Shown here: positions 1 to 64,000 of the stretch, piece after piece
Position numbering within the stretch: the stretch's first letter is position 1
How the letters are laid out: every line of letters starts with the position of its first letter
DNA from: Thermoanaerobaculia bacterium
GTDB lineage: Bacteria > Acidobacteriota > Thermoanaerobaculia > UBA5066
Assembly: GCA_035542215.1 (NCBI GenBank)
Contig: DATKLW010000033.1
Span: 15,651-79,650 of the forward strand
Direction of reading: 5' to 3'
DNA: 64,000 bases
Made by a program: the position numbers and the translations under genes
Notes under the pieces: generated by a model
The model's input: the letters and a program-made list of their open reading frames with translations, nothing else
The model's database searches: none
Told to the model about the DNA's origin: nothing

Positions 1-739
1 ACCACGCGACCGTGGACGGCCCCGTCCCGAGCCGGAGCGAAAGGAACTGCGCGAACGTGGACTCGAAGTTCGCGAAGGCGGTCGTCGTCACGAAGGACAG
101 GAGCATGAGGGCGCCGATCTCCGGCCGCCGGAGCGCCTTGAAGAGCGAACCCGCCGAGAAGAGCGGCGCGGACGGAGCGACCATGTCCACGGGCCGCGTC
201 TCGGGGAGGCGGAGGAACGCCCAGAGGCAGGCGATTGCCGAGAGCGCAGCCGCGAAAAGGCCCGGCGCGGACTCGCCGAGGTGCACGGAGAAGCCGCCGA
301 TCGCGGGCCCGAAGATGAAGCCGAGGCCGAACGCGATCCCGACCATCGCCATCCCGCGCGTCCGCTCGGACGGCGCCGTCGAGTCGGCGATGACGGCCTG
401 CGCGGTCCCGATGTTCCCGCCCGTCGCGCCCGGGAGGAGGCGCGCGGCGAAAAGCATCGGGAGGGAGCGCGCGAACGCGAAGAGGAGGTAGCCGACGACC
501 GTCCCGAGGAGGGAGAAGATGATCACGGGGCGCCGTCCGTACCGGTCCGAGAGGCGGCCGAGAAGCGGGCCGGCGATGAACTGCATCGCCGAGTAGCTCG
601 ACATCAGGAGCCCGAACGCGAGCGCGGACGGGTGGTACTTCTCGGCGTAGAGCGGCAACAGGGGGATCACGATCCCGAAGCCGAGGAGGTCGATGAAGAC
701 CGTCAGGAAGACGATCCTCAGGATGGAGCGATTCTTCAG
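1..739 (-). CDS. MFS transporter (Tet/TCR-like major facilitator), partial; C-terminal part lies beyond window start
   Basis: Minus-strand translation reads (M)KNRSILRIVFLTVFIDLLGFGIVIPLLPLYAEKY...GRLSDRYGRRPVIIFSLLGT...VIADSTAPSERTRGMAMVGIAFGLGFIFGPAIGG, a typical 12-TM MFS N-terminal half. The homology-supported N-terminus sits at a CTG (737-739) overlapping the erpA stop. There is no in-frame ATG/GTG/TTG. Confidence 0.7.
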   Translation of the reverse strand, partial: MKNRSILRIVFLTVFIDLLGFGIVIPLLPLYAEKYHPSALAFGLLMSSYSAMQFIAGPLLGRLSDRYGRRPVIIFSLLGTVVGYLLFAFARSLPMLFAARLLPGATGGNIGTAQAVIADSTAPSERTRGMAMVGIAFGLGFIFGPAIGGFSVHLGESAPGLFAAALSAIACLWAFLRLPETRPVDMVAPSAPLFSAGSLFKALRRPEIGALMLLSFVTTTAFANFESTFAQFLSLRLGTGPSTVAW

Positions 740-1107
740 CTGAAGGATTTTCCGCAGCCGCAGCCGGACGTCGCGTTCGGATTCTCGACCGCGAAGCCGG
801 CGCCGCGCATGTCCTCGACGAAGTCCACGGTGGAGCCGTGGAGCTTGAGCGCGCTCGCCGGATCGACGACGACCTCGATGTCTTTCACGGCGAGGACGTG
901 GTCCGTCGGCCGCTTGTCGTCGAACGTGAACCCGTACTGGAAACCGGAGCAGCCGCCGCCCTGGATGAAGACCCGGAGCGGCTTGTTCGCGGCGTCGGGC
1001 ATCTTCGAGGCGAATTCCTTCACCTTCGAGACGGCGCGATCCGTCACGCTGAGGACGAAGACGGAAGGGGACGTGACCTGCGTGGCGGTCTCGGGAGCGC
1101 TGGACAT
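736..1107 (-). CDS. erpA: HesB/IscA-family iron-sulfur cluster insertion protein (ErpA-like)
   Basis: 123 aa; motifs FIQGGGCSGFQYGFTFDD and NPNATSGCGCGKSFS align closely with E. coli ErpA/IscA. Confidence 0.85.
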   Translation of the reverse strand: MSSAPETATQVTSPSVFVLSVTDRAVSKVKEFASKMPDAANKPLRVFIQGGGCSGFQYGFTFDDKRPTDHVLAVKDIEVVVDPASALKLHGSTVDFVEDMRGAGFAVENPNATSGCGCGKSFS

Positions 1108-1244
1108 TGACGAACCTCCATCGGCGCGCGCGCCGCCTGCGGAATATGGCCGCGAACGCCCGCGGAAGTCAAACGAGGCGGGCGGGTTGTCGAATTCCCC
1201 CGGCGGTGAAAAACCCCACCATCTAGTGGCCTCTTAATGTAAAA

Positions 1245-1260
1245 ACACTATCCCTTGCGT
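1245..1260 (+). promoter_or_regulatory. Possible NrdR-box-like element upstream of nrdJ
   Basis: ACACTATCCCTTGCGT matches 11/16 positions of the NrdR box consensus acaCwAtATaTwGtgt. It lies just upstream of the putative -35. No second box and no nrdR gene in window. Confidence 0.2.
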
Positions 1261-1267
1261 TTTCCCC

Positions 1268-1296
1268 TTGAAATTCGGTCTCAGCAGCACTACCTT
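1268..1296 (+). promoter_or_regulatory. Putative sigma70-type promoter of nrdJ (TTGAAA-17nt-TACCTT)
   Basis: -35 TTGAAA at 1268-1273, 17-nt spacer, -10 TACCTT at 1291-1296. This would give a ~140-nt leader. Confidence 0.3.
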
Positions 1297-1440
1297 GTCC
1301 GACAGACCTGAATCGACCCCGGCGATCGCGAACAGTCGTCCTCTCCGGTCAGACGAAGGGCTACGGGTGCCGCCGGGTGGCGGCAAAAACAGGACAAACC
1401 GCTCACGTCATCAGAAGGTGAGAGGGAGGCGTTTCCGTCC

Positions 1441-4359
1441 ATGAGCAACATGAACACGCGCGAGACGAAGGCCGGAGCGAAGACGGAAACGACGAGCGGC
1501 CCCACCCCGCGGCCGGGCGCCCGTGGGCTCACGTTCCGGCGCCTTTACACGGACGGCGTGACGCCCCCCTGGGACGCGATCGAGTGGGAGCTCCGGACGG
1601 CCGCGATCACGAACGAGAAGGGCGAGGTCTTCTTCGAGCAGAAGGACGTCGAGGTCCCGAAGGCCTGGTCGATGACGGCGACGAACATCGTCGCGCAGAA
1701 GTACTTCTCCGGGAAGCCGGGCACGCCGCAGCGCGAGCGCTCCGTCCGCCAGCTCATCGGCCGCGTCGTCGAGACGATCACGGGCTTCGGGGTCAAGGGC
1801 GGCTACTTCCGCACGGGCGCCGACCGCGACGCTTTCTCCGACGAGCTCGCGCACATCCTCGTGAACCAGGTCGCGAGCTTCAACTCGCCCGTCTGGTTCA
1901 ACGTCGGCGTCGAGCCGAAGCCGCAGGCCTCCGCCTGTTTCATCAACTCGGTCGGCGACTCGATGTCCTCGATCCTCGACCTCGCGAAGACCGAGGGGAT
2001 GCTCTTCAAGTTCGGCTCGGGCACGGGCTCGAACCTTTCCTCGCTGCGCTCCTCGACCGAGTCCCTCTCCTCGGGCGGCATCGCGTCCGGCCCCGTGTCC
2101 TTCATGAAGGGCTTCGACAGCTTCGCGGGCGCGATCAAGTCGGGCGGCAAGACGCGCCGCGCCGCCAAGATGGTGATCCTCAACGTCGACCACCCCGACA
2201 TCGAGGAATTCATCCTCTGCAAGGAGAAGGAAGAGAAGAAAGCCTGGGACCTCATCGACGCCGGCTGGGACGGCTCGTTCAACGGGGAGGTCTACAGCAA
2301 CATCGCCTTCCAGAACGCGAACCACTCGGTTCGCGTCACGGACGAGTTCATGAGCGCCGCCGAGACCGGCGGCACGCACACGACGAAGGCCGTCACGACG
2401 GGCGAGCCGATGGGGACGTTCGACGCGAAGTCGCTCCTCGTGAAGATGGCCGAGTCCGCCTGGGTCTGCGGCGACCCCGGCATGCAATACGACACGCTCA
2501 TCAACAAGTGGAACCCGTGCAAGACGACGCACCGGATCAATGCGTCGAACCCGTGCTCGGAGTACATGTTCATCGACGACTCCGCCTGCAACCTCGCGTC
2601 GCTGAACCTCATGAAGTTCGCGCTGGAAGACGGCGGCTTCGACGTCGAGAAGTTCGCGCACGCGGTGGACGTCGTCTTCGCGGCGCAGGAGATGCTCGTC
2701 TCCGAGGCGTCCTACCCGACGCCCGCGATCGAGCGGAACTCGCACGACTTTCGCCCGATCGGCCTCGGCTACGCGAACCTCGGCGCGCTCCTCATGTTCA
2801 ACGGCCTCCCGTACGACAGCGACGAGGGCCGCCACTACGCGGCCGCGGTCACGAGCCTCATGCACGGGCAGGCCTACCTGACGTCCTCGAAGATCGCCTC
2901 CGAGATGGGGCCGTTCGCGATGTACCCGCCGAACCGCGACGCGTTCCTCGAGGTCATCTCGATGCACCGCGACGCGGCGTACGCGGTCGCGAGGCCGGGC
3001 GTCCCGAAAGAGCTCTGGGAGGCGCAGCGCGCCGTGTGGGACCTCACGCTCGAGTCCGGGCGCCAGCACGGCTACCGCAACGCGCAGGCGACCGTCCTCG
3101 CGCCCACCGGCACGATCGGCTTCATGATGGACTGCGACACGACGGGCGTGGAGCCGGACCTCGCTCTCGTGAAGTACAAGAAGCTCGTCGGCGGCGGCAC
3201 GATCAAGATCGTCAATCAGACCGTCCCGCACGCCCTGACGCGCCTCGGCTATTCGGACGCCGAGATGCACGCGATCGTCCGCCACATCGACGAGAAGGGC
3301 ACGATCGAAGGCGCCCCGGGCCTGAAGAGCGAGCACCTCCCCGTCTTCGACTGCGCGTTCAAGGCGCTCGGCGGCACGCGCTCAATCGCGCCGATGGGCC
3401 ACGTCCGGATGATGTCGGCCGTGCAGCCCTTCCTCTCGGGCGCGATCAGCAAGACCGTCAACATGCCGAACGACGCGACGGTCGAGGAGATCGCCGACGT
3501 CTACATGCAGGGCTGGAAGCTCGGGCTGAAGGCGATCGCGATCTATCGCGACGGCTGCAAGCGCACGCAGCCGCTGAACACGTCGGCCTCGAAGAACGAC
3601 GACTCCGTGAAGGGCACGCGCGACGCGCGCGGCAACACGATCGCGCCGGCCGCCGCGGCCGCCGTCGCGCCCGCCCTGCGCCGGCACAAGCTGCCCGACG
3701 AGCGCCGCGCGATCACGCACAAGTTCTCGGTCGCGGGGCACGAGGGATACGTCACGGTCGGGCTCTACGAGGACGGGATGCCGGGAGAGATCTTCCTCAC
3801 GATGGCGAAGGAAGGCTCGACGATCTCCGGCCTCATGGACGCCTTCGCGACCGCAATCTCGCTGACGCTCCAGTACGGGGTGCCGCTCGAGGCGCTCGTC
3901 GAGAAGTTCAGCCACATGCGCTTCGAGCCGGCGGGCTACACGAAGAACCCCGAGATCCCGATCGCGAAGAGCCTCGTCGACTACATCTTCCGCTGGCTCG
4001 CGTCGAAGTTCCTGACCGCGGACCTCAAGGAGAAGGTCGGGATCATCTCGCGCGAGGAGCCCGGCCCCGCGACGCGGCCGCCCTCGCTCACGTCGTCGGC
4101 GACGCTCACGGCGGTCTCGGAAGCGGCGGCCGGCCCCATCGCCGCCGCGTTCCAGGCGATCGCCGCGATCAAGGGCGGGGCCGCGGAAACGGCCGAGGCG
4201 CGGCCGATCGGCTTCGCCGCGCCCGCGGTCTCCGCGTCGCGCCTCACGTTCGAGAACAGCGCCGACGCCCCGAGCTGCCACGAGTGCGGGAGCCTCATGG
4301 TCCGGAGCGGCGCCTGCTACAAGTGCCTGAACTGCGGGTCGACGAGCGGCTGCAGCTGA
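1441..4359 (+). CDS. nrdJ: Class II (adenosylcobalamin-dependent) ribonucleoside-diphosphate reductase NrdJ
   Basis: 972 aa; long RNR catalytic core (…SACFINSV…, …NPCSEYMF…). C-terminal Cys-rich Zn-ribbon tail CHECGSLMVRSGACYKCLNCG typical of NrdJ. Confidence 0.95.
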   Translation: MSNMNTRETKAGAKTETTSGPTPRPGARGLTFRRLYTDGVTPPWDAIEWELRTAAITNEKGEVFFEQKDVEVPKAWSMTATNIVAQKYFSGKPGTPQRERSVRQLIGRVVETITGFGVKGGYFRTGADRDAFSDELAHILVNQVASFNSPVWFNVGVEPKPQASACFINSVGDSMSSILDLAKTEGMLFKFGSGTGSNLSSLRSSTESLSSGGIASGPVSFMKGFDSFAGAIKSGGKTRRAAKMVILNVDHPDIEEFILCKEKEEKKAWDLIDAGWDGSFNGEVYSNIAFQNANHSVRVTDEFMSAAETGGTHTTKAVTTGEPMGTFDAKSLLVKMAESAWVCGDPGMQYDTLINKWNPCKTTHRINASNPCSEYMFIDDSACNLASLNLMKFALEDGGFDVEKFAHAVDVVFAAQEMLVSEASYPTPAIERNSHDFRPIGLGYANLGALLMFNGLPYDSDEGRHYAAAVTSLMHGQAYLTSSKIASEMGPFAMYPPNRDAFLEVISMHRDAAYAVARPGVPKELWEAQRAVWDLTLESGRQHGYRNAQATVLAPTGTIGFMMDCDTTGVEPDLALVKYKKLVGGGTIKIVNQTVPHALTRLGYSDAEMHAIVRHIDEKGTIEGAPGLKSEHLPVFDCAFKALGGTRSIAPMGHVRMMSAVQPFLSGAISKTVNMPNDATVEEIADVYMQGWKLGLKAIAIYRDGCKRTQPLNTSASKNDDSVKGTRDARGNTIAPAAAAAVAPALRRHKLPDERRAITHKFSVAGHEGYVTVGLYEDGMPGEIFLTMAKEGSTISGLMDAFATAISLTLQYGVPLEALVEKFSHMRFEPAGYTKNPEIPIAKSLVDYIFRWLASKFLTADLKEKVGIISREEPGPATRPPSLTSSATLTAVSEAAAGPIAAAFQAIAAIKGGAAETAEARPIGFAAPAVSASRLTFENSADAPSCHECGSLMVRSGACYKCLNCGSTSGCS

Positions 4360-4371
4360 CCCGAGGCCCGC

Positions 4372-6018
4372 TCAGCGTCCGAAAAGCCGCGTCCGAAGCG
4401 CTTCGAAAAGGCCGCATCGGCGGAGCACGATCTCGCTCGGGCCCGGAGGCGGCCGAACGAGGATCGTGCCGCCCTCCGTCGTCTCGACGCGGCCCCCGCG
4501 CCCGGCGCTGACGGCGAGGAAGGGGCTCGCGAACCAGTTGACGACGAGAACGGCGTCCGGATCCGAATCGACGGCGAGGCGGATCTCCGGCACGTCCTCG
4601 AGTCCGGAGAGCGCCGCACGGGGGCTCGCCTCCCGGATCACGCAGCCCGCCGGCTCGAAGAGCGGCCGCGGCTCGGGCGGGGGCGCGCCCCGCGGCCGGA
4701 ACGCGTCGCTGTGCCGCGTGGCGGAGAGGCGCGCCGGCGTGAGGCTCGCGGCAATCTCGTCCGCCGCGATGAGCCGGGGCGGCGGCGGCCGCCCGACGCC
4801 GTACCAGACCTGGAAGAGCACGGCGGCGAGCAGCGCGGCGTGAAGTCCGCGCCTCACGGCGGCGCTCGGCGAGCTCGCGGCGAGGAGATCGATCGAGAGG
4901 CACAGGAGGACGATCGAAACCGCCGTCGAAAACGTGAGCAGACGCCACGGAAACTGGACGAACTGCAAGGGTGGCGCGAGGCGGTAGAGCGGCGCCGAGA
5001 CCGGCGACTCGAGGACGGCGTAGAGAGCCGCCGCGCCGAGCGCGAGAAACCACGCGGGGCCCGTTTCGCGGAGGCGGCTCGTCGGGAGGCGGCGGCACAC
5101 GGCGAGCGCGGCCACCGCGGCGCAGCAGACGATCGCGAGGGAGTTGAAGCCGCGCCCGATCTCGACCGAATAGCCGGCCGTGCTCGACGTCCAGCCGCCG
5201 ACGCGGTCGTACAGCATGTCCGCGAACGGCACGAAGTTCCGGAAGACGGCGAACTGCCCCGACCGGAAGACGTCGAGATCCGCGTCCGCGCCGAAGACCC
5301 GGATCCCGGCGAGGAACGGCCCCGCGACGACGGCGACGACGAGCGCGGCCTGGCCGAGCGCGGGAAGCGCCCGCGCCCGCCCCTGGCGGAACGCGAGAGC
5401 GCCCGCGAAGGCGAGGAGGACGAACCCCGACGCGAAAAGAAAGATCACGGAGTGCGCGAAGAAGAGGAGGGCGAGAACGGCGCCGAGCGCCCAGCCGGCC
5501 CGCGAACGCCCCGCGACGACGCCGAGCGCGGCGTCGAAGAGCCACGGGACGAGCATGAACGCCGCGAACTCCGCGAACGCTCCCCGGACGACCCAGTCCG
5601 TGTAGGCGTAGTTGGAGAAGACGAAAAGGAGCGCGCCGCACGTCGCCGGGAACGAAGCGAGCCCCGCGGCGCGGAGGGTCCGGCGCATTCCGAGCGCGCC
5701 GGCGAAGAGAAGGAGCAGGATCGCGGCGCGGACGCCGGCGAGCGTCGAGCCCGTCGCGAGCGCGAGGCCGCCCGCGAGGGTATTGAAGAGCCGGTGGTAG
5801 AAGAACGGGAAGGGCGAGCCATGGCCGTTCTCGGCGAGGGGCGTCCAGAGCGGGAGGAGGCTCCCTTCCGCGAACGCGCGGCGGAAGATTTCGACCCGTT
5901 GAAAGCAGGCGACGCGGTCGTGGTTCTCCGGCCAGCCGGGAAGGACGAACACGGGGGCACAGGCCGCGACGCAAGCGAGGAAAAGCAGGACGAAAGGGCC
6001 CGCGCGGCGGGGAGACAT
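4372..6018 (-). CDS. Polytopic membrane protein, probable GT-C-type glycosyltransferase (PTPS-related/YfhO-like)
   Basis: 548 aa, more than 10 predicted TM helices. N-terminal region LLPLWTPLAENGHGSPFPFFYHRLF resembles PTPS-related membrane glycosyltransferase-like proteins. It is the first of three tandem paralogous membrane genes on the minus strand. Confidence 0.55.
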   Translation of the reverse strand: MSPRRAGPFVLLFLACVAACAPVFVLPGWPENHDRVACFQRVEIFRRAFAEGSLLPLWTPLAENGHGSPFPFFYHRLFNTLAGGLALATGSTLAGVRAAILLLLFAGALGMRRTLRAAGLASFPATCGALLFVFSNYAYTDWVVRGAFAEFAAFMLVPWLFDAALGVVAGRSRAGWALGAVLALLFFAHSVIFLFASGFVLLAFAGALAFRQGRARALPALGQAALVVAVVAGPFLAGIRVFGADADLDVFRSGQFAVFRNFVPFADMLYDRVGGWTSSTAGYSVEIGRGFNSLAIVCCAAVAALAVCRRLPTSRLRETGPAWFLALGAAALYAVLESPVSAPLYRLAPPLQFVQFPWRLLTFSTAVSIVLLCLSIDLLAASSPSAAVRRGLHAALLAAVLFQVWYGVGRPPPPRLIAADEIAASLTPARLSATRHSDAFRPRGAPPPEPRPLFEPAGCVIREASPRAALSGLEDVPEIRLAVDSDPDAVLVVNWFASPFLAVSAGRGGRVETTEGGTILVRPPPGPSEIVLRRCGLFEALRTRLFGR

Positions 6019-6027
6019 CGACGAAGT

Positions 6028-7764
6028 CTAGCGAGACGGCCCGCAGCGGGCCGCGAAGACCGAACCCTCGGGCGTGCCCGGAAAGCCCAGCCTCACGGTA
6101 TACAGGCCCCGCGGCGGACGCGACGTGACGATCCAGTCGAACTCGGCGCACGCGCCCGTGTCCGGCGCCCGCATGGGAAGAAGCTCGAGCGGGCTGAGCG
6201 GCCGGGTTGCATCTACCGGAAACGCGACGAGGAAGGGAGAATCCTCCCGCGCGAGGATGCCCGGGTCGACCGCCACGCGCTGCCGCCCCACCGAGGACGC
6301 GAACGCGCCTGCGGCGGCGGCCCGCTGGCCGAAGCGCGGGGCCGTCGGGCTCAAGAGGCCCCAGCGCAGGAAACGCGTGGTGTCGCAGAGACCAGACGCG
6401 ACCACGACGACGAGAGGCAGGGCCGCTCGCGCGAGAGACGGCGGGGCGCGGAGCGCGAGAGCGTCGAGGCCGGCCGCCGCGAGAGGCAGGGCGAGCGCGA
6501 GCGCGAGGCCCGCGCGGTACCCGTTCGGAGCCTCCAGCGGAGACGACAGGACGCCTCCGGCGAGCGACCCCGCGAGGACCGCGAGGAGGAGGCCCCTCTC
6601 CCGGCTCCAGGCGGCGGCGAGACCGGCAGGAAGAAGCGCCGCGACGAACGCGTTGAACGGCGGCGTGTCCCCCTCGCCGTGGCGCGTGTTCCGGTCCCAG
6701 GCGAAGGAGAGCAGGCCGACGTAGTCCGCGGCGTTCTCCGCGACGCTCCATGCGACCTCCGACGGGCTGCCCCGGAGCCGGATGGCGGCGGCCCGTCCGC
6801 CGAGAGCGTCCGGCCGCCGGACGTACACGAGCGCGAGGAAGAGAGCCGGCAGCGCGAGCCCCGCGGCGAAGGCGCCGAACGCGCGGGCTTGGCGGCGGAG
6901 AAGGAAGGACCCGAACAGGAAGACGGCGAGCGCGCCCACCGCGGGGATCGAACCGACGTACGTGTGGAGCGAGAGGCCCGCGAGGAGTCCGCAGGCGAGA
7001 AGAGGCCCGGCTCTCCCGGAGTCCCGCGCGGCCGCGGCGCGCTCGAGAGAGAGCACGACGAGAAGGACCATCATCTGCTGGTCCCAGCCCCAGCGCGCCT
7101 GGACGAGAAGCGGAAACGCGGTCGCCGCGAAGACACCGGCGATGAGCGCGGCGCGCGGCGGGGCGAGGCGGCGAGTCAGGAGAAAGAGGGCGAGCGGGAT
7201 GAGCGCGCCGGGCAGGGCGGACAGCAGGGCGTAGGCGAGCTGGCGGTCGGGGGCCAGCACGAGAAGCACCCTCGCGACGTCCAGCATCCCGCCGAAGAGG
7301 AGGATGTTCGAGGGGCCGAACGGGGCGGGGGCGAGCGACACGGCCTCCCACGGCCACAGGAAGCGACCGGCGGAGGCCGCATCGTGGAGGGCGTGCACGC
7401 CGTCGGTCCAGGGGGCTCCGGGCAATTCGCGCCAGAACGCGCCGCGGAGGGCGACGGACAGAGCGACCACGAGAATTGCGGGGCCGAAGACACCGGCGCG
7501 GGGAGAGTCGCCGGCTGCGGGCCGCCGGAGCGCGAGGACCGGGGCGGCGAACGCGAGGGCGAGGAAGAGACCGAAGGCGACGAGCGCGAGCAACGTCGCC
7601 GCGGTGACCGGCCAGACGGAGTCGACCGGGAGGAAGTAGCCCGGCGGGTAGCCGAGAAGCCGCTGCCGGAGCCAGGCGGCGCCGGCGGCCGCCGCCGCCG
7701 CGAGCCCCAGGGCCTCGCCATGCCCCCGCGGTCTCACGGACTGCCACGAGAAGCGGCCGGCCAT
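6028..7764 (-). CDS. GT-C family membrane glycosyltransferase (ArnT/PMT_2-like, GT39/GT83)
   Basis: 578 aa, multi-TM N-terminal half with periplasmic loop motifs typical of ArnT/dolichyl-phosphate-mannose mannosyltransferase-like enzymes. Confidence 0.6.
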   Translation of the reverse strand: MAGRFSWQSVRPRGHGEALGLAAAAAAGAAWLRQRLLGYPPGYFLPVDSVWPVTAATLLALVAFGLFLALAFAAPVLALRRPAAGDSPRAGVFGPAILVVALSVALRGAFWRELPGAPWTDGVHALHDAASAGRFLWPWEAVSLAPAPFGPSNILLFGGMLDVARVLLVLAPDRQLAYALLSALPGALIPLALFLLTRRLAPPRAALIAGVFAATAFPLLVQARWGWDQQMMVLLVVLSLERAAAARDSGRAGPLLACGLLAGLSLHTYVGSIPAVGALAVFLFGSFLLRRQARAFGAFAAGLALPALFLALVYVRRPDALGGRAAAIRLRGSPSEVAWSVAENAADYVGLLSFAWDRNTRHGEGDTPPFNAFVAALLPAGLAAAWSRERGLLLAVLAGSLAGGVLSSPLEAPNGYRAGLALALALPLAAAGLDALALRAPPSLARAALPLVVVVASGLCDTTRFLRWGLLSPTAPRFGQRAAAAGAFASSVGRQRVAVDPGILAREDSPFLVAFPVDATRPLSPLELLPMRAPDTGACAEFDWIVTSRPPRGLYTVRLGFPGTPEGSVFAARCGPSR

Positions 7765-7770
7765 TGGAGC

Positions 7771-9369
7771 TCAGAGCGACATCGGCGACCAGAGTCGCCA
7801 CATGTTGCTGCGCAGGGTCGGGGGGCGGGCCGGCCCTGTACGCCGGTACTCGGTGAACGCGTCGGTTCGCGCGACGCGGACGAGACCGGCGCGCGCTTCC
7901 CAGCCGTCAAAGTCCGGGTCGCGCTCGACGAGGACGACGTCGGGCGCGAACCCCTCGAGCGGGATCTCGGCGTCGGAGGGCGCCCCCTCTCTCTTCGTCA
8001 CGAGATAGACTTTTTCGATCCGGCTCCAGCAGAAGTACTTCACGACGTCGCGCCCGTTGCGCGCGACGAGGAGGACGCGCGCGCCGCCGGCGGTCAGGTC
8101 GCGGGTGCGCTCGGCCATCGCGGTCACCGACTTGTGGAAATAATGGGCGGCGACGTCCGACCGGCCGAACGTCACGACCCAAGCCCGCGCCTGAAGCGCG
8201 AGCGAGAGGGCGAAGAGCGCCGCGAGCGGGATCGCGAGCCGGGGCGCGCGAGAGAGAAGCGCGTCGCAGCCGAGCGCGGTGAAGACGAGCCAGGCGGGGA
8301 GGAGGATCAGGAGGCGCGTGAGGCTCGGACCGTAGAGGCCGAGGAGCACGCAGCCCGAGAGCCACGCGACGAAGAGGAACGAGAGCGCCTGGGGCTCTTT
8401 CCCGCGCCGCCACGCGAAAAGGCCGAGGAGCGCGAACGGCCCGGCGATGAGGTCGAACGGATCGAGGCCGCTCGCCGTCAGGGCGACGCCCGTCACGTCG
8501 AAGACGTGACTGGATCCCAGCCACACGCGGTAGCGGTCCGGATAGGCGAACGGCATGAGAAACGTCGCGAGGACGTTTCCGATCTTCTCGAACGGCGTGC
8601 CGCGCGAAACGTAGTAGCCCCGGTCGAGGAGGGCGCCGGGCGCGCGGAGGAGAAGGAGAAGGTTCGGGATCGAGAAGAGCGCGAAGCCGAGGACGACGCG
8701 CCGCGCCTCGCGGCGCAGGGCGGGGCGCGTCCCGACCGTGCGGCGCCAGCGCAGCGCGAAGTGGAGCGCCCAGGCGATCGGAAGGAGGCGGCACGCCGAG
8801 TACGCGTAAACGCCCAGCGCGAAGAGCGCGCCGGCGGCGAACGGACGGTCGGCGACGCCGGTCTCTCTCCGGTCGTCGAGCAGGAAGCATGCGCCGAGAA
8901 GGACGAGCGGAGCGGCGATCGCCCTCAGGCCGACCTCGCCGGAGTGGAAGAGCCAGAGAGAGGACGCGGGAACGAGGAGCGCGATCCCGACGGGGAGCGT
9001 CGGCCGGATACGCCGGAGGAGGGCCGCGACGAGAACGAGCGTGCCGGCGGCCGCGAGGATGCTCGGGACGAGGAAGGACGTCCGCGTCGGGCCGAAGACC
9101 GCGACCGCGGCGCCGGTCAGGTAGAGCCAGAGCGTCTCGGCGGACGGGCCGATCGAGACCGTCAGGACCTCGAAGCGGCGCAGGAGAACGAGCCGGAGCC
9201 CGCGCAGCGCCTCGATGACCGGATCCGCCGCGACGCCGGGAGGGACGCGCCCGGCCGCGAGAGCGAGGAGACCGAGGTAAGCCGCGGCGCCGGATCCGAT
9301 GAGGGCGGCGCTCCGGGCGGAGGTCTTCCGCCCCGGAGCGAGGGGCGCACTCTCCTTCTGCGTCCGCAT
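7771..9369 (-). CDS. GT-C family membrane glycosyltransferase (ArnT/PMT_2-like)
   Basis: 532 aa, multi-TM; shares architecture with the upstream paralogue. C-terminal soluble domain. Confidence 0.6.
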   Translation of the reverse strand: MRTQKESAPLAPGRKTSARSAALIGSGAAAYLGLLALAAGRVPPGVAADPVIEALRGLRLVLLRRFEVLTVSIGPSAETLWLYLTGAAVAVFGPTRTSFLVPSILAAAGTLVLVAALLRRIRPTLPVGIALLVPASSLWLFHSGEVGLRAIAAPLVLLGACFLLDDRRETGVADRPFAAGALFALGVYAYSACRLLPIAWALHFALRWRRTVGTRPALRREARRVVLGFALFSIPNLLLLLRAPGALLDRGYYVSRGTPFEKIGNVLATFLMPFAYPDRYRVWLGSSHVFDVTGVALTASGLDPFDLIAGPFALLGLFAWRRGKEPQALSFLFVAWLSGCVLLGLYGPSLTRLLILLPAWLVFTALGCDALLSRAPRLAIPLAALFALSLALQARAWVVTFGRSDVAAHYFHKSVTAMAERTRDLTAGGARVLLVARNGRDVVKYFCWSRIEKVYLVTKREGAPSDAEIPLEGFAPDVVLVERDPDFDGWEARAGLVRVARTDAFTEYRRTGPARPPTLRSNMWRLWSPMSL

Positions 9370-9536
9370 TTGCCGATTCTAGAAGCGGTCGCGCCGCGAG
9401 CCTCCCGGGTGGTCCGGGCGCGCGAGAAGCGCGTCTTTTGGGCCTCCGGACGCATTCCTCCAGTCTTCGGACGCAATCGGCATGGTTCAAATGAGGGATG
9501 GACGAGCCCCGAGGCAGGCCCGGACACTGACCGTGG

Positions 9537-11174
9537 ATGACTCTCTCGCGCATCCCCTTCCATCGGCGCCTCGGCTTCAAGATCACGGCAACGGCGGCCG
9601 CGGCGATCCTCGTCCCCGTCGCGTTCGTCGCGGCGCTGACGATCCGCGCCCAGCACGAGGAGCTCGTCGCGCGGGCGCAGGGGAGCGCTTCGATCCTCTC
9701 CGAAACCGTGCGCAGCGCGACGCACGACTTCATGCTTCGGAACCAGCGCGAAGATGCGTACCGGATCGTCGAGATCGTCGGTCACGAGAGCCTCCGCAAG
9801 GACAGCTCGATCGAGAGCGTCCGGATCTTCAACAAGCGCGGCTCGACCGTGTACTCGACGGACCGGTCCGAGATCGGGCGGATCGCGGACAAGAGCGCGG
9901 GCGCGTGCGCGCCGTGTCACGGGGGGCCGGGAGCGCCCGTCACGAACCCGGATCCCGCGACGCGCAGCCGCATCACCACGGTCGGGGACCACCGCGTCCT
10001 GTCGTTCGTGACGCCGATCTACAACGAGAAGGACTGCGCGGTGGCGGGCTGCCACGCCTCCCCAAAGGACCAGCGCGTCCTCGGCCTCCTCGACGTCGCG
10101 CTCTCCCTGCGCGACGTCGACGACCGGCGCTCGGCCGCGACGTGGCGCATCGTCGGGTTGTCGCTCGTCGCGCTCGTGCTGCTCACGGCGCTCGTCTCGG
10201 CCATCGTCCGCCTTCTCGTCGTGCGGCCCGTTTCGGACATGCTCGCGGCGACGCGGGACCTCGCGGAAGGCCACACGGCCGCGCCGCTCGCGATCCGCAC
10301 CGAGGACGAGCTCGGACGGCTGGGGCATTCGTTCAACGAGATGAACGCGTCGCTCCGGCGGGCACGCGCCGAGCTGGAAGAGGCGGCGGAGAACCTCGAG
10401 CAACAGGTCGAGGACCGCACGGCCGCCCTTCAGCATGCTCAGGAGGCGCTCGTGCAATCCGAGAAGCTCGCCTCGCTCGGCACGCTGTCGGCGTCGATCG
10501 CGCACGAGATCAACAACCCGCTCGCGGGGGTCCTGACCTTCGCGCGCCTCATGTCGCGCACGCTCGAGGCCGGCGAGGTGAACGAGGACGCCCGCGCCGC
10601 GTGCCTGAAGAACCTCGGCCTCATCCAGCGCGAGACCGAGCGCTGCACGCGGATCGTGCGCAGCCTCCTCGACTTCGCGCGAGCCCGGCCGATCGAGCTC
10701 CTCTCCGTCGACGCCGTCGCGGCTCTCGAGGAGGCGCTCTCTCTCACGCAGCACAAGCTGCAGCTTCAGCAGGTCGTCCTGACCCGGGCGTTCGACGGGC
10801 CGGCCGTCGTGCGCGGCGACTTCGGCCAGCTGCGGCAGGTCTTCGTGAACCTGATCCTGAACGCGTGCGACGCGATGCCGGAGGGCGGGACGCTTGCCGT
10901 GACCTCGAAGAGGGTGGAGGACGGCCAGGCCGTGGAAATCGCGATCGCCGACACGGGCGCGGGCATCGCGCCGGAGCACCTGTCGAGGATCTTCGACCCG
11001 TTCTTCACGACGAAACCGATGGGGACGGGTCTCGGCCTCTCGGTCGTCTACGGCGTCGTGGAGAAGCACGGCGGGTCGATGAAGGTGCAGAGCCGTCGCG
11101 GCGAAGGCACGACGATGACGGTGCGGTTGCCGCTTGCCGGGAAGGCGGCGGCGCCGGCGGGCGCCGCCGTGTGA
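9537..11174 (+). CDS. Sensor histidine kinase (TM1, periplasmic domain with c-type haem motifs, TM2, HAMP, HisKA, HATPase_c)
   Basis: 545 aa. Two TM helices flank a ~155-aa periplasmic domain containing CAPCH (CXXCH) and CAVAGCH (CX4CH). Then HAMP, an H-box SIAHEINNPL and G1/G2 boxes. Confidence 0.85.
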   Translation: MTLSRIPFHRRLGFKITATAAAAILVPVAFVAALTIRAQHEELVARAQGSASILSETVRSATHDFMLRNQREDAYRIVEIVGHESLRKDSSIESVRIFNKRGSTVYSTDRSEIGRIADKSAGACAPCHGGPGAPVTNPDPATRSRITTVGDHRVLSFVTPIYNEKDCAVAGCHASPKDQRVLGLLDVALSLRDVDDRRSAATWRIVGLSLVALVLLTALVSAIVRLLVVRPVSDMLAATRDLAEGHTAAPLAIRTEDELGRLGHSFNEMNASLRRARAELEEAAENLEQQVEDRTAALQHAQEALVQSEKLASLGTLSASIAHEINNPLAGVLTFARLMSRTLEAGEVNEDARAACLKNLGLIQRETERCTRIVRSLLDFARARPIELLSVDAVAALEEALSLTQHKLQLQQVVLTRAFDGPAVVRGDFGQLRQVFVNLILNACDAMPEGGTLAVTSKRVEDGQAVEIAIADTGAGIAPEHLSRIFDPFFTTKPMGTGLGLSVVYGVVEKHGGSMKVQSRRGEGTTMTVRLPLAGKAAAPAGAAV

Positions 11175-11722
11175 GCGAGGTCCTTCTCCTGTGGATCGGG
11201 CGGACGGACTCCGCGCCGGAGATCCTCGAAGGCGTGCGGCGGAGCGTCGCGCGCGAGTTCGACCTCGCGGCCCGCGTCCGGCTCGCCCAGGAGAGGCCCG
11301 TCGCCGCGTTCGACGCGCGGCGCGGCCAGCACTCCTCCACGCGGATCCTCGCCTGGCTGCAGGACCGGCACGACGGGGCGCACCGCATCCTGGGCGTCAC
11401 GGACGCGGACCTCTTCATTCCGGTTCTGACGTTCGTCTTCGGCGAGGCACAGCTCAACGGCCGCGCGGCCGTGGTCTCGACGGCCCGCCTCGGCGACACG
11501 CCCCTGATCCCCGGAGAGGCGGCGCGGATCGCGCTGCGCCTCCAGAAGGAAGCCGTGCACGAGCTCGGTCACACGTTCGGGCTCCTGCACTGCCCCGATT
11601 CGCGCTGTGCGATGGCGCGCTCGCCGAGCCTGCGCCACGTCGACGCGAAGTCCCCCGCCCTTTGCCGCGCCTGCCGCGCCCGCAGCCGCGAACTCTCGGA
11701 AAACGGAGATCCCCATGAGTAA
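11171..11722 (+). CDS. Archaemetzincin-like zinc metalloprotease (peptidase M54 family)
   Basis: GTG start overlaps the kinase stop (GTGTGA). The motif HELGHTFGLLHCPDSRCAMA...CRAC equals HEXXHXXGXXHCX4CXM-X17-CXXC, diagnostic of archaemetzincins. The 3' end overlaps the response-regulator start by 8 nt. Confidence 0.75.
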   Translation: MSEVLLLWIGRTDSAPEILEGVRRSVAREFDLAARVRLAQERPVAAFDARRGQHSSTRILAWLQDRHDGAHRILGVTDADLFIPVLTFVFGEAQLNGRAAVVSTARLGDTPLIPGEAARIALRLQKEAVHELGHTFGLLHCPDSRCAMARSPSLRHVDAKSPALCRACRARSRELSENGDPHE

Positions 11723-13109
11723 GAAAAGCACGCGAATCCTGATCGTCGACGACGAGGAGATCATCCGGGAGTCCCTCTCGGGCTGGCTCGGCAAGGACGG
11801 CTACACGATCGGGACGGCGCCGGACGGCCTTTCCGCGCTCCGGATGATGGAAGAGGGCTCGTGGTCGATCCTCCTCGCGGACCTCAAGATGCCCGGCATC
11901 GACGGGCTCGAGCTCCTCCGGCGCGTCAAGGCGAAGTGGCCGGACACCTCGGTCCTCATCATGACGGCCTTCGCCACGGTCGACACGGCCGTGAACGCGA
12001 TGAAGTCCGGCGCGTTCGACTACGTCGTCAAGCCCTTCGACCCGGAAGAGGTCAGCCTCGTCGTCGAGAAGATCGTCGCGCAGCAGGCCCTCGTCCGCGA
12101 GAACGTGATCCTCCGGAAGGCGCTCAAGAAGGAGTACGTTTTCCACGACTTCGTCACGAAGAGTCCGGCCCTCCTCGCGACGCTCGAGCTCGCGAAGACG
12201 GCCGCCCACAGCCCGTCGACGATCCTCGTCCTTGGGGAGAGCGGCACGGGCAAGGAGGTCCTCGCGCGGGCGATCCACGCCGAGAGTCCGCGCGGCGGCA
12301 AGCCGTTCGTCGCGATGTCGTGCGCGGCGCTCACGGAGACGCTCCTCGAGTCCGAGCTCTTCGGCTACGAGAAGGGAGCCTTCACGGGCGCGAACGGCCG
12401 GCGGGAAGGGAAATTCGAAGCCGCGAGCGGAGGGACGCTGTTCCTGGACGAGATCGGCGACATCAGCGCGAAGCTCCAGCTCGACCTCCTGAGGGTCCTG
12501 GAGGAGCGCCGCGTCACGCGCGTGGGCGGCACGGAGTCGCTGCCCGTCGACGTGCGGATCATCGCGGCGACGAACCGGGACCTGAGACGCGCGGTGGAGG
12601 AAGAGCGTTTCCGGCAGGACCTCTATTACCGGCTGAACGTCATCACGATCACGCTCCTCCCGCTGCGCGAGCGCAAGGAGGACATCCCGCTTCTCGTCGA
12701 GCGCCTGCTCGAGCAGCTCGGCTCCGAGCTCAAGCGCCCCGTCGAAGGCGTCTCGCCCGAAGCGATGGCGATCCTCCTCGCGCACGCGTGGCCCGGCAAC
12801 GTCCGCGAGCTGCGCAATGTCCTCGAGCGTGCGATCGTCGTTTCGGACGCGCCGATCCTCGAGGCCCGGCACCTCGGCCTGAACCTCCAGGAGGGCGTGG
12901 GAGCGAGGCCGATGCCGGAGCATCCGGCGTCCCTCGAGGAGATCGAGCGCCAGTACATCGGGAGCGTCCTGAAACTGAGCGGCGGCAACGTCACGCAGGC
13001 GGCCCGCATCCTCGACATCGACCGGGTGACCCTCTACGCCAAAATTCGCAAGTACGGGCTGAAACGCGCAGAGGGCGGGGAGTTCGAACCCTCAACGCCG
13101 AGCCGATGA
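11715..13109 (+). CDS. Sigma54-dependent response regulator (NtrC family: REC, AAA+ sigma54 activator, HTH)
   Basis: MSKKSTRILIVDDEE...LLADLKMPG receiver; GESGTGKE Walker A; GAFTGA motif; C-terminal Fis-type HTH. Start ATG at 11715 with a GGAGA RBS. Confidence 0.9.
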   Translation: MSKKSTRILIVDDEEIIRESLSGWLGKDGYTIGTAPDGLSALRMMEEGSWSILLADLKMPGIDGLELLRRVKAKWPDTSVLIMTAFATVDTAVNAMKSGAFDYVVKPFDPEEVSLVVEKIVAQQALVRENVILRKALKKEYVFHDFVTKSPALLATLELAKTAAHSPSTILVLGESGTGKEVLARAIHAESPRGGKPFVAMSCAALTETLLESELFGYEKGAFTGANGRREGKFEAASGGTLFLDEIGDISAKLQLDLLRVLEERRVTRVGGTESLPVDVRIIAATNRDLRRAVEEERFRQDLYYRLNVITITLLPLRERKEDIPLLVERLLEQLGSELKRPVEGVSPEAMAILLAHAWPGNVRELRNVLERAIVVSDAPILEARHLGLNLQEGVGARPMPEHPASLEEIERQYIGSVLKLSGGNVTQAARILDIDRVTLYAKIRKYGLKRAEGGEFEPSTPSR

Positions 13110-13137
13110 GAATCACAATCCCCCGTAGAGAAAACGA

Positions 13138-13170
13138 ACGCGCGGACCACCGCGCGTTTTCGCTTTCTGG
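13138..13170 (+). terminator. Rho-independent terminator downstream of response regulator
   Basis: Hairpin AACGCGCGG-ACCA-CCGCGCGTT followed by TTTCGCTTTC. Confidence 0.5.
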
Positions 13171-13225
13171 TCCATAAACAGTTCTTCCCTCACAAGTTAA
13201 GGTCTGAAGCGGCCCGCGTCCGCGC

Positions 13226-13242
13226 GTGGCCTGGTCCTTGCG
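13226..13242 (+). promoter_or_regulatory. Sigma54 (-24/-12) promoter
   Basis: TGGCCTGGTCCTTGC: GG and GC separated by exactly 10 nt (TGGC-N7-TTGC), matching consensus TGGCAC-N5-TTGC. The predicted TSS is ~3-5 nt before ATG 13257. It lies directly downstream of the sigma54 activator gene. Confidence 0.6.
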
Positions 13243-13256
13243 CTACCAGAAGTGCC

Positions 13257-13508
13257 ATGTTGACCGAAACCACGACCACCTGCCCATGGCTGAAACAAGT
13301 GGTGATGCTCTACTGCGACGCCTGCCCCACCAAGAAGATGGTGCCGCGTGACCAGCTCGTGTCCCAGGGCCCTTGCCTGGCCGGCTCCTTCAAGGAGTGC
13401 GCGATGTACCGCGAGATGGCCCAGAGGCTCGGGGCCGGCGCCGACGACAGGGTTGTGAATACGGAGGCGAGCCGCGAGGCCGCTTCCGGGAGGGAGGTCC
13501 CGTCATGA
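13257..13508 (+). CDS. Small Cys-rich hypothetical protein (83 aa)
   Basis: ORF has 5 Cys (CPW...YCDAC...GPC...EC). It is the first ORF after the sigma54 promoter and would be near-leaderless. No homology recognised. Confidence 0.35.
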   Translation: MLTETTTTCPWLKQVVMLYCDACPTKKMVPRDQLVSQGPCLAGSFKECAMYREMAQRLGAGADDRVVNTEASREAASGREVPS

Positions 13509-13588
13509 TCGCCACCATCCCGCTCGCCCTTCTCGCCGTTCTGACGCTCCTTGCGCTGGCCCATCAGAGCCGGGTCCGTCCGTCCTGA
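13505..13588 (+). CDS. 27-aa hydrophobic single-TM micropeptide
   Basis: Strong SD GGGAGGGAGG 8 nt upstream of ATG; MIATIPLALLAVLTLLALAHQSRVRPS. Sits immediately 5' of the Fe-S subunit gene. Confidence 0.4.
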   Translation: MIATIPLALLAVLTLLALAHQSRVRPS

Positions 13589-13601
13589 GGAGAAGAACGC
13601 A

Positions 13602-14510
13602 ATGACTCTCAACCGCCGCAACCTGTTCAGGATCGCCGGCGCTGCGGGCGCGGCCACGGTCGCGGGCCGTGCGCTTTCGTCGGCGATGACACCGGGCGCC
13701 CCAAAGACCACCGCCAATGCGGTCCTGGTGGACACGACGCGCTGCGTCGGCTGTCGCGCCTGCGAGGCCGCCTGCTCCGAGGCAAACCAGCTCGCCGAGC
13801 CCGAGAAGCCCGGCGACGCCGCCGTGTTCGCGTCGCGCCGCCGGACGGGCCCCACGAGCTTCACGGTCGTGAACAAGTCGACCGAGAAGAGCCCGAATGG
13901 AGAGGACCGCTACGCGAAGATGCAGTGCATGCACTGCGTGTCGCCCGCGTGCGCGTCCGGCTGCGTCGTCGGAGCGCTCGAGAAGACGCCGGCGGGCCCG
14001 GTCGTCTACCACGCGGGCCAGTGCATCGGCTGCCGGTACTGCATGATCGCGTGCCCGTTCTCGGTCCCGAAATACGAATACGCGAAGGCCGCCCCGCTCG
14101 TGAAGAAGTGCACCTTCTGCGCCGAGCGCCAGGGCCAGGGCCTTCCGCCCGCGTGCACGGAGGCCTGCCCTTCGGGCGCGCTCCTGTTCGGCAAGCGGGC
14201 CGACCTCCTCGAGGAAGCGAGGACCCGCATCTACCAGAACCCGACGCGGTACACGCACGAGATCTACGGCGAGGACGAAGCCGGGGGAACGAGCTGGCTC
14301 TACCTCTCGGACGTCCCGTTCACGAGCCTCGCCCTCCCCGGCGAAATCGAGAAGAGGTCGTACCCGGAGCTCGCGGAAGGCGCGCTCTCGGCGGTCCCCC
14401 TCGTCGCGACCCTGTGGCCGCCCCTCCTCATGGGCCTCTACACCTTCAGCAAGCGGCGCCACGACGTCGCGGAAGAAGGAAACGGGCGCAAAGGAGACGG
14501 TCATGAGTAA
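13602..14510 (+). CDS. Tat-exported 4Fe-4S ferredoxin-type electron-transfer subunit (HybA/NrfC/DsrO-like) with C-terminal TM anchor
   Basis: Twin-arginine signal MTLNRRNLFRIAGAAGAATVAG. Four Cys clusters CVGCRACEAAC, CMHCVSPACASGC, CIGCRYCMIACP and CTFCAERQ...CTEACP. C-terminal hydrophobic helix; RBS GAGGAGAAG. Confidence 0.85.
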   Translation: MTLNRRNLFRIAGAAGAATVAGRALSSAMTPGAPKTTANAVLVDTTRCVGCRACEAACSEANQLAEPEKPGDAAVFASRRRTGPTSFTVVNKSTEKSPNGEDRYAKMQCMHCVSPACASGCVVGALEKTPAGPVVYHAGQCIGCRYCMIACPFSVPKYEYAKAAPLVKKCTFCAERQGQGLPPACTEACPSGALLFGKRADLLEEARTRIYQNPTRYTHEIYGEDEAGGTSWLYLSDVPFTSLALPGEIEKRSYPELAEGALSAVPLVATLWPPLLMGLYTFSKRRHDVAEEGNGRKGDGHE

Positions 14511-15747
14511 CGTGATGAGCGACGGCCTGAACCGCCCGGTCCCCTTCCCCGCGTTCGTTCTGGACAAGATCTGCCTCGGAATGCCCGCGAAGACCTACGC
14601 GAAGAGCCTCCTGACGAAGACGAACGCGATCTACGCCGCCATCCTCGCGATCGGCCTCCCCACTCTCGCCTACCGCTACTGGAAGGGAATGGGCGCCGTG
14701 AGCAACCTCTCCCAGACGAACCCGTGGGGCATCTGGGTCGGCATCAACATCATCTGCGGCATCGCGCTCGCGGCCGGCGGCTACACGGTGGCCGCGACCG
14801 TCTACGTCTTCGGCCTCGAGCAGTACCGGCCGATCCTGAGGCCCGCGATCCTGACGGGGTTCCTCGGCTACGTCTGCGCGATCAGCGGCCTCATCGTCGA
14901 GCTCGGCCAGCCGTGGCGGCTTCCCTACCAGCTCTTCCTGACGCCGGGCACGACCGCCGTCATGTTCGAAGTCGGCATGTGCGCGTTCGCCTACCTGATC
15001 GTCCTCGGTCTCGAGATGCTTCCCGCGGGACTCGAGTGGCTCGGACTCGCCCGCGCCCGCCGCATCATGGGAACGCTCACGATCGGGATCGTCGTCCTCG
15101 GCATCACGCTCTCGACGCTCCACCAGGCCTCGCTCGGCGCCTTCTTCCTCATGGTGCCGGGCAAGCTCCACCCGCTCTGGTACTCGCCGTATCTCCACGT
15201 CTTCTTCTTCATCTCCTCGATCTCCGCGGGAATCGGGATGATCATCTTCGAGAGCACGGTCTCGCGCCGCGCGTTCCGCGACGAGCTCGACCCCGAGGCG
15301 CCCGTCGACCTCGACGCGCTGCAGCTCGGCCTCGCCAAGGGCGGCGCGGTCGTCCTCTTCGCGACCTTCTTCATCCGCCTCCAGGGCCTCGTCGTCTCCG
15401 GGCGGTGGGACCTCCTGTTCACGGGCTGGGGCGCCTGGTTCGCGCTCGAGCTCGTCGGCTTCATCCTCTTGCCGTCGCTCCTCTTCGCGTTCGCCGTCCG
15501 CACGCAGAGCGTCACGCTCACGCGCGCGGCCGCCGTCATGGCGGTTCTCGGCGTCGTCCTGAACCGCATCAACGTGTCCCTCATCGCCTACAACTGGAAC
15601 GTCCCCGCCTCGGACCGGTACGTCCCGTCGATGGGCGAGATCGTCCTCACGATCCTGCTCCTCACGTGCGGCGTTCTCGCCTTCCGCTGGATCGTCAACC
15701 GCATGCCCGTCCTTCGCGAGCATCCGGATTGGCGCGGCAGCCACTGA
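14503..15747 (+). CDS. NrfD/PsrC/HybB/DsrP-family polytopic membrane quinone-interacting subunit
   Basis: 414 aa, ~10 TM helices, NrfD-family sequence character. Start overlaps the Fe-S gene stop (ATGAGTAA). Confidence 0.85.
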   Translation: MSNVMSDGLNRPVPFPAFVLDKICLGMPAKTYAKSLLTKTNAIYAAILAIGLPTLAYRYWKGMGAVSNLSQTNPWGIWVGINIICGIALAAGGYTVAATVYVFGLEQYRPILRPAILTGFLGYVCAISGLIVELGQPWRLPYQLFLTPGTTAVMFEVGMCAFAYLIVLGLEMLPAGLEWLGLARARRIMGTLTIGIVVLGITLSTLHQASLGAFFLMVPGKLHPLWYSPYLHVFFFISSISAGIGMIIFESTVSRRAFRDELDPEAPVDLDALQLGLAKGGAVVLFATFFIRLQGLVVSGRWDLLFTGWGAWFALELVGFILLPSLLFAFAVRTQSVTLTRAAAVMAVLGVVLNRINVSLIAYNWNVPASDRYVPSMGEIVLTILLLTCGVLAFRWIVNRMPVLREHPDWRGSH

Positions 15748-15763
15748 GAAGAAAGAGAAGAAC

Positions 15764-16429
15764 ATGCACGCGAACGACCTCCTCAGCCCGCACGCAACCA
15801 AGGCCATCGAGTACGTGCTCGCGGTCTCGTATCTCCTGCTCTTCATCCCCTTCTGGCGCTTCGTGAACGGCGCCACCGCCGCGGAGTCCCTCGCGTTCTC
15901 GTGGTTCCAGGTCCCGGCGAACGTCCACCTGCACCGCGGCCACTCCTGGGCGAAGACGTTCGGGGGCGCGGTGGCGGTCGGTCTCGACGACTTCGCGCAC
16001 AAGATGATCGGCCCGCTCGATTCCGTCCAGTTCCCCGCGGTCGGCTCCGCCCTCCGGCAGGGGCAGAAGGCCTTCTCGGTCGTCGCGGACGGCAAGTCCT
16101 TCGACGTCCTCTCACCGGTCGACGGCAACGTCGTCGCGCTGAACGAATTCGTCCGCGCCCATCCGTCCGACGCGGTCCGCGACCCTTACGGCACGGGCTG
16201 GCTTCTCAAGGTCGAGCCCCGCTGGCTCACGGCAAACCTCAAGAACCTCGTCTCCGGCGACGGGGCCCGCCGCTTCCTCGACGCGGCCGCCCAGGTGCTC
16301 GCCGGCCGCATGAGCCCCGAGCTCGGCATCGTCCTCCAGGATGGCGGCACGCCGGTTCACGGAATCGCCCGCGAGATCGACCCCGCGAACTGGGACTCTC
16401 TGGTCCGGACGTCTCTCAAGGGCGAGTGA
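15764..16429 (+). CDS. Membrane-anchored glycine-cleavage H-protein-like (lipoyl-carrier fold) protein, lipoyl-Lys position conserved
   Basis: N-terminal TM helix. Soluble domain aligns with E. coli GcvH: HSW (HEW), AVGLDDFA (VGITEHA), ADGKSFDVLSPVDGNVVALN ([21 protein letters not shown]; K aligned) and DPYGTGWLLKVEP (EPYAGGWIFKIK). Confidence 0.7.
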   Translation: MHANDLLSPHATKAIEYVLAVSYLLLFIPFWRFVNGATAAESLAFSWFQVPANVHLHRGHSWAKTFGGAVAVGLDDFAHKMIGPLDSVQFPAVGSALRQGQKAFSVVADGKSFDVLSPVDGNVVALNEFVRAHPSDAVRDPYGTGWLLKVEPRWLTANLKNLVSGDGARRFLDAAAQVLAGRMSPELGIVLQDGGTPVHGIAREIDPANWDSLVRTSLKGE

Positions 16430-16439
16430 GGAGTCCGCG

Positions 16440-16790
16440 ATGAACACACGCCTCCGCTTCCTCGCGGCGACTTTCCTCCTCTCCCTTTCCGCGACGCTGC
16501 TCGCGGGGGCGCTCCCGAACCTCCCGAAGGACATCGCGTTCCCCCAGGGCGACGGCAGCCCGGGAGTCGTGATCTTCCGGCACGAAGATCACATCGATGC
16601 CTCGCAGCCGGACTGCACGATCTGCCACCCGAAACTCTTCTCCATCGTCAAACGCACCGCCTCTTCGGCCGCCCCCGCCGCGATCCGCCACGCCGAGATG
16701 GAAAAGGGCAAGAGCTGTGGCTCCTGCCACGACGGCAAGACCGCTCACGGGCTCTGGGACGACTGCGGAACGTGCCACAAGGCAAGGTGA
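16440..16790 (+). CDS. Trihaem c-type cytochrome, cytochrome c7 (PpcA)-like
   Basis: Signal peptide plus three CXXCH (CTICH, CGSCH, CGTCH). FRHEDHIDASQPDCTICH parallels PpcA FPHKAHQKAVPDCKKCH. Confidence 0.8.
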   Translation: MNTRLRFLAATFLLSLSATLLAGALPNLPKDIAFPQGDGSPGVVIFRHEDHIDASQPDCTICHPKLFSIVKRTASSAAPAAIRHAEMEKGKSCGSCHDGKTAHGLWDDCGTCHKAR

Positions 16791-16798
16791 GGTGACCC

Positions 16799-17497
16799 AT
16801 GACGCCTCTCGAATTCCTCCAGCTCGCCGGCATCTTCCTCGCGGGCCTCGTCGTACGGCTCCTCGCGTTCCTGCTCGTGCTCGCGGTCTGCACGCTGCCG
16901 ATCATCGCCGTCTGGGCGTTGTGGACCGCGTGGCAGAAGCTCCGTGACCGGCGCATCGGCCTCGTCGACCTCGCCGGGCTCGAGCTCGCCGAGGCGCACC
17001 ATTACGCGCCGGGCCACACGTGGCTCGCGCGCAAGGGCCGCGGCACCGTCCGCGTCGGACTCGACGAGATCGCGGGGCGGCTCCTCCACGCGCCCACGAG
17101 CGTCTCGCTCCCGCGGCCGGGAACCGTCCTCGCCGCCGGCCTCCCCGCCGCGACCGTGAACTGCGGCGGCCGCTCGGCCTCGATCACGGCTCCGGTGTCG
17201 GGCACCGTCGTCGCGATCAACCAGGCGGTCCAGCGCGATCCCTCGATCCTCGAGGACTCGCGCTACCGGAACGGCTGGCTCTTCTCGATGAAGCCCGCGA
17301 CGGCCTCGTTCCTCACGCTTCCGACGGGACCCGCCGCGCGCGCGTGGTTCCGGGACGAGACGGCGCGCTTCTCGCACGCGCTCGAGACCGAGCTCGGCCT
17401 CCTCGCTGCCGACGGCGGAGAGCTCGTCGTCGAGGCGCCCGCTCTCCTCTCCGAGGAGAAGTGGCAGCACCTCGTCGGGGAGTTCCTGAAGGGCTGA
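16799..17497 (+). CDS. Membrane-anchored GcvH-like protein (two N-terminal TM helices), lipoyl-Lys replaced by Gly
   Basis: GHTWLARKGRGTVRVGLDEIAG and DSRYRNGWLFSMKP match the GcvH fold. The position of the lipoyl-Lys aligns to NCGGRSASITAPVSG, with no Lys. Confidence 0.65.
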   Translation: MTPLEFLQLAGIFLAGLVVRLLAFLLVLAVCTLPIIAVWALWTAWQKLRDRRIGLVDLAGLELAEAHHYAPGHTWLARKGRGTVRVGLDEIAGRLLHAPTSVSLPRPGTVLAAGLPAATVNCGGRSASITAPVSGTVVAINQAVQRDPSILEDSRYRNGWLFSMKPATASFLTLPTGPAARAWFRDETARFSHALETELGLLAADGGELVVEAPALLSEEKWQHLVGEFLKG

Positions 17498-17520
17498 ACG
17501 GCGAGGCGGACACCGGCGAC

Positions 17521-17553
17521 GCGCGGGGCGGTTCGTCCGCCCCGCGTTTTCGT
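17521..17553. terminator. Bidirectional Rho-independent terminator between convergent genes
   Basis: GCGGGGCGG-TTCG-TCCGCCCCGC hairpin followed by GTTTTCG; A-rich on the opposite strand. Confidence 0.55.
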
Positions 17554-17562
17554 CTCAGAGGG

Positions 17563-18018
17563 TCAGCGCTTGCCGAAGAGCTTGTCGAAAGCGGACCGGG
17601 CGCCGTCGGGCGTGTCCGCGGCTTTCGCGCCGGTCAGGTCCATGCTCACGACGGGCGCATAGAGCGCGCATTCGTTCGCCTTCGACTTTGCGGCGATCGG
17701 CGCCGGGATCGGCTGGCGGCACTGCCAGCGCGCGGCCCCGTCGAAGTGGCGGCACTGGCTGCAGGCGTGGAGGGCGGCGCCGCACTTGCGGCACGCCGAG
17801 CCGATCGCCACCTCGGCGTCGTTCTTTTCGCCGCAGACCTTGCACCGGAAGACCTCGTCGCGGTGGGGGTCGGCCCCGCGGCCGCGGGGAGCGCCCTCCA
17901 GACGAGCCGGGCGGTCGGGAAAGAAGCCGCCGCCCCCGCCGGACGTTCCCGTGCCGCCGGTCCGGGCGCCGTCCTGATAGCCCTTCGAGCGGTACTTGCG
18001 ATCCGACATCTGCGTCAT
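17563..18018 (-). CDS. Hypothetical Cys-rich (double zinc-ribbon-like) protein
   Basis: 151 aa MTQMSDRKYRSKGYQ...CKVCGEK...CRKCG...CSQCRH...C. Only the C-terminal 151 aa of the 408-aa track ORF is plausible. Confidence 0.5.
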   Translation of the reverse strand: MTQMSDRKYRSKGYQDGARTGGTGTSGGGGGFFPDRPARLEGAPRGRGADPHRDEVFRCKVCGEKNDAEVAIGSACRKCGAALHACSQCRHFDGAARWQCRQPIPAPIAAKSKANECALYAPVVSMDLTGAKAADTPDGARSAFDKLFGKR

Positions 18019-18064
18019 TCTACGGTCCGCGGCCGGGGCCGTAGAATGCCGCCCGGGGACTGAC

Positions 18065-18427
18065 ATGAGATTTCTCCTCCGGATCCTCGTGAACGCGGCG
18101 GCCCTGTGGGTCGCGGCGTCGTTCGTGAGCGGCATCCACGCGGGCGGCCCCGGGTCCATCCTCGCGGTCGCCGTCGTCTTCGGCCTCGTGAACGCGTTCG
18201 TCCGTCCCCTGCTGAAACTCCTGAGCTGTCCCGTCATCCTCCTGACGCTCGGCCTCTTCACGCTCGTCATCAACGCCCTCATGCTCATGCTCACGGCGTG
18301 GGTCGGAGCCCAGTTCGGGATCGACTTCAAGGTGGCCGGGTTCTGGCCGGCGGCCTTCCTCGGCGCCTTGATCGTCTCCATCGTCTCGACGGTCCTGTCC
18401 TGGCTCATTCCGGACACGGCCTCCTGA
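18065..18427 (+). CDS. Phage-holin-4_2/DUF360-family small membrane protein
   Basis: MRFLLRILVNAAALWVAASFV...FVRPLLKLLSCPVILLTLGLFTLVINALMLMLTAWV; four TM helices, typical of this family. Confidence 0.6.
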   Translation: MRFLLRILVNAAALWVAASFVSGIHAGGPGSILAVAVVFGLVNAFVRPLLKLLSCPVILLTLGLFTLVINALMLMLTAWVGAQFGIDFKVAGFWPAAFLGALIVSIVSTVLSWLIPDTAS

Positions 18428-18454
18428 AGCGCTTTTCCAAAGGAGTTTTCTTTC

Positions 18455-19312
18455 ATGCGTGTTCCGGTCTGCCTGATGGCTCTCTCCGTCCTCGCCGGCT
18501 GCGCGAAGCAGCCCGCCGCGCCGGCCACGAAGCCCGAGGTTCCCGCGGCTTCCGCCTCCGCCTCCGCGTCCGGCGTCGTGCCCGCCGCGCCGGCCCCGCA
18601 GATGGTCACCGTCTCCGGCGCGATTCTCGAGACGATGGACGCGTCCGAGTACACGTACCTGCGCCTCAAGACCTCGAGCGGCGAGGTCTGGGCCGCCGTG
18701 AGCAAGACGAAAGTCAAAAAGGGTGACACGGTCACGGTCACGAACGCGATGGTGATGGACGGATTCCAGAGCAAAACGCTCAACCGCACGTTCGATCACA
18801 TCCTCTTCGGCGTCCTCGAAGGCCCCGGCGGCGCGTCGCCCGCCGCGGGCACGGCCACCGGCGCGCCCGCCGCCGCTCTTCCGATGGTGTCCGACCACCC
18901 GCCCACGGCGGGGACGACCGGCGGCGAGACCCCGCAGCAGATGGCCGCTCAGCACGGCCAGGCCGCGGGAGGTCCGGCCGACGCACCCGACGTGAAGGTT
19001 CCGAAGGCGGAAGGCGCGAACGCGAAAACGGTCGCCGAGCTTTACGCGCAGCGCACCGCGCTCAAGGGCACCGAAGTCACGGTTCAGGCGAAGGTCGTCA
19101 AGGTCACGTCCGGCGTGATGGGCCGGAACTGGCTCCACGTGCGCGACGGCTCGGGCTCGAAGACCACGAAGACCAACGACCTCACGGTGACGAGCGCGGC
19201 GACGGCGAAGGTGGGCGACGTCGTGACCGTAACCGGCCTCGTCTCGGTCGACAAGGACTTCGGCGCGGGCTACGCCTATCCCGTCATCATTGAGAGCGCG
19301 AAGCTGAAATAG
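18455..19312 (+). CDS. Lipoprotein with two tandem OB-fold (BOF/YgiW-like) domains
   Basis: Lipobox LAGC. Two internally similar ~90-aa repeats (VTVSGAILE...TKVKKGDTVTV and VTVQAKVVKV...AKVGDVVTVTG) separated by a Gly/Ala/Pro-rich linker. Confidence 0.5.
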   Translation: MRVPVCLMALSVLAGCAKQPAAPATKPEVPAASASASASGVVPAAPAPQMVTVSGAILETMDASEYTYLRLKTSSGEVWAAVSKTKVKKGDTVTVTNAMVMDGFQSKTLNRTFDHILFGVLEGPGGASPAAGTATGAPAAALPMVSDHPPTAGTTGGETPQQMAAQHGQAAGGPADAPDVKVPKAEGANAKTVAELYAQRTALKGTEVTVQAKVVKVTSGVMGRNWLHVRDGSGSKTTKTNDLTVTSAATAKVGDVVTVTGLVSVDKDFGAGYAYPVIIESAKLK

Positions 19313-19385
19313 CGCCCGCGCCGAGGAGCGGCCCCGAGCACGGCCCGGGGCCCGCGCTTGACGGACGGGGTAATCTCTTCGACTC

Positions 19386-19466
19386 GTGAACGCGCCCAAC
19401 ACCTTCGCCCTTTTCGCCGTTGCCGGGTATTTCTATACGCCGGCGAGGAGGGGCGCCGCCACGTAG
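19386..19466 (+). CDS. Candidate aromatic-amino-acid attenuator leader peptide (26 aa, GTG start)
   Basis: VNAPNTFALFAVAGYFYTPARRGAAT*: 3 Phe and 2 Tyr including a consecutive Y-F-Y run. Immediately upstream of a strong terminator and of the PDT-DAHPS-CM gene. Confidence 0.35.
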   Translation: MNAPNTFALFAVAGYFYTPARRGAAT

Positions 19467-19490
19467 GCGACACCAACCCCGGGTGACTCC

Positions 19491-19535
19491 CGAGGCCCCC
19501 CTCCGAGACGACGGAGGGGGGCCTTTTTCTTTTCG
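19491..19535 (+). terminator. Rho-independent terminator/attenuator upstream of pheA-aro fusion gene
   Basis: GGCCCCCCTCCG-AGACGAC-GGAGGGGGGCC followed by TTTTTCTTTTC. The leader segment GAGGAGGGG (19445-19453) is complementary to CCCCTCC in the 5' arm, a possible antiterminator. Confidence 0.55.
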
Positions 19536-19553
19536 CTTCGAAGGAGGCTTCCC

Positions 19554-21440
19554 ATGGACGGATCGAACACCGGCGGCCCAACCGACGTCCCGACGCCGCG
19601 CGCCGGCTACCAGGGCGAGCCGGGCTCGTTTTCCGCGCGCGCGGCCGCGCGCGCCGGCCGGCCGCTCGCGTACGCGACGTTCGACCGCCTCCTCCGCGCG
19701 CTCCTCGCGGGCGACGTGGACGTCGCGGTCCTCCCCGCCGCGACGCACGGCGCGGGGCCCGTCGTCGAGCCGCTCGAAGCGCTCGCCCGCGCCCTCGAGG
19801 CCGGCGGAGTTCCGCTCGAAGTGCGCGACGAGATCGCGATCCCCGTCCGCCTCGTCCTCGCGGCGCCCTCCGGCGTCGCCGAGGAGAGCGTGAGGGAAAT
19901 CCACTCGCAGCCGCCGGTGCTCCGTCAATGCGCGCGCCTTCTCGCGCGGCGCGACGCCGTGCCCGTCGAGACGCACGACACGGCATTCGCCGCCCGGCGC
20001 GTCGCCGAGCTCGGCGGCGCGCGTGCGGCCGTCTGTTCGGAGGAGGCCGCGCTGGAGGCCGGCCTCGTCGTTCTCGAAGAGGACGTGTCCGACGTGAAAC
20101 CGAACGCGACGCGCTTCTGGACCGTCGCGCGCCGCTCGGACGCCGAACCGACCGTCCGGGCGCTCTTCTTCTCGGGGGCACGTCTCGCCGCGGCCCTCCA
20201 CGACGCCGGCGCGGAGATCCTCATGCTCGCCGGGCGGCCTGGCGCGGCCGTCGGCGGGTTCGCAACCGTCGCCGCCGCCTCGCTCGCGAAGGCCGCGGGA
20301 CTCGTGGCGACGTCGGGCGAGACGCTCGTCTGGCTCGGCCCGGCGCCCGACCACGTTCCTCCGCCGCGCCTCAGGGACGCCCCGAGGGCGACGGAAGTCC
20401 GCGCGGCCACGGTCGTCACGGCCGGCGCGTTCGCGGTCGGGGGCGGGAAGCGCGCGGTCATCGCGGGCCCGTGCGCGGTCGAATCGCCCGAGCAGGTGAT
20501 GCGCCTTGCGAAAGCGGTCGCGCGCGCCGGCGCCACCGCGCTCCGGGGAGGAGTCTTCAAGCCGCGGACGTCGCCGTCCGCGTTCCAGGGGCACGGCCTC
20601 GAGGCGCTCCGCTGGCTGAAGGACGCGGGCGACGCGGTGGGCCTGCCGATCGTCACGGAGGTCATGGCCCCCGCGCAGGTGGAGCCGGTTGCGCGCCTCG
20701 CGGACGTTCTCCAGATCGGCGCGCGCAACTGCCAGAACTACGACCTCCTGAAGGAGGCCGGCGCCGCCGGTCGCCCCGTGATGCTCAAGCGCGGCTTCGG
20801 GACGACAGTCGAGGAATGGCTCAGCGCGGCCGAGTACATTCTCGCCGCGGGCTGCGAGGGCGTCCTCCTCTGCGAGCGCGGCATCCGGACGTTCGAGCGT
20901 TCGACGCGCGGCACGCTCGACCTCGGCGGCCTTCTCGCGGCGCGGTCCCTCACGCACCTGCCGCTCCTCGCGGACCCGTCGCACGCCGCGGGCCGCAAGG
21001 AGCTCGTCCCCGGCCTCGCGCGCGCCGCGTGGGGCGCGGGCGTCGACGGACTCATGATCGAGGTCCACGACGCGCCCGAGTCCGCGCTGTGCGACGGGCC
21101 CCAGGCGCTGCTGCCCGAAGACCTCGAAATGCTCCTCGACGAGTTCGGGCTCCTGCCGGGGCGCACGGGCTCCGTCGAACGCGTGCGGCGCGCGATCGAC
21201 GCCGTGGACTCTTCGATCGCGGCCCTCGCGGCCCGAAGGCTCGAGCTCTGCCGCCGCGTCGCGGAGGTCAAGAAGGCCACGGGCCGCCCCGTCCGGGACG
21301 AGGCCCGGGAAGCCACCGTGCGCGCGCGCTTCGCCGAGAGCCTCGGGAAGGACGCGACGAAAGCGTCCGGCCTCGCGGACGCGCTCATCGCGCTCGGACT
21401 CGAGGCCGAGGGCTGGGAGGGGGACGCTACTCGCCGATGA
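19554..21440 (+). CDS. Trifunctional fusion: prephenate dehydratase (N) - DAHP synthase type I-beta (middle) - AroQ chorismate mutase (C)
   Basis: N-terminal [11 protein letters not shown] and TRF motif (PDT). Middle [15 protein letters not shown]...[11 protein letters not shown]...[14 protein letters not shown] (KDSA-like DAHPS). C-terminal [30 protein letters not shown] (AroQ CM). RBS GAAGGAGG. Confidence 0.85.
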
Positions 21441-21842
21441 TCTTGATGAGGATCCTCTTCGGTCGGCGTCCGTCCCACTCGCCGTAGAAGATCCGCTCCC
21501 ACGTCCCGAAGTCGAGGCGGCCGTTCGTGATCGCGACGACCGCCTCGCGGCCCATGAGCTGTCTCTTGACGTGCGCGTCCGCGTTGTCCTCACCCGTGTC
21601 GTTGTGCCGCCACTGCTTCACGGGTTCGTGCGGGACGAGGGCCTCGAAGAAGCGCTCGTAGTCCGCGTGGAGGCCCCGCTCGTCGTCGTTCACGAAGACG
21701 GACGCCGTGATGTGCATCGGGTTCACGAGGCAGAGGCCTTCCTTGACGCCGCTCTCCTTCACGGCGGCCTCGACCTCGGGCGTGATGTTCACGAAGCCGA
21801 TGCGGGCCGGGACGTTCAGCGTGAGGACCTTTCGGTGGGATT

Positions 21843-21846
<4 letters not shown>
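21427..21846 (-). CDS. YjbQ/UPF0047 family protein (secondary thiamine-phosphate synthase-like)
   Basis: 139 aa; [18 protein letters not shown]...[18 protein letters not shown]...[10 protein letters not shown] is characteristic. Confidence 0.85.
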
Positions 21847-24005
<2,159 letters not shown>

Positions 24006-24040
24006 GGTGGAGAGATCTTACGCGGCTACACTCCCCGGCC

Positions 24041-24862
24041 GTGACGACACCCGCCGCCGCTTCCCCCGTCCTCGCCGTTCTGGACGTCGGGTTTCACCGC
24101 CATCCGGACCTCACGGCAAGGCGGGTCCTCGCCTGCGTGGACGCCACCTCTCGCCGCGTCGTCCCGTTCCGGTACGGGGCGAGGGGGACGGAGGCCGAGC
24201 ACGGCACGCGCACGATGCTCCTCGCGGCCGGGAGCGGCCGGGCGAGCGGACTCGTTTCCCCGGCGCCTCGCGCGAAGGTCGTGCTCGTGAAGGTCGGCGA
24301 AGGCGGGCGTGTCCCGCGCGCGGCGATCGTGCGCGCGTACCGCTGGCTCGCGACCCACGGGCCGGCCCTCGGCGTCCGTGTCGCGCTCTGTCCGTTCGGA
24401 GACGACGCCGAGGTCCGCGGGGAGAGGAGCGAGGTGACGGGCCTGGTCGCCGAGCTCGCCGCGCACGGCATCCTCGTCGTCGCGGCGGCGGGCTGGGACC
24501 GCGCGAACGAGGTGGTCTCCCCGGCGCGCGCGAGGGACGCGATCGCCGTCGGCGGCTGGGACGTCGCGGAGAGCCGTCCCGCGCGGGGACCCCGCGTCGG
24601 CGATGTCGGGGGCGTCCTGAAGCCGGACCTCCTCGCCCCGTCGGTCCCGCTGGAGGTGCCGTGTCTCCGCGGCAGCCGGATGCACGAACGGGCAGGCGGG
24701 ACGTCCTTCGCGGCCTCCCTCGTGGCCGGGGCCGCCCTCAGGATCCTCGAGAAGGAGCCGGGGCTCGCGAAGGACGGCGTCCTCGCCCGGCTCACGAGCC
24801 TCGCGCGCCCCGTCCCGGGCCAGCCCCCGCTCCTCCCTCTCCGGGCGCTCCGGCGCGGCTGA
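24041..24862 (+). CDS. Subtilisin-like (S8) serine peptidase, short form
   Basis: Asp (AVLDVG), His (HGTR) and Ser (GTSFAAS) triad in subtilase order; 273 aa. Confidence 0.55.
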   Translation: MTTPAAASPVLAVLDVGFHRHPDLTARRVLACVDATSRRVVPFRYGARGTEAEHGTRTMLLAAGSGRASGLVSPAPRAKVVLVKVGEGGRVPRAAIVRAYRWLATHGPALGVRVALCPFGDDAEVRGERSEVTGLVAELAAHGILVVAAAGWDRANEVVSPARARDAIAVGGWDVAESRPARGPRVGDVGGVLKPDLLAPSVPLEVPCLRGSRMHERAGGTSFAASLVAGAALRILEKEPGLAKDGVLARLTSLARPVPGQPPLLPLRALRRG

Positions 24863-24875
24863 CCCCCCCGGATTT

Positions 24876-24895
24876 CAGGAATTTCGAGGTTCCTG
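24876..24895 (+). promoter_or_regulatory. Palindrome CAGGAA-N8-TTCCTG upstream of fur-family gene (possible autoregulatory operator)
   Basis: Perfect 6-bp inverted arms 65 bp upstream of the Fur-family start. Unlike the AT-rich canonical Fur box. Confidence 0.2.
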
Positions 24896-24960
24896 CGTCT
24901 GGACTCAGATGCAACTGCACCATTCCAATCGCGCGCCGGGGAGGGCATCGTCTCTCCACC

Positions 24961-25440
24961 ATGAGCGGAAACACCGACGAACGCCGCGTTTTCGACGAGT
25001 TCCTGAAGCGCAAGGGCCTGAAGGTCACGCGCGAGAGAACGGCCGTCTTCGATGAGATCTTCTCGACGCACCGGCATTTCGATGCCGACGACCTCGTGAG
25101 CCGCATGCGCGAGCGCGGCACGAAGATCAGCCGGGCGACGATCTACCGCACGCTCGAGCTGCTCTACGGCTGCGGCCTCGTGGGGCGCGTCCGCCTGAAC
25201 GAGGAGAAGTACCGCTACGAGCGGCTCCGCAAGGGCGAGCACCACGACCACCTCGTCTGCACGAACTGCGGCAAGGTCGTCGAATTCATCGACGGCGCCA
25301 TCGAGAAGCGCCAGGACGCGGTCTGCAAGGAGCACGACTTCGTCGCGACCTCGCACTCGCACCAGATCTGGGGGCTCTGCGGGGCCTGCCGGAAGGTCGC
25401 GCTGAAGGCTCCGGGCCGGGCCACCGTCACCGCCGCTTAA
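24961..25440 (+). CDS. Fur-family metalloregulator (Fur/Zur/PerR type)
   Basis: DNA-binding helix ISRATIYRTLELL; metal site HHDHLVCTNCGKV...C..C. Confidence 0.85.
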   Translation: MSGNTDERRVFDEFLKRKGLKVTRERTAVFDEIFSTHRHFDADDLVSRMRERGTKISRATIYRTLELLYGCGLVGRVRLNEEKYRYERLRKGEHHDHLVCTNCGKVVEFIDGAIEKRQDAVCKEHDFVATSHSHQIWGLCGACRKVALKAPGRATVTAA

Positions 25441-25450
25441 GATCCGGGGC

Positions 25451-26872
25451 GTGCCCGTCGCCGTCGTCTGGCTGCGGCGGAACCTCCGCCTCGACGACAA
25501 CCGTGTCCTCGACGCGGCCCTCAGGGCCGCGGACGCGGTCGTCTTGGTCTTCGTCCTCGACGGCCACTACCTGACCGAGGACTTCTCTCCGCCGCGCCTC
25601 GCGTTCCTCGCGGAGTCCCTCGCGGAGCTCGAATCGGCTCTCGCCGCGAAGGGCGGCCGGCTCGTCGTGCGCAACGGCCCGGCGGGCGCTGCCCTGGCGG
25701 CGCTCTGCCGCGAGACGGGCGCGGATGCGGTTTTCACGCACGCGGACCACGAGCCCCACGGCGCCGCGCTCCTCGGCGAGGCGCGGCGCGCGCTCGCGGC
25801 GCAGGGGACGTCCCTCCATGCCGTCGAGGATCTGCTCCTCCTCCCGCCGGGAGAGATCGCGACGCGAGAAGGCCGGCCGTTCACCGTTTACACGCCCTTC
25901 TCGCGCCGCTGGCTCGAGGCCGACAAACCGGCCCCCGCTCCGGAGCCCGCACGCGTCCCCTCGCCCCCCGCCGTGCTCTCCCCTGGGTTTCCGTCGGTTC
26001 CGCTCGGGAAGGTGCGCGGATTCCGCGAGACGGGCGCGCCGCGCAACCCGCGGGGCGGAGCGGCCGCCGCTCGGCACGCGTGGGACGCGTTCCGCGCCTC
26101 CGCGCTCGAGCGCTACTCGGGAGACCGCGACCGGCCGGACCTCCCCGGGACGTCTCGCCTGTCGCCGCACCTGCGATTCGGGACGATCGGCGTGCGCCGC
26201 GTTCTCGCGGAAGCGCGCGCGGCCTGGCGGGACGCCGCTCCCCCCGGGAAAAGGGGGATCGAAGCGTTCGTGAAGGAGCTCTGCTGGCGCGAGTTCTACG
26301 CGGGAATTCTCCACGCGTTTCCGCGTGTCCTGACCGAGAACTTCCGCAGGGACTTCGACGCGTTTCCGTGGGTCTCCGGCGACGAGGCCGAACGGCGATT
26401 CTCGGCATGGGCCGCGGGCCGCACGGGGGTCCCGATCGTGGACGCCGGGATGCGCCAGCTCCTCGCCGAGGGCTGGATGCACAACCGCGTGCGGATGATC
26501 GTCGCGTCGTTTCTGACGAAAGACCTCCTCCTGGACTGGCGGAGGGGAGAGGCGTTCTTCCGCCGGCACCTCGCGGACGGCGACCCGGCCTCGAACAACG
26601 GCGGCTGGCAGTGGGCCGCGGGATCGGGCACCGACGCGCAGCCGTTCTTCCGGATCTTCAATCCCGTCCTGCAGGGGCGGACGTTCGACCCGGACGGGGC
26701 GTACGTGAAGCGCTGGGTGCCGGAGCTCGCGGGCGTCGCGGCGCGCGCGGCGGACCTCCACGCGCCGTGGACGCTCTCGCCGCCGCCGCGGGACTACCCC
26801 GCTCCGGTCGTGGACCACGCGGAGGCGCGCAAGGCGGCCCTCGCCGCGTTTGAGTCCATGAAGAAGGGGTGA
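25451..26872 (+). CDS. phr: Deoxyribodipyrimidine photolyase / cryptochrome-family flavoprotein
   Basis: 473 aa; N-terminal photolyase domain VVWLRRNLRLDDN and FAD-binding domain WREFY...NNGGWQWAAG. Confidence 0.9.
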   Translation: MPVAVVWLRRNLRLDDNRVLDAALRAADAVVLVFVLDGHYLTEDFSPPRLAFLAESLAELESALAAKGGRLVVRNGPAGAALAALCRETGADAVFTHADHEPHGAALLGEARRALAAQGTSLHAVEDLLLLPPGEIATREGRPFTVYTPFSRRWLEADKPAPAPEPARVPSPPAVLSPGFPSVPLGKVRGFRETGAPRNPRGGAAAARHAWDAFRASALERYSGDRDRPDLPGTSRLSPHLRFGTIGVRRVLAEARAAWRDAAPPGKRGIEAFVKELCWREFYAGILHAFPRVLTENFRRDFDAFPWVSGDEAERRFSAWAAGRTGVPIVDAGMRQLLAEGWMHNRVRMIVASFLTKDLLLDWRRGEAFFRRHLADGDPASNNGGWQWAAGSGTDAQPFFRIFNPVLQGRTFDPDGAYVKRWVPELAGVAARAADLHAPWTLSPPPRDYPAPVVDHAEARKAALAAFESMKKG

Positions 26873-26879
26873 GGGCGGC

Positions 26880-29009
26880 CTACGGCGCCGGCGGCGCCCC
26901 GGTCTCGAGGTGCCGGATCTGCGTGTCGAGCGGGAGGCCGTAGAGCGCGGCGTAAGCCCCTTGAAAATACAGGACGCGCTTGACGTAAACGCGCGTTTCG
27001 GCGATCGGGATCGACTCGAGAAACTCGTCGGACGGCAGCGTGCCCGCCGTTTTCTTCCACGAGCGCACGCGTCCCGGCCCCGCGTTGTACGCCGCGACGG
27101 CGGACGCCGTGTCGCCGTGGAACTCGTCGAGGAGGTCCCGCAGGTAGGACGCGCCGAGCCGGACGTTCTCGCCGGGGTCCCTGAGGTCTGGCCGCCCCTT
27201 GCCGCCGTTCTCGCGGCGGAAGAGGGTGCGGCCCGTCGCGGGCATCACCTGCATGAGGCCGAGCGCGCCCGCCTTCGAGCGGATGTCGGCCGTGAAGACG
27301 CTTTCCTGCCGGATGACGCCGAAGAGAAGCGACACGGGGACGCCTGCCCGCAGCGCCTCGGCCTCGACGAGGGCCGCGTGGGCGAACGGGTAGAAGGCGC
27401 GCCGCGCGTCGGCGGGCACGGCGCCTTCCTCGGGTGTGCCGAGCTCGGGATAGCGGCGCTTCAGAAGTGAGGCCGCGCGGCGGTAGTCGCCTGTGCCGGC
27501 GGCGACGCGCGCGGCGAACACGGGATCGAGCGTCGATTCGAGCTCGGCCGCATCGCCGGCGAGGTCCGGGAAACCGCAGAGCATGAACTCGCGCGACGGG
27601 GCGAGCGGAGTCTCGCTCTCGGCCGGCGCGTCGCCGGCCGCGGCGGGCGCGGGCGGGGCGACGGACATGCCGAGAGCCGCGGCGGCCCAGCGCGCGTAGA
27701 GGTCGGGCGCGGCGCCGGGAACGAGGTTCGCATAGAGGGCGCGCGCGCCGGGCCCGTCGCCGACGCGCTCTTTAGATCGCGCGGCCCAGTACGTCGCGCG
27801 CCGCCGGACGTTCACGTCGCGCCAGAGCGCGGCCTGCTCCTCGAACGCGCGCCCCGCCTCCGAAAAGCGGCCGGCGGTGTAGAGGTCGAACGCGGCGCGG
27901 AACGACTCGGCGGCGCCCGCGTCGTTTCCCGGGTCGATCTCGAGGAGACGCGGGAGAAGGCTCTTCACCTCTTCGGCGCGGTCCGCGCGAAGGGCGAGCC
28001 GGACACCGCTCTCGAGGACGCGCCGGCGGTCCTCGTCGGCAAGCGCCCGCGCGAGAAGGGCCGGGAGGTCGGCGAGGCGCGCGTCGGCGCGCGCGCGCTG
28101 CGCGGGCGAGAGCGCCGGCGGGGCCTTCGCCGGTGCCGGTTTCTTGCCCCGCCGCCGGCGCGCGCGGCGGGCCGGAGCCGGTGCGAGGGCGCGCGCTTCG
28201 GCGAGCCACGTGAGCGCGGCGCGGTGCGCCACCTCCGGATCGGTGATCCCGTCGGGCGGCGGAAGCGCGAGGAGCCGCTGCGCGTCCCTCGGGCTGCCGG
28301 CCGAAAGCCAGGCCTCCGCGGCAACGGTTCGGACGCCGGCGGGAGGCGCGACGCCGAGCGACTTGAGAAGCGCAGCGGCCTGCTTCGGATCGCGCGCGGC
28401 GACCGCCCGCGCCCGGGCCGCGCGGGCCGCGGCGGGCGCGGTTTTCGCGGCCGCGTCGAGCTCCGCGCGGTCGACGTCGTCGAAGAGGTCGGACGCGCGC
28501 TCGGGCGCGTCCGGCCAGTTTCCGACGAGTGCGGCGAGCGTCCGCCTCCCGGCCTCGCGCGACTCCGCCGCCCGCGCGAGGGAGAGAGCGCGCGCGATCG
28601 AGGCGCGGGCGAGGCGGGGATCGGGCTCGGGGCGCGCGAGAAGCGCCTCGCGCACCGCACGCCTTTCGGCCGCCGTCGAGGCGAGGCGCGCGGCCTCGCC
28701 GAGAGCTTCGCGGGCGAGCACCTCGCTCACCGAGGACGCATACGCGAGGAGCGCGGGGACGGACGTCTTCTTCGCGGCGAGACCGGCGGAAAGCCCGATC
28801 CACGGCGCGAGGCCGGGCAGACCCAGCGGCGCGCCGTCGAGCCCGGCGACGAGCGCCGGGGCCGTGCCGTCACCGCGCGCAAGAGCAGCCGCGGCGGACG
28901 CGAAACCCCGCCGCAGGGCGGGCAGGCGCGGGGCGTCCGGCGCGGGAGCGTCCGGCGGCGGGCCGGGCGCGGCGAGGGCCGCGAGGAGCGCGGCGGCGGC
29001 GAGTCTCAG
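26880..29009 (-). CDS. Soluble lytic murein transglycosylase (Slt family); N-terminus probably extends to a CTG-initiated signal peptide
   Basis: SLT domain (...ESVFTADIRSKAGALGLMQVMPATG...YNAGPGRV). The track ORF starts at GTG 28730. The reading frame stays open upstream and encodes a signal-peptide-like (M)RLAAAALLAALAAPG with no canonical start. Confidence 0.75.
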   Translation of the reverse strand: MRLAAAALLAALAAPGPPPDAPAPDAPRLPALRRGFASAAAALARGDGTAPALVAGLDGAPLGLPGLAPWIGLSAGLAAKKTSVPALLAYASSVSEVLAREALGEAARLASTAAERRAVREALLARPEPDPRLARASIARALSLARAAESREAGRRTLAALVGNWPDAPERASDLFDDVDRAELDAAAKTAPAAARAARARAVAARDPKQAAALLKSLGVAPPAGVRTVAAEAWLSAGSPRDAQRLLALPPPDGITDPEVAHRAALTWLAEARALAPAPARRARRRRGKKPAPAKAPPALSPAQRARADARLADLPALLARALADEDRRRVLESGVRLALRADRAEEVKSLLPRLLEIDPGNDAGAAESFRAAFDLYTAGRFSEAGRAFEEQAALWRDVNVRRRATYWAARSKERVGDGPGARALYANLVPGAAPDLYARWAAAALGMSVAPPAPAAAGDAPAESETPLAPSREFMLCGFPDLAGDAAELESTLDPVFAARVAAGTGDYRRAASLLKRRYPELGTPEEGAVPADARRAFYPFAHAALVEAEALRAGVPVSLLFGVIRQESVFTADIRSKAGALGLMQVMPATGRTLFRRENGGKGRPDLRDPGENVRLGASYLRDLLDEFHGDTASAVAAYNAGPGRVRSWKKTAGTLPSDEFLESIPIAETRVYVKRVLYFQGAYAALYGLPLDTQIRHLETGAPPAP

Positions 29010-29019
29010 GGAAGCCCGC

Positions 29020-30702
29020 TCAGCCCATCGATCCGAGCGACTCGGCGCGCCCGTCCGCGAGGATCCGGACGAGCTCGTCCCGGAAGAAGTCGTTCTCGCG
29101 GCGGATGTGCTCCGGCGTGCGTTCGTCGTAGACCTGCCGGCTCCGCTCGATGTCGTCCTTCAGGCGCTCGTAGAGGTCGCCCGCGGCGCGGCCTTCGTCG
29201 ACCTTCTTCTCGTTGTAGAGCTTGATCTCGGAGATCAGGAGGCGGGCGAGGCGGCGCGCGTCGTCGAGCGAGCGCTGCGGGCCGTCGGCCACGCCCGCGC
29301 GGCCGCGCGGGACGAAACCGGAGATCGGACGGACGGCGGCGTCCTTCGGCGGGAGCACCGCCGAGACGCCCGTGCGCGGCGCCGGCTTCTGCGCCGTGAC
29401 GTCCTCGGCGCCGGGCGCCGAGCTGCGCAGAGCCGCGCTGGAGGCGCGGAGCGCCTCGAAGGCGCCCGTGAAGTCGCCCGTCGACGCGCCCGAAAGAGGC
29501 GACGGAATGCCGGATTTCGAGCGCACGGCGGCGGGCGGCGGCGTGATCGACGGGTACGAAGGCGATGCCGCGGGCGCCTGCATCGGCGGGGGCGGCGGCG
29601 CCCCGATGGCGGGGATCGCGCTCGTGAGGCCGGGGTCCGAGAACATGTGGCGCGGCGCCGGAATCGCGCGCTTGCCCGACTCTTCGATCGCGCGCAGGGC
29701 CTCACGCGCGTCGGTGGGTCGCGGATGCGGCGGCGCGGGAGCGGAAAGAGGCGGGGGCGGAGGCACGGGCATGGCGACGGTCGCGCCGGGCGGCACCGGC
29801 GGCGCGGCGACGGTCGCAGCGGGCGGCGCCATCGAGAGCGAATCGAGGTCCGGCGGCGCGGGCGCAGGCGCGGCGATCGTGGCGCCGGGCTGGATGCGCT
29901 CGAAGCGGGCGATCTGCTCTCCGGTGGGGGTGAGCGTCGGGGACGGGATCTTCTTGCGCGCGGCGAGCAGGTCGACGGCGAGTCCCGTCACGAACGTGAG
30001 GACCTCGATCGCGGCCTCGTTCAGGCGGCCGTCGTCGCCCGGCAGCTCGTCCGCGCAGACGAGCCCGGCCAGGCGGTCGCGGATGACCATCGGAACGAGG
30101 AGCGTCCGGGCGGGGGCGGGGCCCGAGAGCGCGCGGCGGAGCGGCGAGCCTTCGTCGGGCGGCTCGGCGAGCATCGAGCGCTGGCCTTTCAGAACGCCGG
30201 CGACGAACGGGTCATCCTCGGTCGAGAGATCCACGGAACGGACCGCCTCGTCGCGGCCGCCCGTCGCGTCGTACCCGACGGCCTTCCAGCCCGTGAGACG
30301 CTCGTTGCGCAGGACGAGGAGCGCCACACGCGAGGCGTGCGCCTGCGTCTGCGCGAGGAAGCGCGAGAGAACGTCGACCTGGGTGCGCGCGGATTCGACG
30401 GCCGCGAACGAGCCGCGGACGACCGTCCAGTCCGCCTGCGCGGGCGCCGTCGGCGCGGCAGGAGCCGGGACCCGGGGCGCGGAAGACGAAGCGGGCGCGG
30501 CGTCCTCGAGCATGAGGGCGACGAGGTCCTCGGGAAACAGCGGCTTGGCCTGCGCGGGGATCTTCTCGGACAGGGCGGCGAGGAGCGCCTCGATGTCCCG
30601 GCGTGCGTCGACGAGGCCCGATTTCCACGTCGCGAGGTGGTCCTCGAGGTGCGTGGACAGCGATTCGATCAACCGGCGTGTCGCAGCGGGATCCACCGAC
30701 AT
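29020..30702 (-). CDS. GAF-domain protein with long Pro-rich linker and conserved C-terminal helical domain
   Basis: Central GAF-like region (VALLVLRNERLTGWKAVGYD...LLVPMVIRDRLAGLV), ~150-aa Pro/Ala-rich segment, C-terminal LLISEIKLYNEKKVDEGRAAGDLYERLKDDIERSRQVYDER. Confidence 0.5.
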   Translation of the reverse strand: MSVDPAATRRLIESLSTHLEDHLATWKSGLVDARRDIEALLAALSEKIPAQAKPLFPEDLVALMLEDAAPASSSAPRVPAPAAPTAPAQADWTVVRGSFAAVESARTQVDVLSRFLAQTQAHASRVALLVLRNERLTGWKAVGYDATGGRDEAVRSVDLSTEDDPFVAGVLKGQRSMLAEPPDEGSPLRRALSGPAPARTLLVPMVIRDRLAGLVCADELPGDDGRLNEAAIEVLTFVTGLAVDLLAARKKIPSPTLTPTGEQIARFERIQPGATIAAPAPAPPDLDSLSMAPPAATVAAPPVPPGATVAMPVPPPPPLSAPAPPHPRPTDAREALRAIEESGKRAIPAPRHMFSDPGLTSAIPAIGAPPPPPMQAPAASPSYPSITPPPAAVRSKSGIPSPLSGASTGDFTGAFEALRASSAALRSSAPGAEDVTAQKPAPRTGVSAVLPPKDAAVRPISGFVPRGRAGVADGPQRSLDDARRLARLLISEIKLYNEKKVDEGRAAGDLYERLKDDIERSRQVYDERTPEHIRRENDFFRDELVRILADGRAESLGSMG

Positions 30703-30797
30703 ACTTCTCCTGACGGCGCCATTCCCGGGCCCATGCGGCGTCGTATCCCGCCATTATATTCAAGCGGAACGACTTGGGCCGGTCCTCATCGCCCGGA

Positions 30798-30826
30798 TTG
30801 ACGGACGGCGCCCCGGCGCTTAGCAT
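30798..30826 (+). promoter_or_regulatory. Sigma70-type promoter for rpsU operon (TTGACG-17nt-TAGCAT)
   Basis: -35 TTGACG at 30798-30803, 17-nt spacer, -10 TAGCAT at 30821-30826, ~65 nt upstream of rpsU. Confidence 0.5.
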
Positions 30827-30893
30827 GTGGGGTTTGCCCGCGTCCGGAGCTCGTGTCCGGACCAGTCGGGGCGCGGAAGGAGGGATTCCAGAA

Positions 30894-31100
30894 GTGCCGC
30901 TGATCCACGTCAAAGAGGACGAGTCGTTCGAGAACGCCCTGCGCCGGTTCAAGCGCAAGTGCGAGAAGTCCGGCATCCTCTCCGAGCTCAAGAAGCGTCA
31001 GCACTACGAGAAGCCCTCGGCCAAGCGGAAACGCAAGGCCATCGCCGCCCGCAAGAAGATGCTCCGCAAACTCGCCGAAGAGCGCCGCACCGGGATGTAA
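30894..31100 (+). CDS. rpsU: 30S ribosomal protein S21
   Basis: (M)[47 protein letters not shown]; GTG start with an AGGAGGG RBS. Confidence 0.9.
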
Positions 31101-31111
31101 ATTCCCGGTCC

Positions 31112-33520
31112 GTGTCCTCCTCCCAGGCTCACTCCGAACTCGACTGGCCCGGCGTGCTTCGGCTCGCCGGGCGCTTTTGTTCTTCGGAGCGCGGCCGGTC
31201 CCGCCTTCTCGGCACGGCGCCGTCCGCCGACGCGTTCGAGGTCGCCCGGCGTCTCGGCGTCACGCGCGACCTGCAGCGCCGCCGCGCCGTGCGTCCCGCG
31301 ATCGCGCTCGCGGGAGTGGACGAGGGCGCGCCGCTCGTCGCGCGCCTCGGGCCCGCGAACCGCGCGCTCAGCCCCGAGGACCTTCTCGACCTCTTCCTCC
31401 TCGTCGAGCGCGCCGAGGGCGCGCGCGTCGCGGTCCCCGTCGAGGACGCCGAGCTTCCCGACCTGACGGAGCTCCTGCGCCCTCTTGCGTCCTTCGAGGA
31501 CCTCCTCGCCGAGCGCGAGCCGACGTTCGAATCCGACGGGCGCATCAAGGACACGGCCTCCGCGCGTCTCTACGCGCTGCGTGCCGCGATCCACCGCCTC
31601 CGCCGCGAGGTCGTGCGGAAGCTCGACGAGCTCGCGCGCCTCCAGGGCGACGCGCTCTCCGGCGGCTACGTGACGGAGAAGGGCGGGCGCTACTGCCTGC
31701 CCGTGCGGTCGGACCGGCGCGAGGCCGTGCAGGGTCTCGTGCACGAGAAGTCGGGCTCGGGCCAGACGTTCTTCGTCGAGCCGCTCGCCGTCGTCGAGGA
31801 CAACAACGCGCTCGCCGAGGCGCTCGAGGAAGAGCGCGAGGAGGTGCACCGGATCCTCGTCGCGCTGACGGCGCGGTTCTCGCAGCGGAGGCCCGAGCTC
31901 CTCGTCGCCGTCGAGGTCCTCGCGGAGCTCGACGCCGCGCAGGCGCGGGCCGAGTTTTCGTCCGCGACGGGCGGCGTCTTCCCGGAGTTCGGCGACCGTC
32001 TCGTCCTCAAGGCCGCGCGCCACCCGCTCCTCGACAAGCGCCTCGCCCAGCTGCGCGCCGAAGTCTTCGGCGAGGACGAGGCGCGGCACTCCGACGCGGT
32101 GCCGCTCGACCTCGACCTGCCCGAGGGCGTGCGGACGCTGCTCCTCTCGGGACCGAACGCGGGCGGCAAGAGCGTCGCGATGAAGACGGCCGGGCTCTTC
32201 TCGCTCCTCGCCCAGTCGGGCTTCGCGATCCCGGCCGCCGCGGGCTCGACTCTTCCGGTTTTCGACGCCGTCCTCGTCGTCGCCGGCGACGCGCAGGATC
32301 TCCTCGGCGACCTCTCGTCCTTCGCGGCCGCGATGACGCGCACGGCGCGGGTCCTCGCCTCGGCAACGCCGCGGAGCCTCGTCCTCCTCGACGAGCTCGG
32401 GAGCGGCACGGACCCCGACGAGGGAGCGGCGCTCGCGATCGCCGTCCTCCAGGAAGACCTTGCGCGCGCGGGCTTCACGATCGCCACGACGCACCTCTCC
32501 GCGGTCAAGGAGTGGGCGCAGGACCGGCCCGGCGTTCTCTCGGCCGCGATGGAGTTCGACGAAAAGGCGGGCCGGCCGACGTTCCACGTGAGGCCGGGCG
32601 CGTCGGGGCGGTCGCGCGCCCTCGCGGTCGCCGAGCGCGCGGGCCTTCCCGCCCGCGTCCTCTCGGCGGCGAAGGCGAGACTCGGCGACAAGTGGATGGC
32701 CGCCGACGCCGCGCTCCAGCGCCTCGAGTCCGAGACGCGCCGCGCGCGCGAGGAAGCCGACGCCGCGCGGACGGCGGGCCTGAAGGCCCAGGCGCGCCTT
32801 GCGGATCTCGAGAAAGAGCGCGCCGCGCTCGCCCTCGAGCGCGCGAAGGTCAAGGAGAAGGCGAAGGAGCAGATCGAGAAGGCGCTCCTTGCGCTCCGCG
32901 AGAAGACGCGCCAGGAGCTCGAGCGGATGCGCGAGGACCTCAAGGCGGGCCGCAGCGTCTCGCGGGGCGCGCTCATGACGGTCACGCAGAGCGCGCGCGA
33001 GGCGGCGCTCGGCCTCTTCGGCGAAGAGGAGCCCGAGACGCCGTCCGGGCCCGTGGCCCCGGGCATGGAGGTGAAGGTCGCGCCGTTCGGAACCGTCGGG
33101 AGGCTCCTGACGCTCGGGCCGCGCGGCGAGGCCGAGGTCGAGATCAAGGGCAAGCGGATGCGCGTGGACGTGAGGTCGCTCTCGCCCGCCGCGAGCGCCG
33201 CCGTCAGGCCGAAGAGCGCTCCCGCGCCGGCCGCCCGCCCGTCCGACCTCTCGCCGGCCTCCCCCGCCGTCGTCGCGACCGCCGAGCTCGTCCTCGTCGG
33301 CCAGCGCGTGGACGCCGCGCTTCCGCTCGTCGAGCGCGCGATCAACGACGCGCTCCTCTCGGGCAAGGGAGCGCTGCGCCTCGTCCACGGGCACGGAACG
33401 GGCCGCCTCGCGGCCGCCGTGCGCGAGTTCCTGACGACGCACCCGGGCGTCGCATCCTTCCGATACGCGGACGCGGCCGAAGGCGGCCCTGCCGTCACGA
33501 TCGCGAGGCTCGATGTCTGA
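31112..33520 (+). CDS. mutS2: Endonuclease MutS2 (MutS domain plus C-terminal Smr)
   Basis: Walker A LLSGPNAGGKS, LDELGSGTDPDEG, C-terminal Smr-like domain (LVHGHGTGRL). GTG start. The track ORF has a spurious N-terminal extension. Confidence 0.85.
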   Translation: MSSSQAHSELDWPGVLRLAGRFCSSERGRSRLLGTAPSADAFEVARRLGVTRDLQRRRAVRPAIALAGVDEGAPLVARLGPANRALSPEDLLDLFLLVERAEGARVAVPVEDAELPDLTELLRPLASFEDLLAEREPTFESDGRIKDTASARLYALRAAIHRLRREVVRKLDELARLQGDALSGGYVTEKGGRYCLPVRSDRREAVQGLVHEKSGSGQTFFVEPLAVVEDNNALAEALEEEREEVHRILVALTARFSQRRPELLVAVEVLAELDAAQARAEFSSATGGVFPEFGDRLVLKAARHPLLDKRLAQLRAEVFGEDEARHSDAVPLDLDLPEGVRTLLLSGPNAGGKSVAMKTAGLFSLLAQSGFAIPAAAGSTLPVFDAVLVVAGDAQDLLGDLSSFAAAMTRTARVLASATPRSLVLLDELGSGTDPDEGAALAIAVLQEDLARAGFTIATTHLSAVKEWAQDRPGVLSAAMEFDEKAGRPTFHVRPGASGRSRALAVAERAGLPARVLSAAKARLGDKWMAADAALQRLESETRRAREEADAARTAGLKAQARLADLEKERAALALERAKVKEKAKEQIEKALLALREKTRQELERMREDLKAGRSVSRGALMTVTQSAREAALGLFGEEEPETPSGPVAPGMEVKVAPFGTVGRLLTLGPRGEAEVEIKGKRMRVDVRSLSPAASAAVRPKSAPAPAARPSDLSPASPAVVATAELVLVGQRVDAALPLVERAINDALLSGKGALRLVHGHGTGRLAAAVREFLTTHPGVASFRYADAAEGGPAVTIARLDV

Positions 33521-35336
33521 CCAGCAGTACGACATCAACGACGACGTCAAGCGCGAGGTCCTGAACGCGACGGACCTCGTCGCGTTGATCGGCGCCTCGA
33601 CCTCGCTCAAGAAGATGGGGAAGTCGTGGAAGGGCCTGTGTCCTTTCCACGGCGAGAAGTCGGCGTCCTTCTACGTCCACCCGGACAAGGGCTTCTATTA
33701 CTGCTTCGGCTGCGGAGCGAAGGGCGACGCGATCACGTTCGTGCGCGAGACCGAGCGCATGGACTTCCCGGAGGCCGTCGCCTACCTCGCGCGGCTCGCG
33801 GGCGTGACGCTCCCCGTGCGCCGCAGCGGGACCCGGGCCGACCGCGGGCGCGACTCGCGCGCCTCCGAGGCGCTCGCGGCGGCGGCCGCGTTCTTCCGCG
33901 CGGGCCTCGGGTCGCACCCCGCCGCGCGCGCGCTTCTCGAAAAGCGCGGCCTCACGCCCGAGGAGGGCGCGGCGTTCGGGTTCGGCGCGGCGGCGGACTC
34001 GTGGGACGCGCTCAAGGGCGCCCTCGGCGCCCGCTTCACGGAAGAGGCGCTCGTGGACGCCGGCCTCCTCCAGAAGAACCCCGAGACGGGCCGCGTCTAC
34101 GACCGCTTCCGCAACCGCCTCACGGTCGAGATCCGCGACCCGCGCGGGGAAGTTCTCGGCTTCGGCGCCCGCGCCTTCGGAGACGAACAGCCCAAGTACC
34201 TGAACTCGCCCGAGACGGCGCGTTTCTCGAAAGGCAAGCTCCTCTACGGCCTCGATCGCGCGCGCGACGCGATCCGCAAGGAAGACGCCGTCCTCCTCGT
34301 CGAGGGCTACTTCGACCGCATCGCGTGCGAGCGCGCCGGCCTCGCGTGGGCGGTCGCCTCGATGGGCACCGCGCTCACGCCCGCGCAGGCCGACCTCCTC
34401 TCCCGCCACGCGGCGACCGTGGTCGTGGCGTACGACGGCGATCCCCCCGGCGTCGCCGCGGCGTACAAGGCCTTCCCGCTTCTCCTCGCCCGCGGCGCGA
34501 ACGTGAAGCTCCTCGCGCTGCCGGACGGGCACGACCCCGACTCGTTCCTGGCTGCGCACGGCGCCGACGCGCTCCGGTCGGAGGTTGCAGCGGCGCGGCC
34601 GCTCCTGGACGCGCTCCTCGCCGGAGTCCCCCCTGCCGGAAGCGACCCCGTCGAGCGGGCGGCGAAGCTGCGCGAGGCGGTCGAGATCCTCTCGGCGGCT
34701 CCGGATCCCGTCCTCCGAAACGAGTTCCTGACGGGTCTCGCCCGGGGAGCGGGCGTCCCCCTCGCGGTCCTCTCGAAGGGAGGGCCGGCGGCCGAGGGGA
34801 AGAAAGCCGCCCCCCCGGCGGTTAGGAAGGACCCGGTGGCGCCACCTCAGGACCTGCCGGAACAGGAGGCCAGGGTACTTTCCGCCATCCTCTCCGACTG
34901 GCCTGATAGCGCACCCCTCGTGGGGCGGATTCCGGCCGAGCTTTTCGCACATCCGACTGCCCGGGAAGTCTTTATTGCCGTGAAAGAGTTTGCGTCTCAG
35001 CCGGGAACCCTTGATTTTTCGTCACTTACGACCCATCTTGGGGCGGATGCAGGGCCCGTGGCCGCCCAGCTCCTCCTCCGGGAGAGCAATCCGAGGGCGG
35101 AAAGTGGAATCGCGGCGGGCTCGGAGGGGCTCAGCCGCATCCATATCCCGTTGATGCAGTTGAAGATACGTCTGCTGGAGGAGACGGCACGCAATCTCCA
35201 GCCCGAGATCCAGAACGCTTCCTCCGCCGGAGACCAGAAGGCGGGCGAAGCCGCGACGAGACGGAAACAGGAACTGGCCGAGGAAATCCGCCGCCTCAAG
35301 GCGGAACTCAAAGCCGAGACGCAGAGACGAATCTGA
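33513..35336 (+). CDS. dnaG: DNA primase
   Basis: Zinc-binding CPFHGEKSASFYVHPDKGFYYCFGCGAKGD, TOPRIM domain; overlaps the mutS2 stop. Confidence 0.9.
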   Translation: MSDQQYDINDDVKREVLNATDLVALIGASTSLKKMGKSWKGLCPFHGEKSASFYVHPDKGFYYCFGCGAKGDAITFVRETERMDFPEAVAYLARLAGVTLPVRRSGTRADRGRDSRASEALAAAAAFFRAGLGSHPAARALLEKRGLTPEEGAAFGFGAAADSWDALKGALGARFTEEALVDAGLLQKNPETGRVYDRFRNRLTVEIRDPRGEVLGFGARAFGDEQPKYLNSPETARFSKGKLLYGLDRARDAIRKEDAVLLVEGYFDRIACERAGLAWAVASMGTALTPAQADLLSRHAATVVVAYDGDPPGVAAAYKAFPLLLARGANVKLLALPDGHDPDSFLAAHGADALRSEVAAARPLLDALLAGVPPAGSDPVERAAKLREAVEILSAAPDPVLRNEFLTGLARGAGVPLAVLSKGGPAAEGKKAAPPAVRKDPVAPPQDLPEQEARVLSAILSDWPDSAPLVGRIPAELFAHPTAREVFIAVKEFASQPGTLDFSSLTTHLGADAGPVAAQLLLRESNPRAESGIAAGSEGLSRIHIPLMQLKIRLLEETARNLQPEIQNASSAGDQKAGEAATRRKQELAEEIRRLKAELKAETQRRI

Positions 35337-35380
35337 GCACGGCGCCCGGGGAACCGGGCGCTTAGGGAAGTGAGACACCG

Positions 35381-37132
35381 GTGACCGTAGAAGAAAAACA
35401 CCCCGAAGTCCGGACGCTGATCAACCTCGGCAAGGAGCGCGGGTATCTCCTGTACGACGAGATCTACCAGGCGCTGCCCGAGGAGCTCGCGAACGCTCCC
35501 GAGGAGCTCGACGAGATCTACATCCGCTTCGGCGACTTCGGCATCGAGGTCGTCGACGTCCCCGAGAAGGCGACGAAAAAGGCGGCGGCGCCCGGCACCG
35601 AGACGACGGTCCCCGATCCGGCCACGGTCGAGAAGACGAACGACCCCGTCCGCATGTACCTGCGCGAGATGGGCACGGTGAAGCTCCTGGACCGGGAAGG
35701 CGAGGTCTCGATCGCGCGGCGCATCGAGAACGGCGAGGCGAAGATCTACCGCGCGCTTTCCACGAACCGCGTCGTGCTCGAGGAGATCCTCCGGATCGTC
35801 GAGCAGGCCAAGAAAGACAAGAACGTCGCGCGCGGATTCCTCGAGTTCGCGGCGGCGGCCCTCGAGGATGCCGACGAGATCGACCCGCGCACGGCGCACC
35901 GGATCGAGGGGATCCTCGGACACTTCAAGAAGATCGCGAAGATCGACGGCGAGCTGCGCAAGCTGGCCGACAAGAAGAAGCCCGCGCCGAAGCCGAAGAA
36001 GCTCACGGTCAAGGCGTTCGCGCAGTCCCGGGCGCAGCACAAGGCGGGAGGCAAACCGGTCCCGCCGACGAAGCCCGTCCCCGTCGTCGACCCGGCGATC
36101 GACCGCCGCATCTCCGAGATCGCGCGCCTGATCCACGCGATCGACTTCACGCCCGCGACGCTCCTCCGGATGGTGAACATCCTCCGGGACATCGACCGGC
36201 AGTTCGCGATGCCCGAGGCCACGATCCGGCAGGATCTCGCGAACATCAAGAAGGAGAAGAACGAGGTCCGCCGCGACTTCTACAAGCGCCGCGTCTCCAA
36301 GTACCGCCAGATGCTCAAGGACCTCGAGGAGAAGTACGGCGTCTCGCACGACGAGATCAAGAAGACGATGCGGCAGATCCGCGAGGGCGAGGACGAGGCC
36401 GACCAGGCCAAGCAGGAGCTCATCGTCGCGAACCTGCGCCTCGTCGTCTCGATCGCGAAGAAGTACACGAACCGCGGCCTCCAGTTCCTCGACCTCATCC
36501 AGGAAGGGAACATCGGCCTCATGAAGGCCGTCGAGAAGTTCGAGTACCGCCGGGGCTACAAGTTCTCGACGTACGCGACGTGGTGGATCCGCCAGGCGAT
36601 TACGCGCGCGATCGCGGACCAGGCGCGCACGATCCGGATCCCGGTCCACATGATCGAGACGATCAACAAGCTCACGCGCACGCAGCGCTCCCTCGTCCAG
36701 GAGTTCGGCCGCGAGCCGACCGCCGAGGAGATCGCCAAGCGCATGGACATGCCGGCCTCGAAGGTCCGCAAGATCATGAAGATCGCGCAGGAGCCGATCT
36801 CGCTCGAGACGCCCATCGGCGAGGAGGAGGATTCGCACCTCGGCGACTTCATCGAGGACCGCCAGGTCATCTCGCCGATCGACGCCGTGATCGTCGCGAA
36901 CCTCAAGGAGCAGACGCGCCGGACGCTCAAGACGCTCACGCCGCGCGAGGAGCAGGTGCTCCGCATGCGGTTCGGCGTCGGCGACGGCTCCGAGCACACG
37001 CTCGAGGAAGTCGGCAAGAGCTTCAACGTCACGCGCGAACGCATCCGGCAGATCGAGAGCAAGGCGCTCCGGAAGCTCCGGCACCCGTCCCGGGCCAAGA
37101 AGCTCCGGCCGTTCGTGGACGTCGGGCAGTAA
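35381..37132 (+). CDS. rpoD: RNA polymerase sigma factor RpoD (sigma70)
   Basis: Regions 1.1 to 4 incl. [14 protein letters not shown] and [18 protein letters not shown]; GTG start. Confidence 0.95.
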
Positions 37133-37176
37133 CGCCCGTCGTTCCGCGCCGTGTTATCCTTCGAATTCGGCCGTCG

Positions 37177-37252
37177 GGGTCCGTAGCTCAGCGGTCAGAG
37201 CCACCGGCTCATAACCGGCGGGTCCCTGGTTCGAATCCAGGCGGACCCACCA
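37177..37252 (+). tRNA. tRNA with CAU anticodon (elongator tRNA-Met; tRNA-Ile2 not excluded)
   Basis: 76 nt: acceptor GGGTCCG/CGGACCC, D-arm GCTCAGCGGTCAGAGC, anticodon loop CTCATAA, T-arm CCTGGTTCGAATCCAGG, 3' ACCA encoded. G1-C72 paired, so not an initiator. Confidence 0.85.
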
Positions 37253-37342
37253 GGTCGGCGGCAGAGGGAGATCGACAATCCGGGCGCGACGAATTCATTC
37301 CGATCCCGCGGGCGCTTCCGAGCGCCGGGGGTTCGTCCAGGC

Positions 37343-37370
37343 GGGCGCCGTCGAGCGCCCGTTTTTCGTT
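37343..37370 (+). terminator. Rho-independent terminator after tRNA
   Basis: GGGCGC-CGTCGA-GCGCCC followed by GTTTTTCGTTTT. Confidence 0.55.
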
Positions 37371-37420
37371 TTCAGGGGCCTTTTCTTCGTGACATCACCA
37401 CGAGAGATGGGAGCGAGACG

Positions 37421-38155
37421 TTGAGCACGGGCACCACGGGGGCGTTGGACAGGCTGTTTCTTCTCCAGGAAGTTCTCATCGAGGTCCACCAGAAAATCGA
37501 GAAACGGGCGAAGACGCCCGAGCACCTCGCGCACGTCGAGGCCGCGTATCGGGAGGCGCGCGCGCAGCGCGAGGAGAACGAAAAGACGCTGGCCCGGGCC
37601 GGGGAGCGCAGGAAAGCTCTCGAAGGCGAGATCCTGGACCTGAACGAGAAGCTCAAGAAATACCAGACTCAGCTCCAGTCCGTGAAGACGAACCGCGAGT
37701 ACGGCGCCCTCCTGAACGAGCTCGACGTCGTGAAGCGCGACGTGAGGACACGCGAAGACGAGATCCTCGCGCTCGAGGAGACCTCGGCGGCCGCCGCCGC
37801 GGAGCTCGAGCGCCGCAACGAGGCCTTCCCCGCCGAGGAAGCGGGCTACGAAGAGCAGATGAAGGAGTGGCGCGCCGAGCAGGCGCTCCTCACCGACGAG
37901 ATCGCGAAGGCCGAGGCGCAGGCGAAGGCGCTCCGCGAGGAGCTCGACCACCGGCTCCTCTCGACGTTCGACCGGCTCTCCCGAGTCCGCGCGGGGATCG
38001 CGGTCGCGAAGGTCGACATGGTGGGCACGCAGACCGCGGCCTGCTCGGCCTGCCACGTGCGGCTCCGGCCGCAGCTCCTCTCGGACCTGCGCCTCGGGCG
38101 CGAGACCGTGACCTGCGAGAGCTGCAAGCGCATCCTCTACTGGGCGGGCGCATGA
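37421..38155 (+). CDS. DUF164-type C4 zinc-ribbon coiled-coil protein
   Basis: Long coiled-coil followed by CSACHVRL...CESCKRILY zinc ribbon; TTG start per track. Confidence 0.65.
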   Translation: MSTGTTGALDRLFLLQEVLIEVHQKIEKRAKTPEHLAHVEAAYREARAQREENEKTLARAGERRKALEGEILDLNEKLKKYQTQLQSVKTNREYGALLNELDVVKRDVRTREDEILALEETSAAAAAELERRNEAFPAEEAGYEEQMKEWRAEQALLTDEIAKAEAQAKALREELDHRLLSTFDRLSRVRAGIAVAKVDMVGTQTAACSACHVRLRPQLLSDLRLGRETVTCESCKRILYWAGA

Positions 38156-38619
38156 CGGCCGCGGGGCGACGCGCGGGCGGCGCCGCTCCCGCTCCCGCCG
38201 CCGCTCCCCTCGTCCTCTACTTCGACGGGGCCTCGAGAGGGAACCCCGGGCCGTCCGCGTACGGCGTGTGGTCGCCCTCGGGCCTCGAGGCGTCCGCGGC
38301 CCTCGGAACGACGACGAACAACGTCGCCGAGTGGCGCGGCTTCCTCGCCGCGCTGGACCTCGCGATGGCGTCGGGCGCCGAGGACGTCGAGATCCGCGCG
38401 GACAGCCAGCTCGTGCTCCGCCAGTTCTCCGGTGAGTACCGGATGAAGGCGCCGCACCTCGCGGCATACCTGACGGAGGCGCGGGCCAAGGCGCGAAAAC
38501 TGCGCCGGCTGCGCGTTCTTCACGTGCCGCGCGCGGAGAACCACGAGGCGGACGCCCTCGCGAACCGCGCCCTCGACGCCGAGGCGCGGCGCGCCCGGGG
38601 GCACCGGACGCTCGCGTGA
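38152..38619 (+). CDS. rnhA: Ribonuclease HI
   Basis: LVLYFDGASRGNPGPSAYG...NNVAEWRGFL...HEADALAN catalytic DEDD-like motifs. ATG overlaps upstream stop. Confidence 0.85.
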   Translation: MTAAGRRAGGAAPAPAAAPLVLYFDGASRGNPGPSAYGVWSPSGLEASAALGTTTNNVAEWRGFLAALDLAMASGAEDVEIRADSQLVLRQFSGEYRMKAPHLAAYLTEARAKARKLRRLRVLHVPRAENHEADALANRALDAEARRARGHRTLA

Positions 38620-39290
38620 CCCGGGCGGCGGAGATCGCGCAGCGCGTGGCGGACGTCCGCGGCCGGATCGCCCAGGCCGAGCGCCGCGCCGGACGCGCGC
38701 CCGGCTCGGTCACCCTCGTCGCCGTCGGGAAGACGTACCCGCTCGACGACCTCCTCGCCGCCCAGGCCGCGGGCGTCGCGGCCTTCGGTGAGAACCGGGT
38801 CCAGGAAGCGGAGACGAAGTTTCCGTTCCTCGCGCCCGGCTCCGCGGCGCACCTGATCGGTCCGATCCAGTCGAACAAGGCGAACCGCGCCGCGAAAGTC
38901 GCGTCCGTCGTCCAGACGCTCGACTCCGAGGACCTCGCGCGCCGGATCGACCGTGCCGCCGCGGCGCTCGGGAAACGGCTCGGCGCTTTCGTGCAGGTGC
39001 GCCTCGGCGGCGAGGCGACGAAGTCGGGCGTCGAGCCCGGCGAGGCGGCCGGCCTCGTGGACGCCGTGCGGAGCCTCCCGAACCTCGACCTCGCCGGCCT
39101 CATGGCGATCCCGCCGCCCGGCGACACGCGCCCGCACTTCGCCGCGCTTCGGACGCTCGCGGAGTCGCTCGGCCTTTCCGGCCTCTCGATGGGGATGAGC
39201 GACGACTTCGAGGTCGCGATCGAGGAAGGGGCGACGCACGTTCGGGTAGGCAGCGCGATTTTCGGAGAGAGAAGAAAAGTCTTCGTCTAA
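38616..39290 (+). CDS. yggS: YggS-family pyridoxal-phosphate homeostasis protein
   Basis: VTLVAVGKTYP (PLP Lys), GENRVQE and IGPIQSNK motifs. Confidence 0.85.
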   Translation: MTRAAEIAQRVADVRGRIAQAERRAGRAPGSVTLVAVGKTYPLDDLLAAQAAGVAAFGENRVQEAETKFPFLAPGSAAHLIGPIQSNKANRAAKVASVVQTLDSEDLARRIDRAAAALGKRLGAFVQVRLGGEATKSGVEPGEAAGLVDAVRSLPNLDLAGLMAIPPPGDTRPHFAALRTLAESLGLSGLSMGMSDDFEVAIEEGATHVRVGSAIFGERRKVFV

Positions 39291-39300
39291 TCTCTCTCTC

Positions 39301-39972
39301 GTGAGTTCGCGTTACCAGATGCGCTTCGCGACGCCCCCGGGCTGGCGCCGGATTCCGCCCGTCACGCGCGCGCTCCTCGTCCTCGTCGTCGCCGGCTACC
39401 TCCTGACGCTCGCGGCTCCCGCCGCCGCGTTCTGGCTCGTCCTCTCGCCGGGCGACGTCCTCGCGGGACAGGTCTGGAGGCTCCTGACGTACGCCGTCGT
39501 GAACGGGTCCATCGGGGCCGTCCTCGTCGATCTCCTCCTGCTGTGGCAGCTGGGCAGCGAGATGGAGCCGCGGTGGGGATCGCGGCGGTTCGGGGCTTTC
39601 CTCGGGGTATCCACGCTTCTCGCGGGAGCGCTCGGGCTCCTCGTCGGGGGAGGAGCCGGCCTCGCGCCGACGGTTCTCGCGCTGATCTTCGCGTGGATGC
39701 TCGAGGGGCCTTCGCAGAGTCTCCTCTTCTTCGGAGTCTTCCCGATGACGAGGCTCGCCTTTGCCGCGCTCGCCTTCGTGCTCGTGGTCTTTTCCGAGCT
39801 CGAGGCGACGCGGTCTCCCCTTCGCCTTCTCTTCGTCCTCGGCGGGCTGCCGGTCGCGTGGCTCTTCGTGCGCGGTCCGCGCGGCGGTCCGCGCTTCCCG
39901 CGGATGCGGAATCCCTTCCGCCGACGGCGCTTCACCGTCGTCGGACCCGGGCGCGACTACCGGGTGCATTAG
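39301..39972 (+). CDS. Rhomboid-family-like membrane protein (active-site GxSG not evident)
   Basis: 6 TM; QVWRLLTYAVVNGS resembles the rhomboid WR motif. The expected GxSG is GGGAG here, so possibly inactive. Confidence 0.45.
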   Translation: MSSRYQMRFATPPGWRRIPPVTRALLVLVVAGYLLTLAAPAAAFWLVLSPGDVLAGQVWRLLTYAVVNGSIGAVLVDLLLLWQLGSEMEPRWGSRRFGAFLGVSTLLAGALGLLVGGGAGLAPTVLALIFAWMLEGPSQSLLFFGVFPMTRLAFAALAFVLVVFSELEATRSPLRLLFVLGGLPVAWLFVRGPRGGPRFPRMRNPFRRRRFTVVGPGRDYRVH

Positions 39973-40001
39973 GTTGACTACAAAGGCTTTATAATCCGGA
40001 A

Positions 40002-40523
40002 ATGCGCCCCACCATCAGCTCTCTCGAGATCCGCAAGAGACAGTTTCCGAAGCGCTTCCGCGGCGTCGACCCGGCCGAGGTCTCGCAGTTCCTCGAGGCT
40101 CTCGCGGAGGACTTCGAGGAGATGTCCCGCGAGATCGACGAGCTCGAGCGCGAGAACGCCCGGCTCAGGGACGAGAACGGCCGCCATCGCGAGACCGAGG
40201 TCACGCTCAAGGAGACGCTCCTCCTCGCCCAGCGCTCGGCCGACAGCCTCCGCGAGACGAGCGAGAAGGACGCCGGCCGCATCGTCGGCGAGGCTGAGAC
40301 GAAGGCCGACAAGATGGTCCAGCAGGCGCTCGACCGGATGGCGGAGACCGAGAAGAAGATCCGCGAGCTCCGCATGGAGCGCCGCAACTTCCACATCAAG
40401 TTCCAGGGGATGCTCGACCTCTTCCAGCAGGTCCTGAAGTTCGACAAGGAAGAGGACGAGATGGAGGCCTCGATCTCCGTCCACCGCCCGAAGCGCAAGG
40501 AAAGGGAAGGAGAGGCCGGCTGA
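40002..40523 (+). CDS. divIVA: DivIVA-domain protein
   Basis: N-terminal LEIRKRQFPKRFRGVDPAEVSQFLE lipid-binding/crossed-loop motif followed by coiled coil. Confidence 0.8.
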   Translation: MRPTISSLEIRKRQFPKRFRGVDPAEVSQFLEALAEDFEEMSREIDELERENARLRDENGRHRETEVTLKETLLLAQRSADSLRETSEKDAGRIVGEAETKADKMVQQALDRMAETEKKIRELRMERRNFHIKFQGMLDLFQQVLKFDKEEDEMEASISVHRPKRKEREGEAG

Positions 40524-41800
40524 CGTCCGTCCTGACGGTCCGGCACCTCGCGGAGCTCGCGACGCCGGAAGGGACCGCAGCCCGCGGCGGCGCCGCGCAG
40601 GGCGCGATCCGGCGCGTGACGGATGCGGCGCTGCGCTTCGAGGACGGGCGCATCGCGTTCGCCGGCACGGACACCGAGTTCGTCCGCCGTTTCGGCGAAT
40701 CGCCGGTGCCGGGCGAGACGATCCTCGACGGGCGCGGCAAGACGGCCGTTCCCGGTTTCGTCGACGCGCACACGCATCTCCCGTGGGACGGCTTTCGCGA
40801 GGACGAGTTCAACCGGCGCCTCAAGGGCGAGACGTACGCCGGAATCGCGGCATCGGGCGGCGGCATCGTCGCGACGGTCGCCTCGACGCGCGCCGCCCCG
40901 GTCGAGACGCTCGCCGCCAACGTCAGGGAGCGGCTCGACCGGATGCTCGCCCACGGGACGACGTTCTGCGAAGCGAAGACGGGCTACGGCCTCGACCTCG
41001 CGAACGAGAGGAAGCAGCTCGCCGCGATCCTCGTGGGCGCGAAGGGCCACGCCGTCGGCGTCGCGCCCACGGCGCTGCCCGCGCACGAGCTCCCGCCCGA
41101 GAGGCGCGGATCGGACGCGCTCCGGCGCCGTTACGTCGACGAATGCGTGAAGGAGATCCTCCCGGCGCTCGCGGAAGACGGCGCCCGCTTCGCGGACGTC
41201 TTCTGCGAAGAGGGCGTCTTCTCCCTCGCCGAGTCGGCCGAGATCCTCGAGACGGGGAAGTCCCTCGGCCTCGTCCCGCGCGTCCACGCCGACGAGCTCA
41301 CGCCGCTCGGCGGCGCCTCGCTCGCGGCGCGCGTCGGCGCCGCATCGGCCGACCACCTCCTCTATGCGACGGACGATGGCATCTCCGATATGGCGGAGGC
41401 CGGCGTCGTCGCGACGCTCCTCCCAGGCACGTCCGTCTTCCTGCGCATGAACCGTTACGCGCCGGCGCGGAAGATGATCGCCGCGGGCGTGCCGGTCGCG
41501 CTCGGGACGGACTGCAACCCCGGGTCGTCGTACACGGAGTCGCTGCCCGCTGTTGCGTTCCTCGCGTCCGTCGGAATGGGGCTCACGGTGGAAGAGACGC
41601 TCACCGCGATGACGCTGAACGCAGCGGCCTCGCTCGGCGAGGGCGCACGCCGCGGCACGCTCGAGGCCGGAAAGGCCGGCGACGCGGTCCTCCTCGACGG
41701 CCCGTCCCTCGAGCACCTCGTCTACCACTGGGGCGTCAACCTCGTGGCGGACGTCGTCGCGGCCGGCCGCCACGTCGTGCGCCGCGGCCTGCTACGCTGA
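40523..41800 (+). CDS. hutI: Imidazolonepropionase
   Basis: VPGFVDAHTHL, metal-binding His/Asp. The tracked GTG at 40616 truncates ~30 conserved N-terminal residues (VLTVRHLAELATPEG...). The upstream frame is open only from CTG 40520/40532, overlapping the divIVA stop. Confidence 0.8.
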   Translation, partial: TSVLTVRHLAELATPEGTAARGGAAQGAIRRVTDAALRFEDGRIAFAGTDTEFVRRFGESPVPGETILDGRGKTAVPGFVDAHTHLPWDGFREDEFNRRLKGETYAGIAASGGGIVATVASTRAAPVETLAANVRERLDRMLAHGTTFCEAKTGYGLDLANERKQLAAILVGAKGHAVGVAPTALPAHELPPERRGSDALRRRYVDECVKEILPALAEDGARFADVFCEEGVFSLAESAEILETGKSLGLVPRVHADELTPLGGASLAARVGAASADHLLYATDDGISDMAEAGVVATLLPGTSVFLRMNRYAPARKMIAAGVPVALGTDCNPGSSYTESLPAVAFLASVGMGLTVEETLTAMTLNAAASLGEGARRGTLEAGKAGDAVLLDGPSLEHLVYHWGVNLVADVVAAGRHVVRRGLLR

Positions 41801-41804
41801 GGGC

Positions 41805-42443
41805 ATGAGCCGCCTCGCCTCCCTTTCCATCGAAGACTTCGCCGCCGCCCTCGCCTCCGACAGTCCCGCCCCCGGCGGCGGCTCGGCCGCGGCCGCCGGC
41901 GGGGCGAACGGCGCGGGCCTCCTCGCGATGGTCGTCCGCCTGACGCTCGGCAAGGAGAAGTACAAGGCCGCGTGGGAGGAGCTCGCCCCGCTCGTCGACC
42001 GGCTGGACGGCGCGCGCAAGCGCCTCCTCGAGCTGATCGACGAGGACACGAAGGCCTTCGACGGGATCCTCGCCGCCCGGCGGCTTCCGAAGGAGACGGA
42101 CGCGGACAAGGCCGCGCGCCAGAAAGCGATCGACGCCGCGAACATCCTCGCGACGACGGTGCCGATGCAGACCGCGTTCTTCGCGCACGAGGCGCTGAAG
42201 GCGGCGCCGCTCGTCCTCGAGAAGGGCAACCCGAACTGCGCGTCGGACGCGTGGGCCGGCGCGCTCGCGGCGTGGGCGGCCGTCCTCGCCGCGCTCGCGA
42301 ACGTCAGGATCAACCTGCCCGGCGTTTCGGACGCCGATCTTGCGCGCGGTTTCCGCGAGGACGCGGACCTGATGGAGAAGACGGCCGGCGAAACGCTCGA
42401 GAAGGCCCGCACGCTCGCCCGCGCAAGCGGCCTCGCCTCCTGA
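41805..42443 (+). CDS. Formiminotransferase-cyclodeaminase C-terminal-domain (cyclodeaminase/cyclohydrolase) family protein
   Basis: 212 aa, all-helical FTCD_C-like (…SPAPGGGSAAAAGGANGAGLLAMVVRLT…). Adjacent to hutI, consistent with formimino-THF handling. Confidence 0.7.
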   Translation: MSRLASLSIEDFAAALASDSPAPGGGSAAAAGGANGAGLLAMVVRLTLGKEKYKAAWEELAPLVDRLDGARKRLLELIDEDTKAFDGILAARRLPKETDADKAARQKAIDAANILATTVPMQTAFFAHEALKAAPLVLEKGNPNCASDAWAGALAAWAAVLAALANVRINLPGVSDADLARGFREDADLMEKTAGETLEKARTLARASGLAS

Positions 42444-42447
42444 CGGT

Positions 42448-43560
42448 TCAGCCCGCGCGCCGCTCCTCGAGCCAGTCCGCGAAGCGGTCGCGCGACCATG
42501 TGTTCACGACGCGCTCGGCGGGGACGCCCGCGAGGCGCGCGACGGCGAGGCCGTAGTCGAGGAACGACAGGTGCGCCGCGGCGTGCGCGTCGCTCGAGAT
42601 CGAGAACAGGCAGCCGGCGGCCGCGGCGAGCCGCGCGAGCGTGGGCGGAAGGTCGAGGCGCTCGGGGCAGCCGTTCAGCTCGATCGCGACGCCGAGCCCG
42701 GCGGCGCGCTCGAAGACGCGCGGCCAATCGGCGCGCACGCCGCTCCGGAGGTCGTAGAGGCGGCCCTTCGGGTGGCCGAGGACGGCGACGCCCGGCGTTT
42801 CGATCGCGCGGACGAGGCGCGCGGTCTGGTCGCGCCCGCTCCGGAGGTCCGTGTGGACGGACGCGACGACGGCGTCGAGCTCGGGGACGGTTTTCGGCGT
42901 GACGTCGAGCGAGCCGTCCTCCGCGATGTTCGCCTCGGCCCCCACGAACATCTCGAACATGCCCGCGCGCGTGTTCAGGGCGTCCACCTCGCGCCGCTGA
43001 GCCCGGAAGTCGGCGGGGAAGAGACCTCCCGCCACCGCGCAGTCACGCGCGTGGTCCGTCAGCAGGGCGTACGAGTCGCCGCGGGCCTCGAGCGCGCGGT
43101 GGAGCGCGCCGAGCGCCATCCGGCCGTCCGAGCGGTCCGTGTGCAGGTGCGCGTCGCCGCGCAGGTCCGCGTGCGAGATCCCGCCCGGCGCCGACAGGAT
43201 TCGGTCGACGTCGGCGCGCGAGAGGAAGTCCGCTTTCCGGTGCGCGGCGGGGTCGGCGCGGTCCAGCATCGCCGCGAGCGCGTCGCCGACGTTCTCGTCC
43301 GAGCCGCAGGCGAGGAAGGACGCGATCGCGTCGGCGGCCCGGGGCGACACGCCCGGCAGCGCGCCGACCGAGATCCGCCGCCCGAAGAGATCCGCGTCCA
43401 GCTGCCTGAGAGTCCGCGCCGCGGCGCGGTACTCGGCGGCCCCGCGGCTCAACGGGTCCTCGGCGGCGGCCAGCGCGAGAAGCGCGGACGCGACCCGGCC
43501 ATTCGTCACCGGAGGCGCCGCGGGAAGGGAAGAGCCGGAGGGAGACGGGAGAGCCGACAT
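42448..43560 (-). CDS. PHP-domain phosphoesterase with N-terminal HhH/PolX-thumb-like region (PolX C-terminal-like, no polymerase domain)
   Basis: GDAHLHTDRSDG and VLGHPKGRL, SISSDAHA PHP motifs. N-terminal ~120 aa resembles a PolX HhH region. Confidence 0.6.
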   Translation of the reverse strand: MSALPSPSGSSLPAAPPVTNGRVASALLALAAAEDPLSRGAAEYRAAARTLRQLDADLFGRRISVGALPGVSPRAADAIASFLACGSDENVGDALAAMLDRADPAAHRKADFLSRADVDRILSAPGGISHADLRGDAHLHTDRSDGRMALGALHRALEARGDSYALLTDHARDCAVAGGLFPADFRAQRREVDALNTRAGMFEMFVGAEANIAEDGSLDVTPKTVPELDAVVASVHTDLRSGRDQTARLVRAIETPGVAVLGHPKGRLYDLRSGVRADWPRVFERAAGLGVAIELNGCPERLDLPPTLARLAAAAGCLFSISSDAHAAAHLSFLDYGLAVARLAGVPAERVVNTWSRDRFADWLEERRAG

Positions 43561-43608
43561 CGCGCCTCGCCCCGATTCTACGTGCGCCGCGGATTAGACT
43601 CGCCCGCG

Positions 43609-46365
43609 ATGGCGAACCCCGAGAAGCCCACGCTCGCGCTGATCGACGCGTCCAACTATCTCTATCGCGCGTTTTACGCGATCCGCGGCCTCACCGGCCC
43701 CGGCGGCAGGCCGACGAACGCGGTCTACGGCTTCCTGAACATGTGGCGGAAGTACGTCGCGGACCGCAAGCCCGCGGCCGTCGCCGTGTGCTTCGACCGG
43801 TACGAGAAGACGTTCCGCGAGGAGCTGGACGCCGCGTACAAGGCGCAGCGCCAGGCCATGCCGGACGACCTCGTCCCGCAGATCGAGGACGCCAAGCGCC
43901 TCTGCCGCCTCCTCGGCCTCGCCGTCCTCGAGGAGCCGGGCTTCGAGGCCGACGACCTCATCGGCTCGATCGCGGTCGTCGCGAAGGAGGCCGGCTTCCG
44001 CGCCGAGATCTGCTCGGCGGACAAGGATCTCTTCCAGCTCGTGGCGGACCCGGACGTCGCGGTCTTCCACCCGGTCAAGGACCTCCTCCTCGACGAGGCG
44101 GGCGTCCTCGACTTCTTCGGCGTCAAGCCGTCGCAGGTCATCGACGTCCTCGCCCTCATGGGCGACTCGTCCGACAACATCCCGGGCGTCAAGGGCATCG
44201 GCGAGAAGACGGCCAAGGAGCTCGTCGGGACGTTCGGCTCTCTCGACGCCGTGTACGAGCGGCTGAACGAAGTCAAAGGGAAGAAGAGAGATCTCCTGGA
44301 AGGTGGAAGAGAGGACGCCCTGCGCTCGCGGGTTCTCGCGACCGTGCGCTGCGACCGCCCGCTCCCGGCCCCGAAGGACCGTCTCCTCGAGCATTTCCGA
44401 ATCCGTCCGGTCGAAGGTCAGGCCGTGAAGGAGCTCGCGGCGTTCTACGACGAGATGGGGTTCGGGAAGTTCAAGAAGGAGCTCGTCGAATCAGCCGGAC
44501 CGGCGAAGGGCCCTGCGGGAAAGGCGATGGCGTCTCCCGAGCCCTCGACCCTCTCACTTTTCGAAGAATCCCCCTCCTCGGACGCGTCTCGGGAGGGCCT
44601 GCGGTGGATCGCGGACGTCGCCGGCCTCGACGCGCTCGTTGCCGCGGCCGTGAAGGCGGGCCGGGCGTCCGTCCACGTCGAATGCGGGCCCGGTGCGCCG
44701 TGGCCCGCGCCGCCGCTCGCCGCCGCGGTCGCGGTCCCCGGCGGTGAGAGCGCCGCCTTCGCGCTCGACGCCTCCGGAGCGAAGGCGCTCGCGGCGCTCT
44801 TCGCAAAGGTCCCCGTCGTCGCGCACGACGCCAAGCGCCTCTTCCTCGCCGCCGACGCGCTCGGGATCGCGCCGCCCGCGCGCTATTTCGACACGATGCT
44901 CGCGAGCTACGTCGTGGCGCCGGGCATCCACGCGCACGACCTCGCGGGCGACGCGCGCGGCGTCCTTCAGCTCCCGCCGGAGAGCGTCCCGTCCGCGAAG
45001 GACCTGAACGGCGGCGAAGCGTCGTCCGCCGCGACGCTGGCCACCGAGGAGGGCCGCCGCTACCTCGCGCCGCGCGTGCTCCTGCCGCTCGCGCTCGCCG
45101 ACGCGCTCGCTCCGCGGCTCCGGGAGGGCTCGCCGCTCCTGCGCGTCCTCGAGGAGATCGAGGTCCCGCTCGTCCCGGTTCTCGCGCGGATGGAAAAGGC
45201 GGGAATCGCCGTGGATCGCGGCGTCCTCCTTGGCCTCTCGAAGGAGTTCGATTCCCGCCTCGCGGCGCTCGAGGCGAAAATCCACGAGGCGGCCGGGGAG
45301 CCGTTCAACATCGGGTCCCCGCTCCAGCTCGGCCGCGTCCTCTTCGAGAAGCTCGCCTACCCGGCGGGGAAGAAGACCGCGAAGACCAAGTCGTACGCGA
45401 CGGGGTCCGACGTCCTCGAGGAGCTCGCCGCGCTCTCGAGCGGACCCGTGCCGGCTCTCGTCCTCGAGTGGCGCGAGATCTCGAAGCTCAAGGGCACGTA
45501 CGTCGATGCATTGCCTGCCTGTCTCGCCTCGGACGGCCGCATCCACACGCGGTACGACCAGGCCGTCGCCGCGACGGGCCGCCTCTCCTCGAACGCGCCG
45601 AACCTCCAGAACATCCCCGTGCGGACGGAGGCCGGCCGCTCGATCCGCCGCGCCTTCGTCGCCGCGCCGGGGACGAAGCTCGTCGCCGCGGACTACTCGC
45701 AGATCGAGCTCCGGATCCTCGCGCACCTCTCCGGCGACGAGGCGCTGATCGACGTCTTCCGGCGCGGCGAGGACATCCACCGCGCGACCGCCGCGAAGAT
45801 CTTCGGGATCGACCCCGCGCTCGTCACGCCGGATCAGCGCCGCGGCGCCAAAACGATCAACTTCGGCGTCCTGTACGGGATGGGGCCGTTCGCGCTCGCG
45901 GCGCAGCTCGGCGTCCCGCGCGCGGAGGCGAAGGAGTTCATCGCGGCCTATTTCGACAGGTTCCCGAAGATCCGGGCGTGCCTCGACGCGATCCTCGAGA
46001 AGGCGCGGGCGACGGGAGGGACCGAGACGATCTTCGGGCGCGTGCGCCCGATCCCCGGCCTCCACGACCGCAACCACAACGTGCGCGCGAACGCCGAGCG
46101 CATGGCGATGAACGCGCCCTTCCAGGGCTCGGCGGCCGATCTCATCAAGATCGCGATGCTCGCGCTCGACAAGGCGCTCGCGGACGAGCTTCCCGGCGTC
46201 CGGCTCCTCCTGCAGGTCCACGACGAGCTCGTCCTCGAGGCGCCGGCGGCGCTCGTGGAGAAGGCGGCGGCCGTCGCGCGGCGCACGATGGAAGGCGCCG
46301 CGAGCCTGAGCGTGCCGCTCACGGTGGACGTGGGAACCGGTCTCAACTGGGCGGAAGCAAAGTAG
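43609..46365 (+). CDS. polA: DNA polymerase I
   Basis: 5'-3' exonuclease N-terminus (LIDASNYLYRAFYA...), polymerase motifs A (DYSQIELRILAH), B (RRGAKTINFGVLYG) and C (LQVHDELVLE). The track ORF has a spurious N-terminal extension. Confidence 0.9.
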   Translation: MANPEKPTLALIDASNYLYRAFYAIRGLTGPGGRPTNAVYGFLNMWRKYVADRKPAAVAVCFDRYEKTFREELDAAYKAQRQAMPDDLVPQIEDAKRLCRLLGLAVLEEPGFEADDLIGSIAVVAKEAGFRAEICSADKDLFQLVADPDVAVFHPVKDLLLDEAGVLDFFGVKPSQVIDVLALMGDSSDNIPGVKGIGEKTAKELVGTFGSLDAVYERLNEVKGKKRDLLEGGREDALRSRVLATVRCDRPLPAPKDRLLEHFRIRPVEGQAVKELAAFYDEMGFGKFKKELVESAGPAKGPAGKAMASPEPSTLSLFEESPSSDASREGLRWIADVAGLDALVAAAVKAGRASVHVECGPGAPWPAPPLAAAVAVPGGESAAFALDASGAKALAALFAKVPVVAHDAKRLFLAADALGIAPPARYFDTMLASYVVAPGIHAHDLAGDARGVLQLPPESVPSAKDLNGGEASSAATLATEEGRRYLAPRVLLPLALADALAPRLREGSPLLRVLEEIEVPLVPVLARMEKAGIAVDRGVLLGLSKEFDSRLAALEAKIHEAAGEPFNIGSPLQLGRVLFEKLAYPAGKKTAKTKSYATGSDVLEELAALSSGPVPALVLEWREISKLKGTYVDALPACLASDGRIHTRYDQAVAATGRLSSNAPNLQNIPVRTEAGRSIRRAFVAAPGTKLVAADYSQIELRILAHLSGDEALIDVFRRGEDIHRATAAKIFGIDPALVTPDQRRGAKTINFGVLYGMGPFALAAQLGVPRAEAKEFIAAYFDRFPKIRACLDAILEKARATGGTETIFGRVRPIPGLHDRNHNVRANAERMAMNAPFQGSAADLIKIAMLALDKALADELPGVRLLLQVHDELVLEAPAALVEKAAAVARRTMEGAASLSVPLTVDVGTGLNWAEAK

Positions 46366-46393
46366 GAACCCGGCAAGGCCCTAGAATCGGTCC

Positions 46394-47278
46394 ATGCGGA
46401 GGCTCTGCGGGATCCTCGTCGCGGCGGCCGCCCTCGCCGCAAGCGGTGCGCTGCACGCGCAGGCGCCGGCGCTGAAGCCCGTGGAGGTTCTGCCCGACCC
46501 GGTGCGCCCGGCTCTCGCCGAGATCGCCTACTCCCATCCCCTGTTCGTTCCTCTCGACGAGCCGCCGAAGGTCGTCGCGCGACTCAACCCGGCCGACCTC
46601 GAAGTGCGCGTCCCGCTCGCCCTCGCCGTTCGCGTCCTCGAGACCGGGAAGGTGAGCGAGATCGCCGCGGTGGAGCCTCCCCTCAAAGCGTTCACGACGC
46701 CGCTCCCGACGCTCGCCCCGAAGTGGCGCTACGTGCCGCCGACGAAGGGCGGGCGGCCCGTCGCCACGTGGGCGACGCAGATCCTCGAATTGAACGTCTC
46801 TCTCGAGAAGGGCGTCTTCAGCGCGTTTGCGCTCGACCCGCTCAAGAAGGACGACCCTCTCGCGAAGGTCTTCCGCGAGAGTGCCGGCGACGCCTGGATG
46901 GCGCGGTATCCGGCCGCGATCGACCCGAAGGACGAAGGGGCCGTCTCCGTGGAGGAGCTCGACGCGCTCCCCGCCGCCGAGAAGACGCCGTGGAGCTTCG
47001 ACGCGACGCGCCAGCGCACCCGGGTGACCGCTCTCGTCGAAATCTCGGACCAGGGCGGCGTCTCCCGGATCCTCGCGACGGGCGACGCCGAGCCCCTCCT
47101 CGTGCGCTGGCTGAAGGAGAGCGCCGCGAAGTGGAAGTTCACCCCCGGCAAGGCGGGCGGCAAGCCCGTGGCCTCGTGGATGACGCTCGACGCGACGCTG
47201 GACTACACGATCGACTCGGCGAAGAAGAAAGCCGAGCGCAGCCTGAAGAAGAACCTGCGCTCTATTCCACCTTCCTGA
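46394..47278 (+). CDS. Secreted protein with two TonB C-terminal-like domains
   Basis: Signal peptide. Two repeats ending ...KWRYVPPTKGGRPVATWATQIL and ...KWKFTPGKAGGKPVASWMTLDATLDY, as in TonB_C. Confidence 0.5.
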   Translation: MRRLCGILVAAAALAASGALHAQAPALKPVEVLPDPVRPALAEIAYSHPLFVPLDEPPKVVARLNPADLEVRVPLALAVRVLETGKVSEIAAVEPPLKAFTTPLPTLAPKWRYVPPTKGGRPVATWATQILELNVSLEKGVFSAFALDPLKKDDPLAKVFRESAGDAWMARYPAAIDPKDEGAVSVEELDALPAAEKTPWSFDATRQRTRVTALVEISDQGGVSRILATGDAEPLLVRWLKESAAKWKFTPGKAGGKPVASWMTLDATLDYTIDSAKKKAERSLKKNLRSIPPS

Positions 47279-49205
47279 GATCGCCGAGCCGGCGGGTCTT
47301 CTTCCGCGAATCGAAGTACTCGAGGAGCGGAATGAGCGTCTTGCGCGTCAGGCCGAGGAGGTCGCGGAAGCCCGCGACCGCGAGCGTCTGGCCCTTGACG
47401 CTCTCGAGCTTCGCCTCGGCGGCCGCCGCGACGTCCCGGTGCACGACGAGGTCGGGCGAGAGCCGAACGAGGAGACCCGACTTCACGAGGTGCGAGACGA
47501 GGCCGTCCACCACCTGCGGCTTCGTGCCGAGAAGCCGGGCCGCGTCGACGCCCTTCGGCGGCTCGAATCCGGCCTTGCGGTAGAGCTCCTCGAGCTTCGC
47601 CGCGAACGACGCGGCGTCGCCCGAGAGGTCGGCCGCCTTGGCTCCGGGCGGCACGACGCGGTCTCCCTCGAGCGCGATCGCGCGGCCGGCCGCGAGCGTC
47701 GCGAGCCAGCCGTCGGCCGCGGCGGGGGAGACGCCCTTGACGAGACGCGCGAGAAACTCGCCTTTTCCGAGCGCGGCGGCGCCGGAGGCCGCCTTTCTCC
47801 GCTCGGCGAAGAGCGCGGCCGCGCGAGTGGCGAGGTGCGCCGCGACGGACGCGTGCGCGAAGAGCGCGGGCGAGATCTTGAGCGCGCGGCCGGAGCCCGC
47901 GAGCGCCTCGAGAAGGTTCGCCGCGGCCGCCGACGCGAGCCCGAGGCGTGCGCCGAGACGCGCGGCCGATAGGCCCGCCGGGCCGGCCTCGAGGAGGAAG
48001 AGGTCGGTCAGAGCCTGCTCGTCGCCCTGAGAAAGGACCGACAGGACCGAAGAGAGCGCGGCATCCGCGCCGGCGCGGCGCCTCAGCCGGGGGCGGCCCG
48101 CGTCGAGGACGCGCCCGCCTCCGAGCGTCGCGGCCGGAGACGGGCGCCGGAGGATGAAGCGGTCGCCGGGGCGGGCCGCGACCTTCGACTCGAGGAGGAT
48201 CTGCGCGAACGCCGTTTCCCCTGGCGCGAACGCACGGGCCGCCGGTTCACCCGCATCCGCACGGGCCGCCGGTCCGGCCGAGACCAGGGACAGCCGGCCC
48301 GCAACGTCCGCGGTCCCGAGGTGCACGCGCACGCGGGCGCCGTCGGGCAGCGGCGCCCCGAGGCCGGGGAGGACCGCGACCTCGGCGGTCAAAACGGAGG
48401 ACGCATCCATCGCGCTTCGCGGGACGAGCGCCTGCCCCCGCTTGAGCTGCGAGCGGTCGACGCCCGCAAGGTTGAGGCTCGTGCGCTCGCCCGTGAACGC
48501 CTCGCGCCGCTCCTCGCCGTGGACTTCGACGCGCCGGACGCGAACGTCGAGCGCCTCGGGCAGGAGCGTGAGCGCGTCCTCGGCCGCGATGCGGCCCGCG
48601 TCGAGCGTTCCCGTGACGACCGGCCCGAAGCCTTTCATCGTGAAGGCGCGGTCGAGGAAGAGGCGCGGCACCTTCCGCGAGCGGTCCTCGCGCACGACAC
48701 GGCGCGCGGCGGCGAGGAGCTCTTTCCTGAGGGCCTCCAGCCCTGCGCCCGACACCGCCGAGCACGCGACGATCGGCGCGTCCTGAAGGAACGAGCCCTT
48801 CACGAGCGCGCGGATCTCCTCCTCGACGAGCGCGCCGGTCTCCTCGTCCACGAGGTCGCACTTCGTCCGCGCGACGACGCCCGTCGAGACCCGGAGCAGC
48901 TTCAGGATGTCGAGGTGCTCTCTCGTCTGCGGCATCACGGAGTCGTCCGAGGCGACGGCGAAAAGGACGAGGTCCACGCCCTGCGCGCCCGCAACCATCG
49001 TCCGCACGAACTTCTCGTGCCCCGGCACGTCCACGAACGAGAACGTCGTCTCGTCCCAGGACGCGTGCGCGAAGCCGAGGTCGATCGTGATCCCGCGCGC
49101 CTTCTCCTCCGGCAGCCGGTCCGGGTCCGTGCCCGTCAGGGCGCGGACGAGAGCGCTCTTGCCGTGGTCGATGTGGCCGGCGGTGCCGACGAGGACGCGG
49201 CGCAT
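47262..49205 (-). CDS. selB: Selenocysteine-specific translation elongation factor SelB
   Basis: 647 aa; GTP-binding N-terminus VGTAGHIDHGKSAL...DVPGHEKF...TKCD; long C-terminal winged-helix extension typical of bacterial SelB. Confidence 0.9.
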   Translation of the reverse strand: MRRVLVGTAGHIDHGKSALVRALTGTDPDRLPEEKARGITIDLGFAHASWDETTFSFVDVPGHEKFVRTMVAGAQGVDLVLFAVASDDSVMPQTREHLDILKLLRVSTGVVARTKCDLVDEETGALVEEEIRALVKGSFLQDAPIVACSAVSGAGLEALRKELLAAARRVVREDRSRKVPRLFLDRAFTMKGFGPVVTGTLDAGRIAAEDALTLLPEALDVRVRRVEVHGEERREAFTGERTSLNLAGVDRSQLKRGQALVPRSAMDASSVLTAEVAVLPGLGAPLPDGARVRVHLGTADVAGRLSLVSAGPAARADAGEPAARAFAPGETAFAQILLESKVAARPGDRFILRRPSPAATLGGGRVLDAGRPRLRRRAGADAALSSVLSVLSQGDEQALTDLFLLEAGPAGLSAARLGARLGLASAAAANLLEALAGSGRALKISPALFAHASVAAHLATRAAALFAERRKAASGAAALGKGEFLARLVKGVSPAAADGWLATLAAGRAIALEGDRVVPPGAKAADLSGDAASFAAKLEELYRKAGFEPPKGVDAARLLGTKPQVVDGLVSHLVKSGLLVRLSPDLVVHRDVAAAAEAKLESVKGQTLAVAGFRDLLGLTRKTLIPLLEYFDSRKKTRRLGDLRKVE

Positions 49206-49214
49206 GGGCGCCGA

Positions 49215-49691
49215 TTATGGTCTGCGGGACGCTCCTCCCACCGCGAAGCCCGGCATGCGGGCGGCGGACCGGAACGCGGGCCTGCGCACCGCGCCTGCGG
49301 CCGGGCGGGACGTCGGATGCGCGCGGGGACTCACATGCGGGCGCGGCCGAGAAGCGCCGCCGATCCAGCCACCGGGCCACACGCCCCAGCCGGTGACGTA
49401 CGGTTCGGGCGTTTCGGGTCCGGGAACGACCTCGGGCTCGGGGGTCGTTTCCTCTTCCGCCCACGCGAACGCGGGGAAGCGCACGGGCGCGCGGGAAACC
49501 GTCGTCTCCGCCGCCGAGAACCCCCCGACGGCCTTGCGGCCCTCGCGGCGCTCGCGCGCGACGTCCGACAGCGTGCGCGGCGCGGCGCTGACCGGCGCGC
49601 CGGCGGCGCCCGTGAGCGTGACCTCGACGACGGGAGACGGGGCCGGCGAGGCGGTCTCGAGCGCGGCCAGGACTGCGAGGGCGATCAGCAT
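49215..49691 (-). CDS. Hypothetical signal-peptide protein (uncertain)
   Basis: Begins MLIALAVLAALETASPAPSP, acidic/Pro-rich middle. C-terminal third looks like GC-frame noise. Ends 10 nt before the selB start. Confidence 0.25.
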   Translation of the reverse strand: MLIALAVLAALETASPAPSPVVEVTLTGAAGAPVSAAPRTLSDVARERREGRKAVGGFSAAETTVSRAPVRFPAFAWAEEETTPEPEVVPGPETPEPYVTGWGVWPGGWIGGASRPRPHVSPRAHPTSRPAAGAVRRPAFRSAARMPGFAVGGASRRP

Positions 49692-49737
49692 GACGCGCCT
49701 CCCCGGATAGCTTAGTCCCGCCGGACCCGCCCCGTCG

Positions 49738-51429
49738 TCAGTATTCCGGCCCCTTGAAGATCGTCGACTTCTCGGCGTCGAGCGTCTCGCCCGCGAGCTT
49801 CGCGCGCACGTGCCGCGCGACGCGCAGGCCGTCGAGCGCCGCCGAGACGATGCCGCCCGCGAAGCCCGCGCCCTCGCCGGCGGGATAGAGGCCGCGAACG
49901 GACGGGCTCTCGCACCAGCCGTCGCGCTCGATCCTCACGGGCGACGACGTGCGCGACTCGGGCGCGAAGAGCACCGCTTCCTCCGAGATGAACCCCGGCA
50001 TCTTCCGGTCGAAGGCCCGGAGGCCGTCCGTGAGCGCCTCGAGGTACGGCTCGGGCAGGATCCCGTCGAACGGCACCGCGGTGACCCATGGCCCGTACGT
50101 CGTCTTCGGGAGCGGGCGCGGCGAGATGGGCCTCTCGCGGCTCTTCATGAAGTCCGTCACGCGCAGCGCGGGCGCCGCATACGTGCCGCCGGCGGCCGTG
50201 AAGGCGGCCGTTTCCACGCGGCGCTGCAGCTCGCGCCCGCGCAGGAGCGCGGGCCCGCCCATCGCGTCGAAGTCCTCGTCCTTCGTCTGGACGACGATTC
50301 CGGCGTTCGCGTACCCGGACGAGCGCTTGTAGCGCGACATCCCGTTCGTGACGACGCCGCCGGCCTCGGACGAGCACGCGATGACCTCGCCGCCGGGGCA
50401 CATGCAGAACGTGTAAATCCCGCGGCCGTTGGACGCGACGTGGGCCTGCTTGTAGTCCGCCGGCATGACGCCGCAATCGGTCGAGACCTGCGCATACTGG
50501 ATGAGGTCGACGGCGTCCTGCGGGTGCTCGATCCTGACGCCCATCGCGAAGTGCTTGCGCGTCATTGCGACGCCGCGCGCGAGGAGCATGTCCATCGTGT
50601 CGCGCGCGGAGTGGCCGAGCGCGAGGATCGCGACGTCCGCGGGGACCTCCTCCCCGGACTCGAGCTTCAGGCCCGCCAGCGCGCCGTCCCGCCGCGTGAG
50701 GAGGTCCGTGACCTTCGCGCGATAGCGGAGCGTCGCGCCGTGCTCGAGGAGGTGTTTGCGCACGTTGCGCAGGACGACGACGAGGCGGTCCGTGCCGATG
50801 TGGGGCTTGGCGTCCACGAGGATCGAATCCGGCGCTCCGAAGCGGTGGAACGTCTCGAGGATGACCTTGATCCTGTCGTGCTTCTTCCCGCACGTGAGCT
50901 TGCCGTCCGAGAACGTCCCCGCGCCGCCTTCCCCGAACTGGACGTTCGACTCGGGATCGAAGACTCCCGACGTCCAGAACTTCATGACCTTCCGGTAGCG
51001 GTCCTCGGCCGGGTCGCCGCGCTCGAGGATCGTGACCGGGATCCCGGCGTCCACGAGGGCGAGCGCCGCGAAGAGGCCCGCCGGACCCGTTCCGACGACG
51101 GCGACCTTCGCCTTCGTGTCCAGCTTCGGCAAAAGGAGGGCCGGCGCCGGAACGGGCTCGGCCGGCCCGAGCCGCAGCGGCGGCTCGGGCGCAAGGTCGA
51201 GCGGCGTCTCGGACGCGAACTCGACGGCGATCTCCCAGTAAAGGCTGGGCTTCTGGCGGGCGTCGAGCGAGCGGCGCACGAGCGCGAAGTCCGAGAGGCC
51301 GTCGCGGGGGATGCCGAGCAGCCGCGCAACCGTCGCGAGGTTCACGATCTTCGGGGCGCGCGCGCGCACGCCCGCGAGCCGGTAGCGGGGCACGGGCGTA
51401 TTGTGCGGCCGCGAGTCTCCGAAAGTCAT
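49738..51429 (-). CDS. FAD-dependent dehydrogenase (COG2509-type uncharacterised NAD(FAD)-utilising enzyme)
   Basis: Dinucleotide-binding VAVVGTGPAGLFAALAL; conserved FGEGGAGTFSDGKL, CMCPGGEV motifs. Start taken at internal Met (MTFGDSRPHN); the longer track ORF N-terminus is low-complexity. Confidence 0.75.
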   Translation of the reverse strand: MTFGDSRPHNTPVPRYRLAGVRARAPKIVNLATVARLLGIPRDGLSDFALVRRSLDARQKPSLYWEIAVEFASETPLDLAPEPPLRLGPAEPVPAPALLLPKLDTKAKVAVVGTGPAGLFAALALVDAGIPVTILERGDPAEDRYRKVMKFWTSGVFDPESNVQFGEGGAGTFSDGKLTCGKKHDRIKVILETFHRFGAPDSILVDAKPHIGTDRLVVVLRNVRKHLLEHGATLRYRAKVTDLLTRRDGALAGLKLESGEEVPADVAILALGHSARDTMDMLLARGVAMTRKHFAMGVRIEHPQDAVDLIQYAQVSTDCGVMPADYKQAHVASNGRGIYTFCMCPGGEVIACSSEAGGVVTNGMSRYKRSSGYANAGIVVQTKDEDFDAMGGPALLRGRELQRRVETAAFTAAGGTYAAPALRVTDFMKSRERPISPRPLPKTTYGPWVTAVPFDGILPEPYLEALTDGLRAFDRKMPGFISEEAVLFAPESRTSSPVRIERDGWCESPSVRGLYPAGEGAGFAGGIVSAALDGLRVARHVRAKLAGETLDAEKSTIFKGPEY

Positions 51430-51997
51430 GCACGGCCCGCGCGAAATCGAGACGAAATTCCGCGTCGCGGACCGATCCGCGCTCGAGTCCCGGCTGCGGG
51501 CGCTCGGCGCCGCGGGAGCGCCGCCCGAGGCCGAGTCGAACGTCCTCTTCGACGACGCGGCCCGTTCCCTCCGGGACTCGGGCTGCGCCCTGCGCGTGCG
51601 CACGGTCGCGGGGCGCGGCGTCCTCACGTTCAAGGGGCGGGCGGAGGTCGCCGCGGGCGTGAAGAGCCGCGTCGAGCTCGAGAGCGCCGTGGACGACCCG
51701 GGATCCGTGGCCGCCGTTCTCGAGGCGCTCGGCTACCGCGCGTGGTTCCGGTACGAGAAACGTCGCGCCACCTGGACCTTCGCGGATCCCTCGCGGCCGC
51801 TCGTCGTCGTGGACGAGACGCCGCTCGGGACGTTCGCCGAGATCGAAGGGCCCGATGCCGCGGTCCGGTCGCTCGCGAGAGAGCTGGGCGTCGCCGAGGC
51901 GGACTTCATCGCGGAGTCGTACATCGCGCTCTGGCTCTCGGCGCGCGAGCGGGACGCCTCCCTGCCGGCCGACATGGTGTTCCGGGTGGAGCCGTGA
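51428..51997 (+). CDS. CYTH-domain protein (class IV adenylate cyclase / triphosphatase fold)
   Basis: EIETKFRV...ALRVRTVAG...LTFKG...SRVELE beta-barrel CYTH signature. Confidence 0.7.
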   Translation: MHGPREIETKFRVADRSALESRLRALGAAGAPPEAESNVLFDDAARSLRDSGCALRVRTVAGRGVLTFKGRAEVAAGVKSRVELESAVDDPGSVAAVLEALGYRAWFRYEKRRATWTFADPSRPLVVVDETPLGTFAEIEGPDAAVRSLARELGVAEADFIAESYIALWLSARERDASLPADMVFRVEP

Positions 51998-52704
51998 TCG
52001 CGTTCGTCCTCGCCGCCGGCTTCGGCACGCGCTTCCGGCCCGCGACGCTCACGACGCCCAAGCCGCTCCTCCCGCTCGCGGGGCGGCCGATCCTCTTCCA
52101 CGTCTTCGACCACCTCCTCGGCCAGGGCGCGGACCGCTTCGTCGTCAACGCCCACCACCTCGCGCCCGTGCTGCGCGCCGCGGTCGGCGACGCGTACGCC
52201 GGCGTCCCCGTCGCGTGGTCCCTCGAGCCGGAGATCCTCGGGACGGCGGGCGGCATCCGCTGCGCCTTCGAGCGCGGCCTTCTCGGCGAGCATTTCGTCG
52301 TCGCGAACGCCGACGTCCTGACGACGCTCCCGCTCGGGCGGCTCCTCGCGGCGCGGCACGCGGCGGGAGTCGTCTCCGCGCTCGCCGTCCTCCCGAACGA
52401 AAACCCCGATCGCGACACGCCGCTCTGGGGAACGCCGGCCGGCCGTCTCGCCGCCGTCGGCGGCCCGAGGCCCGCCGGAGCCACCGGACCGTGGCTCTTC
52501 ACGGGCCTTCAGGCGGCGAAGGACGCGCTCGTCCCGCGGATCCCGGAAGGCTTCGCAGAGCTCGCGAAGGACGTCCTCGCTCCCTCGGCGGCGGCCGGGG
52601 ACGGCGCGTTCGCGCTCGTCCCGTACGCCGCCTCCGACGGCCTGTGGTTCGACCTCGGGACGCCCGAGCGCCTCGCGGCGGCCGAAGCCGCGCTCGCGCG
52701 CTAG
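51994..52704 (+). CDS. Nucleotidyltransferase (NDP-sugar pyrophosphorylase-like, MobA-like NTP transferase fold)
   Basis: (M)IAFVLAAGFGTRFRPATLTTPKPLLPLAG; GTG start overlapping the CYTH stop. Confidence 0.75.
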   Translation: MIAFVLAAGFGTRFRPATLTTPKPLLPLAGRPILFHVFDHLLGQGADRFVVNAHHLAPVLRAAVGDAYAGVPVAWSLEPEILGTAGGIRCAFERGLLGEHFVVANADVLTTLPLGRLLAARHAAGVVSALAVLPNENPDRDTPLWGTPAGRLAAVGGPRPAGATGPWLFTGLQAAKDALVPRIPEGFAELAKDVLAPSAAAGDGAFALVPYAASDGLWFDLGTPERLAAAEAALAR

Positions 52705-53246
52705 AGACTCCTGCGGAGAGCGAGGAGCGCGGCCGCGGCGAGAAGCAGCGCGGTCGCGGCGAGGCCCCGCGCCGAAAGCGCAGGAATTTCCAATGTCTGG
52801 GCGGACACGGAACCGGCGCTCGTGAAGCGGTTGGGCGCCGTCGGCGCGCTGCACGTCGAGTTCGCGCAGGACGCTTCCTCGCCCGAAGCGATGCTCACCG
52901 TGCCGCCGACGTTCGTGAGAGCCGAGCCGAAGAAGAGCGCGAAGGCGCGGGTGCCCGTCAGGTCAGCGGCGTTCGAGGCGGCCGTGAGCACGGAGTCGTT
53001 CGACGGAGCAAACCCCGGCGACACGTACACCAGCGTCGCGCCGGTGAGGATGACGCTGCCCGGCGTCGTCGTGATGTTCACGGAGCTGTACGTGTTCGTG
53101 TCGGCGTCGTAGGCGAACGAGCCCGAAGCCGTGCCGCCGTCCGTGAACGTGACCCCCTGCAGGGTCCACGTCACGGGAATCGCCGAGGCGGCGGCGGACG
53201 TCAGGCCGAGGGCGAGGACGAGGGAGGCGAGGACGGCTCTGCGCAC
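52701..53246 (-). CDS. Secreted Thr/Ser-rich protein with PEP-CTERM-like C-terminal sorting signal
   Basis: Signal peptide. C-terminus EIPALSARGLAATALLLAAAALLALRRSL (Pro-containing motif, hydrophobic helix, basic tail). Confidence 0.45.
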   Translation of the reverse strand: MRRAVLASLVLALGLTSAAASAIPVTWTLQGVTFTDGGTASGSFAYDADTNTYSSVNITTTPGSVILTGATLVYVSPGFAPSNDSVLTAASNAADLTGTRAFALFFGSALTNVGGTVSIASGEEASCANSTCSAPTAPNRFTSAGSVSAQTLEIPALSARGLAATALLLAAAALLALRRSL

Positions 53247-53304
53247 ATCAAGCTCCTTTCGACGCGAGTTCCCGAGAGGATGACGAAGTATACGAAACTC
53301 ATCC

Positions 53305-53904
53305 TCACCACCGCGCGATCCACTTCAGCTTCTTGCCGTGCCACGTCCAGATCTGGATCTTCGCGTTCGCGGGCGTCACGCGGACGGCGGCCTGCCGGCT
53401 CCTGCGGTTCGAGAGGTACACGGTGCCGGGCGAGGCGTGGCCGACCGGCGAGAACGAGCAGATGTTCGAATTCCCGAAGCGGATCGGGTCCGAGAGGTTC
53501 CCGATCGCGGCGCCGCCGGGGTCCGGGCCGGTCATCCCGGGCACGAATGAGAAGTTCACGCCGGGGTAGCGGCTCCCGAGCCAGTACGGCCCGGCGACGA
53601 GCTTGTCGATCCCCTTCTTGATGTCGGCGGTCGTGACGCCGTTTCCGTTCCCGTCCTGGTAGACGGTCAGGACGAGGTCGCCCGCGTTCGCGACCCATTT
53701 CACGCCCACCTCGGCACCCTGGAAGACGGCGCGCGCGCGGGCGGTCTGGAGGATGGCGGCCACCTCGCGCGAGGCGGTGCCGAGCGACTCCTCCGCGAGG
53801 ATCCCGGAGAGCGCCGGGACGCTCATCGCGAAGATCAGGCCGAGGATGGCGAGGACGGCGGTGAGCTCAGCGAGGGTATGTCCGCGAATCGACCCTGGAT
53901 GCAT
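53305..53904 (-). CDS. Type IV pilin-like / T2SS pseudopilin (GspH/FimT-like) with prepilin N-terminal methylation motif
   Basis: MHPGSIRGHTLAELTAVLAILGLIFAMSVP: a class III signal with G|HTLAEL. The 429-aa track ORF is a fusion artefact. Confidence 0.7.
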   Translation of the reverse strand: MHPGSIRGHTLAELTAVLAILGLIFAMSVPALSGILAEESLGTASREVAAILQTARARAVFQGAEVGVKWVANAGDLVLTVYQDGNGNGVTTADIKKGIDKLVAGPYWLGSRYPGVNFSFVPGMTGPDPGGAAIGNLSDPIRFGNSNICSFSPVGHASPGTVYLSNRRSRQAAVRVTPANAKIQIWTWHGKKLKWIARW

Positions 53905-53992
53905 GCAACCTCCTTGAGGGTTGAGGAGGGGGGACGGCGCGGCGCCGTTCGCTCGTGCGGTTCGCCGCGCCGTCCCGGGGGGTGGGAGGGCG

Positions 53993-54436
53993 TCAGGCCT
54001 TGACCTTCGCGGTCTTCGAGGCCTTTGCCCCTGCGGAAGCGGTCTTGGCAGGCTTGGCGGCCTTGGCGGGTTTCGTAGCCGCCTTCGCGCGCATGCCCTT
54101 CGAAGACACTTTCTCGACGAGCGTCGTCGGGCCGGAGACCGTGACGTACGGCTTGAGCGTCGTGAAGAACTTCTCGCCCACGCCCTTGACCTGCATGAGG
54201 TCCTCGGGACGCTTGAAGGCGCCGTGCTGCGTGCGGTGCTCGACGATGCGGTCGGCGAGCTTCGCGCCGACGCGCGGCAGACGCGCGATCTCGGCGCTCG
54301 TGGCCTGGTTGATGTTGACGACCTTGTGCGAGAGCGGCGCCTCGCCCTCGGCCACGGCCGGGTGGGACGCAAGCCCCGAGAGCGACAGGCCGAGGACGGG
54401 GACGACGAGAGCGCGGACGATCGGACGGAGAGACAT
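53993..54436 (-). CDS. comEA: ComEA-family helix-hairpin-helix DNA-binding protein
   Basis: Signal peptide; INQATSAEIARLPRVGAKLADRIVEHRTQHGAFKRPEDLMQVKGVGEK; Lys/Ala-rich tail. Confidence 0.8.
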   Translation of the reverse strand: MSLRPIVRALVVPVLGLSLSGLASHPAVAEGEAPLSHKVVNINQATSAEIARLPRVGAKLADRIVEHRTQHGAFKRPEDLMQVKGVGEKFFTTLKPYVTVSGPTTLVEKVSSKGMRAKAATKPAKAAKPAKTASAGAKASKTAKVKA

Positions 54437-54680
54437 CGAATGCTCCTTTCGTTTCGTGTTTCGTTGTTCGGGGGATGGGCAAAGAGAGGGGAACGTGAAC
54501 GGGATTCGGGGGTGTTCCTTCCGCTTCGTCCCGGCGCGTCCGGGTGCGCGTTCGGTCTCAGCTCATCCATCGCCTCCGGCCCCTGCGGCTGCACGGGCGG
54601 TGCCGCGCGGCGCGGCCGAAGCGCAACGAACTGGCGCAGAAGAACTTCTTCTTAGAAAGGGTCCGCGGGCAGCGCCGGAG

Positions 54681-54702
54681 CGCGACAAGCAAACCTGTCG
54701 CG
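54681..54702. repeat. 22-bp inverted repeat CGCGACA-N8-TGTCGCG (copy 1), candidate operator
   Basis: CGCGACAAGCAAACCTGTCGCG; perfect 7-bp arms. Confidence 0.45.
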
Positions 54703-54771
54703 CGGGCCGGCTGCCTTGCCCTATTCCCTTCTAAGAAAATCTCTTCTCTTCTCCCGCACGAAAAGGGAAGC

Positions 54772-54793
54772 CGCGACAGGAAAACCTGTCGTG
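54772..54793. repeat. 22-bp inverted repeat CGCGACA-N8-TGTCGTG (copy 2), candidate operator 16 bp upstream of ubiX start
   Basis: CGCGACAGGAAAACCTGTCGTG; 91 bp downstream of copy 1. Confidence 0.45.
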
Positions 54794-54808
54794 GTGGACA
54801 ATCGGGCG

Positions 54809-55450
54809 ATGACGCGGCGCGCCGGCGGACCGAACGACCTCATCCTCGGAATCTCCGGGGCCAGCGGCTCGCGCCTCGCCCTGCGCGCCCTCAGGCTCTT
54901 CTCGGCGTCGCCCGACGTCGAGCGCCTCCACGTCGTCGTCTCCCCGCGCGCCCTCGTCGTCGCGCGCGACGAGCTGGACGCCTCGATCACGTCCGCCGAC
55001 TCCTTCCTTGGCGCGGCGGAGATCGGCGCCGACGCGCGCGACAAGCTCGTCCTCCACTCCGAGAGCGCGATCGACGCCCCGATCTCGTCCGGCTCGTACA
55101 GGACGCGCGGCATGGCCGTCCTGCCGTGCTCGGCGGGCACGCTCGCGGCGATCGCGCACGGCACGTCGCGCGGCCTCCTCCAGCGCGCGGCCGACGTCTG
55201 CCTCAAGGAGCGGCGGCGCCTCGTCCTCGGCCTGCGCGAGACGCCGCTCTCGCTCGTCCACGCCGAGAACATCCTCGCGGCCACGCGCGCGGGCGCGATC
55301 GTCGCGCCGCCCGTCCCGGCGTTCTACGCGGCGCGGACGGCCGAGGAGATGCTCGACGCTTACCTCGAGCGCGTCGCGGACCTCCTCGACGTGAAGGTCG
55401 ACACCGCCGGCTTCCGCTGGACGGGCGTCCGCTCACCCGCCCGCACGTGA
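54809..55450 (+). CDS. ubiX: Flavin prenyltransferase UbiX/Pad1 family
   Basis: LILGISGASGS...MAVLPCSAGTLAAIAHG...LVLGLRETPL motifs. Confidence 0.85.
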   Translation: MTRRAGGPNDLILGISGASGSRLALRALRLFSASPDVERLHVVVSPRALVVARDELDASITSADSFLGAAEIGADARDKLVLHSESAIDAPISSGSYRTRGMAVLPCSAGTLAAIAHGTSRGLLQRAADVCLKERRRLVLGLRETPLSLVHAENILAATRAGAIVAPPVPAFYAARTAEEMLDAYLERVADLLDVKVDTAGFRWTGVRSPART

Positions 55451-56292
55451 AGCGCTACCTCTCCCTCGTCACGTTCGCGCACACGATCTTCGCCCTCCCG
55501 TTCGCGCTCCTTTCGGCCGTCCTCGCCGCGCGCGGCGTCCCGCCGCTCCCGACGCTCGCCTGGATCCTCGTCGCGATGGTGGGTGCGCGCTCGGCCGCGA
55601 TGGCGTTCAACCGCATCGCGGACCGCGACGTCGACGCCGTGAACCCCCGCACGAAAGGCCGCGACATCCCGGCGGGCCGCGTTTCCGTCGCGGAGGCTTC
55701 GGTCTTCTGCGCGCTCTCGGCCGCGGTCTTCGTCTTTGCCGCCTCGCGGCTCAATCCGCTCTGCCTCGCGCTCAGTCCCGTCGCGCTCGCCGTCGTCCTC
55801 GGGTACTCGTACGCCAAGCGCGTGACTGCGCTCGCGCACCTTCTCCTCGGCCTCGGCCTCGCGATCGCGCCCGTCGGCGCCTGGATCGCCGTCACGGGCG
55901 CCTTCGCCCTTCCCCCGGTCGTCCTCGGCCTCTCTGTCCTCTTCTGGGTAGCGGGGTTCGACGTCATCTACAGCCTCCAGGACGAGGCCTTCGACCGCGA
56001 GCACGGCCTTTTCTCCATCCCGGCGCGGCTCGGGGCCCGCCGGGCGCTGAACGTCTCGACGGCCTTCCACGCGCTCTCCCTCGCCCTCCTTTACGCCGTC
56101 TTCACCCTCGTGAACGGCGGCGTTCCCTTCGGGCTCGGCGTCGTCCTCGCGGGGGCGTTCCTCGTCCGCCAGCACGTCCTCGTCAAGCCGGGCGATCTTT
56201 CCCGGGTGAACGGGGCGTTCTTCACGGCGAACGGCTGGCTGTCGGTGGCCGTCTTCGCCTGCGGGGCGGCCGACGTCTTCCTCCGCCGGTAG
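55447..56292 (+). CDS. UbiA-family aromatic prenyltransferase (4-hydroxybenzoate polyprenyltransferase / MqnP-like)
   Basis: 8-9 TM; Asp-rich motifs NRIADRDVDAVNPRT and DVIYSLQDEAFD. GTG start overlaps the ubiX stop. Confidence 0.8.
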   Translation: MKRYLSLVTFAHTIFALPFALLSAVLAARGVPPLPTLAWILVAMVGARSAAMAFNRIADRDVDAVNPRTKGRDIPAGRVSVAEASVFCALSAAVFVFAASRLNPLCLALSPVALAVVLGYSYAKRVTALAHLLLGLGLAIAPVGAWIAVTGAFALPPVVLGLSVLFWVAGFDVIYSLQDEAFDREHGLFSIPARLGARRALNVSTAFHALSLALLYAVFTLVNGGVPFGLGVVLAGAFLVRQHVLVKPGDLSRVNGAFFTANGWLSVAVFACGAADVFLRR

Positions 56293-56319
56293 GCTCCCGG
56301 CCCGGTAAACTCGCCTCCC

Positions 56320-56982
56320 GTGCCCGCCCCCACACCGAAGGAATTTCCGCTTCGCCACATCGCGATCGAAGGCCCGATCGGCGTGGGGAAGACGTCGCTC
56401 GTCGGCCTCCTCGCGAAGCGTTTCAGCGGCACGCAGATCCTCGAGGACGTCACGAACCCGTTCCTCGCGGACTTCTACGCGGGAAAGAAAGGCGCGGCGT
56501 TCCAGACGCAGATGTACTTCCTCCTGTCGCGCTACCAGCAGCAGCAGGAGATCGCACAGATCGACCTCTTCCGGAACCTCGTCGTCGCCGACTACACGTT
56601 CGCGAAGGACAAGATCTTCGCGTACCTCACGCTGAACGACGCCGAGATCGCGATCTACGACAAGGTCTACGCGACGCTCGCCGCGAACGTCCCGCGCCCG
56701 GACATCGTCGTCCACCTCACCGCGTCCGTCGAGACGTGCCTTTCGCGGATCAAGAAGCGCGGCCGGGCGTTCGAGAAGGGGATCTCGGCCGAGTACCTCA
56801 AGTCCCTCGTCGAGGCCTACAACTACTTCTTCTACCACTACCGCGACGGCCCGCTCCTCGTCGTCGAGACGAACGACATCGACTTCGTCGAGAGGAAGGG
56901 CGACCTCGACGACCTCATCGCGCAGATCACGCGCCCGTTCCGGGGCACGCAGATCTACGTCCCGCGCGGCTCGAAGAAGTAG
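56320..56982 (+). CDS. Deoxynucleoside kinase (dGK/dCK family)
   Basis: P-loop IAIEGPIGVGKTS, ...ERS/DR motifs, LID region RIKKRGRAFE. Confidence 0.85.
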   Translation: MPAPTPKEFPLRHIAIEGPIGVGKTSLVGLLAKRFSGTQILEDVTNPFLADFYAGKKGAAFQTQMYFLLSRYQQQQEIAQIDLFRNLVVADYTFAKDKIFAYLTLNDAEIAIYDKVYATLAANVPRPDIVVHLTASVETCLSRIKKRGRAFEKGISAEYLKSLVEAYNYFFYHYRDGPLLVVETNDIDFVERKGDLDDLIAQITRPFRGTQIYVPRGSKK

Positions 56983-56985
56983 CCG

Positions 56986-57374
56986 TGGGCGCCGTCGAGC
57001 GGCTGCGCGAGCTTGGCGCGGGGCGCGAGATCCTCGGCGACGCCGCGCCGCGCGAAGAGGACGGCCTGCGCATCTCGCCCCGGAACGCGGACCTCTCGCC
57101 GGACGAGCGGCGCGCGGCGCCGGCCGTCTTCCGCGCACTTCTCGCCGGCCAGCTTCTCTGCGGCCTCGGAGAGAGGAAATCGGCGAAAGTCCTCAAGGCG
57201 GTGCGCCGGGCGCTCGAGATGGAGCCCGGCCTGGCCGTCGAAGCCGTCGACGTCGTCGAGACCGGATCCCTCCGTTCTGTCGAGAAAATCAACGGACCGG
57301 CCATCCTGATCGTGGGCGCCTGGGCGGGGTCGACTCTCCTCGCCGACAGCGTCCGCCTCGAGGCAACTCGTTGA
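56986..57374 (+). CDS. Hypothetical protein
   Basis: 129-aa ORF with GTG start after the kinase stop. No recognisable motif; decent coding-like composition. Confidence 0.3.
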
Positions 57375-57702
57375 TACTACGTCGCAAATTCTTTTTCGCT
57401 TGCTTTTGCTGATTCTTTCGATTCTCATTCCATCAACAAACAGCCCCGGAGAGCCAAAAGGGTCAGCCCCAACAGTCTTCGAAGGCCGTGTAATTCTTTC
57501 GTCGGATCGAGTTCGACCAGGAGGCGTGACCCATTTCCAGCCCCGGGGGCACAAGCAGGGAAAAAGCCCCGTCCTCCCTACCCGAACTCTCCGCCCGGCT
57601 CCTCTCGCCAGTTCCCGGCGGCCGCCGCTCGATGGTGAGCGTCGACCGTCTTTTCCAACCCTCGGTTTCCGGTGAGACCGGCAAACCTTCTCTGGAGTTC
57701 TG

Positions 57703-57990
57703 ATGTACACGGACAAGACCATCTCCTGCATCGACTGCGGCGCTCCCTTCATCTTCTCGGCGAACGAACAGGAGTTCTACGCTCAGAAAGGCTTCTCCAA
57801 CGAGCCCAAGAGGTGCAAGAACTGCCGCGACAAGCGCAAGGCCGGCGGCTTCGGCGAGGGCGGCGCGCGCCAGCTCTACAACGTGACGTGTGACGCCTGC
57901 GGCAAGACCACGCAGGTTCCGTTCAACCCCACGAACGGCAAGCCGGTTTACTGCCGCGACTGCTACCGCGAGCGGCGGCCCGCCCGATAG
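57703..57990 (+). CDS. Small CxxC-x17-CxxC zinc-ribbon protein
   Basis: MYTDKTISCIDCGAPFIFSANEQEFYAQKGFSNEPKRCKNCRDKRK...CDACGKTTQVPFNPTNGKPVYCRDCY; duplicated zinc ribbon. Confidence 0.6.
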   Translation: MYTDKTISCIDCGAPFIFSANEQEFYAQKGFSNEPKRCKNCRDKRKAGGFGEGGARQLYNVTCDACGKTTQVPFNPTNGKPVYCRDCYRERRPAR

Positions 57991-57995
57991 GGGGT

Positions 57996-58026
57996 CTGGG
58001 GGAAAGGGTTGGACCCTTTCCCCCAG
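57996..58026 (+). terminator. Strong 13-bp hairpin downstream of zinc-ribbon gene (no U-tract)
   Basis: CTGGGGGAAAGGG-TTGGA-CCCTTTCCCCCAG. Confidence 0.35.
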
Positions 58027-58079
58027 CCAATAATCCAGTCGGGTGAGCGCGGGCGACCCCCTGTTAGAGTCGCCCTCTC

Positions 58080-59264
58080 ATGAGCGACTCCCCGAAGAAG
58101 CCCGGTTTCGCGACGACGTGCATTCACGCGGGGCAGGAGCCCGAGCCTGCCACGGGCGCGGTCACGGTCCCGATCTTCCAGACATCGACGTACGTCCAGG
58201 AGGCGTTCGGCAAGCCGCGCGGCGGCTACGAGTACGCGCGGACGAAGAACCCGACGCGCCTCGCGCTGGAGAAGCAGCTCGCCGCGCTCGAGGGCGGCGC
58301 CGTGGCCCACGCCTTCGCCTCGGGCATGGCCGCCGAGACGACGCTCATGCTCTCGTTCGTGGCGGCGGGGGACCACGTCCTCGTCAGCCGCAACACGTAC
58401 GGCGGAACGTACCGCTTTTTCTCGAAGATCCTCGCGAACTTCGGCGTCACGTTCGACTACGTCGACACGACGGACGCCGAGGCCGTGCGCAAGGCCGTCA
58501 CGCCCGCCACGCGGATGCTCTTCGTCGAGACGCCCACGAACCCGACGATGGAGATCGCCGACCTCAAGGCGCTCGCGGACGTCGCGCGGGCCGAGGGGCA
58601 GCGCATCGGGGCGAAGATCCGCGTCGTCGTGGACAACACGTTCGCGACCCCGTTCTTCCAGAAGCCGCTCGCGCTCGGCTGCGACGCCGTCGTCCACTCC
58701 ACGACGAAGTACCTCAACGGCCACTCCGACTCGGTGGGCGGCGCCGTCGTCTGCGCGGACGCGAAGGACGGCGAGAAGATCGGCTTCGCGCAGAACGCCG
58801 CCGGCGGCATCCTTTCGCCGTTCGACTCCTTCCTCGTCTCGCGAGGCATCAAGACGCTGCCCGTGAGGATGAAGGCTCACGACGCGAACGGCCGCGCCGT
58901 GGCCGCGTGGCTCGCGCGCCACCCGAAGGTCCTCAAGGTCTTCTACCCGGGCCTGCCCGCGCACCCCGGCCACGCGATCGCGTCGCGTCAGATGACCGGC
59001 TTCGGCGGCATGATCTCGTTCGACCTCGGCTCGGAGGCCGCGGCCCGGCGCCTTCTCGACCGCGTCGTCGTCTGCTCTCTCGGCGAGTCGCTCGGCGGCG
59101 TCGAGAGCCTCATCTCGCATCCGGCCACGATGACCCACGCGAGCGTCGAGCCCGACGAGCGGCTCCGCCGCGGCATCACGCCGGGGCTCGTGCGCGTTTC
59201 GGTCGGGATCGAGGACGTCGAGGACATCCTCGCGGATCTCGAGAACGCTCTCGCGGGCGTCTGA
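58080..59264 (+). CDS. Cystathionine gamma-synthase/beta-lyase family PLP enzyme (O-succinylhomoserine (thiol)-lyase-like)
   Basis: Cys/Met-metabolism PLP fold; PLP-Lys motif TKYLNGHSDSVGG; 394 aa. Confidence 0.85.
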   Translation: MSDSPKKPGFATTCIHAGQEPEPATGAVTVPIFQTSTYVQEAFGKPRGGYEYARTKNPTRLALEKQLAALEGGAVAHAFASGMAAETTLMLSFVAAGDHVLVSRNTYGGTYRFFSKILANFGVTFDYVDTTDAEAVRKAVTPATRMLFVETPTNPTMEIADLKALADVARAEGQRIGAKIRVVVDNTFATPFFQKPLALGCDAVVHSTTKYLNGHSDSVGGAVVCADAKDGEKIGFAQNAAGGILSPFDSFLVSRGIKTLPVRMKAHDANGRAVAAWLARHPKVLKVFYPGLPAHPGHAIASRQMTGFGGMISFDLGSEAAARRLLDRVVVCSLGESLGGVESLISHPATMTHASVEPDERLRRGITPGLVRVSVGIEDVEDILADLENALAGV

Positions 59265-59265
59265 C

Positions 59266-59655
59266 CTAGTCGATCGTCGCTTCGCCGGACTCGTCGTCCT
59301 CGTCGTCGTCACTCGGGACGCCGGTCGACGATTCCGCCACCCAGGCGGCGAAGGCCGCGTCCACCTTCGACGCCGGGAGGCCGACGATCTCCGGCAGCTC
59401 GTACGCGTTCAGCTCCTTGATCGCGGCGCGCACGGCCTCGAAGTTCGCCTCGAGCGTCTTGATCAGGAGCAGGAACTCGCTGTCCTGCTGGACGCGCCCT
59501 TTCCACCGGAAAATCGAGCGCGCGACGGGCAGGACGTTCACACAGGCGGCGAGACGCCGCTGCACGAGCGCATGCGCGAGGTCCAGCGCCTGCTTCTCCG
59601 TGCTCACGGACGTCAGAACGGCGAGGAGATCGGGTGCGCGTGCCGCGGACTTCAT
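59266..59655 (-). CDS. cutA: Divalent-cation tolerance protein CutA
   Basis: 129 aa CutA1 fold sequence (…AACVNVLPVARSIFRWKGRVQQDSEFLLLIKT…) with acidic tail. Confidence 0.8.
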   Translation of the reverse strand: MKSAARAPDLLAVLTSVSTEKQALDLAHALVQRRLAACVNVLPVARSIFRWKGRVQQDSEFLLLIKTLEANFEAVRAAIKELNAYELPEIVGLPASKVDAAFAAWVAESSTGVPSDDDEDDESGEATID

Positions 59656-59754
59656 GCAGTGAAGTTAGGCGGCGGCCGCGAGGGCGTCAAGCGCCGCGTT
59701 TGCATCTAGAATCGAAGACCCAGCACGCCTTGCCCGGCTGAACGAAGGTGCGTC

Positions 59755-62751
59755 ATGAAGCTGTCGGGTCTTCCGAAGCGAACGATCGCTCTTCTCACCG
59801 TTCTCGCCGCCCTCGTCGCAGGCTCCGTCGCGTGGACGCTCGTCGTTCGCACGCGGACGAACCCCCCCGTTCCGGTCGAACGCAAGCTCATGGAGCAGCG
59901 GCCAAAGCCACTGGAGCCGGAAGTCCTGCGCATTCCTCCTCGCGAGATGCGCGCGATCGTCCGCAACGACGCGCTTCTGAAGCCGGATCGCCGCTTCGTC
60001 CTGGCGTTCGAGGACGTCGCGGCGCTCGAGGGCGCGCGTCCGGAAGCCGGCGCGACGTGCACGCCCCGGGACCGCCGCTGGACGATCGACGCGGGTGGCG
60101 GGATCCGAGCCGAGCTTTCCGACATCCCGGGTTTCTTCGAGACGCTGGATGCGCTGAGAACCGTGGCCGGCACGCGGGTACCGACCGGAGGGAAGAGGGT
60201 TCCGGAGCCCGAGCTGCGCCGGCTGCGGGCGCTCGCCTCCGACCCGTTCGAGGGCCGCCCGATGCGCGCGCTCCGGGAGATCGACGCGCGCTGGGAGGCC
60301 GGCTTCGATCGTCGCGAGCTTCTCGATCTCGCGTCCCTCGCGTTCGTGACGCTGGAGATCGCCACCATCGACGTCCTCGAGATGGGCGATGTCACCGGGG
60401 GTCGCGCCCTCGCGGTCCTCGCGCTCGCCGAAGCGGCAGGCAACACGCGGCTTCTCTCGCGCGAGGCGCTTCTCGCCCACGCCCTCGGGTACCCCGGGGA
60501 AGCGCGACGCTTTGCGCGGAGCCTCCCCCGGTCCGACGACCTTCGCCCGTTCCTCGTCGGGGACGACGCCGAGCTCAAGGCCTCGGCCGAAGGCGCCGCC
60601 TCGTCTCCCGTCCTGCGGTATCTGTACGCCGTCCCGCTCGCGCCGAAGACGGACGTCTCCGAAGTCCTTGACTGGCTGAGCAGCCACGGCGCTCCACGCG
60701 CCGACGATCCCGCCGTCATCATGGCGGCCCTTCGCGCGAAGGACGTCTTCGATCACAAGCTCCGGCTCAACTCGACGCTCATGATGGCGGGCTGGTCCGA
60801 GGCCGGTGGGAAGGACGTGCGGCCGGGCCGGGGGCTCCTCGCTTCCTTCGAACGCACGCTCGCGGCCCGAGGCCGCGAAAGAGGACCGTTCTTCGACGAA
60901 GCCGTGGCCGTCGCCCGGACCCGGGCCGTCTTCTACTCGGGGCTGTTCGGGGTCGGGAGCTTCTATCTCGACAGTCTTTCCTCGGGTCCCGCAGCCCAAC
61001 AGTTCATCGATTACCTGGAGGGAGCCGAGCCGGGCCCGGGGGCCGACTTTCAGCGCTGGTACCGCAACCTCGCCGCGGAGAAGAACGGAGCGATCAAGGC
61101 AGAGGCGCTCGTCGACGACCTGACGACTCTCAGGTTCCTGGGGCAGGCAGCCGTCCGTCGTACCGGGATGCGCCTTAAAGACGTGCTCTATGCGACCGCT
61201 CCGGCGCGACCGCGGGCCGCGGCCTCTCTCGAGCGCGTGCTCGACAGCCGCGCGGCGAACGACTTCGTCTTCAGCTCGTTTTGTAAGAACACCCTCATGC
61301 ACCCCGTGGCCTTCGAGCGCTACTACCGGTCATCGATGGACCGCGCTTCTCTCGAAAGTTCCGGCCCGGACGTCTGGTTCGCGTACCAGGCGCGGGACAC
61401 GGACGCTCTGAAGGTGATCGCGACGGACTCGGGCGCCAAGGCGTGGGAGCAGTTCAGCGCGATCGAATACCTCGATGCGCTCGATGCGATCGACGACGCG
61501 ACGACCCGCGCCCTGGTGCTCGGAGTTCTCTCGCGCAAACCCGACGACTCGGCAGCGACCTCATGTCTCTGGATGCTCCGAAAGAAAGGCTTTCTCGACG
61601 ACGCCGAGGCGTATCTCCGAAAGTGGCTCGCGGCCAACCCCGACGAGCACGTCCTGCGGCGCGCCCTGTACGCCGCGCGGCTCGAGCGCGTGCTCTTTCA
61701 GGGGGGGCGCTTCGACGAGGCCTGGAAAGTCATAGAACCCTATGTGTCGACCGGAATGGGCGACGCGGTCGAGTCGGGCGCCGAGGCCCTCGAGGGAGTG
61801 GGCCGCCACGAGGAGGCGCGCGCAATGTCCGCCGGCAGCGTGGAGCGATATCCCGACAACGGGATGACCCGTTCCGCGCATGCGCGGCTCCTCTGGAGAC
61901 AAGGACGCTACGACGACGCCCCTAAGGTTCTCCTCGACGCGCGACATCCGCTCAATCCGCACGAGTGGAGCGACGTCGTCGTGGGTGACTTCTACGACGT
62001 CTTCGGGAAGAAGGGACCGTCCGAAACGCGGGCGGCGTTCGAGGGGTTGATGCGCGCCGGCGTGAACCCCTGGTTCCTGTTCTCGTTCGCGGATCCCTTT
62101 GCCAAGGAAAAGCAATACGACACCGCGATCGAGCTCCTGGAGATGGTCGCCCGGTCGCACAACGAGCGGATCGACGGCAACCTCAACCTCTACCGCTACA
62201 GGGTCCGGCGCGACGGGCGCGAGGGCGCGAATCGGTGGTTCCAATCCGAGGTCGTCAGGAGCGCAAGCGCGTCTTGGGTCGGCCAGAAGGCGTTCGACCT
62301 GCACATGTTCGAGATCCTCTGGCTGCTGCCCGATTCCGGCGAGCACTGGATGCTCCGCGCGCAGGCGGCCGCCTTCGAAGGCGGCGCCGCCGAGGACCGG
62401 ACGCAGGCCCTCGTCGCGCATTTCCGCGATCCGAAGACCCGACCGATGGACGCGGTCGACGGCCTCTTCCTCCTTGGCCTCGAAACGGAGGACCACCTCT
62501 TCGAGAGCGCGACCGACGCCGGGCGCCGCTGCGACGTCGCTTTCGTGCTCGGTCTGAAAGCACTCGGCGGGAAGCGGCTCGAGGAGGGCTGCGACTGGCT
62601 GCGCATCTGCCTCCGGGCGGGCTCCTCGGCGCGACCCAGCTACAAGAACGCGCTCGGCCTTCTCCAGTTCTGGGACGTCCGCCGCTTCGGGCGCCGTCTC
62701 GACGCTTCGAAGTCAGGGGGCCCCGCTCAGCTTCCGCCCGAGGACGAATAG
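59755..62751 (+). CDS. Large (998 aa) N-terminally TM-anchored hypothetical protein with C-terminal TPR-like helical repeats
   Basis: Single N-terminal TM (IALLTVLAALVAGSVAWTLVV). No catalytic motifs recognised. C-terminal third has TPR-like repeats. Confidence 0.6.
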   Translation: MKLSGLPKRTIALLTVLAALVAGSVAWTLVVRTRTNPPVPVERKLMEQRPKPLEPEVLRIPPREMRAIVRNDALLKPDRRFVLAFEDVAALEGARPEAGATCTPRDRRWTIDAGGGIRAELSDIPGFFETLDALRTVAGTRVPTGGKRVPEPELRRLRALASDPFEGRPMRALREIDARWEAGFDRRELLDLASLAFVTLEIATIDVLEMGDVTGGRALAVLALAEAAGNTRLLSREALLAHALGYPGEARRFARSLPRSDDLRPFLVGDDAELKASAEGAASSPVLRYLYAVPLAPKTDVSEVLDWLSSHGAPRADDPAVIMAALRAKDVFDHKLRLNSTLMMAGWSEAGGKDVRPGRGLLASFERTLAARGRERGPFFDEAVAVARTRAVFYSGLFGVGSFYLDSLSSGPAAQQFIDYLEGAEPGPGADFQRWYRNLAAEKNGAIKAEALVDDLTTLRFLGQAAVRRTGMRLKDVLYATAPARPRAAASLERVLDSRAANDFVFSSFCKNTLMHPVAFERYYRSSMDRASLESSGPDVWFAYQARDTDALKVIATDSGAKAWEQFSAIEYLDALDAIDDATTRALVLGVLSRKPDDSAATSCLWMLRKKGFLDDAEAYLRKWLAANPDEHVLRRALYAARLERVLFQGGRFDEAWKVIEPYVSTGMGDAVESGAEALEGVGRHEEARAMSAGSVERYPDNGMTRSAHARLLWRQGRYDDAPKVLLDARHPLNPHEWSDVVVGDFYDVFGKKGPSETRAAFEGLMRAGVNPWFLFSFADPFAKEKQYDTAIELLEMVARSHNERIDGNLNLYRYRVRRDGREGANRWFQSEVVRSASASWVGQKAFDLHMFEILWLLPDSGEHWMLRAQAAAFEGGAAEDRTQALVAHFRDPKTRPMDAVDGLFLLGLETEDHLFESATDAGRRCDVAFVLGLKALGGKRLEEGCDWLRICLRAGSSARPSYKNALGLLQFWDVRRFGRRLDASKSGGPAQLPPEDE

Positions 62752-64000
62752 CGGCCAACCCGCGAGGAGGATCGCCGTCCCCGCGAGCGCGAGCGCGGGC
62801 TCCGTCACGGCGACGTGCGCCGCGACGGCTGCCAGGGCGAGGATGTAGAGCGCCGGCAGGACCGGGTAGAGCGGGATCCGGAACGCGCCCGCCCCCTCGC
62901 CGCGGCGCCGGAGGACGAAGAGCGTCGAGGCCACGACGACGAGCGTCACCATGTCCGTGAAGATGATGTAGCTCAGGAGCTTCTCGAACGACCCGAGGAC
63001 GAACGCGGGGATCAGCATCGTCGCGCCGAAGAGCGCGAGCCCGGCCGCCGACACCTGCGTCCTCGGGTCCACGCGCCGGAACGCGGCGGGGAGGACGCCG
63101 TCCTCGGCCATCGCGTGGTAGCTCCGCGGCATCTGGAGGACCGTGGCGTTCACGAAGCCGGCGGCCGACAGGAAGATCAGCGCCGAGACGACCGCCTCGC
63201 CCGTTCCGCCGAGGCTCGCCTTCGCGAGCGCGGCAGCGACGAGCGTCGAGCCCGCGACGCCGGCGACGCCGAGCGTCCGCACGTATGCGGCGTTGATCGC
63301 GAGGTAGAGGCCGGCGACCGCCAGCATTCCGGCCGTCACCGCCAGCGGAAAGCGCCGCCTCGCGTCCTTCACGTCGCCGCCCAGATTCATCGTCATGTGG
63401 TACCCGCCGTACGCGTAAAAGCACGGGATGAGCGCGGCCGCGAGGCCGGCCGGGGCGGCCGGGGGGACTGCGGACGCAGCGGCTCGCGGCGCGAGCGCGA
63501 ACGCGAGGCCGGCGAGGCCCGCGATCATCACGATCTTCGTCATCGAGAGGACGTTCTGCGCGCCCGCGCCCACGCGGATGCCGAGGGCGTTGAGCGCGAG
63601 GAGGACGGCCATGAGAAGGAGCGCGACGAGGAGGACGGCGTTTCCGCCGCGTTTCGAAGGCGGCAGCACGAGCCCGACGAGGTACTCGGCGCCGATGAAC
63701 GCGACGCCCGCCGCGCCCGCGCCCTGCATGAGCGTCTGCGCCCAGTTCAGCATGAAGGCGAGAACCGGCGAGTAGCAGTCGGCGACGACGCGGTAGTACC
63801 CGCCCGCGCGGGGATGCCGCGAGCCGATCTCCGCGAACGTCAGCGCCCCGACGAGGCTCACGAGCCCCGCGAGCGCCCACGCGAGGAGGAAGCGGCTCTC
63901 CGTGCCGGCGGCCTTCGCGACGATCGCGGGCGTCCGGAAGATCCCGATCCCCACGACGAGGCTCACGACCACCATCGCCGTGTCGAACGTCCCGAGCTTG
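62713..64000 (-). CDS. APC-family amino acid permease, 5' end beyond window
   Basis: 12-TM APC signature (…GIFRTPAIVAKAAGTESRFLLAWALAGLVSLVGALTFAEIGSRHPRAGGYY…). Start lies past coordinate 64000. Confidence 0.8.
   Translation of the reverse strand, partial: KLGTFDTAMVVVSLVVGIGIFRTPAIVAKAAGTESRFLLAWALAGLVSLVGALTFAEIGSRHPRAGGYYRVVADCYSPVLAFMLNWAQTLMQGAGAAGVAFIGAEYLVGLVLPPSKRGGNAVLLVALLLMAVLLALNALGIRVGAGAQNVLSMTKIVMIAGLAGLAFALAPRAAASAVPPAAPAGLAAALIPCFYAYGGYHMTMNLGGDVKDARRRFPLAVTAGMLAVAGLYLAINAAYVRTLGVAGVAGSTLVAAALAKASLGGTGEAVVSALIFLSAAGFVNATVLQMPRSYHAMAEDGVLPAAFRRVDPRTQVSAAGLALFGATMLIPAFVLGSFEKLLSYIIFTDMVTLVVVASTLFVLRRRGEGAGAFRIPLYPVLPALYILALAAVAAHVAVTEPALALAGTAILLAGWPLFVLGRKLSGAP

Follow-up and report, generated by a model that had tools for sequence, protein, structure and literature searches.

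A predicted two-haem sensor kinase and the electron-transport operon that it probably controls in a Thermoanaerobaculia bacterium

Judging from its sequence, the periplasmic domain of a sensor histidine kinase from a Thermoanaerobaculia bacterium very probably carries two covalently attached haems, and this two-haem kinase appears to switch on the electron-transport operon encoded beside it. We regard the protein as a likely dihaem sCache kinase of the two-motif branch of the GSU0582/GSU0935 family, one that would drive redox-responsive expression of that operon. The gene lies in a 64,000-nucleotide stretch of DNA, referred to here as the window, and the features on which the argument draws are collected in the table.

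Features of the kinase locus in window coordinates, with the basis for each assignment.
Feature	Position	Strand	Description and basis
Sensor histidine kinase gene	9537..11174	+	ORF, 545 aa; TM1, periplasmic sensor, TM2, HAMP, HisKA, HATPase_c
Periplasmic sCache-type sensor domain	9645..10145	+	Residues ~37-203; AlphaFold2, Foldseek
Met66, candidate distal axial ligand of haem 2	9732..9734	+	Met in 111/112 homologues
Haem-binding motif 1, CAPCH (C124, C127, H128)	9906..9920	+	Residues 124-128; 112/112 homologues
Haem-binding motif 2, CAVAGCH (C167, C172, H173)	10035..10055	+	Residues 167-173; CX4CH form
Ser175, at the family-conserved His of CHAH(P)	10059..10061	+	His in 86% of 191 sequences
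Archaemetzincin-like zinc peptidase gene (Peptidase_M54)	11171..11722	+	183 aa; Pfam PF07998, E=1.8e-18
Sigma54-dependent response regulator gene	11715..13109	+	Receiver, AAA+ sigma54 activator, HTH_8; Pfam
Terminator-like hairpin and T-run after regulator gene	13140..13157	+	Kept in close orthologues (alignment)
Sigma54 -24/-12 promoter element	13227..13242	+	TGGCCTGGTCCTTGCG; read from intergenic region, conservation
Presumed target operon, seven ORFs	13257..17497	+	Pfam, NCBIfam, gene calls, synteny
83-aa Cys-rich ORF	13257-13508	+	First ORF of target operon
27-aa hydrophobic mini-ORF	13505-13588	+	Target operon
Tat-exported HmcB/HybA-like 4Fe-4S protein	13602-14510	+	Target operon
HmcC/NrfD-like membrane subunit	14503-15747	+	Target operon
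GcvH-like protein	15764-16429	+	Target operon
Trihaem cytochrome c7	16440-16790	+	Target operon
Second GcvH-like protein	16799-17497	+	Target operon
Strong terminator-like hairpin closing operon	17521..17547	+	11-pair stem, 10 G-C, then T-run

The kinase has two hydrophobic segments (residues ~16-36 and 203-229), in agreement with the transmembrane helices that the original prediction had placed on either side of the sensor domain, and a basic N-terminus; residues ~37-203 should therefore face the periplasm. Pfam identified HAMP (residues 226-273, E=2.6e-10), HisKA (314-383, E=5.2e-13) and HATPase_c (428-534, E=3.1e-27) domains in the remainder of the protein. All catalytic boxes are present, with the H box AHEINNP at 322 (H323), the N box NLILNA at 438, the G1 box DTGAGI at 472, the F box FDPFF at 486 and the G2 box GTGLGL at 496, and the protein thus has both the HAMP domain and the full set of sequence elements of a HisKA-type histidine kinase.

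Translation located the CXXCH and the CX4CH that had been predicted within the sensor domain, as CAPCH at residues 124-128 and CAVAGCH at 167-173. The cysteines of the whole kinase fall at positions 124, 127, 167, 172, 356, 370 and 444, and exactly four are periplasmic, every one of them inside one of the two motifs. Conservation of the motifs in orthologues, proposed as a check of the prediction, was close to complete. Across an alignment of 112 homologues spanning 27-88% identity, C124, C127, H128, C167 and G183 were invariant, and C172, H173 and M66 were each retained in 111. A CXXCH followed by a CX4CH occurred in 137 of 155 family proteins, mostly cluster representatives, and of the 143 proteins with both motifs, 132 had them 42-44 residues apart; the exceptions in spacing were mostly truncated or frameshifted fragments. 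Site 2 took the CX4CH form in 137 of these proteins, CXXCH in three, CX3CH in two and CX5CH in one. Both motifs were encoded at every one of 82 loci, 79 from genomes and three bearing the very same gene as the window. Literature searches returned no biochemical evidence for haem in any two-motif member. The target operon includes a trihaem cytochrome c7 gene, which indicates that the organism matures c-type cytochromes.

Structure prediction allowed us to assign the sensor domain confidently to the sCache/PAS-like periplasmic fold. The AlphaFold2 model (pLDDT 91.5, pTM 0.83) consists of two helices, two strands, a helix, two strands, a helix and a strand, with TM1 running on into the first helix and the last strand running into TM2. 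Motif 1 sits in a modelled helix (residues 122-128) within the stretch that joins strand 2 to strand 3, which is the part of this cofactor-free model with the lowest confidence (pLDDT 74-78), and motif 2 sits in a helix (165-169) ahead of the strand at 181-190. The best Foldseek matches were the Cache domains of WalK, CitA, DctB and KinD, with GSU0935 (3b42) at rank 6. Like the window sensor, the sCache sensors of WalK, CitA and DcuS, among its closest structural neighbours (Foldseek E=1e-7 to 1e-2), lie between TM1 and TM2, but they lack haem motifs and share only ~14% sequence identity with it.

A comparison with the solved haem c sensors GSU0582 and GSU0935, which the original prediction had recommended, gave a clear relationship at the level of the family. 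By itself the window sequence reached only E=0.59 against the PDB (to 3b47), and a profile built from 28 family sequences matched 3b42 (E=5.4e-7) and 3b47 (E=2.9e-4). The profile match placed motif 2 on the haem c site, with CAVAGCH aligned to the CQSCH haem site of GSU0935 and GSU0582 with a two-residue insertion, and motif 1 was without counterpart in either protein. The alignment suggests that motif 2 represents the ancestral sensor haem site, here in CX4CH form, and that motif 1 is an extra site. In both GSU0935 and GSU0582 (3B42, 3B47), as in the window kinase, a PAS-like/sCache fold is held between two transmembrane helices and followed by HAMP, the haem motif occupies a short helix before the last strand, and the N-terminal helix carries a Met corresponding to Met60. 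They differ in having a single haem on a CXXCH and a chemoreceptor output, whereas the window kinase has a CX4CH at the homologous site, an added CXXCH between strands 2 and 3 and a HisKA output.

In searches of domain libraries, the window sensor scored 18.6 bits against PF21563 (Mcp40H-20_sensor), below the cutoff of 27, in an alignment covering residues 148-191 only, and the cutoff was passed by the homologues P0007 (35.8 bits), P0005 (29.0) and P0012 (27.3). No other sensor-domain match for the window sensor was found in Pfam or NCBIfam. The sCache_heme or Tll0287-like domains (DUF3365, PF11845) are similar in having a Cache fold with a CXXCH insertion before the last strand (PMC12889525), and they feed kinases, chemoreceptors and HAMP-only receptors, including NO-binding receptors of Pseudomonas (PMC12889525). 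However, those domains have one haem on a strict CXXCH, and neither the window sensor nor four homologues matched PF11845 at E up to 10; we found no dihaem or CX4CH form described in that study (PMC12889525). A profile resemblance of the motif-1 region to the haem sites of NrfA (E ~1e-4) was weak; we attribute it to the motif itself and set it aside. None of the searches brought up a sequence or structure of DcrA, the Desulfovibrio haem chemoreceptor that the original prediction had also named for comparison.

Candidate axial ligands could be read from the same alignments. M66 falls on chain residue 26 of 3b42. Counted from Cys140/His144, this residue is Met60, the distal ligand in GSU0935 (PMC8396549); M66 is thus a candidate distal ligand of haem 2. 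The His at position 175, which follows motif 2 in most of the family, gives way to S, P or A in the clade of the window, where CHAH has become CHAS in the window itself. Among the 191 family sequences, H63 was enriched where His175 is absent (13 of 26, compared with 28 of 165) but inconsistently so, H152 showed no pattern, and no consistent replacement His was found. Because His175 is missing, the coordination of one haem may differ in this clade, which leaves room for ligand sensing.

The gene order around the kinase links it to a regulator and a promoter. The kinase had been described as lying directly upstream of a sigma54 activator, but the Peptidase_M54 gene stands between the two, overlapping both the kinase stop and the regulator start; this gene is also called in the source contigs, and 63 of the 69 genome loci with enough sequence have it 3′ of the kinase in the same orientation. 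The regulator matches Response_reg (E=6.3e-30), Sigma54_activat (E=3.5e-70) and HTH_8 (E=9e-14) and has a GAFTGA motif at residue 221, and 60 of 62 loci have a sigma54 response regulator after the kinase. Upstream of the first ORF of the presumed target operon, TGG-N9-TGC was found at a matching offset, 21-46 nt from that ORF, in 53 of the 56 loci that have it. A strict consensus scan of the window (TGGYAYN6TGCW, one mismatch) returned chance-level matches only and missed the real site. The two hairpins appear to delimit the two-component unit and the target operon. Acidobacteriota, Rokubacteria and Tectomicrobia all retain the block of kinase, M54 gene, regulator and operon, and the same block occurs in MAGs labelled Deltaproteobacteria and Acidithiobacillales. 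Control of the Fe-S/NrfD/GcvH-like/c7 operon by the kinase is therefore well supported by synteny across phyla and by the conserved sigma54 promoter. Of the haem-based control of this module that had been proposed, the parts open to computational tests hold up, the regulatory link among them, and the signal may be redox potential or a haem ligand. We found no description of the downstream GcvH/NrfD/HmcC module in the literature searched.

The sensor type itself is not new. Two CX2-4CH motifs are listed for the periplasmic sensors of GSU0599, a sensor kinase, and GSU0591 of Geobacter sulfurreducens and of Adeh_2011 and Adeh_3383 of Anaeromyxobacter dehalogenans (PMC8396549, PMC3831638), and the window kinase, with its CXXCH at 124 and CX4CH at 167, has the same pair. 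For these four proteins the literature searched held no study beyond the motif listing, and the window kinase belongs to this already listed, biochemically uncharacterised two-motif type. A full-length homologue of the window kinase (37% identity, E=3e-105), with CVMCH and then CSTGSCH 43 residues apart, is encoded at a Geobacter-type cbc5 locus, L083, where it adjoins a BccR-like sigma54 regulator and CbcA/CbcB-like genes, and where a GSU0591-like sensor-only paralogue is also found. On synteny, the L083 kinase may be equated with GSU0599. The Geobacter-type locus differs from the window in having its regulator encoded on the opposite strand, in lacking an M54 gene, and in adjoining cbcBA (a dihaem cytochrome b and a multihaem cytochrome c) and not an HmcBC-like/GcvH-like operon.

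BccR (GSU0598) induces cbcBA as the redox potential falls, and its study makes no link from BccR to a kinase (bioRxiv 10.1101/2021.04.15.440034). By gene number, GSU0598 adjoins the two-motif kinase GSU0599. The window regulator resembles BccR in being a receiver/sigma54-activator/HTH protein encoded beside a cytochrome operon that is quinone-linked and has a -24/-12 promoter. However, the target operons differ, and the window regulator and its BccR-like counterpart in L083 share only 42% identity, so we treat the Geobacter system as an analogy and not as an orthologue.

In the mechanism that we infer, haem 2 would be attached to C167 and C172 with H173 as its proximal ligand, and would correspond to the ancestral sensor haem. 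In GSU0935 the haem is ligated by His144 and Met60, undergoes a redox-linked change of spin and ligand, and takes up CO and NO (PMC8396549); GSU0582 has a similar spin switch and gas binding, but in its crystal structure His143 is paired with a water molecule (PMC8396549). If haem 2 behaves like the haem of GSU0935, its reduction or the binding of a ligand may alter the coordination of the iron by Met66. Because the N-terminal helix joins TM1 and the last strand joins TM2 and HAMP, such a coordination switch could reach the kinase core. Haem 1 (C124/C127/H128) would be an added haem in the segment that forms the ligand pocket of ordinary Cache domains, and its most likely role would be electron entry or tuning, in equilibrium with periplasmic cytochromes. 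The kinase would then phosphorylate the co-operonic sigma54 response regulator, and the regulator would activate the -24/-12 promoter of the small-ORF/HmcB-like/HmcC-like/GcvH-like/cytochrome c7 operon, with the result that a quinone-linked periplasmic electron-transfer module would be expressed according to the redox state of the periplasm.

An alternative, which we consider unlikely although it has precedents, is that the two c-haems report on a haem ligand (NO, CO, O2 or sulfide) and not on the ambient redox potential, with the ligand displacing Met66 or binding to an open haem 1. Both GSU0582 and GSU0935 bind CO and NO reversibly with displacement of Met60 (PMC8396549), related single-haem sCache_heme domains in Pseudomonas act as NO sensors (PMC12889525), and the loss of His175 without consistent replacement could leave one haem five-coordinate. 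However, most family members retain His175 in an identical gene context, and the operon encodes generic quinone-linked parts (NrfD-like, 4Fe-4S, c7), with no NO-, CO- or sulfide-detoxifying enzyme recognisable by Pfam or NCBIfam. In addition, the nearest system-level analogue, BccR with cbcBA, answers falling redox potential.

Explanations that dispense with haem, or with signalling, fared worse. In principle the four Cys and two His could bind Zn, Cu or Fe, or two disulfides could form, which would make the protein a metal- or thiol-based sensor. We consider this very improbable, since both motifs keep a His directly after the second Cys, without exception in motif 1 and in 111 of 112 homologues in motif 2, and such a His is a hallmark of haem c attachment. 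Moreover, the site with which motif 2 aligns is occupied by haem in two crystal structures, and the distal Met is kept as widely as the His of motif 2. The CX2-5CH spacing at site 2 is likewise tolerated by haem attachment and unexpected for a fixed metal site. Equally hard to credit is the idea that the domain is mainly a dihaem electron carrier for the neighbouring complex, with a secondary or inactive kinase, although a 273-aa paralogue (P0199, GSU0591-like, with the sensor and a HAMP-like segment only) lies inside a Geobacter-type cbc operon and 'cytochrome C' is the annotation given to homologues. Intact catalytic boxes argue against it, as does the receiver-domain regulator that so regularly follows the kinase, and 68 of 73 long family representatives match the window kinase core by BLASTP while the other five carry HisKA by Pfam. 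That both motifs arose by chance in an ordinary Cache sensor has nothing in its favour beyond the fact that short motifs do turn up randomly, and their near-invariance in 112 homologues and at all 82 loci refutes it, leaving it a negligible probability.

We therefore return to the redox-responsive dihaem kinase as the preferred reading. The family comprises at least 505 clusters at 50% identity (E<=1e-10), with 566 hits in genomes, and the two-haem kinase type is widespread, reaching Acidobacteriota (Thermoanaerobaculia, Vicinamibacterales), Rokubacteria, Tectomicrobia, Ignavibacteria and MAGs labelled Deltaproteobacteria. A wider reading would make these proteins a large class of dihaem periplasmic redox sensors and a master switch shared across phyla, and would add proposals for the clade of the window and for the archaemetzincin; taken jointly, these claims are doubtful. 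If they were true, sCache sensors with a CXXCH, a CX4CH and a Met would govern dedicated quinone-linked electron-transfer modules, the HmcBC-like/GcvH-like/c7 module in Acidobacteriota and others and cbcBA in Geobacter, and their pair of haems would define a range of potentials. In the clade of the window, loss of the CHAH histidine would have given an exogenous ligand access to one haem. The archaemetzincin in the two-component operon would, on this reading, represent a new proteolytic layer of signalling.

Because the motif-level observation has already been published for Geobacter and Anaeromyxobacter, the advance made here is incremental. How anaerobes measure the redox state of the periplasm and choose among quinone oxidoreductases is poorly understood, and in Geobacter the regulator BccR is known while its study leaves the sensor undiscussed (bioRxiv 10.1101/2021.04.15.440034). 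The locus described here ties a putative two-haem sensor kinase, by synteny and a conserved sigma54 promoter, to a specific and previously undescribed electron-transport operon. It thereby offers a testable system of sensor, regulator, promoter and target, in which the family alignment pinpoints the residues to mutate.

The kinase gene of the window lies on a metagenome contig, and its orthologues at 87-90% identity are found in MAGs of Thermoanaerobaculia and other Acidobacteriota. Every catalytic box of the encoded protein is intact (H-box AHEINNP with H323, N, G1, F and G2). Hydrophobic segments at about residues 16-36 and 203-229 bracket ~165 residues that should be periplasmic, because the N-terminus is basic (R5, R10, R11, K15). 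The only Cys residues outside the cytoplasmic part are the four in CAPCH (motif 1; C124, C127, H128) and CAVAGCH (motif 2; C167, C172, H173), and the original prediction of a CXXCH and a CX4CH in a periplasmic sensor domain was correct as written.

An exhaustive HMMER search with residues 1-230 of the kinase identified 1,059 cluster representatives at E<=1e-3 (505 at E<=1e-10). CXXCH followed by CX4CH was found in 137 of 155 family proteins, with a spacing of 42-44 residues in 132 of the 143 having both motifs. The second site was CXXCH in three proteins, CX3CH in two and CX5CH in one, and the remaining exceptions were mostly fragments, truncated or frameshifted. Among 112 aligned sequences, 27-88% identical to the kinase, C124, C127, H128, C167 and G183 were invariant and C172, H173 and M66 were each kept in 111. 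Each of the 82 loci retrieved, 79 of them genomic and 3 with the window's own gene, encoded both motifs; the conservation in orthologues that the original prediction had proposed to check held. Chance occurrence of the two motifs is excluded by this conservation. The window's clade differs from the rest of the family in the alignment by a five-residue insertion, ESLRK, after the second sensor helix (residues 84-88; nt 9786..9800, +).

No Pfam or NCBIfam sensor model matched the window sensor above threshold; the best, PF21563 (Mcp40H-20_sensor), gave 18.6 bits, below its cutoff of 27, and three homologues exceeded this cutoff (P0007, 35.8 bits; P0005, 29.0; P0012, 27.3). An AlphaFold2 model from the 112-sequence alignment was confident (pLDDT 91.5, pTM 0.83), in which a long helix that carries on from TM1 is followed by a second helix, two strands, the short CAPCH helix, two further strands, the short CX4CH helix and a last strand leading into the TM2 helix. 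Foldseek against the PDB matched this model to the extracellular Cache domains of WalK, KinD, DctB and CitA, with the haem-c sensor domain of the Geobacter sulfurreducens chemoreceptor GSU0935 (3b42) at rank 6. The original prediction had also named GSU0935 and GSU0582 for comparison, and a 28-sequence family profile matched both (3b42, E=5.4e-7; 3b47, GSU0582, E=2.9e-4). In this alignment the family pattern PIYNE..C....CH, which contains motif 2, falls on PFPNEQRCQSCH of GSU0935 (Cys140, Cys143, His144), and the family Met (M66) falls on residue 26 of the 3b42 chain, which corresponds to Met60 once the numbering is anchored at the haem motif. Judged by sequence homology, motif 2 is thus the counterpart of a crystallographically proven haem-c site, with two more residues between the Cys. 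For motif 1 the solved proteins show no equivalent; it is located between strands 2 and 3 of the model, the segment that forms the ligand pocket of ordinary Cache sensors.

The two-motif sensor type is already known at the motif level, for GSU0599, annotated as a two-component protein, and GSU0591, annotated as a cytochrome c family protein (PMC8396549), and likewise for Adeh_2011 and Adeh_3383 (PMC3831638, which cites Londer et al. 2006). Our literature search turned up no biochemical study of a two-motif member, and a text search of the 2026 sCache_heme preprint (PMC12889525) found no mention of a second haem or CX4CH. The window protein is a further member of this two-motif branch of haem-c sCache/PAS sensors, a known but uncharacterised kind.

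In one Geobacter-type cbc5 locus (L083), a 523-aa kinase is followed by an oppositely oriented sigma54 regulator, a multihaem cytochrome, a cytochrome b (Ni_hydr_CYTB), a further cytochrome and then P0199, a 273-aa family member. The L083 kinase shares 37% identity with that of the window along its full length (E=3e-105), and its motifs, CVMCH and CSTGSCH, stand 43 residues apart; P0199, with CIACH and CVNAACH, is a paralogue that has the sensor only. This order matches the published G. sulfurreducens order GSU0599, GSU0598 (bccR), cbcA, cbcB ... GSU0591 (bioRxiv 10.1101/2021.04.15.440034), equivalence of the genes being by synteny. The sensor-only member (L083 9001..9822), which is GSU0591-like, lies last in the cbcA/cbcB-like operon. 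Many family members of ~270 aa consist only of the dihaem sensor followed by a short HAMP-like segment in the cytoplasm (e.g. P0198, P0199, P0237), are often annotated 'cytochrome C' in Desulfuromonadaceae, and resemble output-less Cache_heme-HAMP receptors (2026 preprint 10.64898/2026.05.25.727664).

Features of the kinase cluster and its presumed target operon
Feature	Position	Strand	Basis or remarks
Sensor histidine kinase, 545 aa	9537..11174	+	ORF
HAMP	residues 226-273 of kinase		Pfam
HisKA	residues 314-383 of kinase		Pfam
HATPase_c	residues 428-534 of kinase		Pfam
Motif 1, CAPCH	residues 124-128, nt 9906-9920	+	sequence
Motif 2, CAVAGCH	residues 167-173, nt 10035-10055	+	sequence
Peptidase_M54 (archaemetzincin-like zinc peptidase), 183 aa	11171..11722	+	gene calls and Pfam, E=1.8e-18
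Sigma54 regulator: receiver, sigma54-activator (GAFTGA), HTH_8	11715..13109	+	Pfam, motif
Terminator-like hairpin 3' of regulator	13140-13157	+	
Sigma54 promoter element TGGCCTGGTCCTTGCG	13227-13242	+	GG-N10-GC geometry
Cys-rich ORF, 83 aa, first gene of sigma54 operon	13257..13508	+	C9, C20, C23, C40, C48
Hydrophobic mini-ORF, 27 aa, MIATIPLALLAVLTLLALAHQSRVRPS	13505..13588	+	unannotated; not called in source contigs
GcvH-like protein 1	15764..16429	+	hydrophobic N-terminal segment
GcvH-like protein 2	16799..17497	+	hydrophobic N-terminal segment
Strong terminator closing operon	17521-17547	+	

The kinase had been placed directly upstream of the sigma54 activator, but an M54 peptidase gene, missed in that reading, intervenes, its ends overlapping the kinase stop and the regulator start. 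It is unusual for a two-component operon to have a cytoplasmic metalloprotease as a fixed third gene. Divergent from the kinase, three large membrane proteins of 548, 578 and 532 aa lie in a row (4372..9369, -); only the second had a Pfam match, a weak one to PMT_2 glycosyltransferase, and their synteny with the kinase cluster is only partial.

The module under the sigma54 promoter comprises (Pfam, NCBIfam) the 83-aa ORF, a Tat-signal HmcB/HybA-like 4Fe-4S protein, an HmcC/NrfD-like membrane protein and a trihaem cytochrome c7 flanked by two GcvH-like proteins. The 83-aa ORF had no match in Pfam or NCBIfam and was conserved in 53 of 79 loci (32-85% identity). The mini-ORF overlaps its stop (ATGA) 5' of the HmcB-like gene, and a similar single-TM peptide occupied this position in 46 of 49 loci. 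Of the 56 loci having the small ORF, 53 carry TGG-N9-TGC 21-46 nt 5' of it. In the window the -12 element ends ~15 nt before the ATG of the first gene (13227..13259, +), and GCCATG is conserved; the operon mRNA would have little or no leader, an uncommon arrangement for a sigma54 promoter. By eye, the second GcvH-like protein lacks the lipoyl-lysine (R/G there) and the Lys of the first is shifted by one residue; our literature search found no description of GcvH-like proteins inside an HmcBC/NrfCD-type module. Further along, a 628-aa ORF (19554..21440, +) joins the domains of three enzymes of the aromatic amino-acid pathway, prephenate dehydratase, DAHP synthase and chorismate mutase, in a single polypeptide according to the gene-call annotations.

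We searched the best 79 of 566 confirmed matches, a set leaning towards orthologues, with the window proteins by tblastn, counting same-strand downstream genes in loci with enough downstream sequence. In this set the kinase was followed by M54 (63/69), the regulator (60/62), the small ORF (49/62), HmcB-like (43/59) and HmcC-like (40/54) genes, the two GcvH-like genes (41/52 and 41/50) and c7 (36/52). The block was present in Acidobacteriota, Rokubacteria and Tectomicrobia and in single MAGs labelled Deltaproteobacteria and Acidithiobacillales, and rearranged in Ignavibacteria and Hydrogenedentota. Because a two-component operon with a sigma54 regulator is joined here by a conserved sigma54 promoter and block synteny, the natural reading, itself an inference, is that the kinase regulates the module. 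Apart from the M54 gene, the original interpretation, a dihaem redox or ligand sensor controlling this module, is supported by homology to solved haem sensors, synteny and the promoter.

By homology, the motif 2 haem (haem 2) and M66 would form the switch element, in which a change of oxidation state or a diatomic ligand would alter Met ligation and spin state, as in GSU0935. In the GSU0935 crystal dimer one haem is ligated by His144 and Met60 and the other by His144 and water, and in GSU0582 His143 is paired with water; both proteins are high spin when oxidised and low spin when reduced, and in both CO and NO displace the Met (PMC8396549). In the model, M66 sits on the helix that extends TM1, and the strand following the haem 2 helix leads to TM2 and HAMP, which would give a direct mechanical path to the kinase core. 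The motif 1 haem (haem 1) would be an addition. Motif 2 reads CH-x-H (usually CHAHP) in 86% of 191 family sequences and has S, P or A at this last position in the window's clade. Adjacent His residues serve as haem ligands in cytochromes c3, and by this analogy the extra His is a plausible sixth ligand of the neighbouring haem. H63 was somewhat enriched where that His is missing (13/26 versus 28/165), and no consistent replacement was found among these 26 sequences.

We favour the possibility that haem 1 is an electron-entry or tuning haem equilibrating with periplasmic cytochromes, so that the kinase would report redox poise. A rival explanation is that haem 1 is open in the window's clade and that the kinase responds to a ligand, for instance NO, CO or sulfide; single-haem relatives bind CO and NO (PMC8396549, PMC12889525). 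However, the target operon resembles a quinone-linked periplasmic electron-transfer module and contains no detoxification enzyme recognisable in Pfam or NCBIfam, which tilts the balance to redox sensing. The redox-poise reading is also supported by a system-level analogue, since BccR turns on cbcBA with falling potential (bioRxiv 10.1101/2021.04.15.440034).

That the motifs instead form a non-haem metal or disulfide site is unlikely, given that the His after the second Cys is kept in both (invariant in motif 1, 111/112 in motif 2), that the Met is conserved, that the spacing of site 2 is variable and that site 2 is homologous to a solved haem site. A role solely as electron carrier is likewise unlikely for a protein with intact kinase boxes, and 68 of 73 long family representatives match the window kinase core by BLASTP, the other five having HisKA (Pfam).

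What is new is the breadth of the family, its definition by residues (a CXXCH and, about 43 residues on, a CX4CH, together with Met66 and usually His175) and the conserved sigma54 promoter, which ties the sensor family tightly to a conserved, apparently undescribed operon.

Follow-up and report, generated by a model that had tools for sequence, protein, structure and literature searches.

To our knowledge, archaemetzincins have been known since 2005 and are represented by four solved structures, and no physiological substrate has been found for them. AmzA from M. kandleri and AmzA from A. fulgidus showed no activity on any tested substrate and have a closed cleft, which the authors of that work read as very strict specificity or the need for an activating partner (PMC3427221). 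Only AMZ-tk from T. kodakarensis, which degrades casein, showed activity (PMC4681839). Cytoplasmic redox control via the Cys4-zinc site has been raised as a possibility for the family, and aminopeptidase activity on synthetic substrates has been reported for human AMZ1 and AMZ2, a report that the AmzA structural paper views with reserve (PMC3427221). The M. xanthus protein CarG is a non-proteolytic amz homologue that has the transcription factor CarD as its partner (PMC3427221, PMC8156234); it forms a tight complex with CarD and in this way takes part in transcription control, is encoded by a gene that is translationally coupled to the transcription-factor gene, and carries two zinc sites (PMC8156234). 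The original prediction for the locus described here, according to which no bacterial amz function is established, overlooked this protein (PMC3427221, PMC8156234).

The window, i.e., the whole 64-kb stretch of DNA that was analysed, carries an archaemetzincin gene (amz, protein AMZ) between the genes of a sensor histidine kinase and a sigma-54 response regulator:

9537..11174, + strand: sensor histidine kinase (Pfam HAMP, HisKA, HATPase_c)
11171..11174, + strand: 4-nt overlap between the amz GTG start and the kinase stop (GTGTGA), read in the sequence
11171..11722, + strand: archaemetzincin (peptidase M54) gene amz, 183 aa, GTG start, no signal peptide, assigned by ORF and family match
11558..11674, + strand: catalytic and zinc-binding motif HELGHTFGLLHC-PDSR-C-A-M-x16-C-RA-C, with three His, catalytic Glu, Met-turn and Cys4 site
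11715..11722, + strand: 8-nt overlap between the amz 3' end (CAT GAG TAA) and the regulator start (ATG AGT AA), read in the sequence
11715..13109, + strand: NtrC-class response regulator (REC, sigma-54 AAA+, AAA lid, Fis-type HTH)
13140..13165, + strand: intrinsic-terminator-like hairpin with T run, end of the kinase-amz-regulator operon

The sequence and the ORF list give amz 184 codons including the TAA stop at 11720-11722, which makes AMZ a 183-aa protein and not the 184-aa protein announced originally. The kinase ORF ends in GCC GTG TGA, and the GTG at 11171-11173 opens the amz frame. This start is supported by homologues, which have an ATG at the equivalent position that overlaps the kinase stop by 4 nt; the 4-nt overlap occurs in twelve related loci. 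Both junctions had been predicted as found here. Among relatives, the overlap between amz and the regulator gene is either 8 or 38 nt, the 38-nt version belonging to amz genes with a dispensable 10-aa tail (HEQEEHxxPDRR). A dN/dS of ~0.2 against 85%-identical relatives marks amz as a real gene kept by purifying selection, as opposed to an ORF that a 70% GC genome produces by chance. No signal peptide could be read in the N-terminus of AMZ.

AMZ is a genuine archaemetzincin. It matches Pfam PF07998 with an E value of 1.8e-18 (67.7 bits, cut-off 24.4) and NCBIfam NF033823 ('archmetzin') with 147.2 bits, barely above the cut-off of 145, the clade relatives scoring 150-160 bits with the same model. 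M. kandleri AmzA (PDB 2x7m) matches at E=1.6e-28, with no gap in the motif region. The metzincin zinc site HExxHxxGxxH is complete, and its residues H130, E131, H134, G137 and H140 are invariant in a 41-sequence alignment; complete, too, are the Met-turn (M148) and the four Cys of the second, structural zinc site (C141, C146, C165 and C168), giving the overall pattern HELGH-x2-G-x2-HC-x4-CxM-x16-CxxC. The archaemetzincin assignment and the signature residues of the original prediction thus stand, and only its X17 spacer has to be corrected, as the Met-to-Cys spacer is 16 residues long in AMZ, in 2x7m and in CarG (PMC8156234). We do not regard this as a real mismatch, since the X17 had been copied from a published consensus string, and the spacing relative to AmzA holds in the ungapped alignment. 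All 85 clade sequences keep the catalytic Glu together with the three His that bind zinc, and 77 of the 85 have the full motif, the remaining 8 deviating only at the Gly. An ORF that was absent, frameshifted or unconserved in orthologous loci would have refuted the prediction; the ORF is intact and the catalytic residues are conserved in those loci. An AF2 model of AMZ (pLDDT 86.3, pTM 0.87) was placed closest to 2x7m by Foldseek, with a TM score of 0.84 and an rmsd of 2.3 A, followed by 3zvs, 4axq and 3lmc and then by ADAMs and adamalysins. As judged from sequence and model, the active site of AMZ is intact and its predicted fold is that of AmzA, the peptidase activity itself being inferred.

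In the flanking kinase, two TM segments enclose a periplasmic domain with CxxCH and Cx4CH haem-c motifs and are followed by HAMP, HisKA and HATPase_c. Across 65 homologues this sensor domain is conserved, C80, C83, H84, C123, C128 and H129 being invariant or nearly so, and it has no match among Pfam or NCBIfam models. The regulator matched Pfam Sigma54_activat (3.5e-70) together with Response_reg and HTH_8, and its top NCBIfam models are AtoC/ZraR-like. A HisKA/HATPase_c kinase and a REC/sigma-54 AAA+/HTH_8 regulator in one operon meet the criteria for an NtrC-class two-component system. Downstream of it lies a second operon, which encodes redox proteins:

13227..13241, + strand: sigma-54 type -24/-12 element TGGCCTGGTCCTTGC, ending 16 nt 5' of the next operon's ATG
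13257..13508, + strand: s83, small Cys-rich protein with the motif CPxLxEVxMxxCxAxPxKKxxPxD, first gene of the sigma-54-dependent operon
13551..14510, + strand: periplasmic (TAT-signal) 4Fe-4S protein, HmcB/HybA-like (NF045715, 353 bits)
14503..15747, + strand: NrfD-family membrane subunit, HmcC/HybB-like (NF045714, 477 bits)
15764..16429, + strand: membrane-anchored GcvH-like protein 1 (Pfam GCV_H)
16341..16790, + strand: triheme cytochrome c7 (profile matches)
16799..17497, + strand: membrane-anchored GcvH-like protein 2
17521..17547, + strand: terminator-like hairpin, end of the regulated operon

The pattern TGGC-N7-TTGC occurs a single time on both strands of the 64 kb, at 13227..13241, where it is expected, and about 20 related loci have the same element at a distance of 29-73 nt on the upstream side of the homologous gene; the strict sigma-54 consensus TGGCAC-N5-TTGCW has no occurrence in the window. 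The s83 product has no Pfam or NCBIfam match. GcvH-like protein 1 has a Gly at the lipoyl-Lys column, and the true start of the cytochrome c7 gene is probably near 16440, given that the orthologues measure 114-116 aa.

We compared the locus with 84 related loci, from 80 GTDB species representatives (about ten phyla) and 4 metagenome contigs. In 84/84 of these, amz directly adjoins the sigma-54 regulator gene. The 80 genome loci were picked as best matches to the window AMZ, so that this 100% figure describes one clade. The order is kinase, amz, regulator in 40 loci; in 43 others amz follows the regulator, and 38 of these read kinase, regulator, amz. The junctions are overlaps of 4, 8 or 38 nt or very short gaps, and amz is without exception placed either between the kinase and regulator genes or immediately behind them, never within a structural operon. 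Carriers include Acidobacteriota, Anaeromyxobacter, Methylomirabilis, Bacteroidota and Gemmatimonadota, and one locus has a tandem pair of cassettes, each with its own amz. An M54 gene and a kinase/NtrC pair thus co-occur throughout the set, and the proposed kinase-protease-regulator unit with coupled translation is strongly supported. The view that a metzincin in a two-component operon is not a standard arrangement does not hold for this amz clade, of which, on genomic evidence, a histidine kinase, an archaemetzincin and a sigma-54 regulator in either of two gene orders are the rule.

Protein identity across the ~10 phyla is 37-55%. The distances of AMZ, regulator and kinase co-vary with r = 0.84-0.89, the nearest neighbour has an identical gene order in 66/66 loci, and mirror-tree partial correlations for the regulator versus the kinase as partner of AMZ were 0.36 and 0.40, which sets neither of them apart, since all three proteins co-diverge. 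When all ORFs of 85 neighbourhoods were clustered, the only conserved neighbours were the kinase, the regulator, AMZ, NrfD, Fer4, the GcvH-like protein and s83, many antisense ORF 'families' in the same clustering being high-GC shadow ORFs. Four database entries resembling Rosetta-stone fusions of the kinase or regulator with AMZ (HATPase_c or AAA-lid plus M54) were rejected as frameshift artefacts, as inspection of sequences and contigs revealed kinases and regulators broken by frameshifts in long-read assemblies of low coverage.

The association also holds in the converse direction. Among loci fished by the kinase sensor domain alone and with enough downstream DNA, ~56/61 (~92%) contain amz. 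The metagenome scan used for this test was based on a 14-sequence sensor alignment and the pattern TP[IL]YNE, and the result therefore mostly covers the type with amz between kinase and regulator. A few lineages (two loci) lack amz although their kinase and regulator are the same, which shows that amz is not indispensable. The trio is kept with four types of sensor: the di-haem type, Cache (three loci), PAS (one locus) and an [FeFe]-hydrogenase-like sensor in locus L166, where a HydABC-type hydrogenase is regulated. Across these swaps the kinase transmitter retains ~40% and the regulator ~50% identity, and the regulated gene sets vary with the cassette type (HmcBC-like, HydABC-like or NuoF-like). 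The periplasmic haem domain had been listed among the possible targets of the protease; it is an unlikely one, because AMZ has no signal peptide and the cassette is also retained where the sensor is of the Cache, PAS or cytoplasmic hydrogenase-like type, none of which has a haem domain.

We observed to which family AMZ belongs, that its active site is intact, how the operon is built and that the trio is conserved across phyla, through changes of order, sensor and regulon. From these observations we infer, with a probability of roughly 0.45, that AMZ is a cytoplasmic, catalytically competent and dedicated third component of the cassette that binds and cleaves the regulator or the kinase; there are no interaction or cleavage data, and both the action on these proteins and proteolysis as such remain inferences. 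In this mechanism, amz would be transcribed together with the kinase and regulator genes and its translation coupled to theirs, so that AMZ would be made in comparably low amounts. It would then bind and cleave one of the two signalling proteins. The regulator is the likelier target, as no other gene adjoins amz in all informative loci. Cleavage might adjust how strongly the sigma-54 promoter ahead of the redox operon (s83, HmcB-like, HmcC-like, GcvH-like and cytochrome c7 genes) is activated, or end its activation. A wider version, which we put forward only tentatively as possible, is that this clade of archaemetzincins consists of regulatory proteases gated by a signal, which dock on the sigma-54 regulator or the kinase transmitter and clip it, perhaps under redox control by the Cys4-zinc site. 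A single transcription activator could in that case integrate a periplasmic or metabolic signal received by the kinase with a cytoplasmic signal received by the protease.

For many sigma-54 activators a protein modulator is encoded alongside, e.g., PspA/PspF and NifL/NifA, which lends weight to a role of AMZ without cleavage, as a stoichiometric, non-DNA-binding zinc protein that would bind either the kinase or the sigma-54 activator and modulate it, be it as co-activator, anti-activator or assembly factor. Gene overlap promotes synthesis in equimolar amounts, as would befit a binding partner; CarG, with its translationally coupled gene, binds CarD tightly and has no protease activity (PMC8156234, PMC3427221), and the M. 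kandleri and A. fulgidus AmzA proteins were inactive on all substrates tested (PMC3427221). However, HExxH, the third His and the Met-turn are kept in 85/85 sequences across phyla, which a non-catalytic role hardly explains, whereas CarG has lost the catalytic Glu. Moreover, AMZ scores 106.5 bits with the CarG model NF033824 ('non-proteolytic archaemetzincin-like protein'), far from the 250-bit equivalog cut-off, and CarG is no closer to the clade than to amz outside two-component operons: its model gives 116-125 bits on non-two-component amz and 87-111 bits on clade members, and we rejected a descent of CarG from this clade. We consider modulation without cleavage unlikely, while leaving it real weight.

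The genes next to the cassette allow for another substrate. GcvH-like genes recur near it with every sensor type, i.e., di-haem, Cache, PAS and hydrogenase-like (in L166 fused to a HydA-like protein), and are present in 38/50 loci with full flanks; s83 directly follows the regulator gene in 30 loci with the order kinase, amz, regulator and in L166. The recurrence of GcvH-like genes means that the target need not be one of the two signalling proteins, and AMZ might process or mature a product of the regulated operon, a GcvH-like protein or s83, and be merely co-inherited with the regulators. Yet in 12/50 loci with full flanks no GcvH-like gene occurs within 6 kb, s83 is missing from 43/43 loci in which amz follows the regulator, and five loci have no structural genes at all within 6 kb of the cassette. 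The regulated sets differ between cassette types as described above, amz is never part of the structural operon, and the window has a terminator plus a distinct sigma-54 promoter between it and the structural genes. A processing enzyme of this kind thus appears improbable. That amz is a housekeeping peptidase in a fortuitous position, with synteny due to shared ancestry, can be dismissed as highly improbable: archaemetzincins are widespread single-domain proteins in archaea without any sigma-54, and some bacterial amz genes of similar distance (~40% identity, two loci) lie beside unrelated genes such as RTC and NUDIX, but the adjacency outlasts two gene orders, at least four sensor types, different regulons and protein divergence at which ordinary synteny would long have decayed, duplicated cassettes each carry their own amz, and the converse test supports the association.

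Signal-gated cleavage of the regulator or the kinase, the wider version above, would if true give an active archaemetzincin its first class of physiological substrate and add a new, phylum-spanning proteolytic third component of two-component signalling, in control of hydrogen- and quinone-linked redox modules. The trio of kinase, AMZ and regulator across ~10 phyla offers the first candidate partners to test for the archaemetzincin family: a clade wired to a kinase/regulator pair nominates the regulator, the kinase transmitter and the GcvH-like proteins as substrates for an orphan family, and culturable carriers in Anaeromyxobacter open a twenty-year-old question to experiment. Two-component signalling would also gain a new type of accessory, a metalloprotease that is conserved and co-translated. 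The carriers belong to phyla of soil and sediment (Acidobacteriota, Bacteroidota, Gemmatimonadota and Myxococcota) that are dominant in metagenomes, and the regulated genes touch anaerobic energy metabolism, i.e., HmcBC/HybAB-like quinone modules, cytochrome c7 and bifurcating-type hydrogenases.

We know of no dedicated protease gene that is a conserved member of a two-component operon, and our literature searches returned none. Searches on archaemetzincin or M54 with kinases or sigma-54, and on NrfD together with glycine cleavage and sigma-54, did not find the cassette either. The archaeal AmzA proteins (2x7m; A. fulgidus 3zvs/4axq) and AMZ-tk share with the window AMZ the family, the fold and the motif including the Cys4 zinc site, and are likewise cytoplasmic single-domain proteins of the same size. 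In contrast, they are encoded by stand-alone genes with no known partner or substrate, whereas the window amz is fixed in a bacterial two-component operon; archaeal genomes lacking sigma-54 cannot have such a sigma-54 operon. Human AMZ1 and AMZ2 contain the same M54 core domain, but have ~25% identity with the archaeal core, extra domains and no link to a signalling operon. CarG resembles the window AMZ in its bacterial amz fold and x16 spacing (PMC8156234). It differs in having HQxxH, without the catalytic Glu that the window AMZ keeps in HELGH, and no protease activity, in its restriction to myxobacteria and in its partner, the RNAP-binding, HMGA-type factor CarD, which acts at ECF-sigma promoters; the window AMZ neighbours a histidine kinase and a sigma-54 activator, not carD. 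None of the modulators in the PII-NtrB, PspA-PspF and NifL-NifA pairs is a metalloprotease or has a metzincin fold. By analogy, the role proposed for AMZ would be that of these pairs, in which a small modulator is encoded together with the kinase or activator.

Given the high GC content of the window and its many shadow open reading frames (ORFs), we began by verifying the archaemetzincin (amz) ORF. The last codons of the kinase ORF (9537..11174) are GTG TGA, and the GTG at 11171 starts a frame of 183 codons closed by a TAA at 11720-11722; the encoded protein (AMZ) therefore has 183 residues rather than the 184 originally predicted. The regulator ATG is located at 11715, and the predicted overlaps of 4 nt with the kinase stop (GTGTGA) and 8 nt with the regulator were both confirmed from the sequence and the ORFs. 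With a dN/dS of ~0.2 against 85%-identical relatives, amz is a real gene. Its stop codon arises from the regulator Ser2 codon (AGT here, giving CAT GAG TAA at 11715..11722), so that a synonymous change in one gene truncates the other. Most relatives read through 10 further residues (HEQEEHxxPDRR) with a 38-nt overlap into the regulator, and this 10-residue C-terminal tail looks dispensable.

AMZ is an ordinary archaemetzincin by every testable sequence and fold criterion. It passes Pfam Peptidase_M54 (1.8e-18) and, narrowly, the NCBIfam archaemetzincin model NF033823 (147.2 bits, cut-off 145), and it aligns with the crystallised Methanopyrus kandleri AmzA (E=1.6e-28) without gaps in the motif region, H130-E-L-G-H134-T-F-G137-L-L-H140-C141-PDSR-C146-A-M148-x16-C165-R-A-C168. 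The predicted signature is thus present except for its X17 spacer between Met and Cys, which is 16 residues long, as in the aligned AmzA and as quoted for the Myxococcus xanthus homologue CarG (PMC8156234); the 'X17' is the published consensus string repeated and no true discrepancy. Modelled by AlphaFold2 from 31 homologues (pLDDT 86.3), AMZ superposes on the M. kandleri AmzA structure 2x7m at a TM of 0.84; the three remaining archaemetzincin structures rank next, ahead of ADAM/adamalysin domains. AMZ lacks a signal peptide. The catalytic Glu, three His, Met and four Cys are kept in 85/85 AMZ sequences, eight of which deviate, only at the motif Gly. The metzincin active site is intact and under purifying selection.

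The amz gene lies between two signalling genes, upstream of a second gene set:

9537..11174 (+), sensor kinase: periplasmic domain flanked by two membrane segments, followed by HAMP, HisKA and HATPase_c
11171..11722 (+), amz
11715..13109 (+), NtrC-class sigma-54 response regulator: REC, sigma-54 AAA+, lid and HTH_8
13140-13165, terminator-like hairpin after the regulator
13227-13241, TGGC-N7-TTGC element, ending 16 nt 5' of the next ATG
13257..13508, s83, a small Cys-rich protein, first gene of the sigma-54 operon
same operon, TAT-exported Fe-S protein, nearest HmcB / HybA
same operon, NrfD-type membrane protein, nearest HmcC / HybB
15764..16429 and 16799..17497, two membrane-anchored GcvH-like proteins
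16341..16790 (listed ORF), triheme cytochrome c7

The TGGC-N7-TTGC element occurs once in 64 kb, and the sigma-54 promoter ahead of the structural operon is kept in ~20 relatives; a second terminator-like hairpin ends the operon. With the terminator and sigma-54 element between the gene sets, the locus reads as a regulatory operon of kinase, amz and regulator, followed by a sigma-54-dependent target operon. This layout shows amz cut off from the structural operon; it is co-transcribed with the kinase and regulator genes, which encode signalling proteins of low abundance, and its frame overlaps both.

The periplasmic domain of the kinase (residues 45-215, window 9669..10181) carries one CxxCH and one Cx4CH motif within conserved 'AEAC..CHA' and 'NEP.C....CHAHP....VLGVLD' stretches, and matches no Pfam or NCBIfam model. 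Since at least 464 of the 600 pattern-matching stretches listed in a metagenome scan encode relatives, it represents a common, unnamed putative di-haem sensor. The s83 protein (M-x-CP-x-L-x-EV-x-M-x-[FY]-C-x-A-x-P-x-KK-x-x-P-x-D) likewise has no Pfam or NCBIfam match. Both GcvH-like copies have Gly, then Lys or Arg, at what we take, from the presumed E. coli GcvH sequence, to be the lipoylated-Lys column, which makes canonical lipoylation doubtful. As listed, the cytochrome c7 ORF shares 89 nt with the GcvH-like gene before it; because orthologues have 114-116 residues, its start is probably an ATG near 16440, where the N-terminus (MNTRLRF...) looks like a signal peptide. Divergent from the kinase, three consecutive large membrane-protein genes (~530-580 residues each) occupy 4372..9369 on the minus strand; the middle one matches PMT_2 glycosyltransferases weakly, and its two neighbours match no Pfam family. 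A Phage_holin_4_2-family membrane protein is encoded just after the operon (17996..18427) and, in 65%-identical relatives, just before the kinase (L003 3942..4304; L004 4304..4666); it is a second small gene travelling with the locus.

AMZ relatives number thousands in the protein database, the closest annotated as Thermoanaerobaculia or Acidobacteriota, and three long contigs show the same nine-gene layout at 86-65% identity. Using an alignment of 41 AMZ homologues, we searched a single genome for each GTDB species and combined the best 80 loci with four metagenome contigs, placing the window's nine proteins by tblastn, on which gene calls there rest. In 84/84 loci amz directly adjoins the sigma-54 regulator, a figure valid only for this clade, sampled by AMZ similarity. 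The order is kinase-amz-regulator (HK>AMZ>RR), as in the window, in 40 loci and RR>AMZ in 43, 38 of these clearly HK>RR>AMZ, with junctions of 4-, 8- or 38-nt overlaps or very short gaps. The distances for AMZ, for the regulator and for the kinase co-vary (r = 0.84-0.89), and the nearest neighbour has the same order for all three proteins in 66/66 loci; the two orders therefore represent two ancient lineages of the entire cassette. The loci are mostly from metagenome-assembled genomes; by record title, the carriers are Acidobacteriota (Thermoanaerobaculia, Vicinamibacterales, Terriglobia, Bryobacterales, Holophagales), Anaeromyxobacter (including the complete A. oryzae genome), Methylomirabilis, Bacteroidota, Ignavibacteria, Chlorobiaceae, Gemmatimonadota, Eisenbacteria, Fermentibacteria, WOR-3, Syntrophales and Syntrophorhabdus. 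One Bacteroidota contig (L051, 2894..9994) carries both orders back to back as complete cassettes, each with its own, clearly diverged amz. Some HK>RR>AMZ loci have a near-consensus TGGCAC-N5-TTGC 43-54 nt upstream of the kinase (L051 2851; L077 2943), which suggests that such regulatory operons, amz included, are themselves sigma-54-dependent and autoregulated. Apparent HATPase_c- or AAA-lid-Peptidase_M54 fusions (P0061/L004 4730..6948; P0129, P0244, P0171/L085) were rejected as frameshifts in low-coverage long-read assemblies.

Because the best 80 loci had been chosen by AMZ similarity, we ran the reverse search, scanning metagenome contigs with an alignment of the kinase periplasmic domain alone and counting only loci with sufficient DNA 3' of the kinase. 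The amz gene was present in ~56/61 (44 complete HK>AMZ>RR, 11 HK>AMZ ended by the contig end, one HK>RR>AMZ), the search pattern being biased toward the HK>AMZ>RR type. The five loci without amz comprise two related contigs with kinase adjoining regulator, two internal deletions and one different architecture.

We inspected more distant AMZ proteins (37-41% identity) individually. The kinase transmitter half and regulator are homologous to those of the window in five loci, and the input domain alone differs: a [FeFe]-hydrogenase-like Fe-S domain in L166 (HK>AMZ>RR, then an s83 homologue at 7004..7351 and HydABC-type hydrogenase genes, with HydE/G/F maturases nearby; transmitter 41% and regulator 52% identical), Cache-HAMP in L038 and L039 (HK>RR>AMZ, NuoF-like gene), a Cache-type domain in L171 (HK>AMZ>RR) and PAS in L172 (HK>RR>AMZ, two GcvH-like genes). 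The trio therefore stays together even where gene order, sensor and target genes change. GcvH-like domains, membrane-anchored or fused, adjoin the cassette whichever of the four sensor types it has (e.g., L039 6533..8347; L172 6002..7473; L166 9700..10528). L064 has a 4-nt overlap between regulator and amz, with a cytochrome b, not a kinase, upstream. Two further amz genes, similarly distant, adjoin an RNA cyclase or NUDIX gene without a two-component system, so the association marks clades within the family, not the whole family.

We consider AMZ a functional partner of the two-component cassette (probability about 0.8) and infer that it acts on the signalling pair itself. That it does so as a protease cleaving the regulator or kinase is a tentative inference at slightly under even odds, no interaction or cleavage having been observed. 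The regulator is the slightly better candidate target, being the sole invariant neighbour of amz; the co-variation statistics do not separate it from the kinase. The periplasmic haem domain, also proposed originally, is an improbable target because the cassette exists without it. AmzA structures have an occluded cleft and are inactive on generic substrates, which their authors put down to very strict specificity or the need of an activator (PMC3427221); such behaviour would be consistent with a dedicated partner. A CarG-like cofactor that binds without cleaving has a good precedent, but it leaves the invariant active site unexplained and we regard it as doubtful; catalysis is probably required, as CarG, the only bacterial homologue known to be non-catalytic in its action, no longer has the Glu, which this clade has retained throughout. 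Less likely still, AMZ might mature products of the regulated operon, for which the recurrence of GcvH-like genes with all sensor types speaks; however, amz is never within the structural operon, 12 of the 50 loci with full flanks lack a GcvH-like gene within 6 kb, and s83, always first behind the sigma-54 promoter in HK>AMZ>RR loci (30 loci), is missing from all HK>RR>AMZ loci. Chance synteny of amz with the two-component genes is excluded for practical purposes.

In open-access papers and preprints we found no report of a two-component operon containing an M54 peptidase gene, and the conserved cassette of kinase, AMZ and sigma-54 regulator appears undescribed so far; it provides an orphan protease family with its first specific, testable partners. 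The view that no bacterial amz function is established holds with the exception of CarG, the partner of CarD. AMZ is not a CarG equivalog, as judged by score, the presence of the catalytic Glu and a different partner gene. By analogy, AMZ may work as a mix of two modes: that of CarG, in which a protein of amz fold, made from a coupled gene, binds a transcription factor, and that of the accessory proteins found with two-component systems and with sigma-54 activators.

Follow-up and report, generated by a model that had tools for sequence, protein, structure and literature searches.

What would a quinone-interacting membrane module do in the company of proteins that share the fold of a lipoyl carrier? 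This question is raised by a seven-gene operon of a Thermoanaerobaculia bacterium, located in a 64-kb stretch of contig DATKLW010000033.1 (64,000 nucleotides, referred to here as the window, in whose coordinates all positions are given). A first-pass annotation had described a DsrJOP-like module accompanied by two membrane-anchored GcvH-like proteins and had proposed that electrons are exchanged between the quinone pool and a lipoyl or dithiol cofactor bound to the latter.

Operon structure and upstream regulatory cassette

The seven tightly packed open reading frames that had been annotated are all present on the + strand, at positions 13257 to 17497. Intergenic gaps across the operon are of 13, 16, 10, and 8 nt, the ATG of orf2 overlaps the stop codon of orf1 (ATGA), and the genes for the Fe-S protein and the NrfD-like subunit overlap by 8 nt. 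The annotated sigma54 promoter was also recovered, since a −24/−12 element upstream of orf1, TGGCCTGGTCCTTGC (13227-13241, + strand), provides the single match to TGGC-N7-TTGC in the 64-kb window. With 0.81 matches expected by chance, this lone match is not significant by itself. Of 53 related loci, 52 have an equivalent element, counted at ≥8 of 11 consensus positions, in the interval separating regulator and operon, mostly 20 to 60 nt 5′ of orf1, with four elements farther off and one locus devoid of it. The 3′ end of a gene for a sigma54 activator lies 120 nt upstream, and the operon is closed by a strong intrinsic terminator (from 17521 to 17547 or 17557, + strand), in which 10 of the 11 base pairs of the stem are GC and a T-run comes next. 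The seven genes thus form a sigma54-driven operon.

The regulatory operon located directly upstream is closed by a hairpin terminator (13137-13158; sites on both strands, with a T-run). It encodes a sensor histidine kinase (9537-11174, + strand; Pfam HAMP, HisKA, and HATPase_c), the periplasmic domain of which is flanked by two TM segments and bears the haem-type motifs CAPCH (CXXCH) and CAVAGCH (CX4CH). The kinase is syntenic across related loci and, among the homologues for which the N-terminal sensor domain was recovered, the motifs are kept in L004, L024, and L043 and partly kept in L028. The next gene encodes an archaemetzincin-like zinc metalloprotease (11171-11722, + strand; Peptidase_M54, PF07998, 67.7 bits versus a cut-off of 24.4) displaying the motif HELGHTFGLLHC-x4-C-x-M...CxxC. 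This gene overlaps the kinase gene by 4 nt and, by 8 nt, that of a sigma54-dependent response regulator (11715-13109, + strand) composed of a receiver domain (Response_reg, 6e-30), an AAA+ sigma54-interaction domain (Sigma54_activat, 3.5e-70), and a Fis-type HTH domain (HTH_8, 9e-14). The haem-motif kinase, the protease, and the sigma54 activator would together control expression of the operon. A precedent for placing a quinone:cytochrome oxidoreductase under such control is known from Geobacter, in which CbcBA is induced at low redox potential via the sigma54-dependent regulator BccR.

The quinone module and its closest relatives

Profile scoring placed the five core proteins above the curated Pfam cut-offs (Fer4_11, NrfD, two GCV_H, and Cytochrome_C7), in agreement with the annotated domain identities. 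The Fe-S protein (13602-14510, + strand; 302 aa; Fer4_11, 5e-18) is a Tat-exported four-cluster [4Fe-4S] protein of the HmcB/NhcB/HybA type with an RRNLF Tat motif, kept in relatives, 16 Cys residues in four cluster motifs, and a C-terminal TM anchor; its best relative with a solved structure is FdnH (1e-36). The second component (14503-15747, + strand; 414 aa; PF03916, 2e-14) is an NrfD-like integral membrane quinone-interacting subunit of the HmcC/NhcC/HybB type. In an alignment of its relatives, numerous charged positions are invariant and a conserved pair of Cys is lacking. The third component (16440-16790, + strand; 116 aa) is a periplasmic trihaem cytochrome c7 (PF14522, 6e-15; TIGR04257, 69 bits versus a cut-off of 40) with a Sec signal peptide and three CXXCH motifs, a number found in 58 of 60 homologues.

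The trio formed by a trihaem cytochrome, an Fe-S protein, and an NrfD-like protein on the periplasmic and membrane side does recall DsrMKJOP, and this part of the annotation stands. The assignment to DsrJOP itself does not, since the Fe-S protein scored 99 bits with DsrO (cut-off of 200) and neither DsrP nor DsrJ was matched, whereas scores reached 353 bits for HmcB (cut-off of 420) and 477 bits for HmcC (cut-off of 550), ahead of HybA (236 bits) and HybB (244 bits). The Hmc/Nhc family is therefore a better analogue than DsrOP; HmcB and HmcC are the best-scoring curated models for the Fe-S/NrfD pair, although both scores are below the equivalog cut-offs. Profile searches also upheld the annotated absence of HdrDE/DsrMK-like (including DsrM and DsrK) and molybdopterin partners. 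The menaquinone reductase QrcABCD similarly combines a periplasmic cytochrome with an Fe-S and NrfD-type module working on menaquinone, but a QrcB-like molybdopterin-fold subunit is absent from the window and the scores were just 66 bits for QrcC and 75 bits (74.5) for QrcD.

According to a review of NrfD proteins, Nhc comprises a cytochrome, a four-[4Fe-4S] protein, an NrfD-like protein, and the small NhcD subunit. The Desulfovibrio complexes HmcABCDEF and NhcABCD, which span the membrane and link periplasmic cytochrome c with quinone, share with the window a c-type cytochrome in the periplasm, a Tat-exported subunit with four [4Fe-4S] clusters, an NrfD-like subunit devoid of cofactors, and small subunits with a single TM segment. 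They differ from it by a cytochrome with 9 or 16 haems instead of the three-haem c7 and, for Hmc, by HmcE and HmcF (cytochrome b and CCG protein), which are absent from the window operon. Conversely, the small TM subunits of the window bear predicted cytoplasmic GcvH-fold domains, the operon further encodes a 4-Cys protein and is preceded by an archaemetzincin cassette and a sigma54 promoter, and the hosts are Acidobacteriota and Anaeromyxobacteraceae rather than sulfate reducers. In Geobacter, Cbc4 (CbcSTU) is composed of a membrane cytochrome c, a four-[4Fe-4S] protein, and an integral membrane subunit, and electrons are delivered to PpcA-type trihaem cytochromes, the type to which the window cytochrome belongs. 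However, the tetrahaem CbcS belongs to the NapC/NirT type and CbcB to the dihaem b-type cytochromes, and the descriptions of Cbc4 and CbcBA do not mention GcvH-like, 4-Cys, or archaemetzincin components.

The explanation that we favor, with somewhat more confidence than doubt, is that the operon encodes a periplasm-facing Nhc/Hmc-type cytochrome c:menaquinone oxidoreductase, induced by sigma54, that carries an undescribed, cofactor-less cytoplasmic accessory module. We infer that the subunits physically assemble. As expected from what is known of these families, the electron path would lead from the periplasmic c7 via the four [4Fe-4S] clusters of the HmcB-like subunit to the quinone site of the NrfD-like subunit, where quinone turnover would be coupled to the uptake or translocation of protons. 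Flow in the opposite direction, with menaquinol oxidised at low potential toward periplasmic cytochromes, is plausible by analogy with Geobacter Cbc. NrfD proteins contain no cofactor able to carry electrons across the membrane. Because nothing would move electrons across the membrane in the window complex, a substrate logic of the DsrC type is absent.

GcvH-like proteins without a lipoyl-lysine

GcvH-like protein A (15764-16429, + strand; 221 aa; GCV_H, 4e-16) consists of an N-terminal TM helix, which weakly resembles HmcD in 5 of 21 members (best E of 0.003), an H-protein-fold domain, and a C-terminal extension in which a DGG is invariant. GcvH-like protein B (16799-17497, + strand; 232 aa; GCV_H, 1e-18) comprises a long N-terminal hydrophobic helix with an invariant R20, an H-protein-fold domain, and a helical C-terminal extension bearing an A-D-G-G loop that is invariant. 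The similarity to GcvH, which the first-pass annotation had left to profile-based scoring, survived, since the B-type profile matched GcvH structures of the PDB and the E. coli H protein with E values of about 1e-25 (9e-26). The AF2 model of protein B (pLDDT of 90.9) was aligned by Foldseek to H proteins with TM-scores of 0.87 to 0.90 (normalised to the H protein) and an rmsd of 1.3 to 1.9 Å. Sequence and model thus indicate a true H-protein fold, the YxxxHxW, VG-D, PxxG, and PYxxGW motifs that determine the fold being kept, as in the H protein and in LbpA of the sHdr system. The GcvH-like proteins differ from both by an N-terminal membrane anchor or 4-Cys domain and by a C-terminal extension of about 55 aa with ADGG.

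They also differ by the absence of the lipoyl-lysine, which bears directly on the exchange of electrons between quinones and a lipoyl or dithiol group. The true fold, the co-encoded 4-Cys protein, a Lys one residue past the canonical site in window protein A, and a Cys two residues before it in window protein B would all accommodate this mechanism. However, among the 68 A-type and 190 B-type sequences aligned, no Lys or Cys is conserved at the lipoyl region: the lipoyl-lysine column is occupied by Gly in 47/68 and 90/190 sequences and by Lys in just 2/68 and 9/190, the +1 position by K, R, A, or Q in the A type and by Arg in 165/190 of the B type, and a nearby Cys is found in 102/190 B-type sequences. 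Proteins in which a 4-Cys domain is fused to the GcvH-like domain have Met, among other residues, in place of this Lys. Topology also argues against the mechanism. The GcvH-like domains are predicted to be cytoplasmic, opposite the Fe-S and haem cofactors, based on positive-inside charges (a basic cluster follows the TM in A-type homologues), on soluble fusions that begin with MKCPFLEE and lack a signal peptide, and on a receiver-domain fusion (P0309). Finally, subunits of the haem b, CCG, or HdrD-like kind are missing from the operon, GcvPT, lipoate ligase, and sHdr genes are absent nearby, and the NrfD-like protein lacks a conserved Cys pair. The quinone-lipoyl exchange is thus unsupported, being largely refuted by the sequence comparisons, and we consider it very improbable; given the missing lipoyl-Lys and the predicted cytoplasmic location, the sHdr-LbpA/DsrC paradigm does not hold in its stated form. 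The GcvH-like proteins are not lipoyl carriers and, like them, neither the TM peptide nor the 4-Cys protein would transfer electrons in the manner of a lipoyl protein.

Barrel-sandwich-hybrid domains at the N terminus of RnfC and NqrA have a lipoyl/biotinyl-like fold, are cofactor-free, and serve as structural parts of ion-translocating respiratory complexes, on their cytoplasmic side. The GcvH-like proteins matched the RnfC_N, NQRA_N, and RsxC profiles faintly, far below threshold, and the RnfC and NqrA domains sit in larger cofactor-bearing subunits of unrelated complexes. In the favored oxidoreductase, the likeliest role of the GcvH-like proteins is that of a cap, for docking or regulation, which would cover the ion-translocating membrane subunit on its N-side and hold the 4-Cys protein there.

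Distribution of the 4-Cys/GcvH-like module

The 4-Cys protein is encoded by orf1 (13257-13508, + strand; 83 aa) and is predicted to be cytoplasmic. It had no Pfam or NCBIfam match and belongs to no known family, all its homologues being annotated as hypothetical. Its four invariant Cys residues (C9, C20, C40, and C48) could serve as ligands of an Fe-S cluster and be involved in redox reactions. The orf1-type and GcvH-like domains are encoded by separate genes in the window and in L088. In other lineages, the former is fused to the N terminus of the latter (P0271, P0282, P0301, L089, and L093), a new observation that points to a functional link between the two. The product of orf2 (13505-13588, + strand) is a 27-aa hydrophobic single-TM peptide with a basic C terminus. 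Its position and character are conserved, a hydrophobic peptide of 24 to 29 aa beginning at the orf1 stop in 41 of 45 distinct assessable loci, and a similar peptide precedes stand-alone GcvA-GcvB pairs; this micro-ORF is real.

The full gene set recurred in 46 of 80 species-level genomes from two phyla (Acidobacteriota and that of the Anaeromyxobacteraceae), far beyond chance, as the proposed synteny check had asked. In 22 of 37 long metagenome loci, the GcvH-like genes adjoin Fe-S and NrfD genes, in variously shuffled orders. That the GcvH-like genes are chance passengers beside an Nhc-like operon could be suggested by stand-alone GcvA-GcvB pairs and lone GcvB genes found apart from any NrfD gene. 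This is contradicted by the comparative data, as co-occurrence holds over several gene orders, GC contents of 0.36 to 0.69, and two kinds of NrfD complex, and in the window these genes alternate with NrfD and c7, 8 to 16 nt apart, under a shared promoter and terminator; we regard it as the least probable explanation. The link to NrfD-type complexes is general, extending to a genuine Qrc operon flanked by the same 4-Cys/GcvH-like proteins (L096), in which QrcA (207 bits; cut-off of 180) and QrcD (587 bits; cut-off of 570) were identified, QrcB and QrcC being best matches below the curated cut-offs. The periplasmic partner is not fixed, since c7 is missing from most related loci (present in 3/37).

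The steadiest partner of the 4-Cys/GcvH-like module is the kinase-archaemetzincin-sigma54 cassette. Archaemetzincin is the most constant neighbor (33/37 long loci, plus most genome loci) and the sigma54 regulator the second (29/37), versus 22/37 for Fe-S plus NrfD. In 12 of the 37 loci, a GcvH-like fusion occurs with the cassette in the absence of the membrane module, suggesting a function of its own rather than that of a mere accessory subunit; minimal loci encode only the kinase, M54, the regulator, and the fusion, and a sigma54 promoter precedes the fusion gene (as in L089, L091, and L092). The core of the system could accordingly be the cassette plus a 4-Cys/GcvH-like cytoplasmic effector, whether enzyme, carrier, or sensor, the Fe-S, NrfD, and c7 subunits being a lineage add-on. 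As in DabA/DabB, such an effector might be energised or gated by a paired proton-translocating subunit, of the NrfD type here and in Qrc and of the Mrp/NuoL type elsewhere. The module does adjoin Mrp/NuoL-like antiporter subunits, with a 650-aa Proton_antipo_M protein after the fusion in L088 and L093 and antiporter-type matches in L127, although this association amounts to three loci. The receiver-domain fusion and L020, which contains the cassette, orf1, and three GcvH-like genes but neither Fe-S nor NrfD genes, also fit. However, neither a catalytic motif nor a cofactor site or substrate can be recognised for the effector, and the interleaving of window-type GcvH-like genes with NrfD and c7 is that of subunits. 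We consider this a possible but unlikely explanation.

The constancy of the protease raises a further possibility, which we view as improbable, namely that archaemetzincin cleaves the GcvH-like proteins at the A-D-G-G loop, thereby switching the module and the membrane complex on or off. Diglycine is unmasked by metalloproteases in some sulfur-carrier proteins. The invariant ADGG is located in a low-confidence loop (pLDDT of about 53) between helices, the motif recurs in an 88-aa TM protein lacking a GcvH domain in the Qrc-type locus, and the cytoplasmic M54 protease co-occurs nearly always; the abstract of PMC3427221 describes archaemetzincin substrates as unknown. Against cleavage, residues following DGG are also well conserved, including an invariant Trp and Phe, which would be unusual for a propeptide to be discarded, no E1-like activating enzyme is encoded nearby, and the proposal is based purely on co-occurrence and motif reasoning.

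Our literature search found no paper describing an NrfD-type module combined with GcvH-like subunits, in line with the first-pass annotation. The association of a quinone module with GcvH-fold proteins devoid of the lipoyl site thus appears to be an undescribed combination, and one that is recurrent and widespread in soil and sediment bacteria.

Operon layout, promoter and adjoining regulatory genes

A listing of the ORFs between window positions 12900 and 17700 placed the seven genes of the operon, all on the + strand, exactly where the first-pass annotation had them. The first two, orf1 (13257-13508; 83 aa) and orf2 (13505-13588; 27 aa; ATGA overlap with the orf1 stop), have no Pfam match. 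They precede the gene for an Fe-S protein (13602-14510) that has a twin-arginine motif (RRNLF), 16 Cys in four cluster motifs and a C-terminal transmembrane (TM) segment; the Fe-S gene overlaps by 8 nt the gene for an NrfD-like membrane protein (14503-15747). GcvH-like protein A (GcvA; 15764-16429), a 116-aa trihaem cytochrome c7 (16440-16790) and GcvH-like protein B (GcvB; 16799-17497) complete the set. The intergenic gaps are 13, 16, 10 and 8 nt, and the operon proteins exceeded the curated Pfam cut-offs for Fer4_11, NrfD, GCV_H (twice) and Cytochrome_C7. A hairpin terminator at 13137-13158 closes the upstream regulatory operon, and a strong terminator at 17521-17547 lies 3' of the last gene. 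Just beyond the latter, a four-TM protein of the Phage_holin_4_2 family (17996-18427) is not co-conserved with the operon.

A sigma54 -24/-12 element (TGGCCTGGTCCTTGC; TGGC-N7-TTGC) is located at 13227. Since this pattern occurs once in the 64-kb window, against 0.81 occurrences expected by chance, the promoter claim must rest on comparative evidence. An equivalent element (at least 8 of 11 consensus positions) was found between regulator and operon in 52 of 53 related loci, in most of them 20 to 60 nt upstream of orf1, and the gene for a cognate-type sigma54 activator adjoins the promoter. The conserved position of the element and the adjacent enhancer-binding protein identify the operon as putatively sigma54-dependent, in agreement with the original proposal. 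The proposed short TM peptide (orf2) also held up, a hydrophobic peptide of 24 to 29 aa starting at the orf1 stop in 41 of 45 distinct assessable loci.

Directly 5' of the operon, three genes with overlapping stop and start codons form a cassette encoding, by Pfam, a HAMP/HisKA/HATPase sensor kinase (9537-11174), an archaemetzincin (11171-11722; Peptidase_M54, PF07998, 67.7 bits; cut-off, 24.4) and a receiver/sigma54-interaction/HTH_8 activator (11715-13109). The periplasmic domain of the kinase (9537-10250), located between two TM segments, contains CAPCH (CXXCH) and CAVAGCH (CX4CH), and CXXCH and CX3-4CH motifs recur in those kinase homologues for which a sensor domain could be recovered. 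This pattern suggests that the kinase is a c-type-haem redox or ligand sensor. In low-GC lineages, a cytoplasmic kinase of the PAS type replaces this periplasmic haem-motif type. The archaemetzincin contains HELGHTFGLLHCPDSRCAM...CRAC, in which the spacer is one residue short of the X17 of the published motif HEXXHXXGXXHCX4CXM...CXXC (PMC3427221). The same source describes archaemetzincin biology as largely unknown. The M54 gene, located between the kinase and activator genes, accompanies the GcvH-like family more constantly than any other gene (33 of 37 long metagenome loci). We are aware of no earlier work connecting archaemetzincins with two-component or sigma54 systems, and no report pairing an archaemetzincin with sigma54 systems was found in open-access papers and preprints.

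Affiliation of the Fe-S, NrfD-like and cytochrome c7 subunits

The usual connection of periplasmic redox enzymes to the quinone pool is a module of the NrfD type. Among NCBIfam models, the Fe-S protein was best matched by HmcB (353 bits over 290 residues; cut-off, 420), with HybA at 236 bits and DsrO at 98.8 bits for a cut-off of 200. For the NrfD-like subunit, HmcC ranked first (477 bits over 374 residues; cut-off, 550), with HybB at 244 bits and QrcD at 74.5 bits; a PDB sequence search with this subunit returned no match. DsrP and DsrJ were absent from the NCBIfam matches of the operon proteins. The cytochrome carries CTICH, CGSCH and CGTCH in a c7 domain that exceeded the cut-offs of PF14522 (55.3 versus 24.8) and TIGR04257 (c7 triheme domain; 69.1 versus 40) and stayed below that of the Geobacter-specific equivalog NF043011 (17.5 versus 120). 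All three CXXCH motifs are retained in 58 of 60 homologues.

A review of NrfD-type complexes describes the nine-haem complex NhcABCD as composed of a cytochrome, a 4x[4Fe-4S] component, an NrfD-like subunit and the small NhcD. The same review reports NhcC-type genes in two Acidobacteria without mentioning H-protein-like subunits, describes NrfD-type subunits as devoid of redox cofactor, and treats the coupling of these modules to ion movement as still debated. Because HmcB and HmcC rank first, DsrO scores low, DsrP is missing and the composition of NhcABCD is similar, the profile matches suggest that the module is a relative of the Hmc/Nhc family and not of DsrJOP, the likeness to which, put forward in the first-pass annotation, is thus replaced. 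The module was not filed as Nhc or Hmc proper, since its scores are below the equivalog thresholds and its cytochrome is different. Hmc and Nhc contain the 16-haem HmcA or the 9-haem NhcA, whereas the operon encodes only one cytochrome, the 116-aa trihaem c7 (HmcA E 0.26). The full Hmc complex (HmcABCDEF) also includes the cytochrome b HmcE and the CCG-domain protein HmcF, and neither ORF is present in or beside the operon. DsrMKJOP differs in that DsrO is below its cut-off, DsrP and DsrJ are unmatched, and DsrM and DsrK are absent from the operon. Likewise, QrcC (65.7; cut-off, 400), QrcD (74.5; 570) and QrcA (23; 180) scored far below threshold in the window, and no QrcB was present. The HmcD model weakly matched the N-terminal TM helix of GcvA (E 0.034 for the window protein) and did so in 5 of 21 homologues (best E 0.0032), all below cut-off, a recurrence that is suggestive only.

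A hydrogenase, molybdoenzyme or Hdr partner encoded elsewhere in the window was considered and rejected. The remaining genes, most of them judged by their N-terminal sequence, are of the housekeeping type (ribonucleotide reductase, primase and sigma70 regions, aromatic amino acid genes and a holin-family protein), and no hydrogenase, molybdoenzyme, Hdr, glycine cleavage or lipoate gene was seen among them.

A Tat export signal is present in the Fe-S protein of nearly all relatives, and the c7 is Sec-exported. By analogy with Nhc, Hmc, Qrc and Hyd-2, electrons would be exchanged, by way of the four clusters, between the c7 in the periplasm and menaquinone bound to the NrfD-like subunit, and protons would be taken up or moved via conserved charged residues of that subunit. 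Oxidation of menaquinol toward periplasmic cytochromes at low potential is a reasonable guess as to direction, based on the PpcA-type partners and on the sigma54 precedent of Geobacter CbcBA. A DsbB/VKOR-like thiol:quinone route via cysteines of the NrfD-like subunit was discarded, as only one Cys, and no pair, is conserved.

Fold, lipoyl site and predicted topology of the GcvH-like proteins

The similarity of both GcvH-like proteins to H-protein passed profile-based scoring. PF01597 was matched with 59.6 and 67.7 bits (cut-off, 22.2), and a profile of 26 sequences of the GcvB family (B type) aligned with the E. coli H-protein without gaps at 9e-26. The AF2 model of GcvB (mean pLDDT 90.9) superimposed on solved H-proteins (Foldseek) with TM-scores of 0.87 to 0.90 and deviations of 1.3 to 1.9 A. 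Profiles and model thus indicate that the H-protein (barrel-sandwich hybrid) fold is genuine.

The first-pass annotation had proposed, as a plausible function, electron exchange between the quinone pool and a lipoyl or dithiol cofactor bound to these proteins. The ungapped alignment places a Gly opposite the lipoylated Lys64 of E. coli, the residue at the hairpin tip. This column contains Gly in 47 and Lys in 2 of 68 sequences of the GcvA family (A type), and Gly in 90 and Lys in 9 of 190 B-type sequences; soluble relatives in which an orf1-like 4-Cys domain is fused to the N-terminus of the GcvH-like domain have Met or other residues at the site. The full-length GcvH model TIGR00527 was matched with 55.5 and 56.6 bits for a cut-off of 115.85, and matches to GcvH_rel_desulf were weak (approximately 32 bits; cut-off, 150). 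The possibility that the lipoyl-Lys of GcvA is shifted was dismissed, as the residue following the Lys column is K (22), R (17), A (10) or Q (8) among the 68 A-type sequences; in the B type, it is Arg in 165 of 190. A redox role for the hairpin Cys of GcvB was dismissed as well: this Cys, two residues before the Lys column at a position not applicable to the A type, is found in only 102 of 190 B-type sequences. No GcvP/GcvT, lipoate ligase or sHdr gene was seen, either within the operon or among the other genes called in the window, most of which were judged by their N-terminus. Together, the alignments indicate that no swinging-arm cofactor site is conserved.

Topology bears on the same model. 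Basic clusters follow the hydrophobic helix in the B type (KLRDRR and similar) and commonly in the A type (WRYVQGGRR or KK), and on this basis we predict that the GcvH-like domains are cytoplasmic. Since the Fe-S protein and the c7 are exported and NrfD-type subunits lack a redox cofactor, the operon would offer these domains no electron donor. The lipoyl/dithiol model, which retains the fold in its favour and has lost the attachment site, is in our estimation very improbable.

The residues that are conserved in the GcvH-like proteins comprise fold determinants and a C-terminal helical extension of approximately 55 aa with an invariant (A)DGG loop, the sole low-confidence stretch of the GcvB model, and an invariant Trp. 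A profile of this extension alone retrieved 581 relatives at E <= 1e-3 among 1.84 billion representatives. Some of these are the soluble fusions, which combine the 4-Cys domain (MKCPFLEEV..YC..P.KKMIP...C.......C), the GcvH-like domain and the extension without signal peptide or TM segment. The orf1-like gene is separate in locus L088 and fused in locus L093. By the classical argument from gene fusion, orf1 and the GcvH-like domain would work together in the cytoplasm, as the fusions lack a signal peptide; for the predicted cytoplasmic location, these proteins are stronger evidence than the basic clusters. A 363-aa protein of the representative library (P0309) joins a receiver domain to the 4-Cys domain, the GcvH-like domain and the ADGG extension, which hints that the module is able to act as a signalling output. 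The AF2 model of orf1, built from a shallow alignment, was unusable (pLDDT 45), and PDB sequence searches with orf1 and with the Cys-rich region of a fusion protein returned no match. In proteins of several lineages (P0271, P0321, L094:359-1147, L095:8001-8828 and L096:8001-8834), the GcvH-like domain is preceded by one or two copies of a further unannotated Cys-rich motif, C-x12-C-x5-C-x2-C (often CIW...YRLC..NYDC..CEF); this motif has no Pfam or PDB relative.

Genomic contexts and proposed function

Searching a 5.8-billion-protein collection with GcvB returned 158 relatives at E <= 1e-3, all of approximately 230 aa; those named belong to Thermoanaerobaculia, Anaeromyxobacter and one Bacteroidales-labelled MAG. 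Three distant carriers (approximately 42% identity) have the same gene order, namely, kinase, M54, activator, small gene, Fe-S, NrfD, GcvH, c7 and GcvH. A scan of one genome per species, with gene content determined by a tblastn panel, yielded 80 loci, all from Acidobacteriota (Thermoanaerobaculia, Holophagales and Vicinamibacterales) or Anaeromyxobacteraceae, including one cultured carrier, Anaeromyxobacter terrae SG22. The synteny recurs, the full gene set being present in 46 of these 80 species-level loci and in 39 of the 55 with complete flanks; the Fe-S, NrfD, GcvA and GcvB genes occur together in 56 of the 80. As gene set, promoter, orf2 peptide and CXXCH motifs all recur, the initial observation is confirmed down to its smallest part.

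When metagenomes were scanned with the fusion alignment, 487 of 600 candidate stretches contained relatives. Of the loci returned, 37 are 8 kb or longer; 33 of these contain M54, 29 the sigma54 activator, 22 both Fe-S and NrfD, 12 the cassette without membrane module, and 3 a c7. Their gene order is lineage-dependent, and their GC contents are 0.36 to 0.69. Loci L092 and L095 have two GcvH-like genes, Fe-S, NrfD and the cassette in other orders and no separate c7. In L095, the NrfD-like protein (10587-12203; 538 aa) ends in a c7-type haem domain, and the Fe-S protein beside it has no recognisable Tat signal, unlike nearly all relatives. In L142, L148 and L175, c7-like matches occur as three in tandem on the other strand (approximately 580-1900), a few kb upstream of the Fe-S, NrfD and GcvH-like genes; a c7 partner may thus be encoded separately where the operon has none.

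Other membrane partners were also found. In L096 (2484-8834, flanking genes included), a Qrc operon, with QrcA (207 bits; cut-off, 180) and QrcD (587; 570) passing and QrcC (345; 400) and QrcB (135; 440) as best matches below cut-off, is preceded by an 88-aa TM protein with an ADGG motif end and by a GcvH-like protein with two orf1-like 4-Cys domains; on its other side lies the gene for a Cys-rich GcvH-like protein tethered by a TM segment. In L093, the cassette precedes the fusion and a 655-aa Proton_antipo_M (NuoL/MrpA-like) protein (8001-11060 for these two), and in L088 (6825-9867) a fusion-type protein adjoins a similar antiporter-like gene. The antiporter association comprises three loci and the Qrc association one. 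In low-GC lineages, a Proton_antipo_M protein of approximately 650 aa replaces the Fe-S/NrfD pair after the fusion; in L127, the assignment is by tblastn matches only.

Some loci lack any such partner. L089/L090 and L091 encode a PAS-type kinase, M54, the sigma54 activator and the fusion alone, with a TGGCAC-N5-TTGC promoter 5' of the fusion in L089 and L091. Anaeromyxobacteraceae also carry stand-alone units consisting of a sigma54 promoter, a TM peptide, GcvA and GcvB. Such extra GcvA-GcvB pairs were observed in L041, L044, L062, L063, L065, L068, L072 and L081 (approximately 5900-7700 in each), with a sigma54-type promoter in all five loci examined (L041, L044, L062, L068 and L081), a short TM peptide in L041, L044 and L062, an adjacent opposite-strand kinase and regulator in most loci, and no NrfD gene nearby; in L041, a rubrerythrin-like gene lies downstream. 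The acidobacterial locus L020 (1-5785) has kinase, M54, activator, orf1, GcvB, GcvA and GcvB with no Fe-S, NrfD or c7 gene between; on this short MAG contig, the arrangement may reflect a rearrangement or an assembly artefact.

These gene neighbourhoods indicate that the association between GcvH-like proteins and NrfD-type modules is real and general (22 of 37 long loci and the Qrc locus), as the first-pass annotation had it, but the most constant partner is the cassette (M54 in 33 of 37). We see a slightly better than even chance that the operon specifies an Nhc/Hmc-type quinone module with a cofactor-less cytoplasmic docking or regulatory cap. The GcvH-like cap would retain the 4-Cys protein at the ion-translocating subunit, on its N-side. 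The constancy of the cassette and the loci with the fusion alone would also suit an inverted hierarchy, in which the archaemetzincin-sigma54 system has the 4-Cys/GcvH-like protein as its effector and this protein uses any proton-translocating membrane protein paired with it, perhaps with cleavage by the archaemetzincin at the ADGG loop, which is speculative; we judge this inversion, the main rival, unlikely. More tentatively than for the quinone module with its cap, and at clearly less than even chance, a widespread cytoplasmic module (4-Cys domain, unlipoylated H-protein fold and ADGG tail) may plug into proton-translocating membrane subunits from two families without mutual relationship, NrfD-type (Hmc/Nhc-like and Qrc) and Mrp/NuoL-type, and be wired to the cassette nearly always.

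The electron-transfer core appears to be a variant of a known module, and the surrounding accessory and regulatory system appears undescribed. No report of H-protein-like proteins combined with NrfD-type complexes was found in open-access papers and preprints, so that the original statement that no described complex combines the two stands for that literature; the NrfD review and the Geobacter Cbc papers make no mention of GcvH-like subunits. Database names of the relatives are "glycine cleavage system H protein" or "hypothetical" and nothing else, the former being a label by which the H-protein fold would lead annotation pipelines astray.

Conserved, predicted cytoplasmic proteins absent from descriptions of NrfD-type modules thus accompany them in dozens of uncultured lineages, including in a Qrc operon. 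The comparative data make testable what happens at the cytoplasmic face of NrfD-type complexes, the role of a lipoate-free H-protein fold and the purpose of the archaemetzincin. The plug-in module, if true, would provide a new way to gate ion translocation or couple it to a cytoplasmic signal or reaction, and a first physiological context, perhaps with a substrate, for archaemetzincins of bacteria. Carriers abound in soils, peat and sediments, environments in which metal reduction and other anaerobic respirations depend on the transfer of electrons from quinones to cytochromes.
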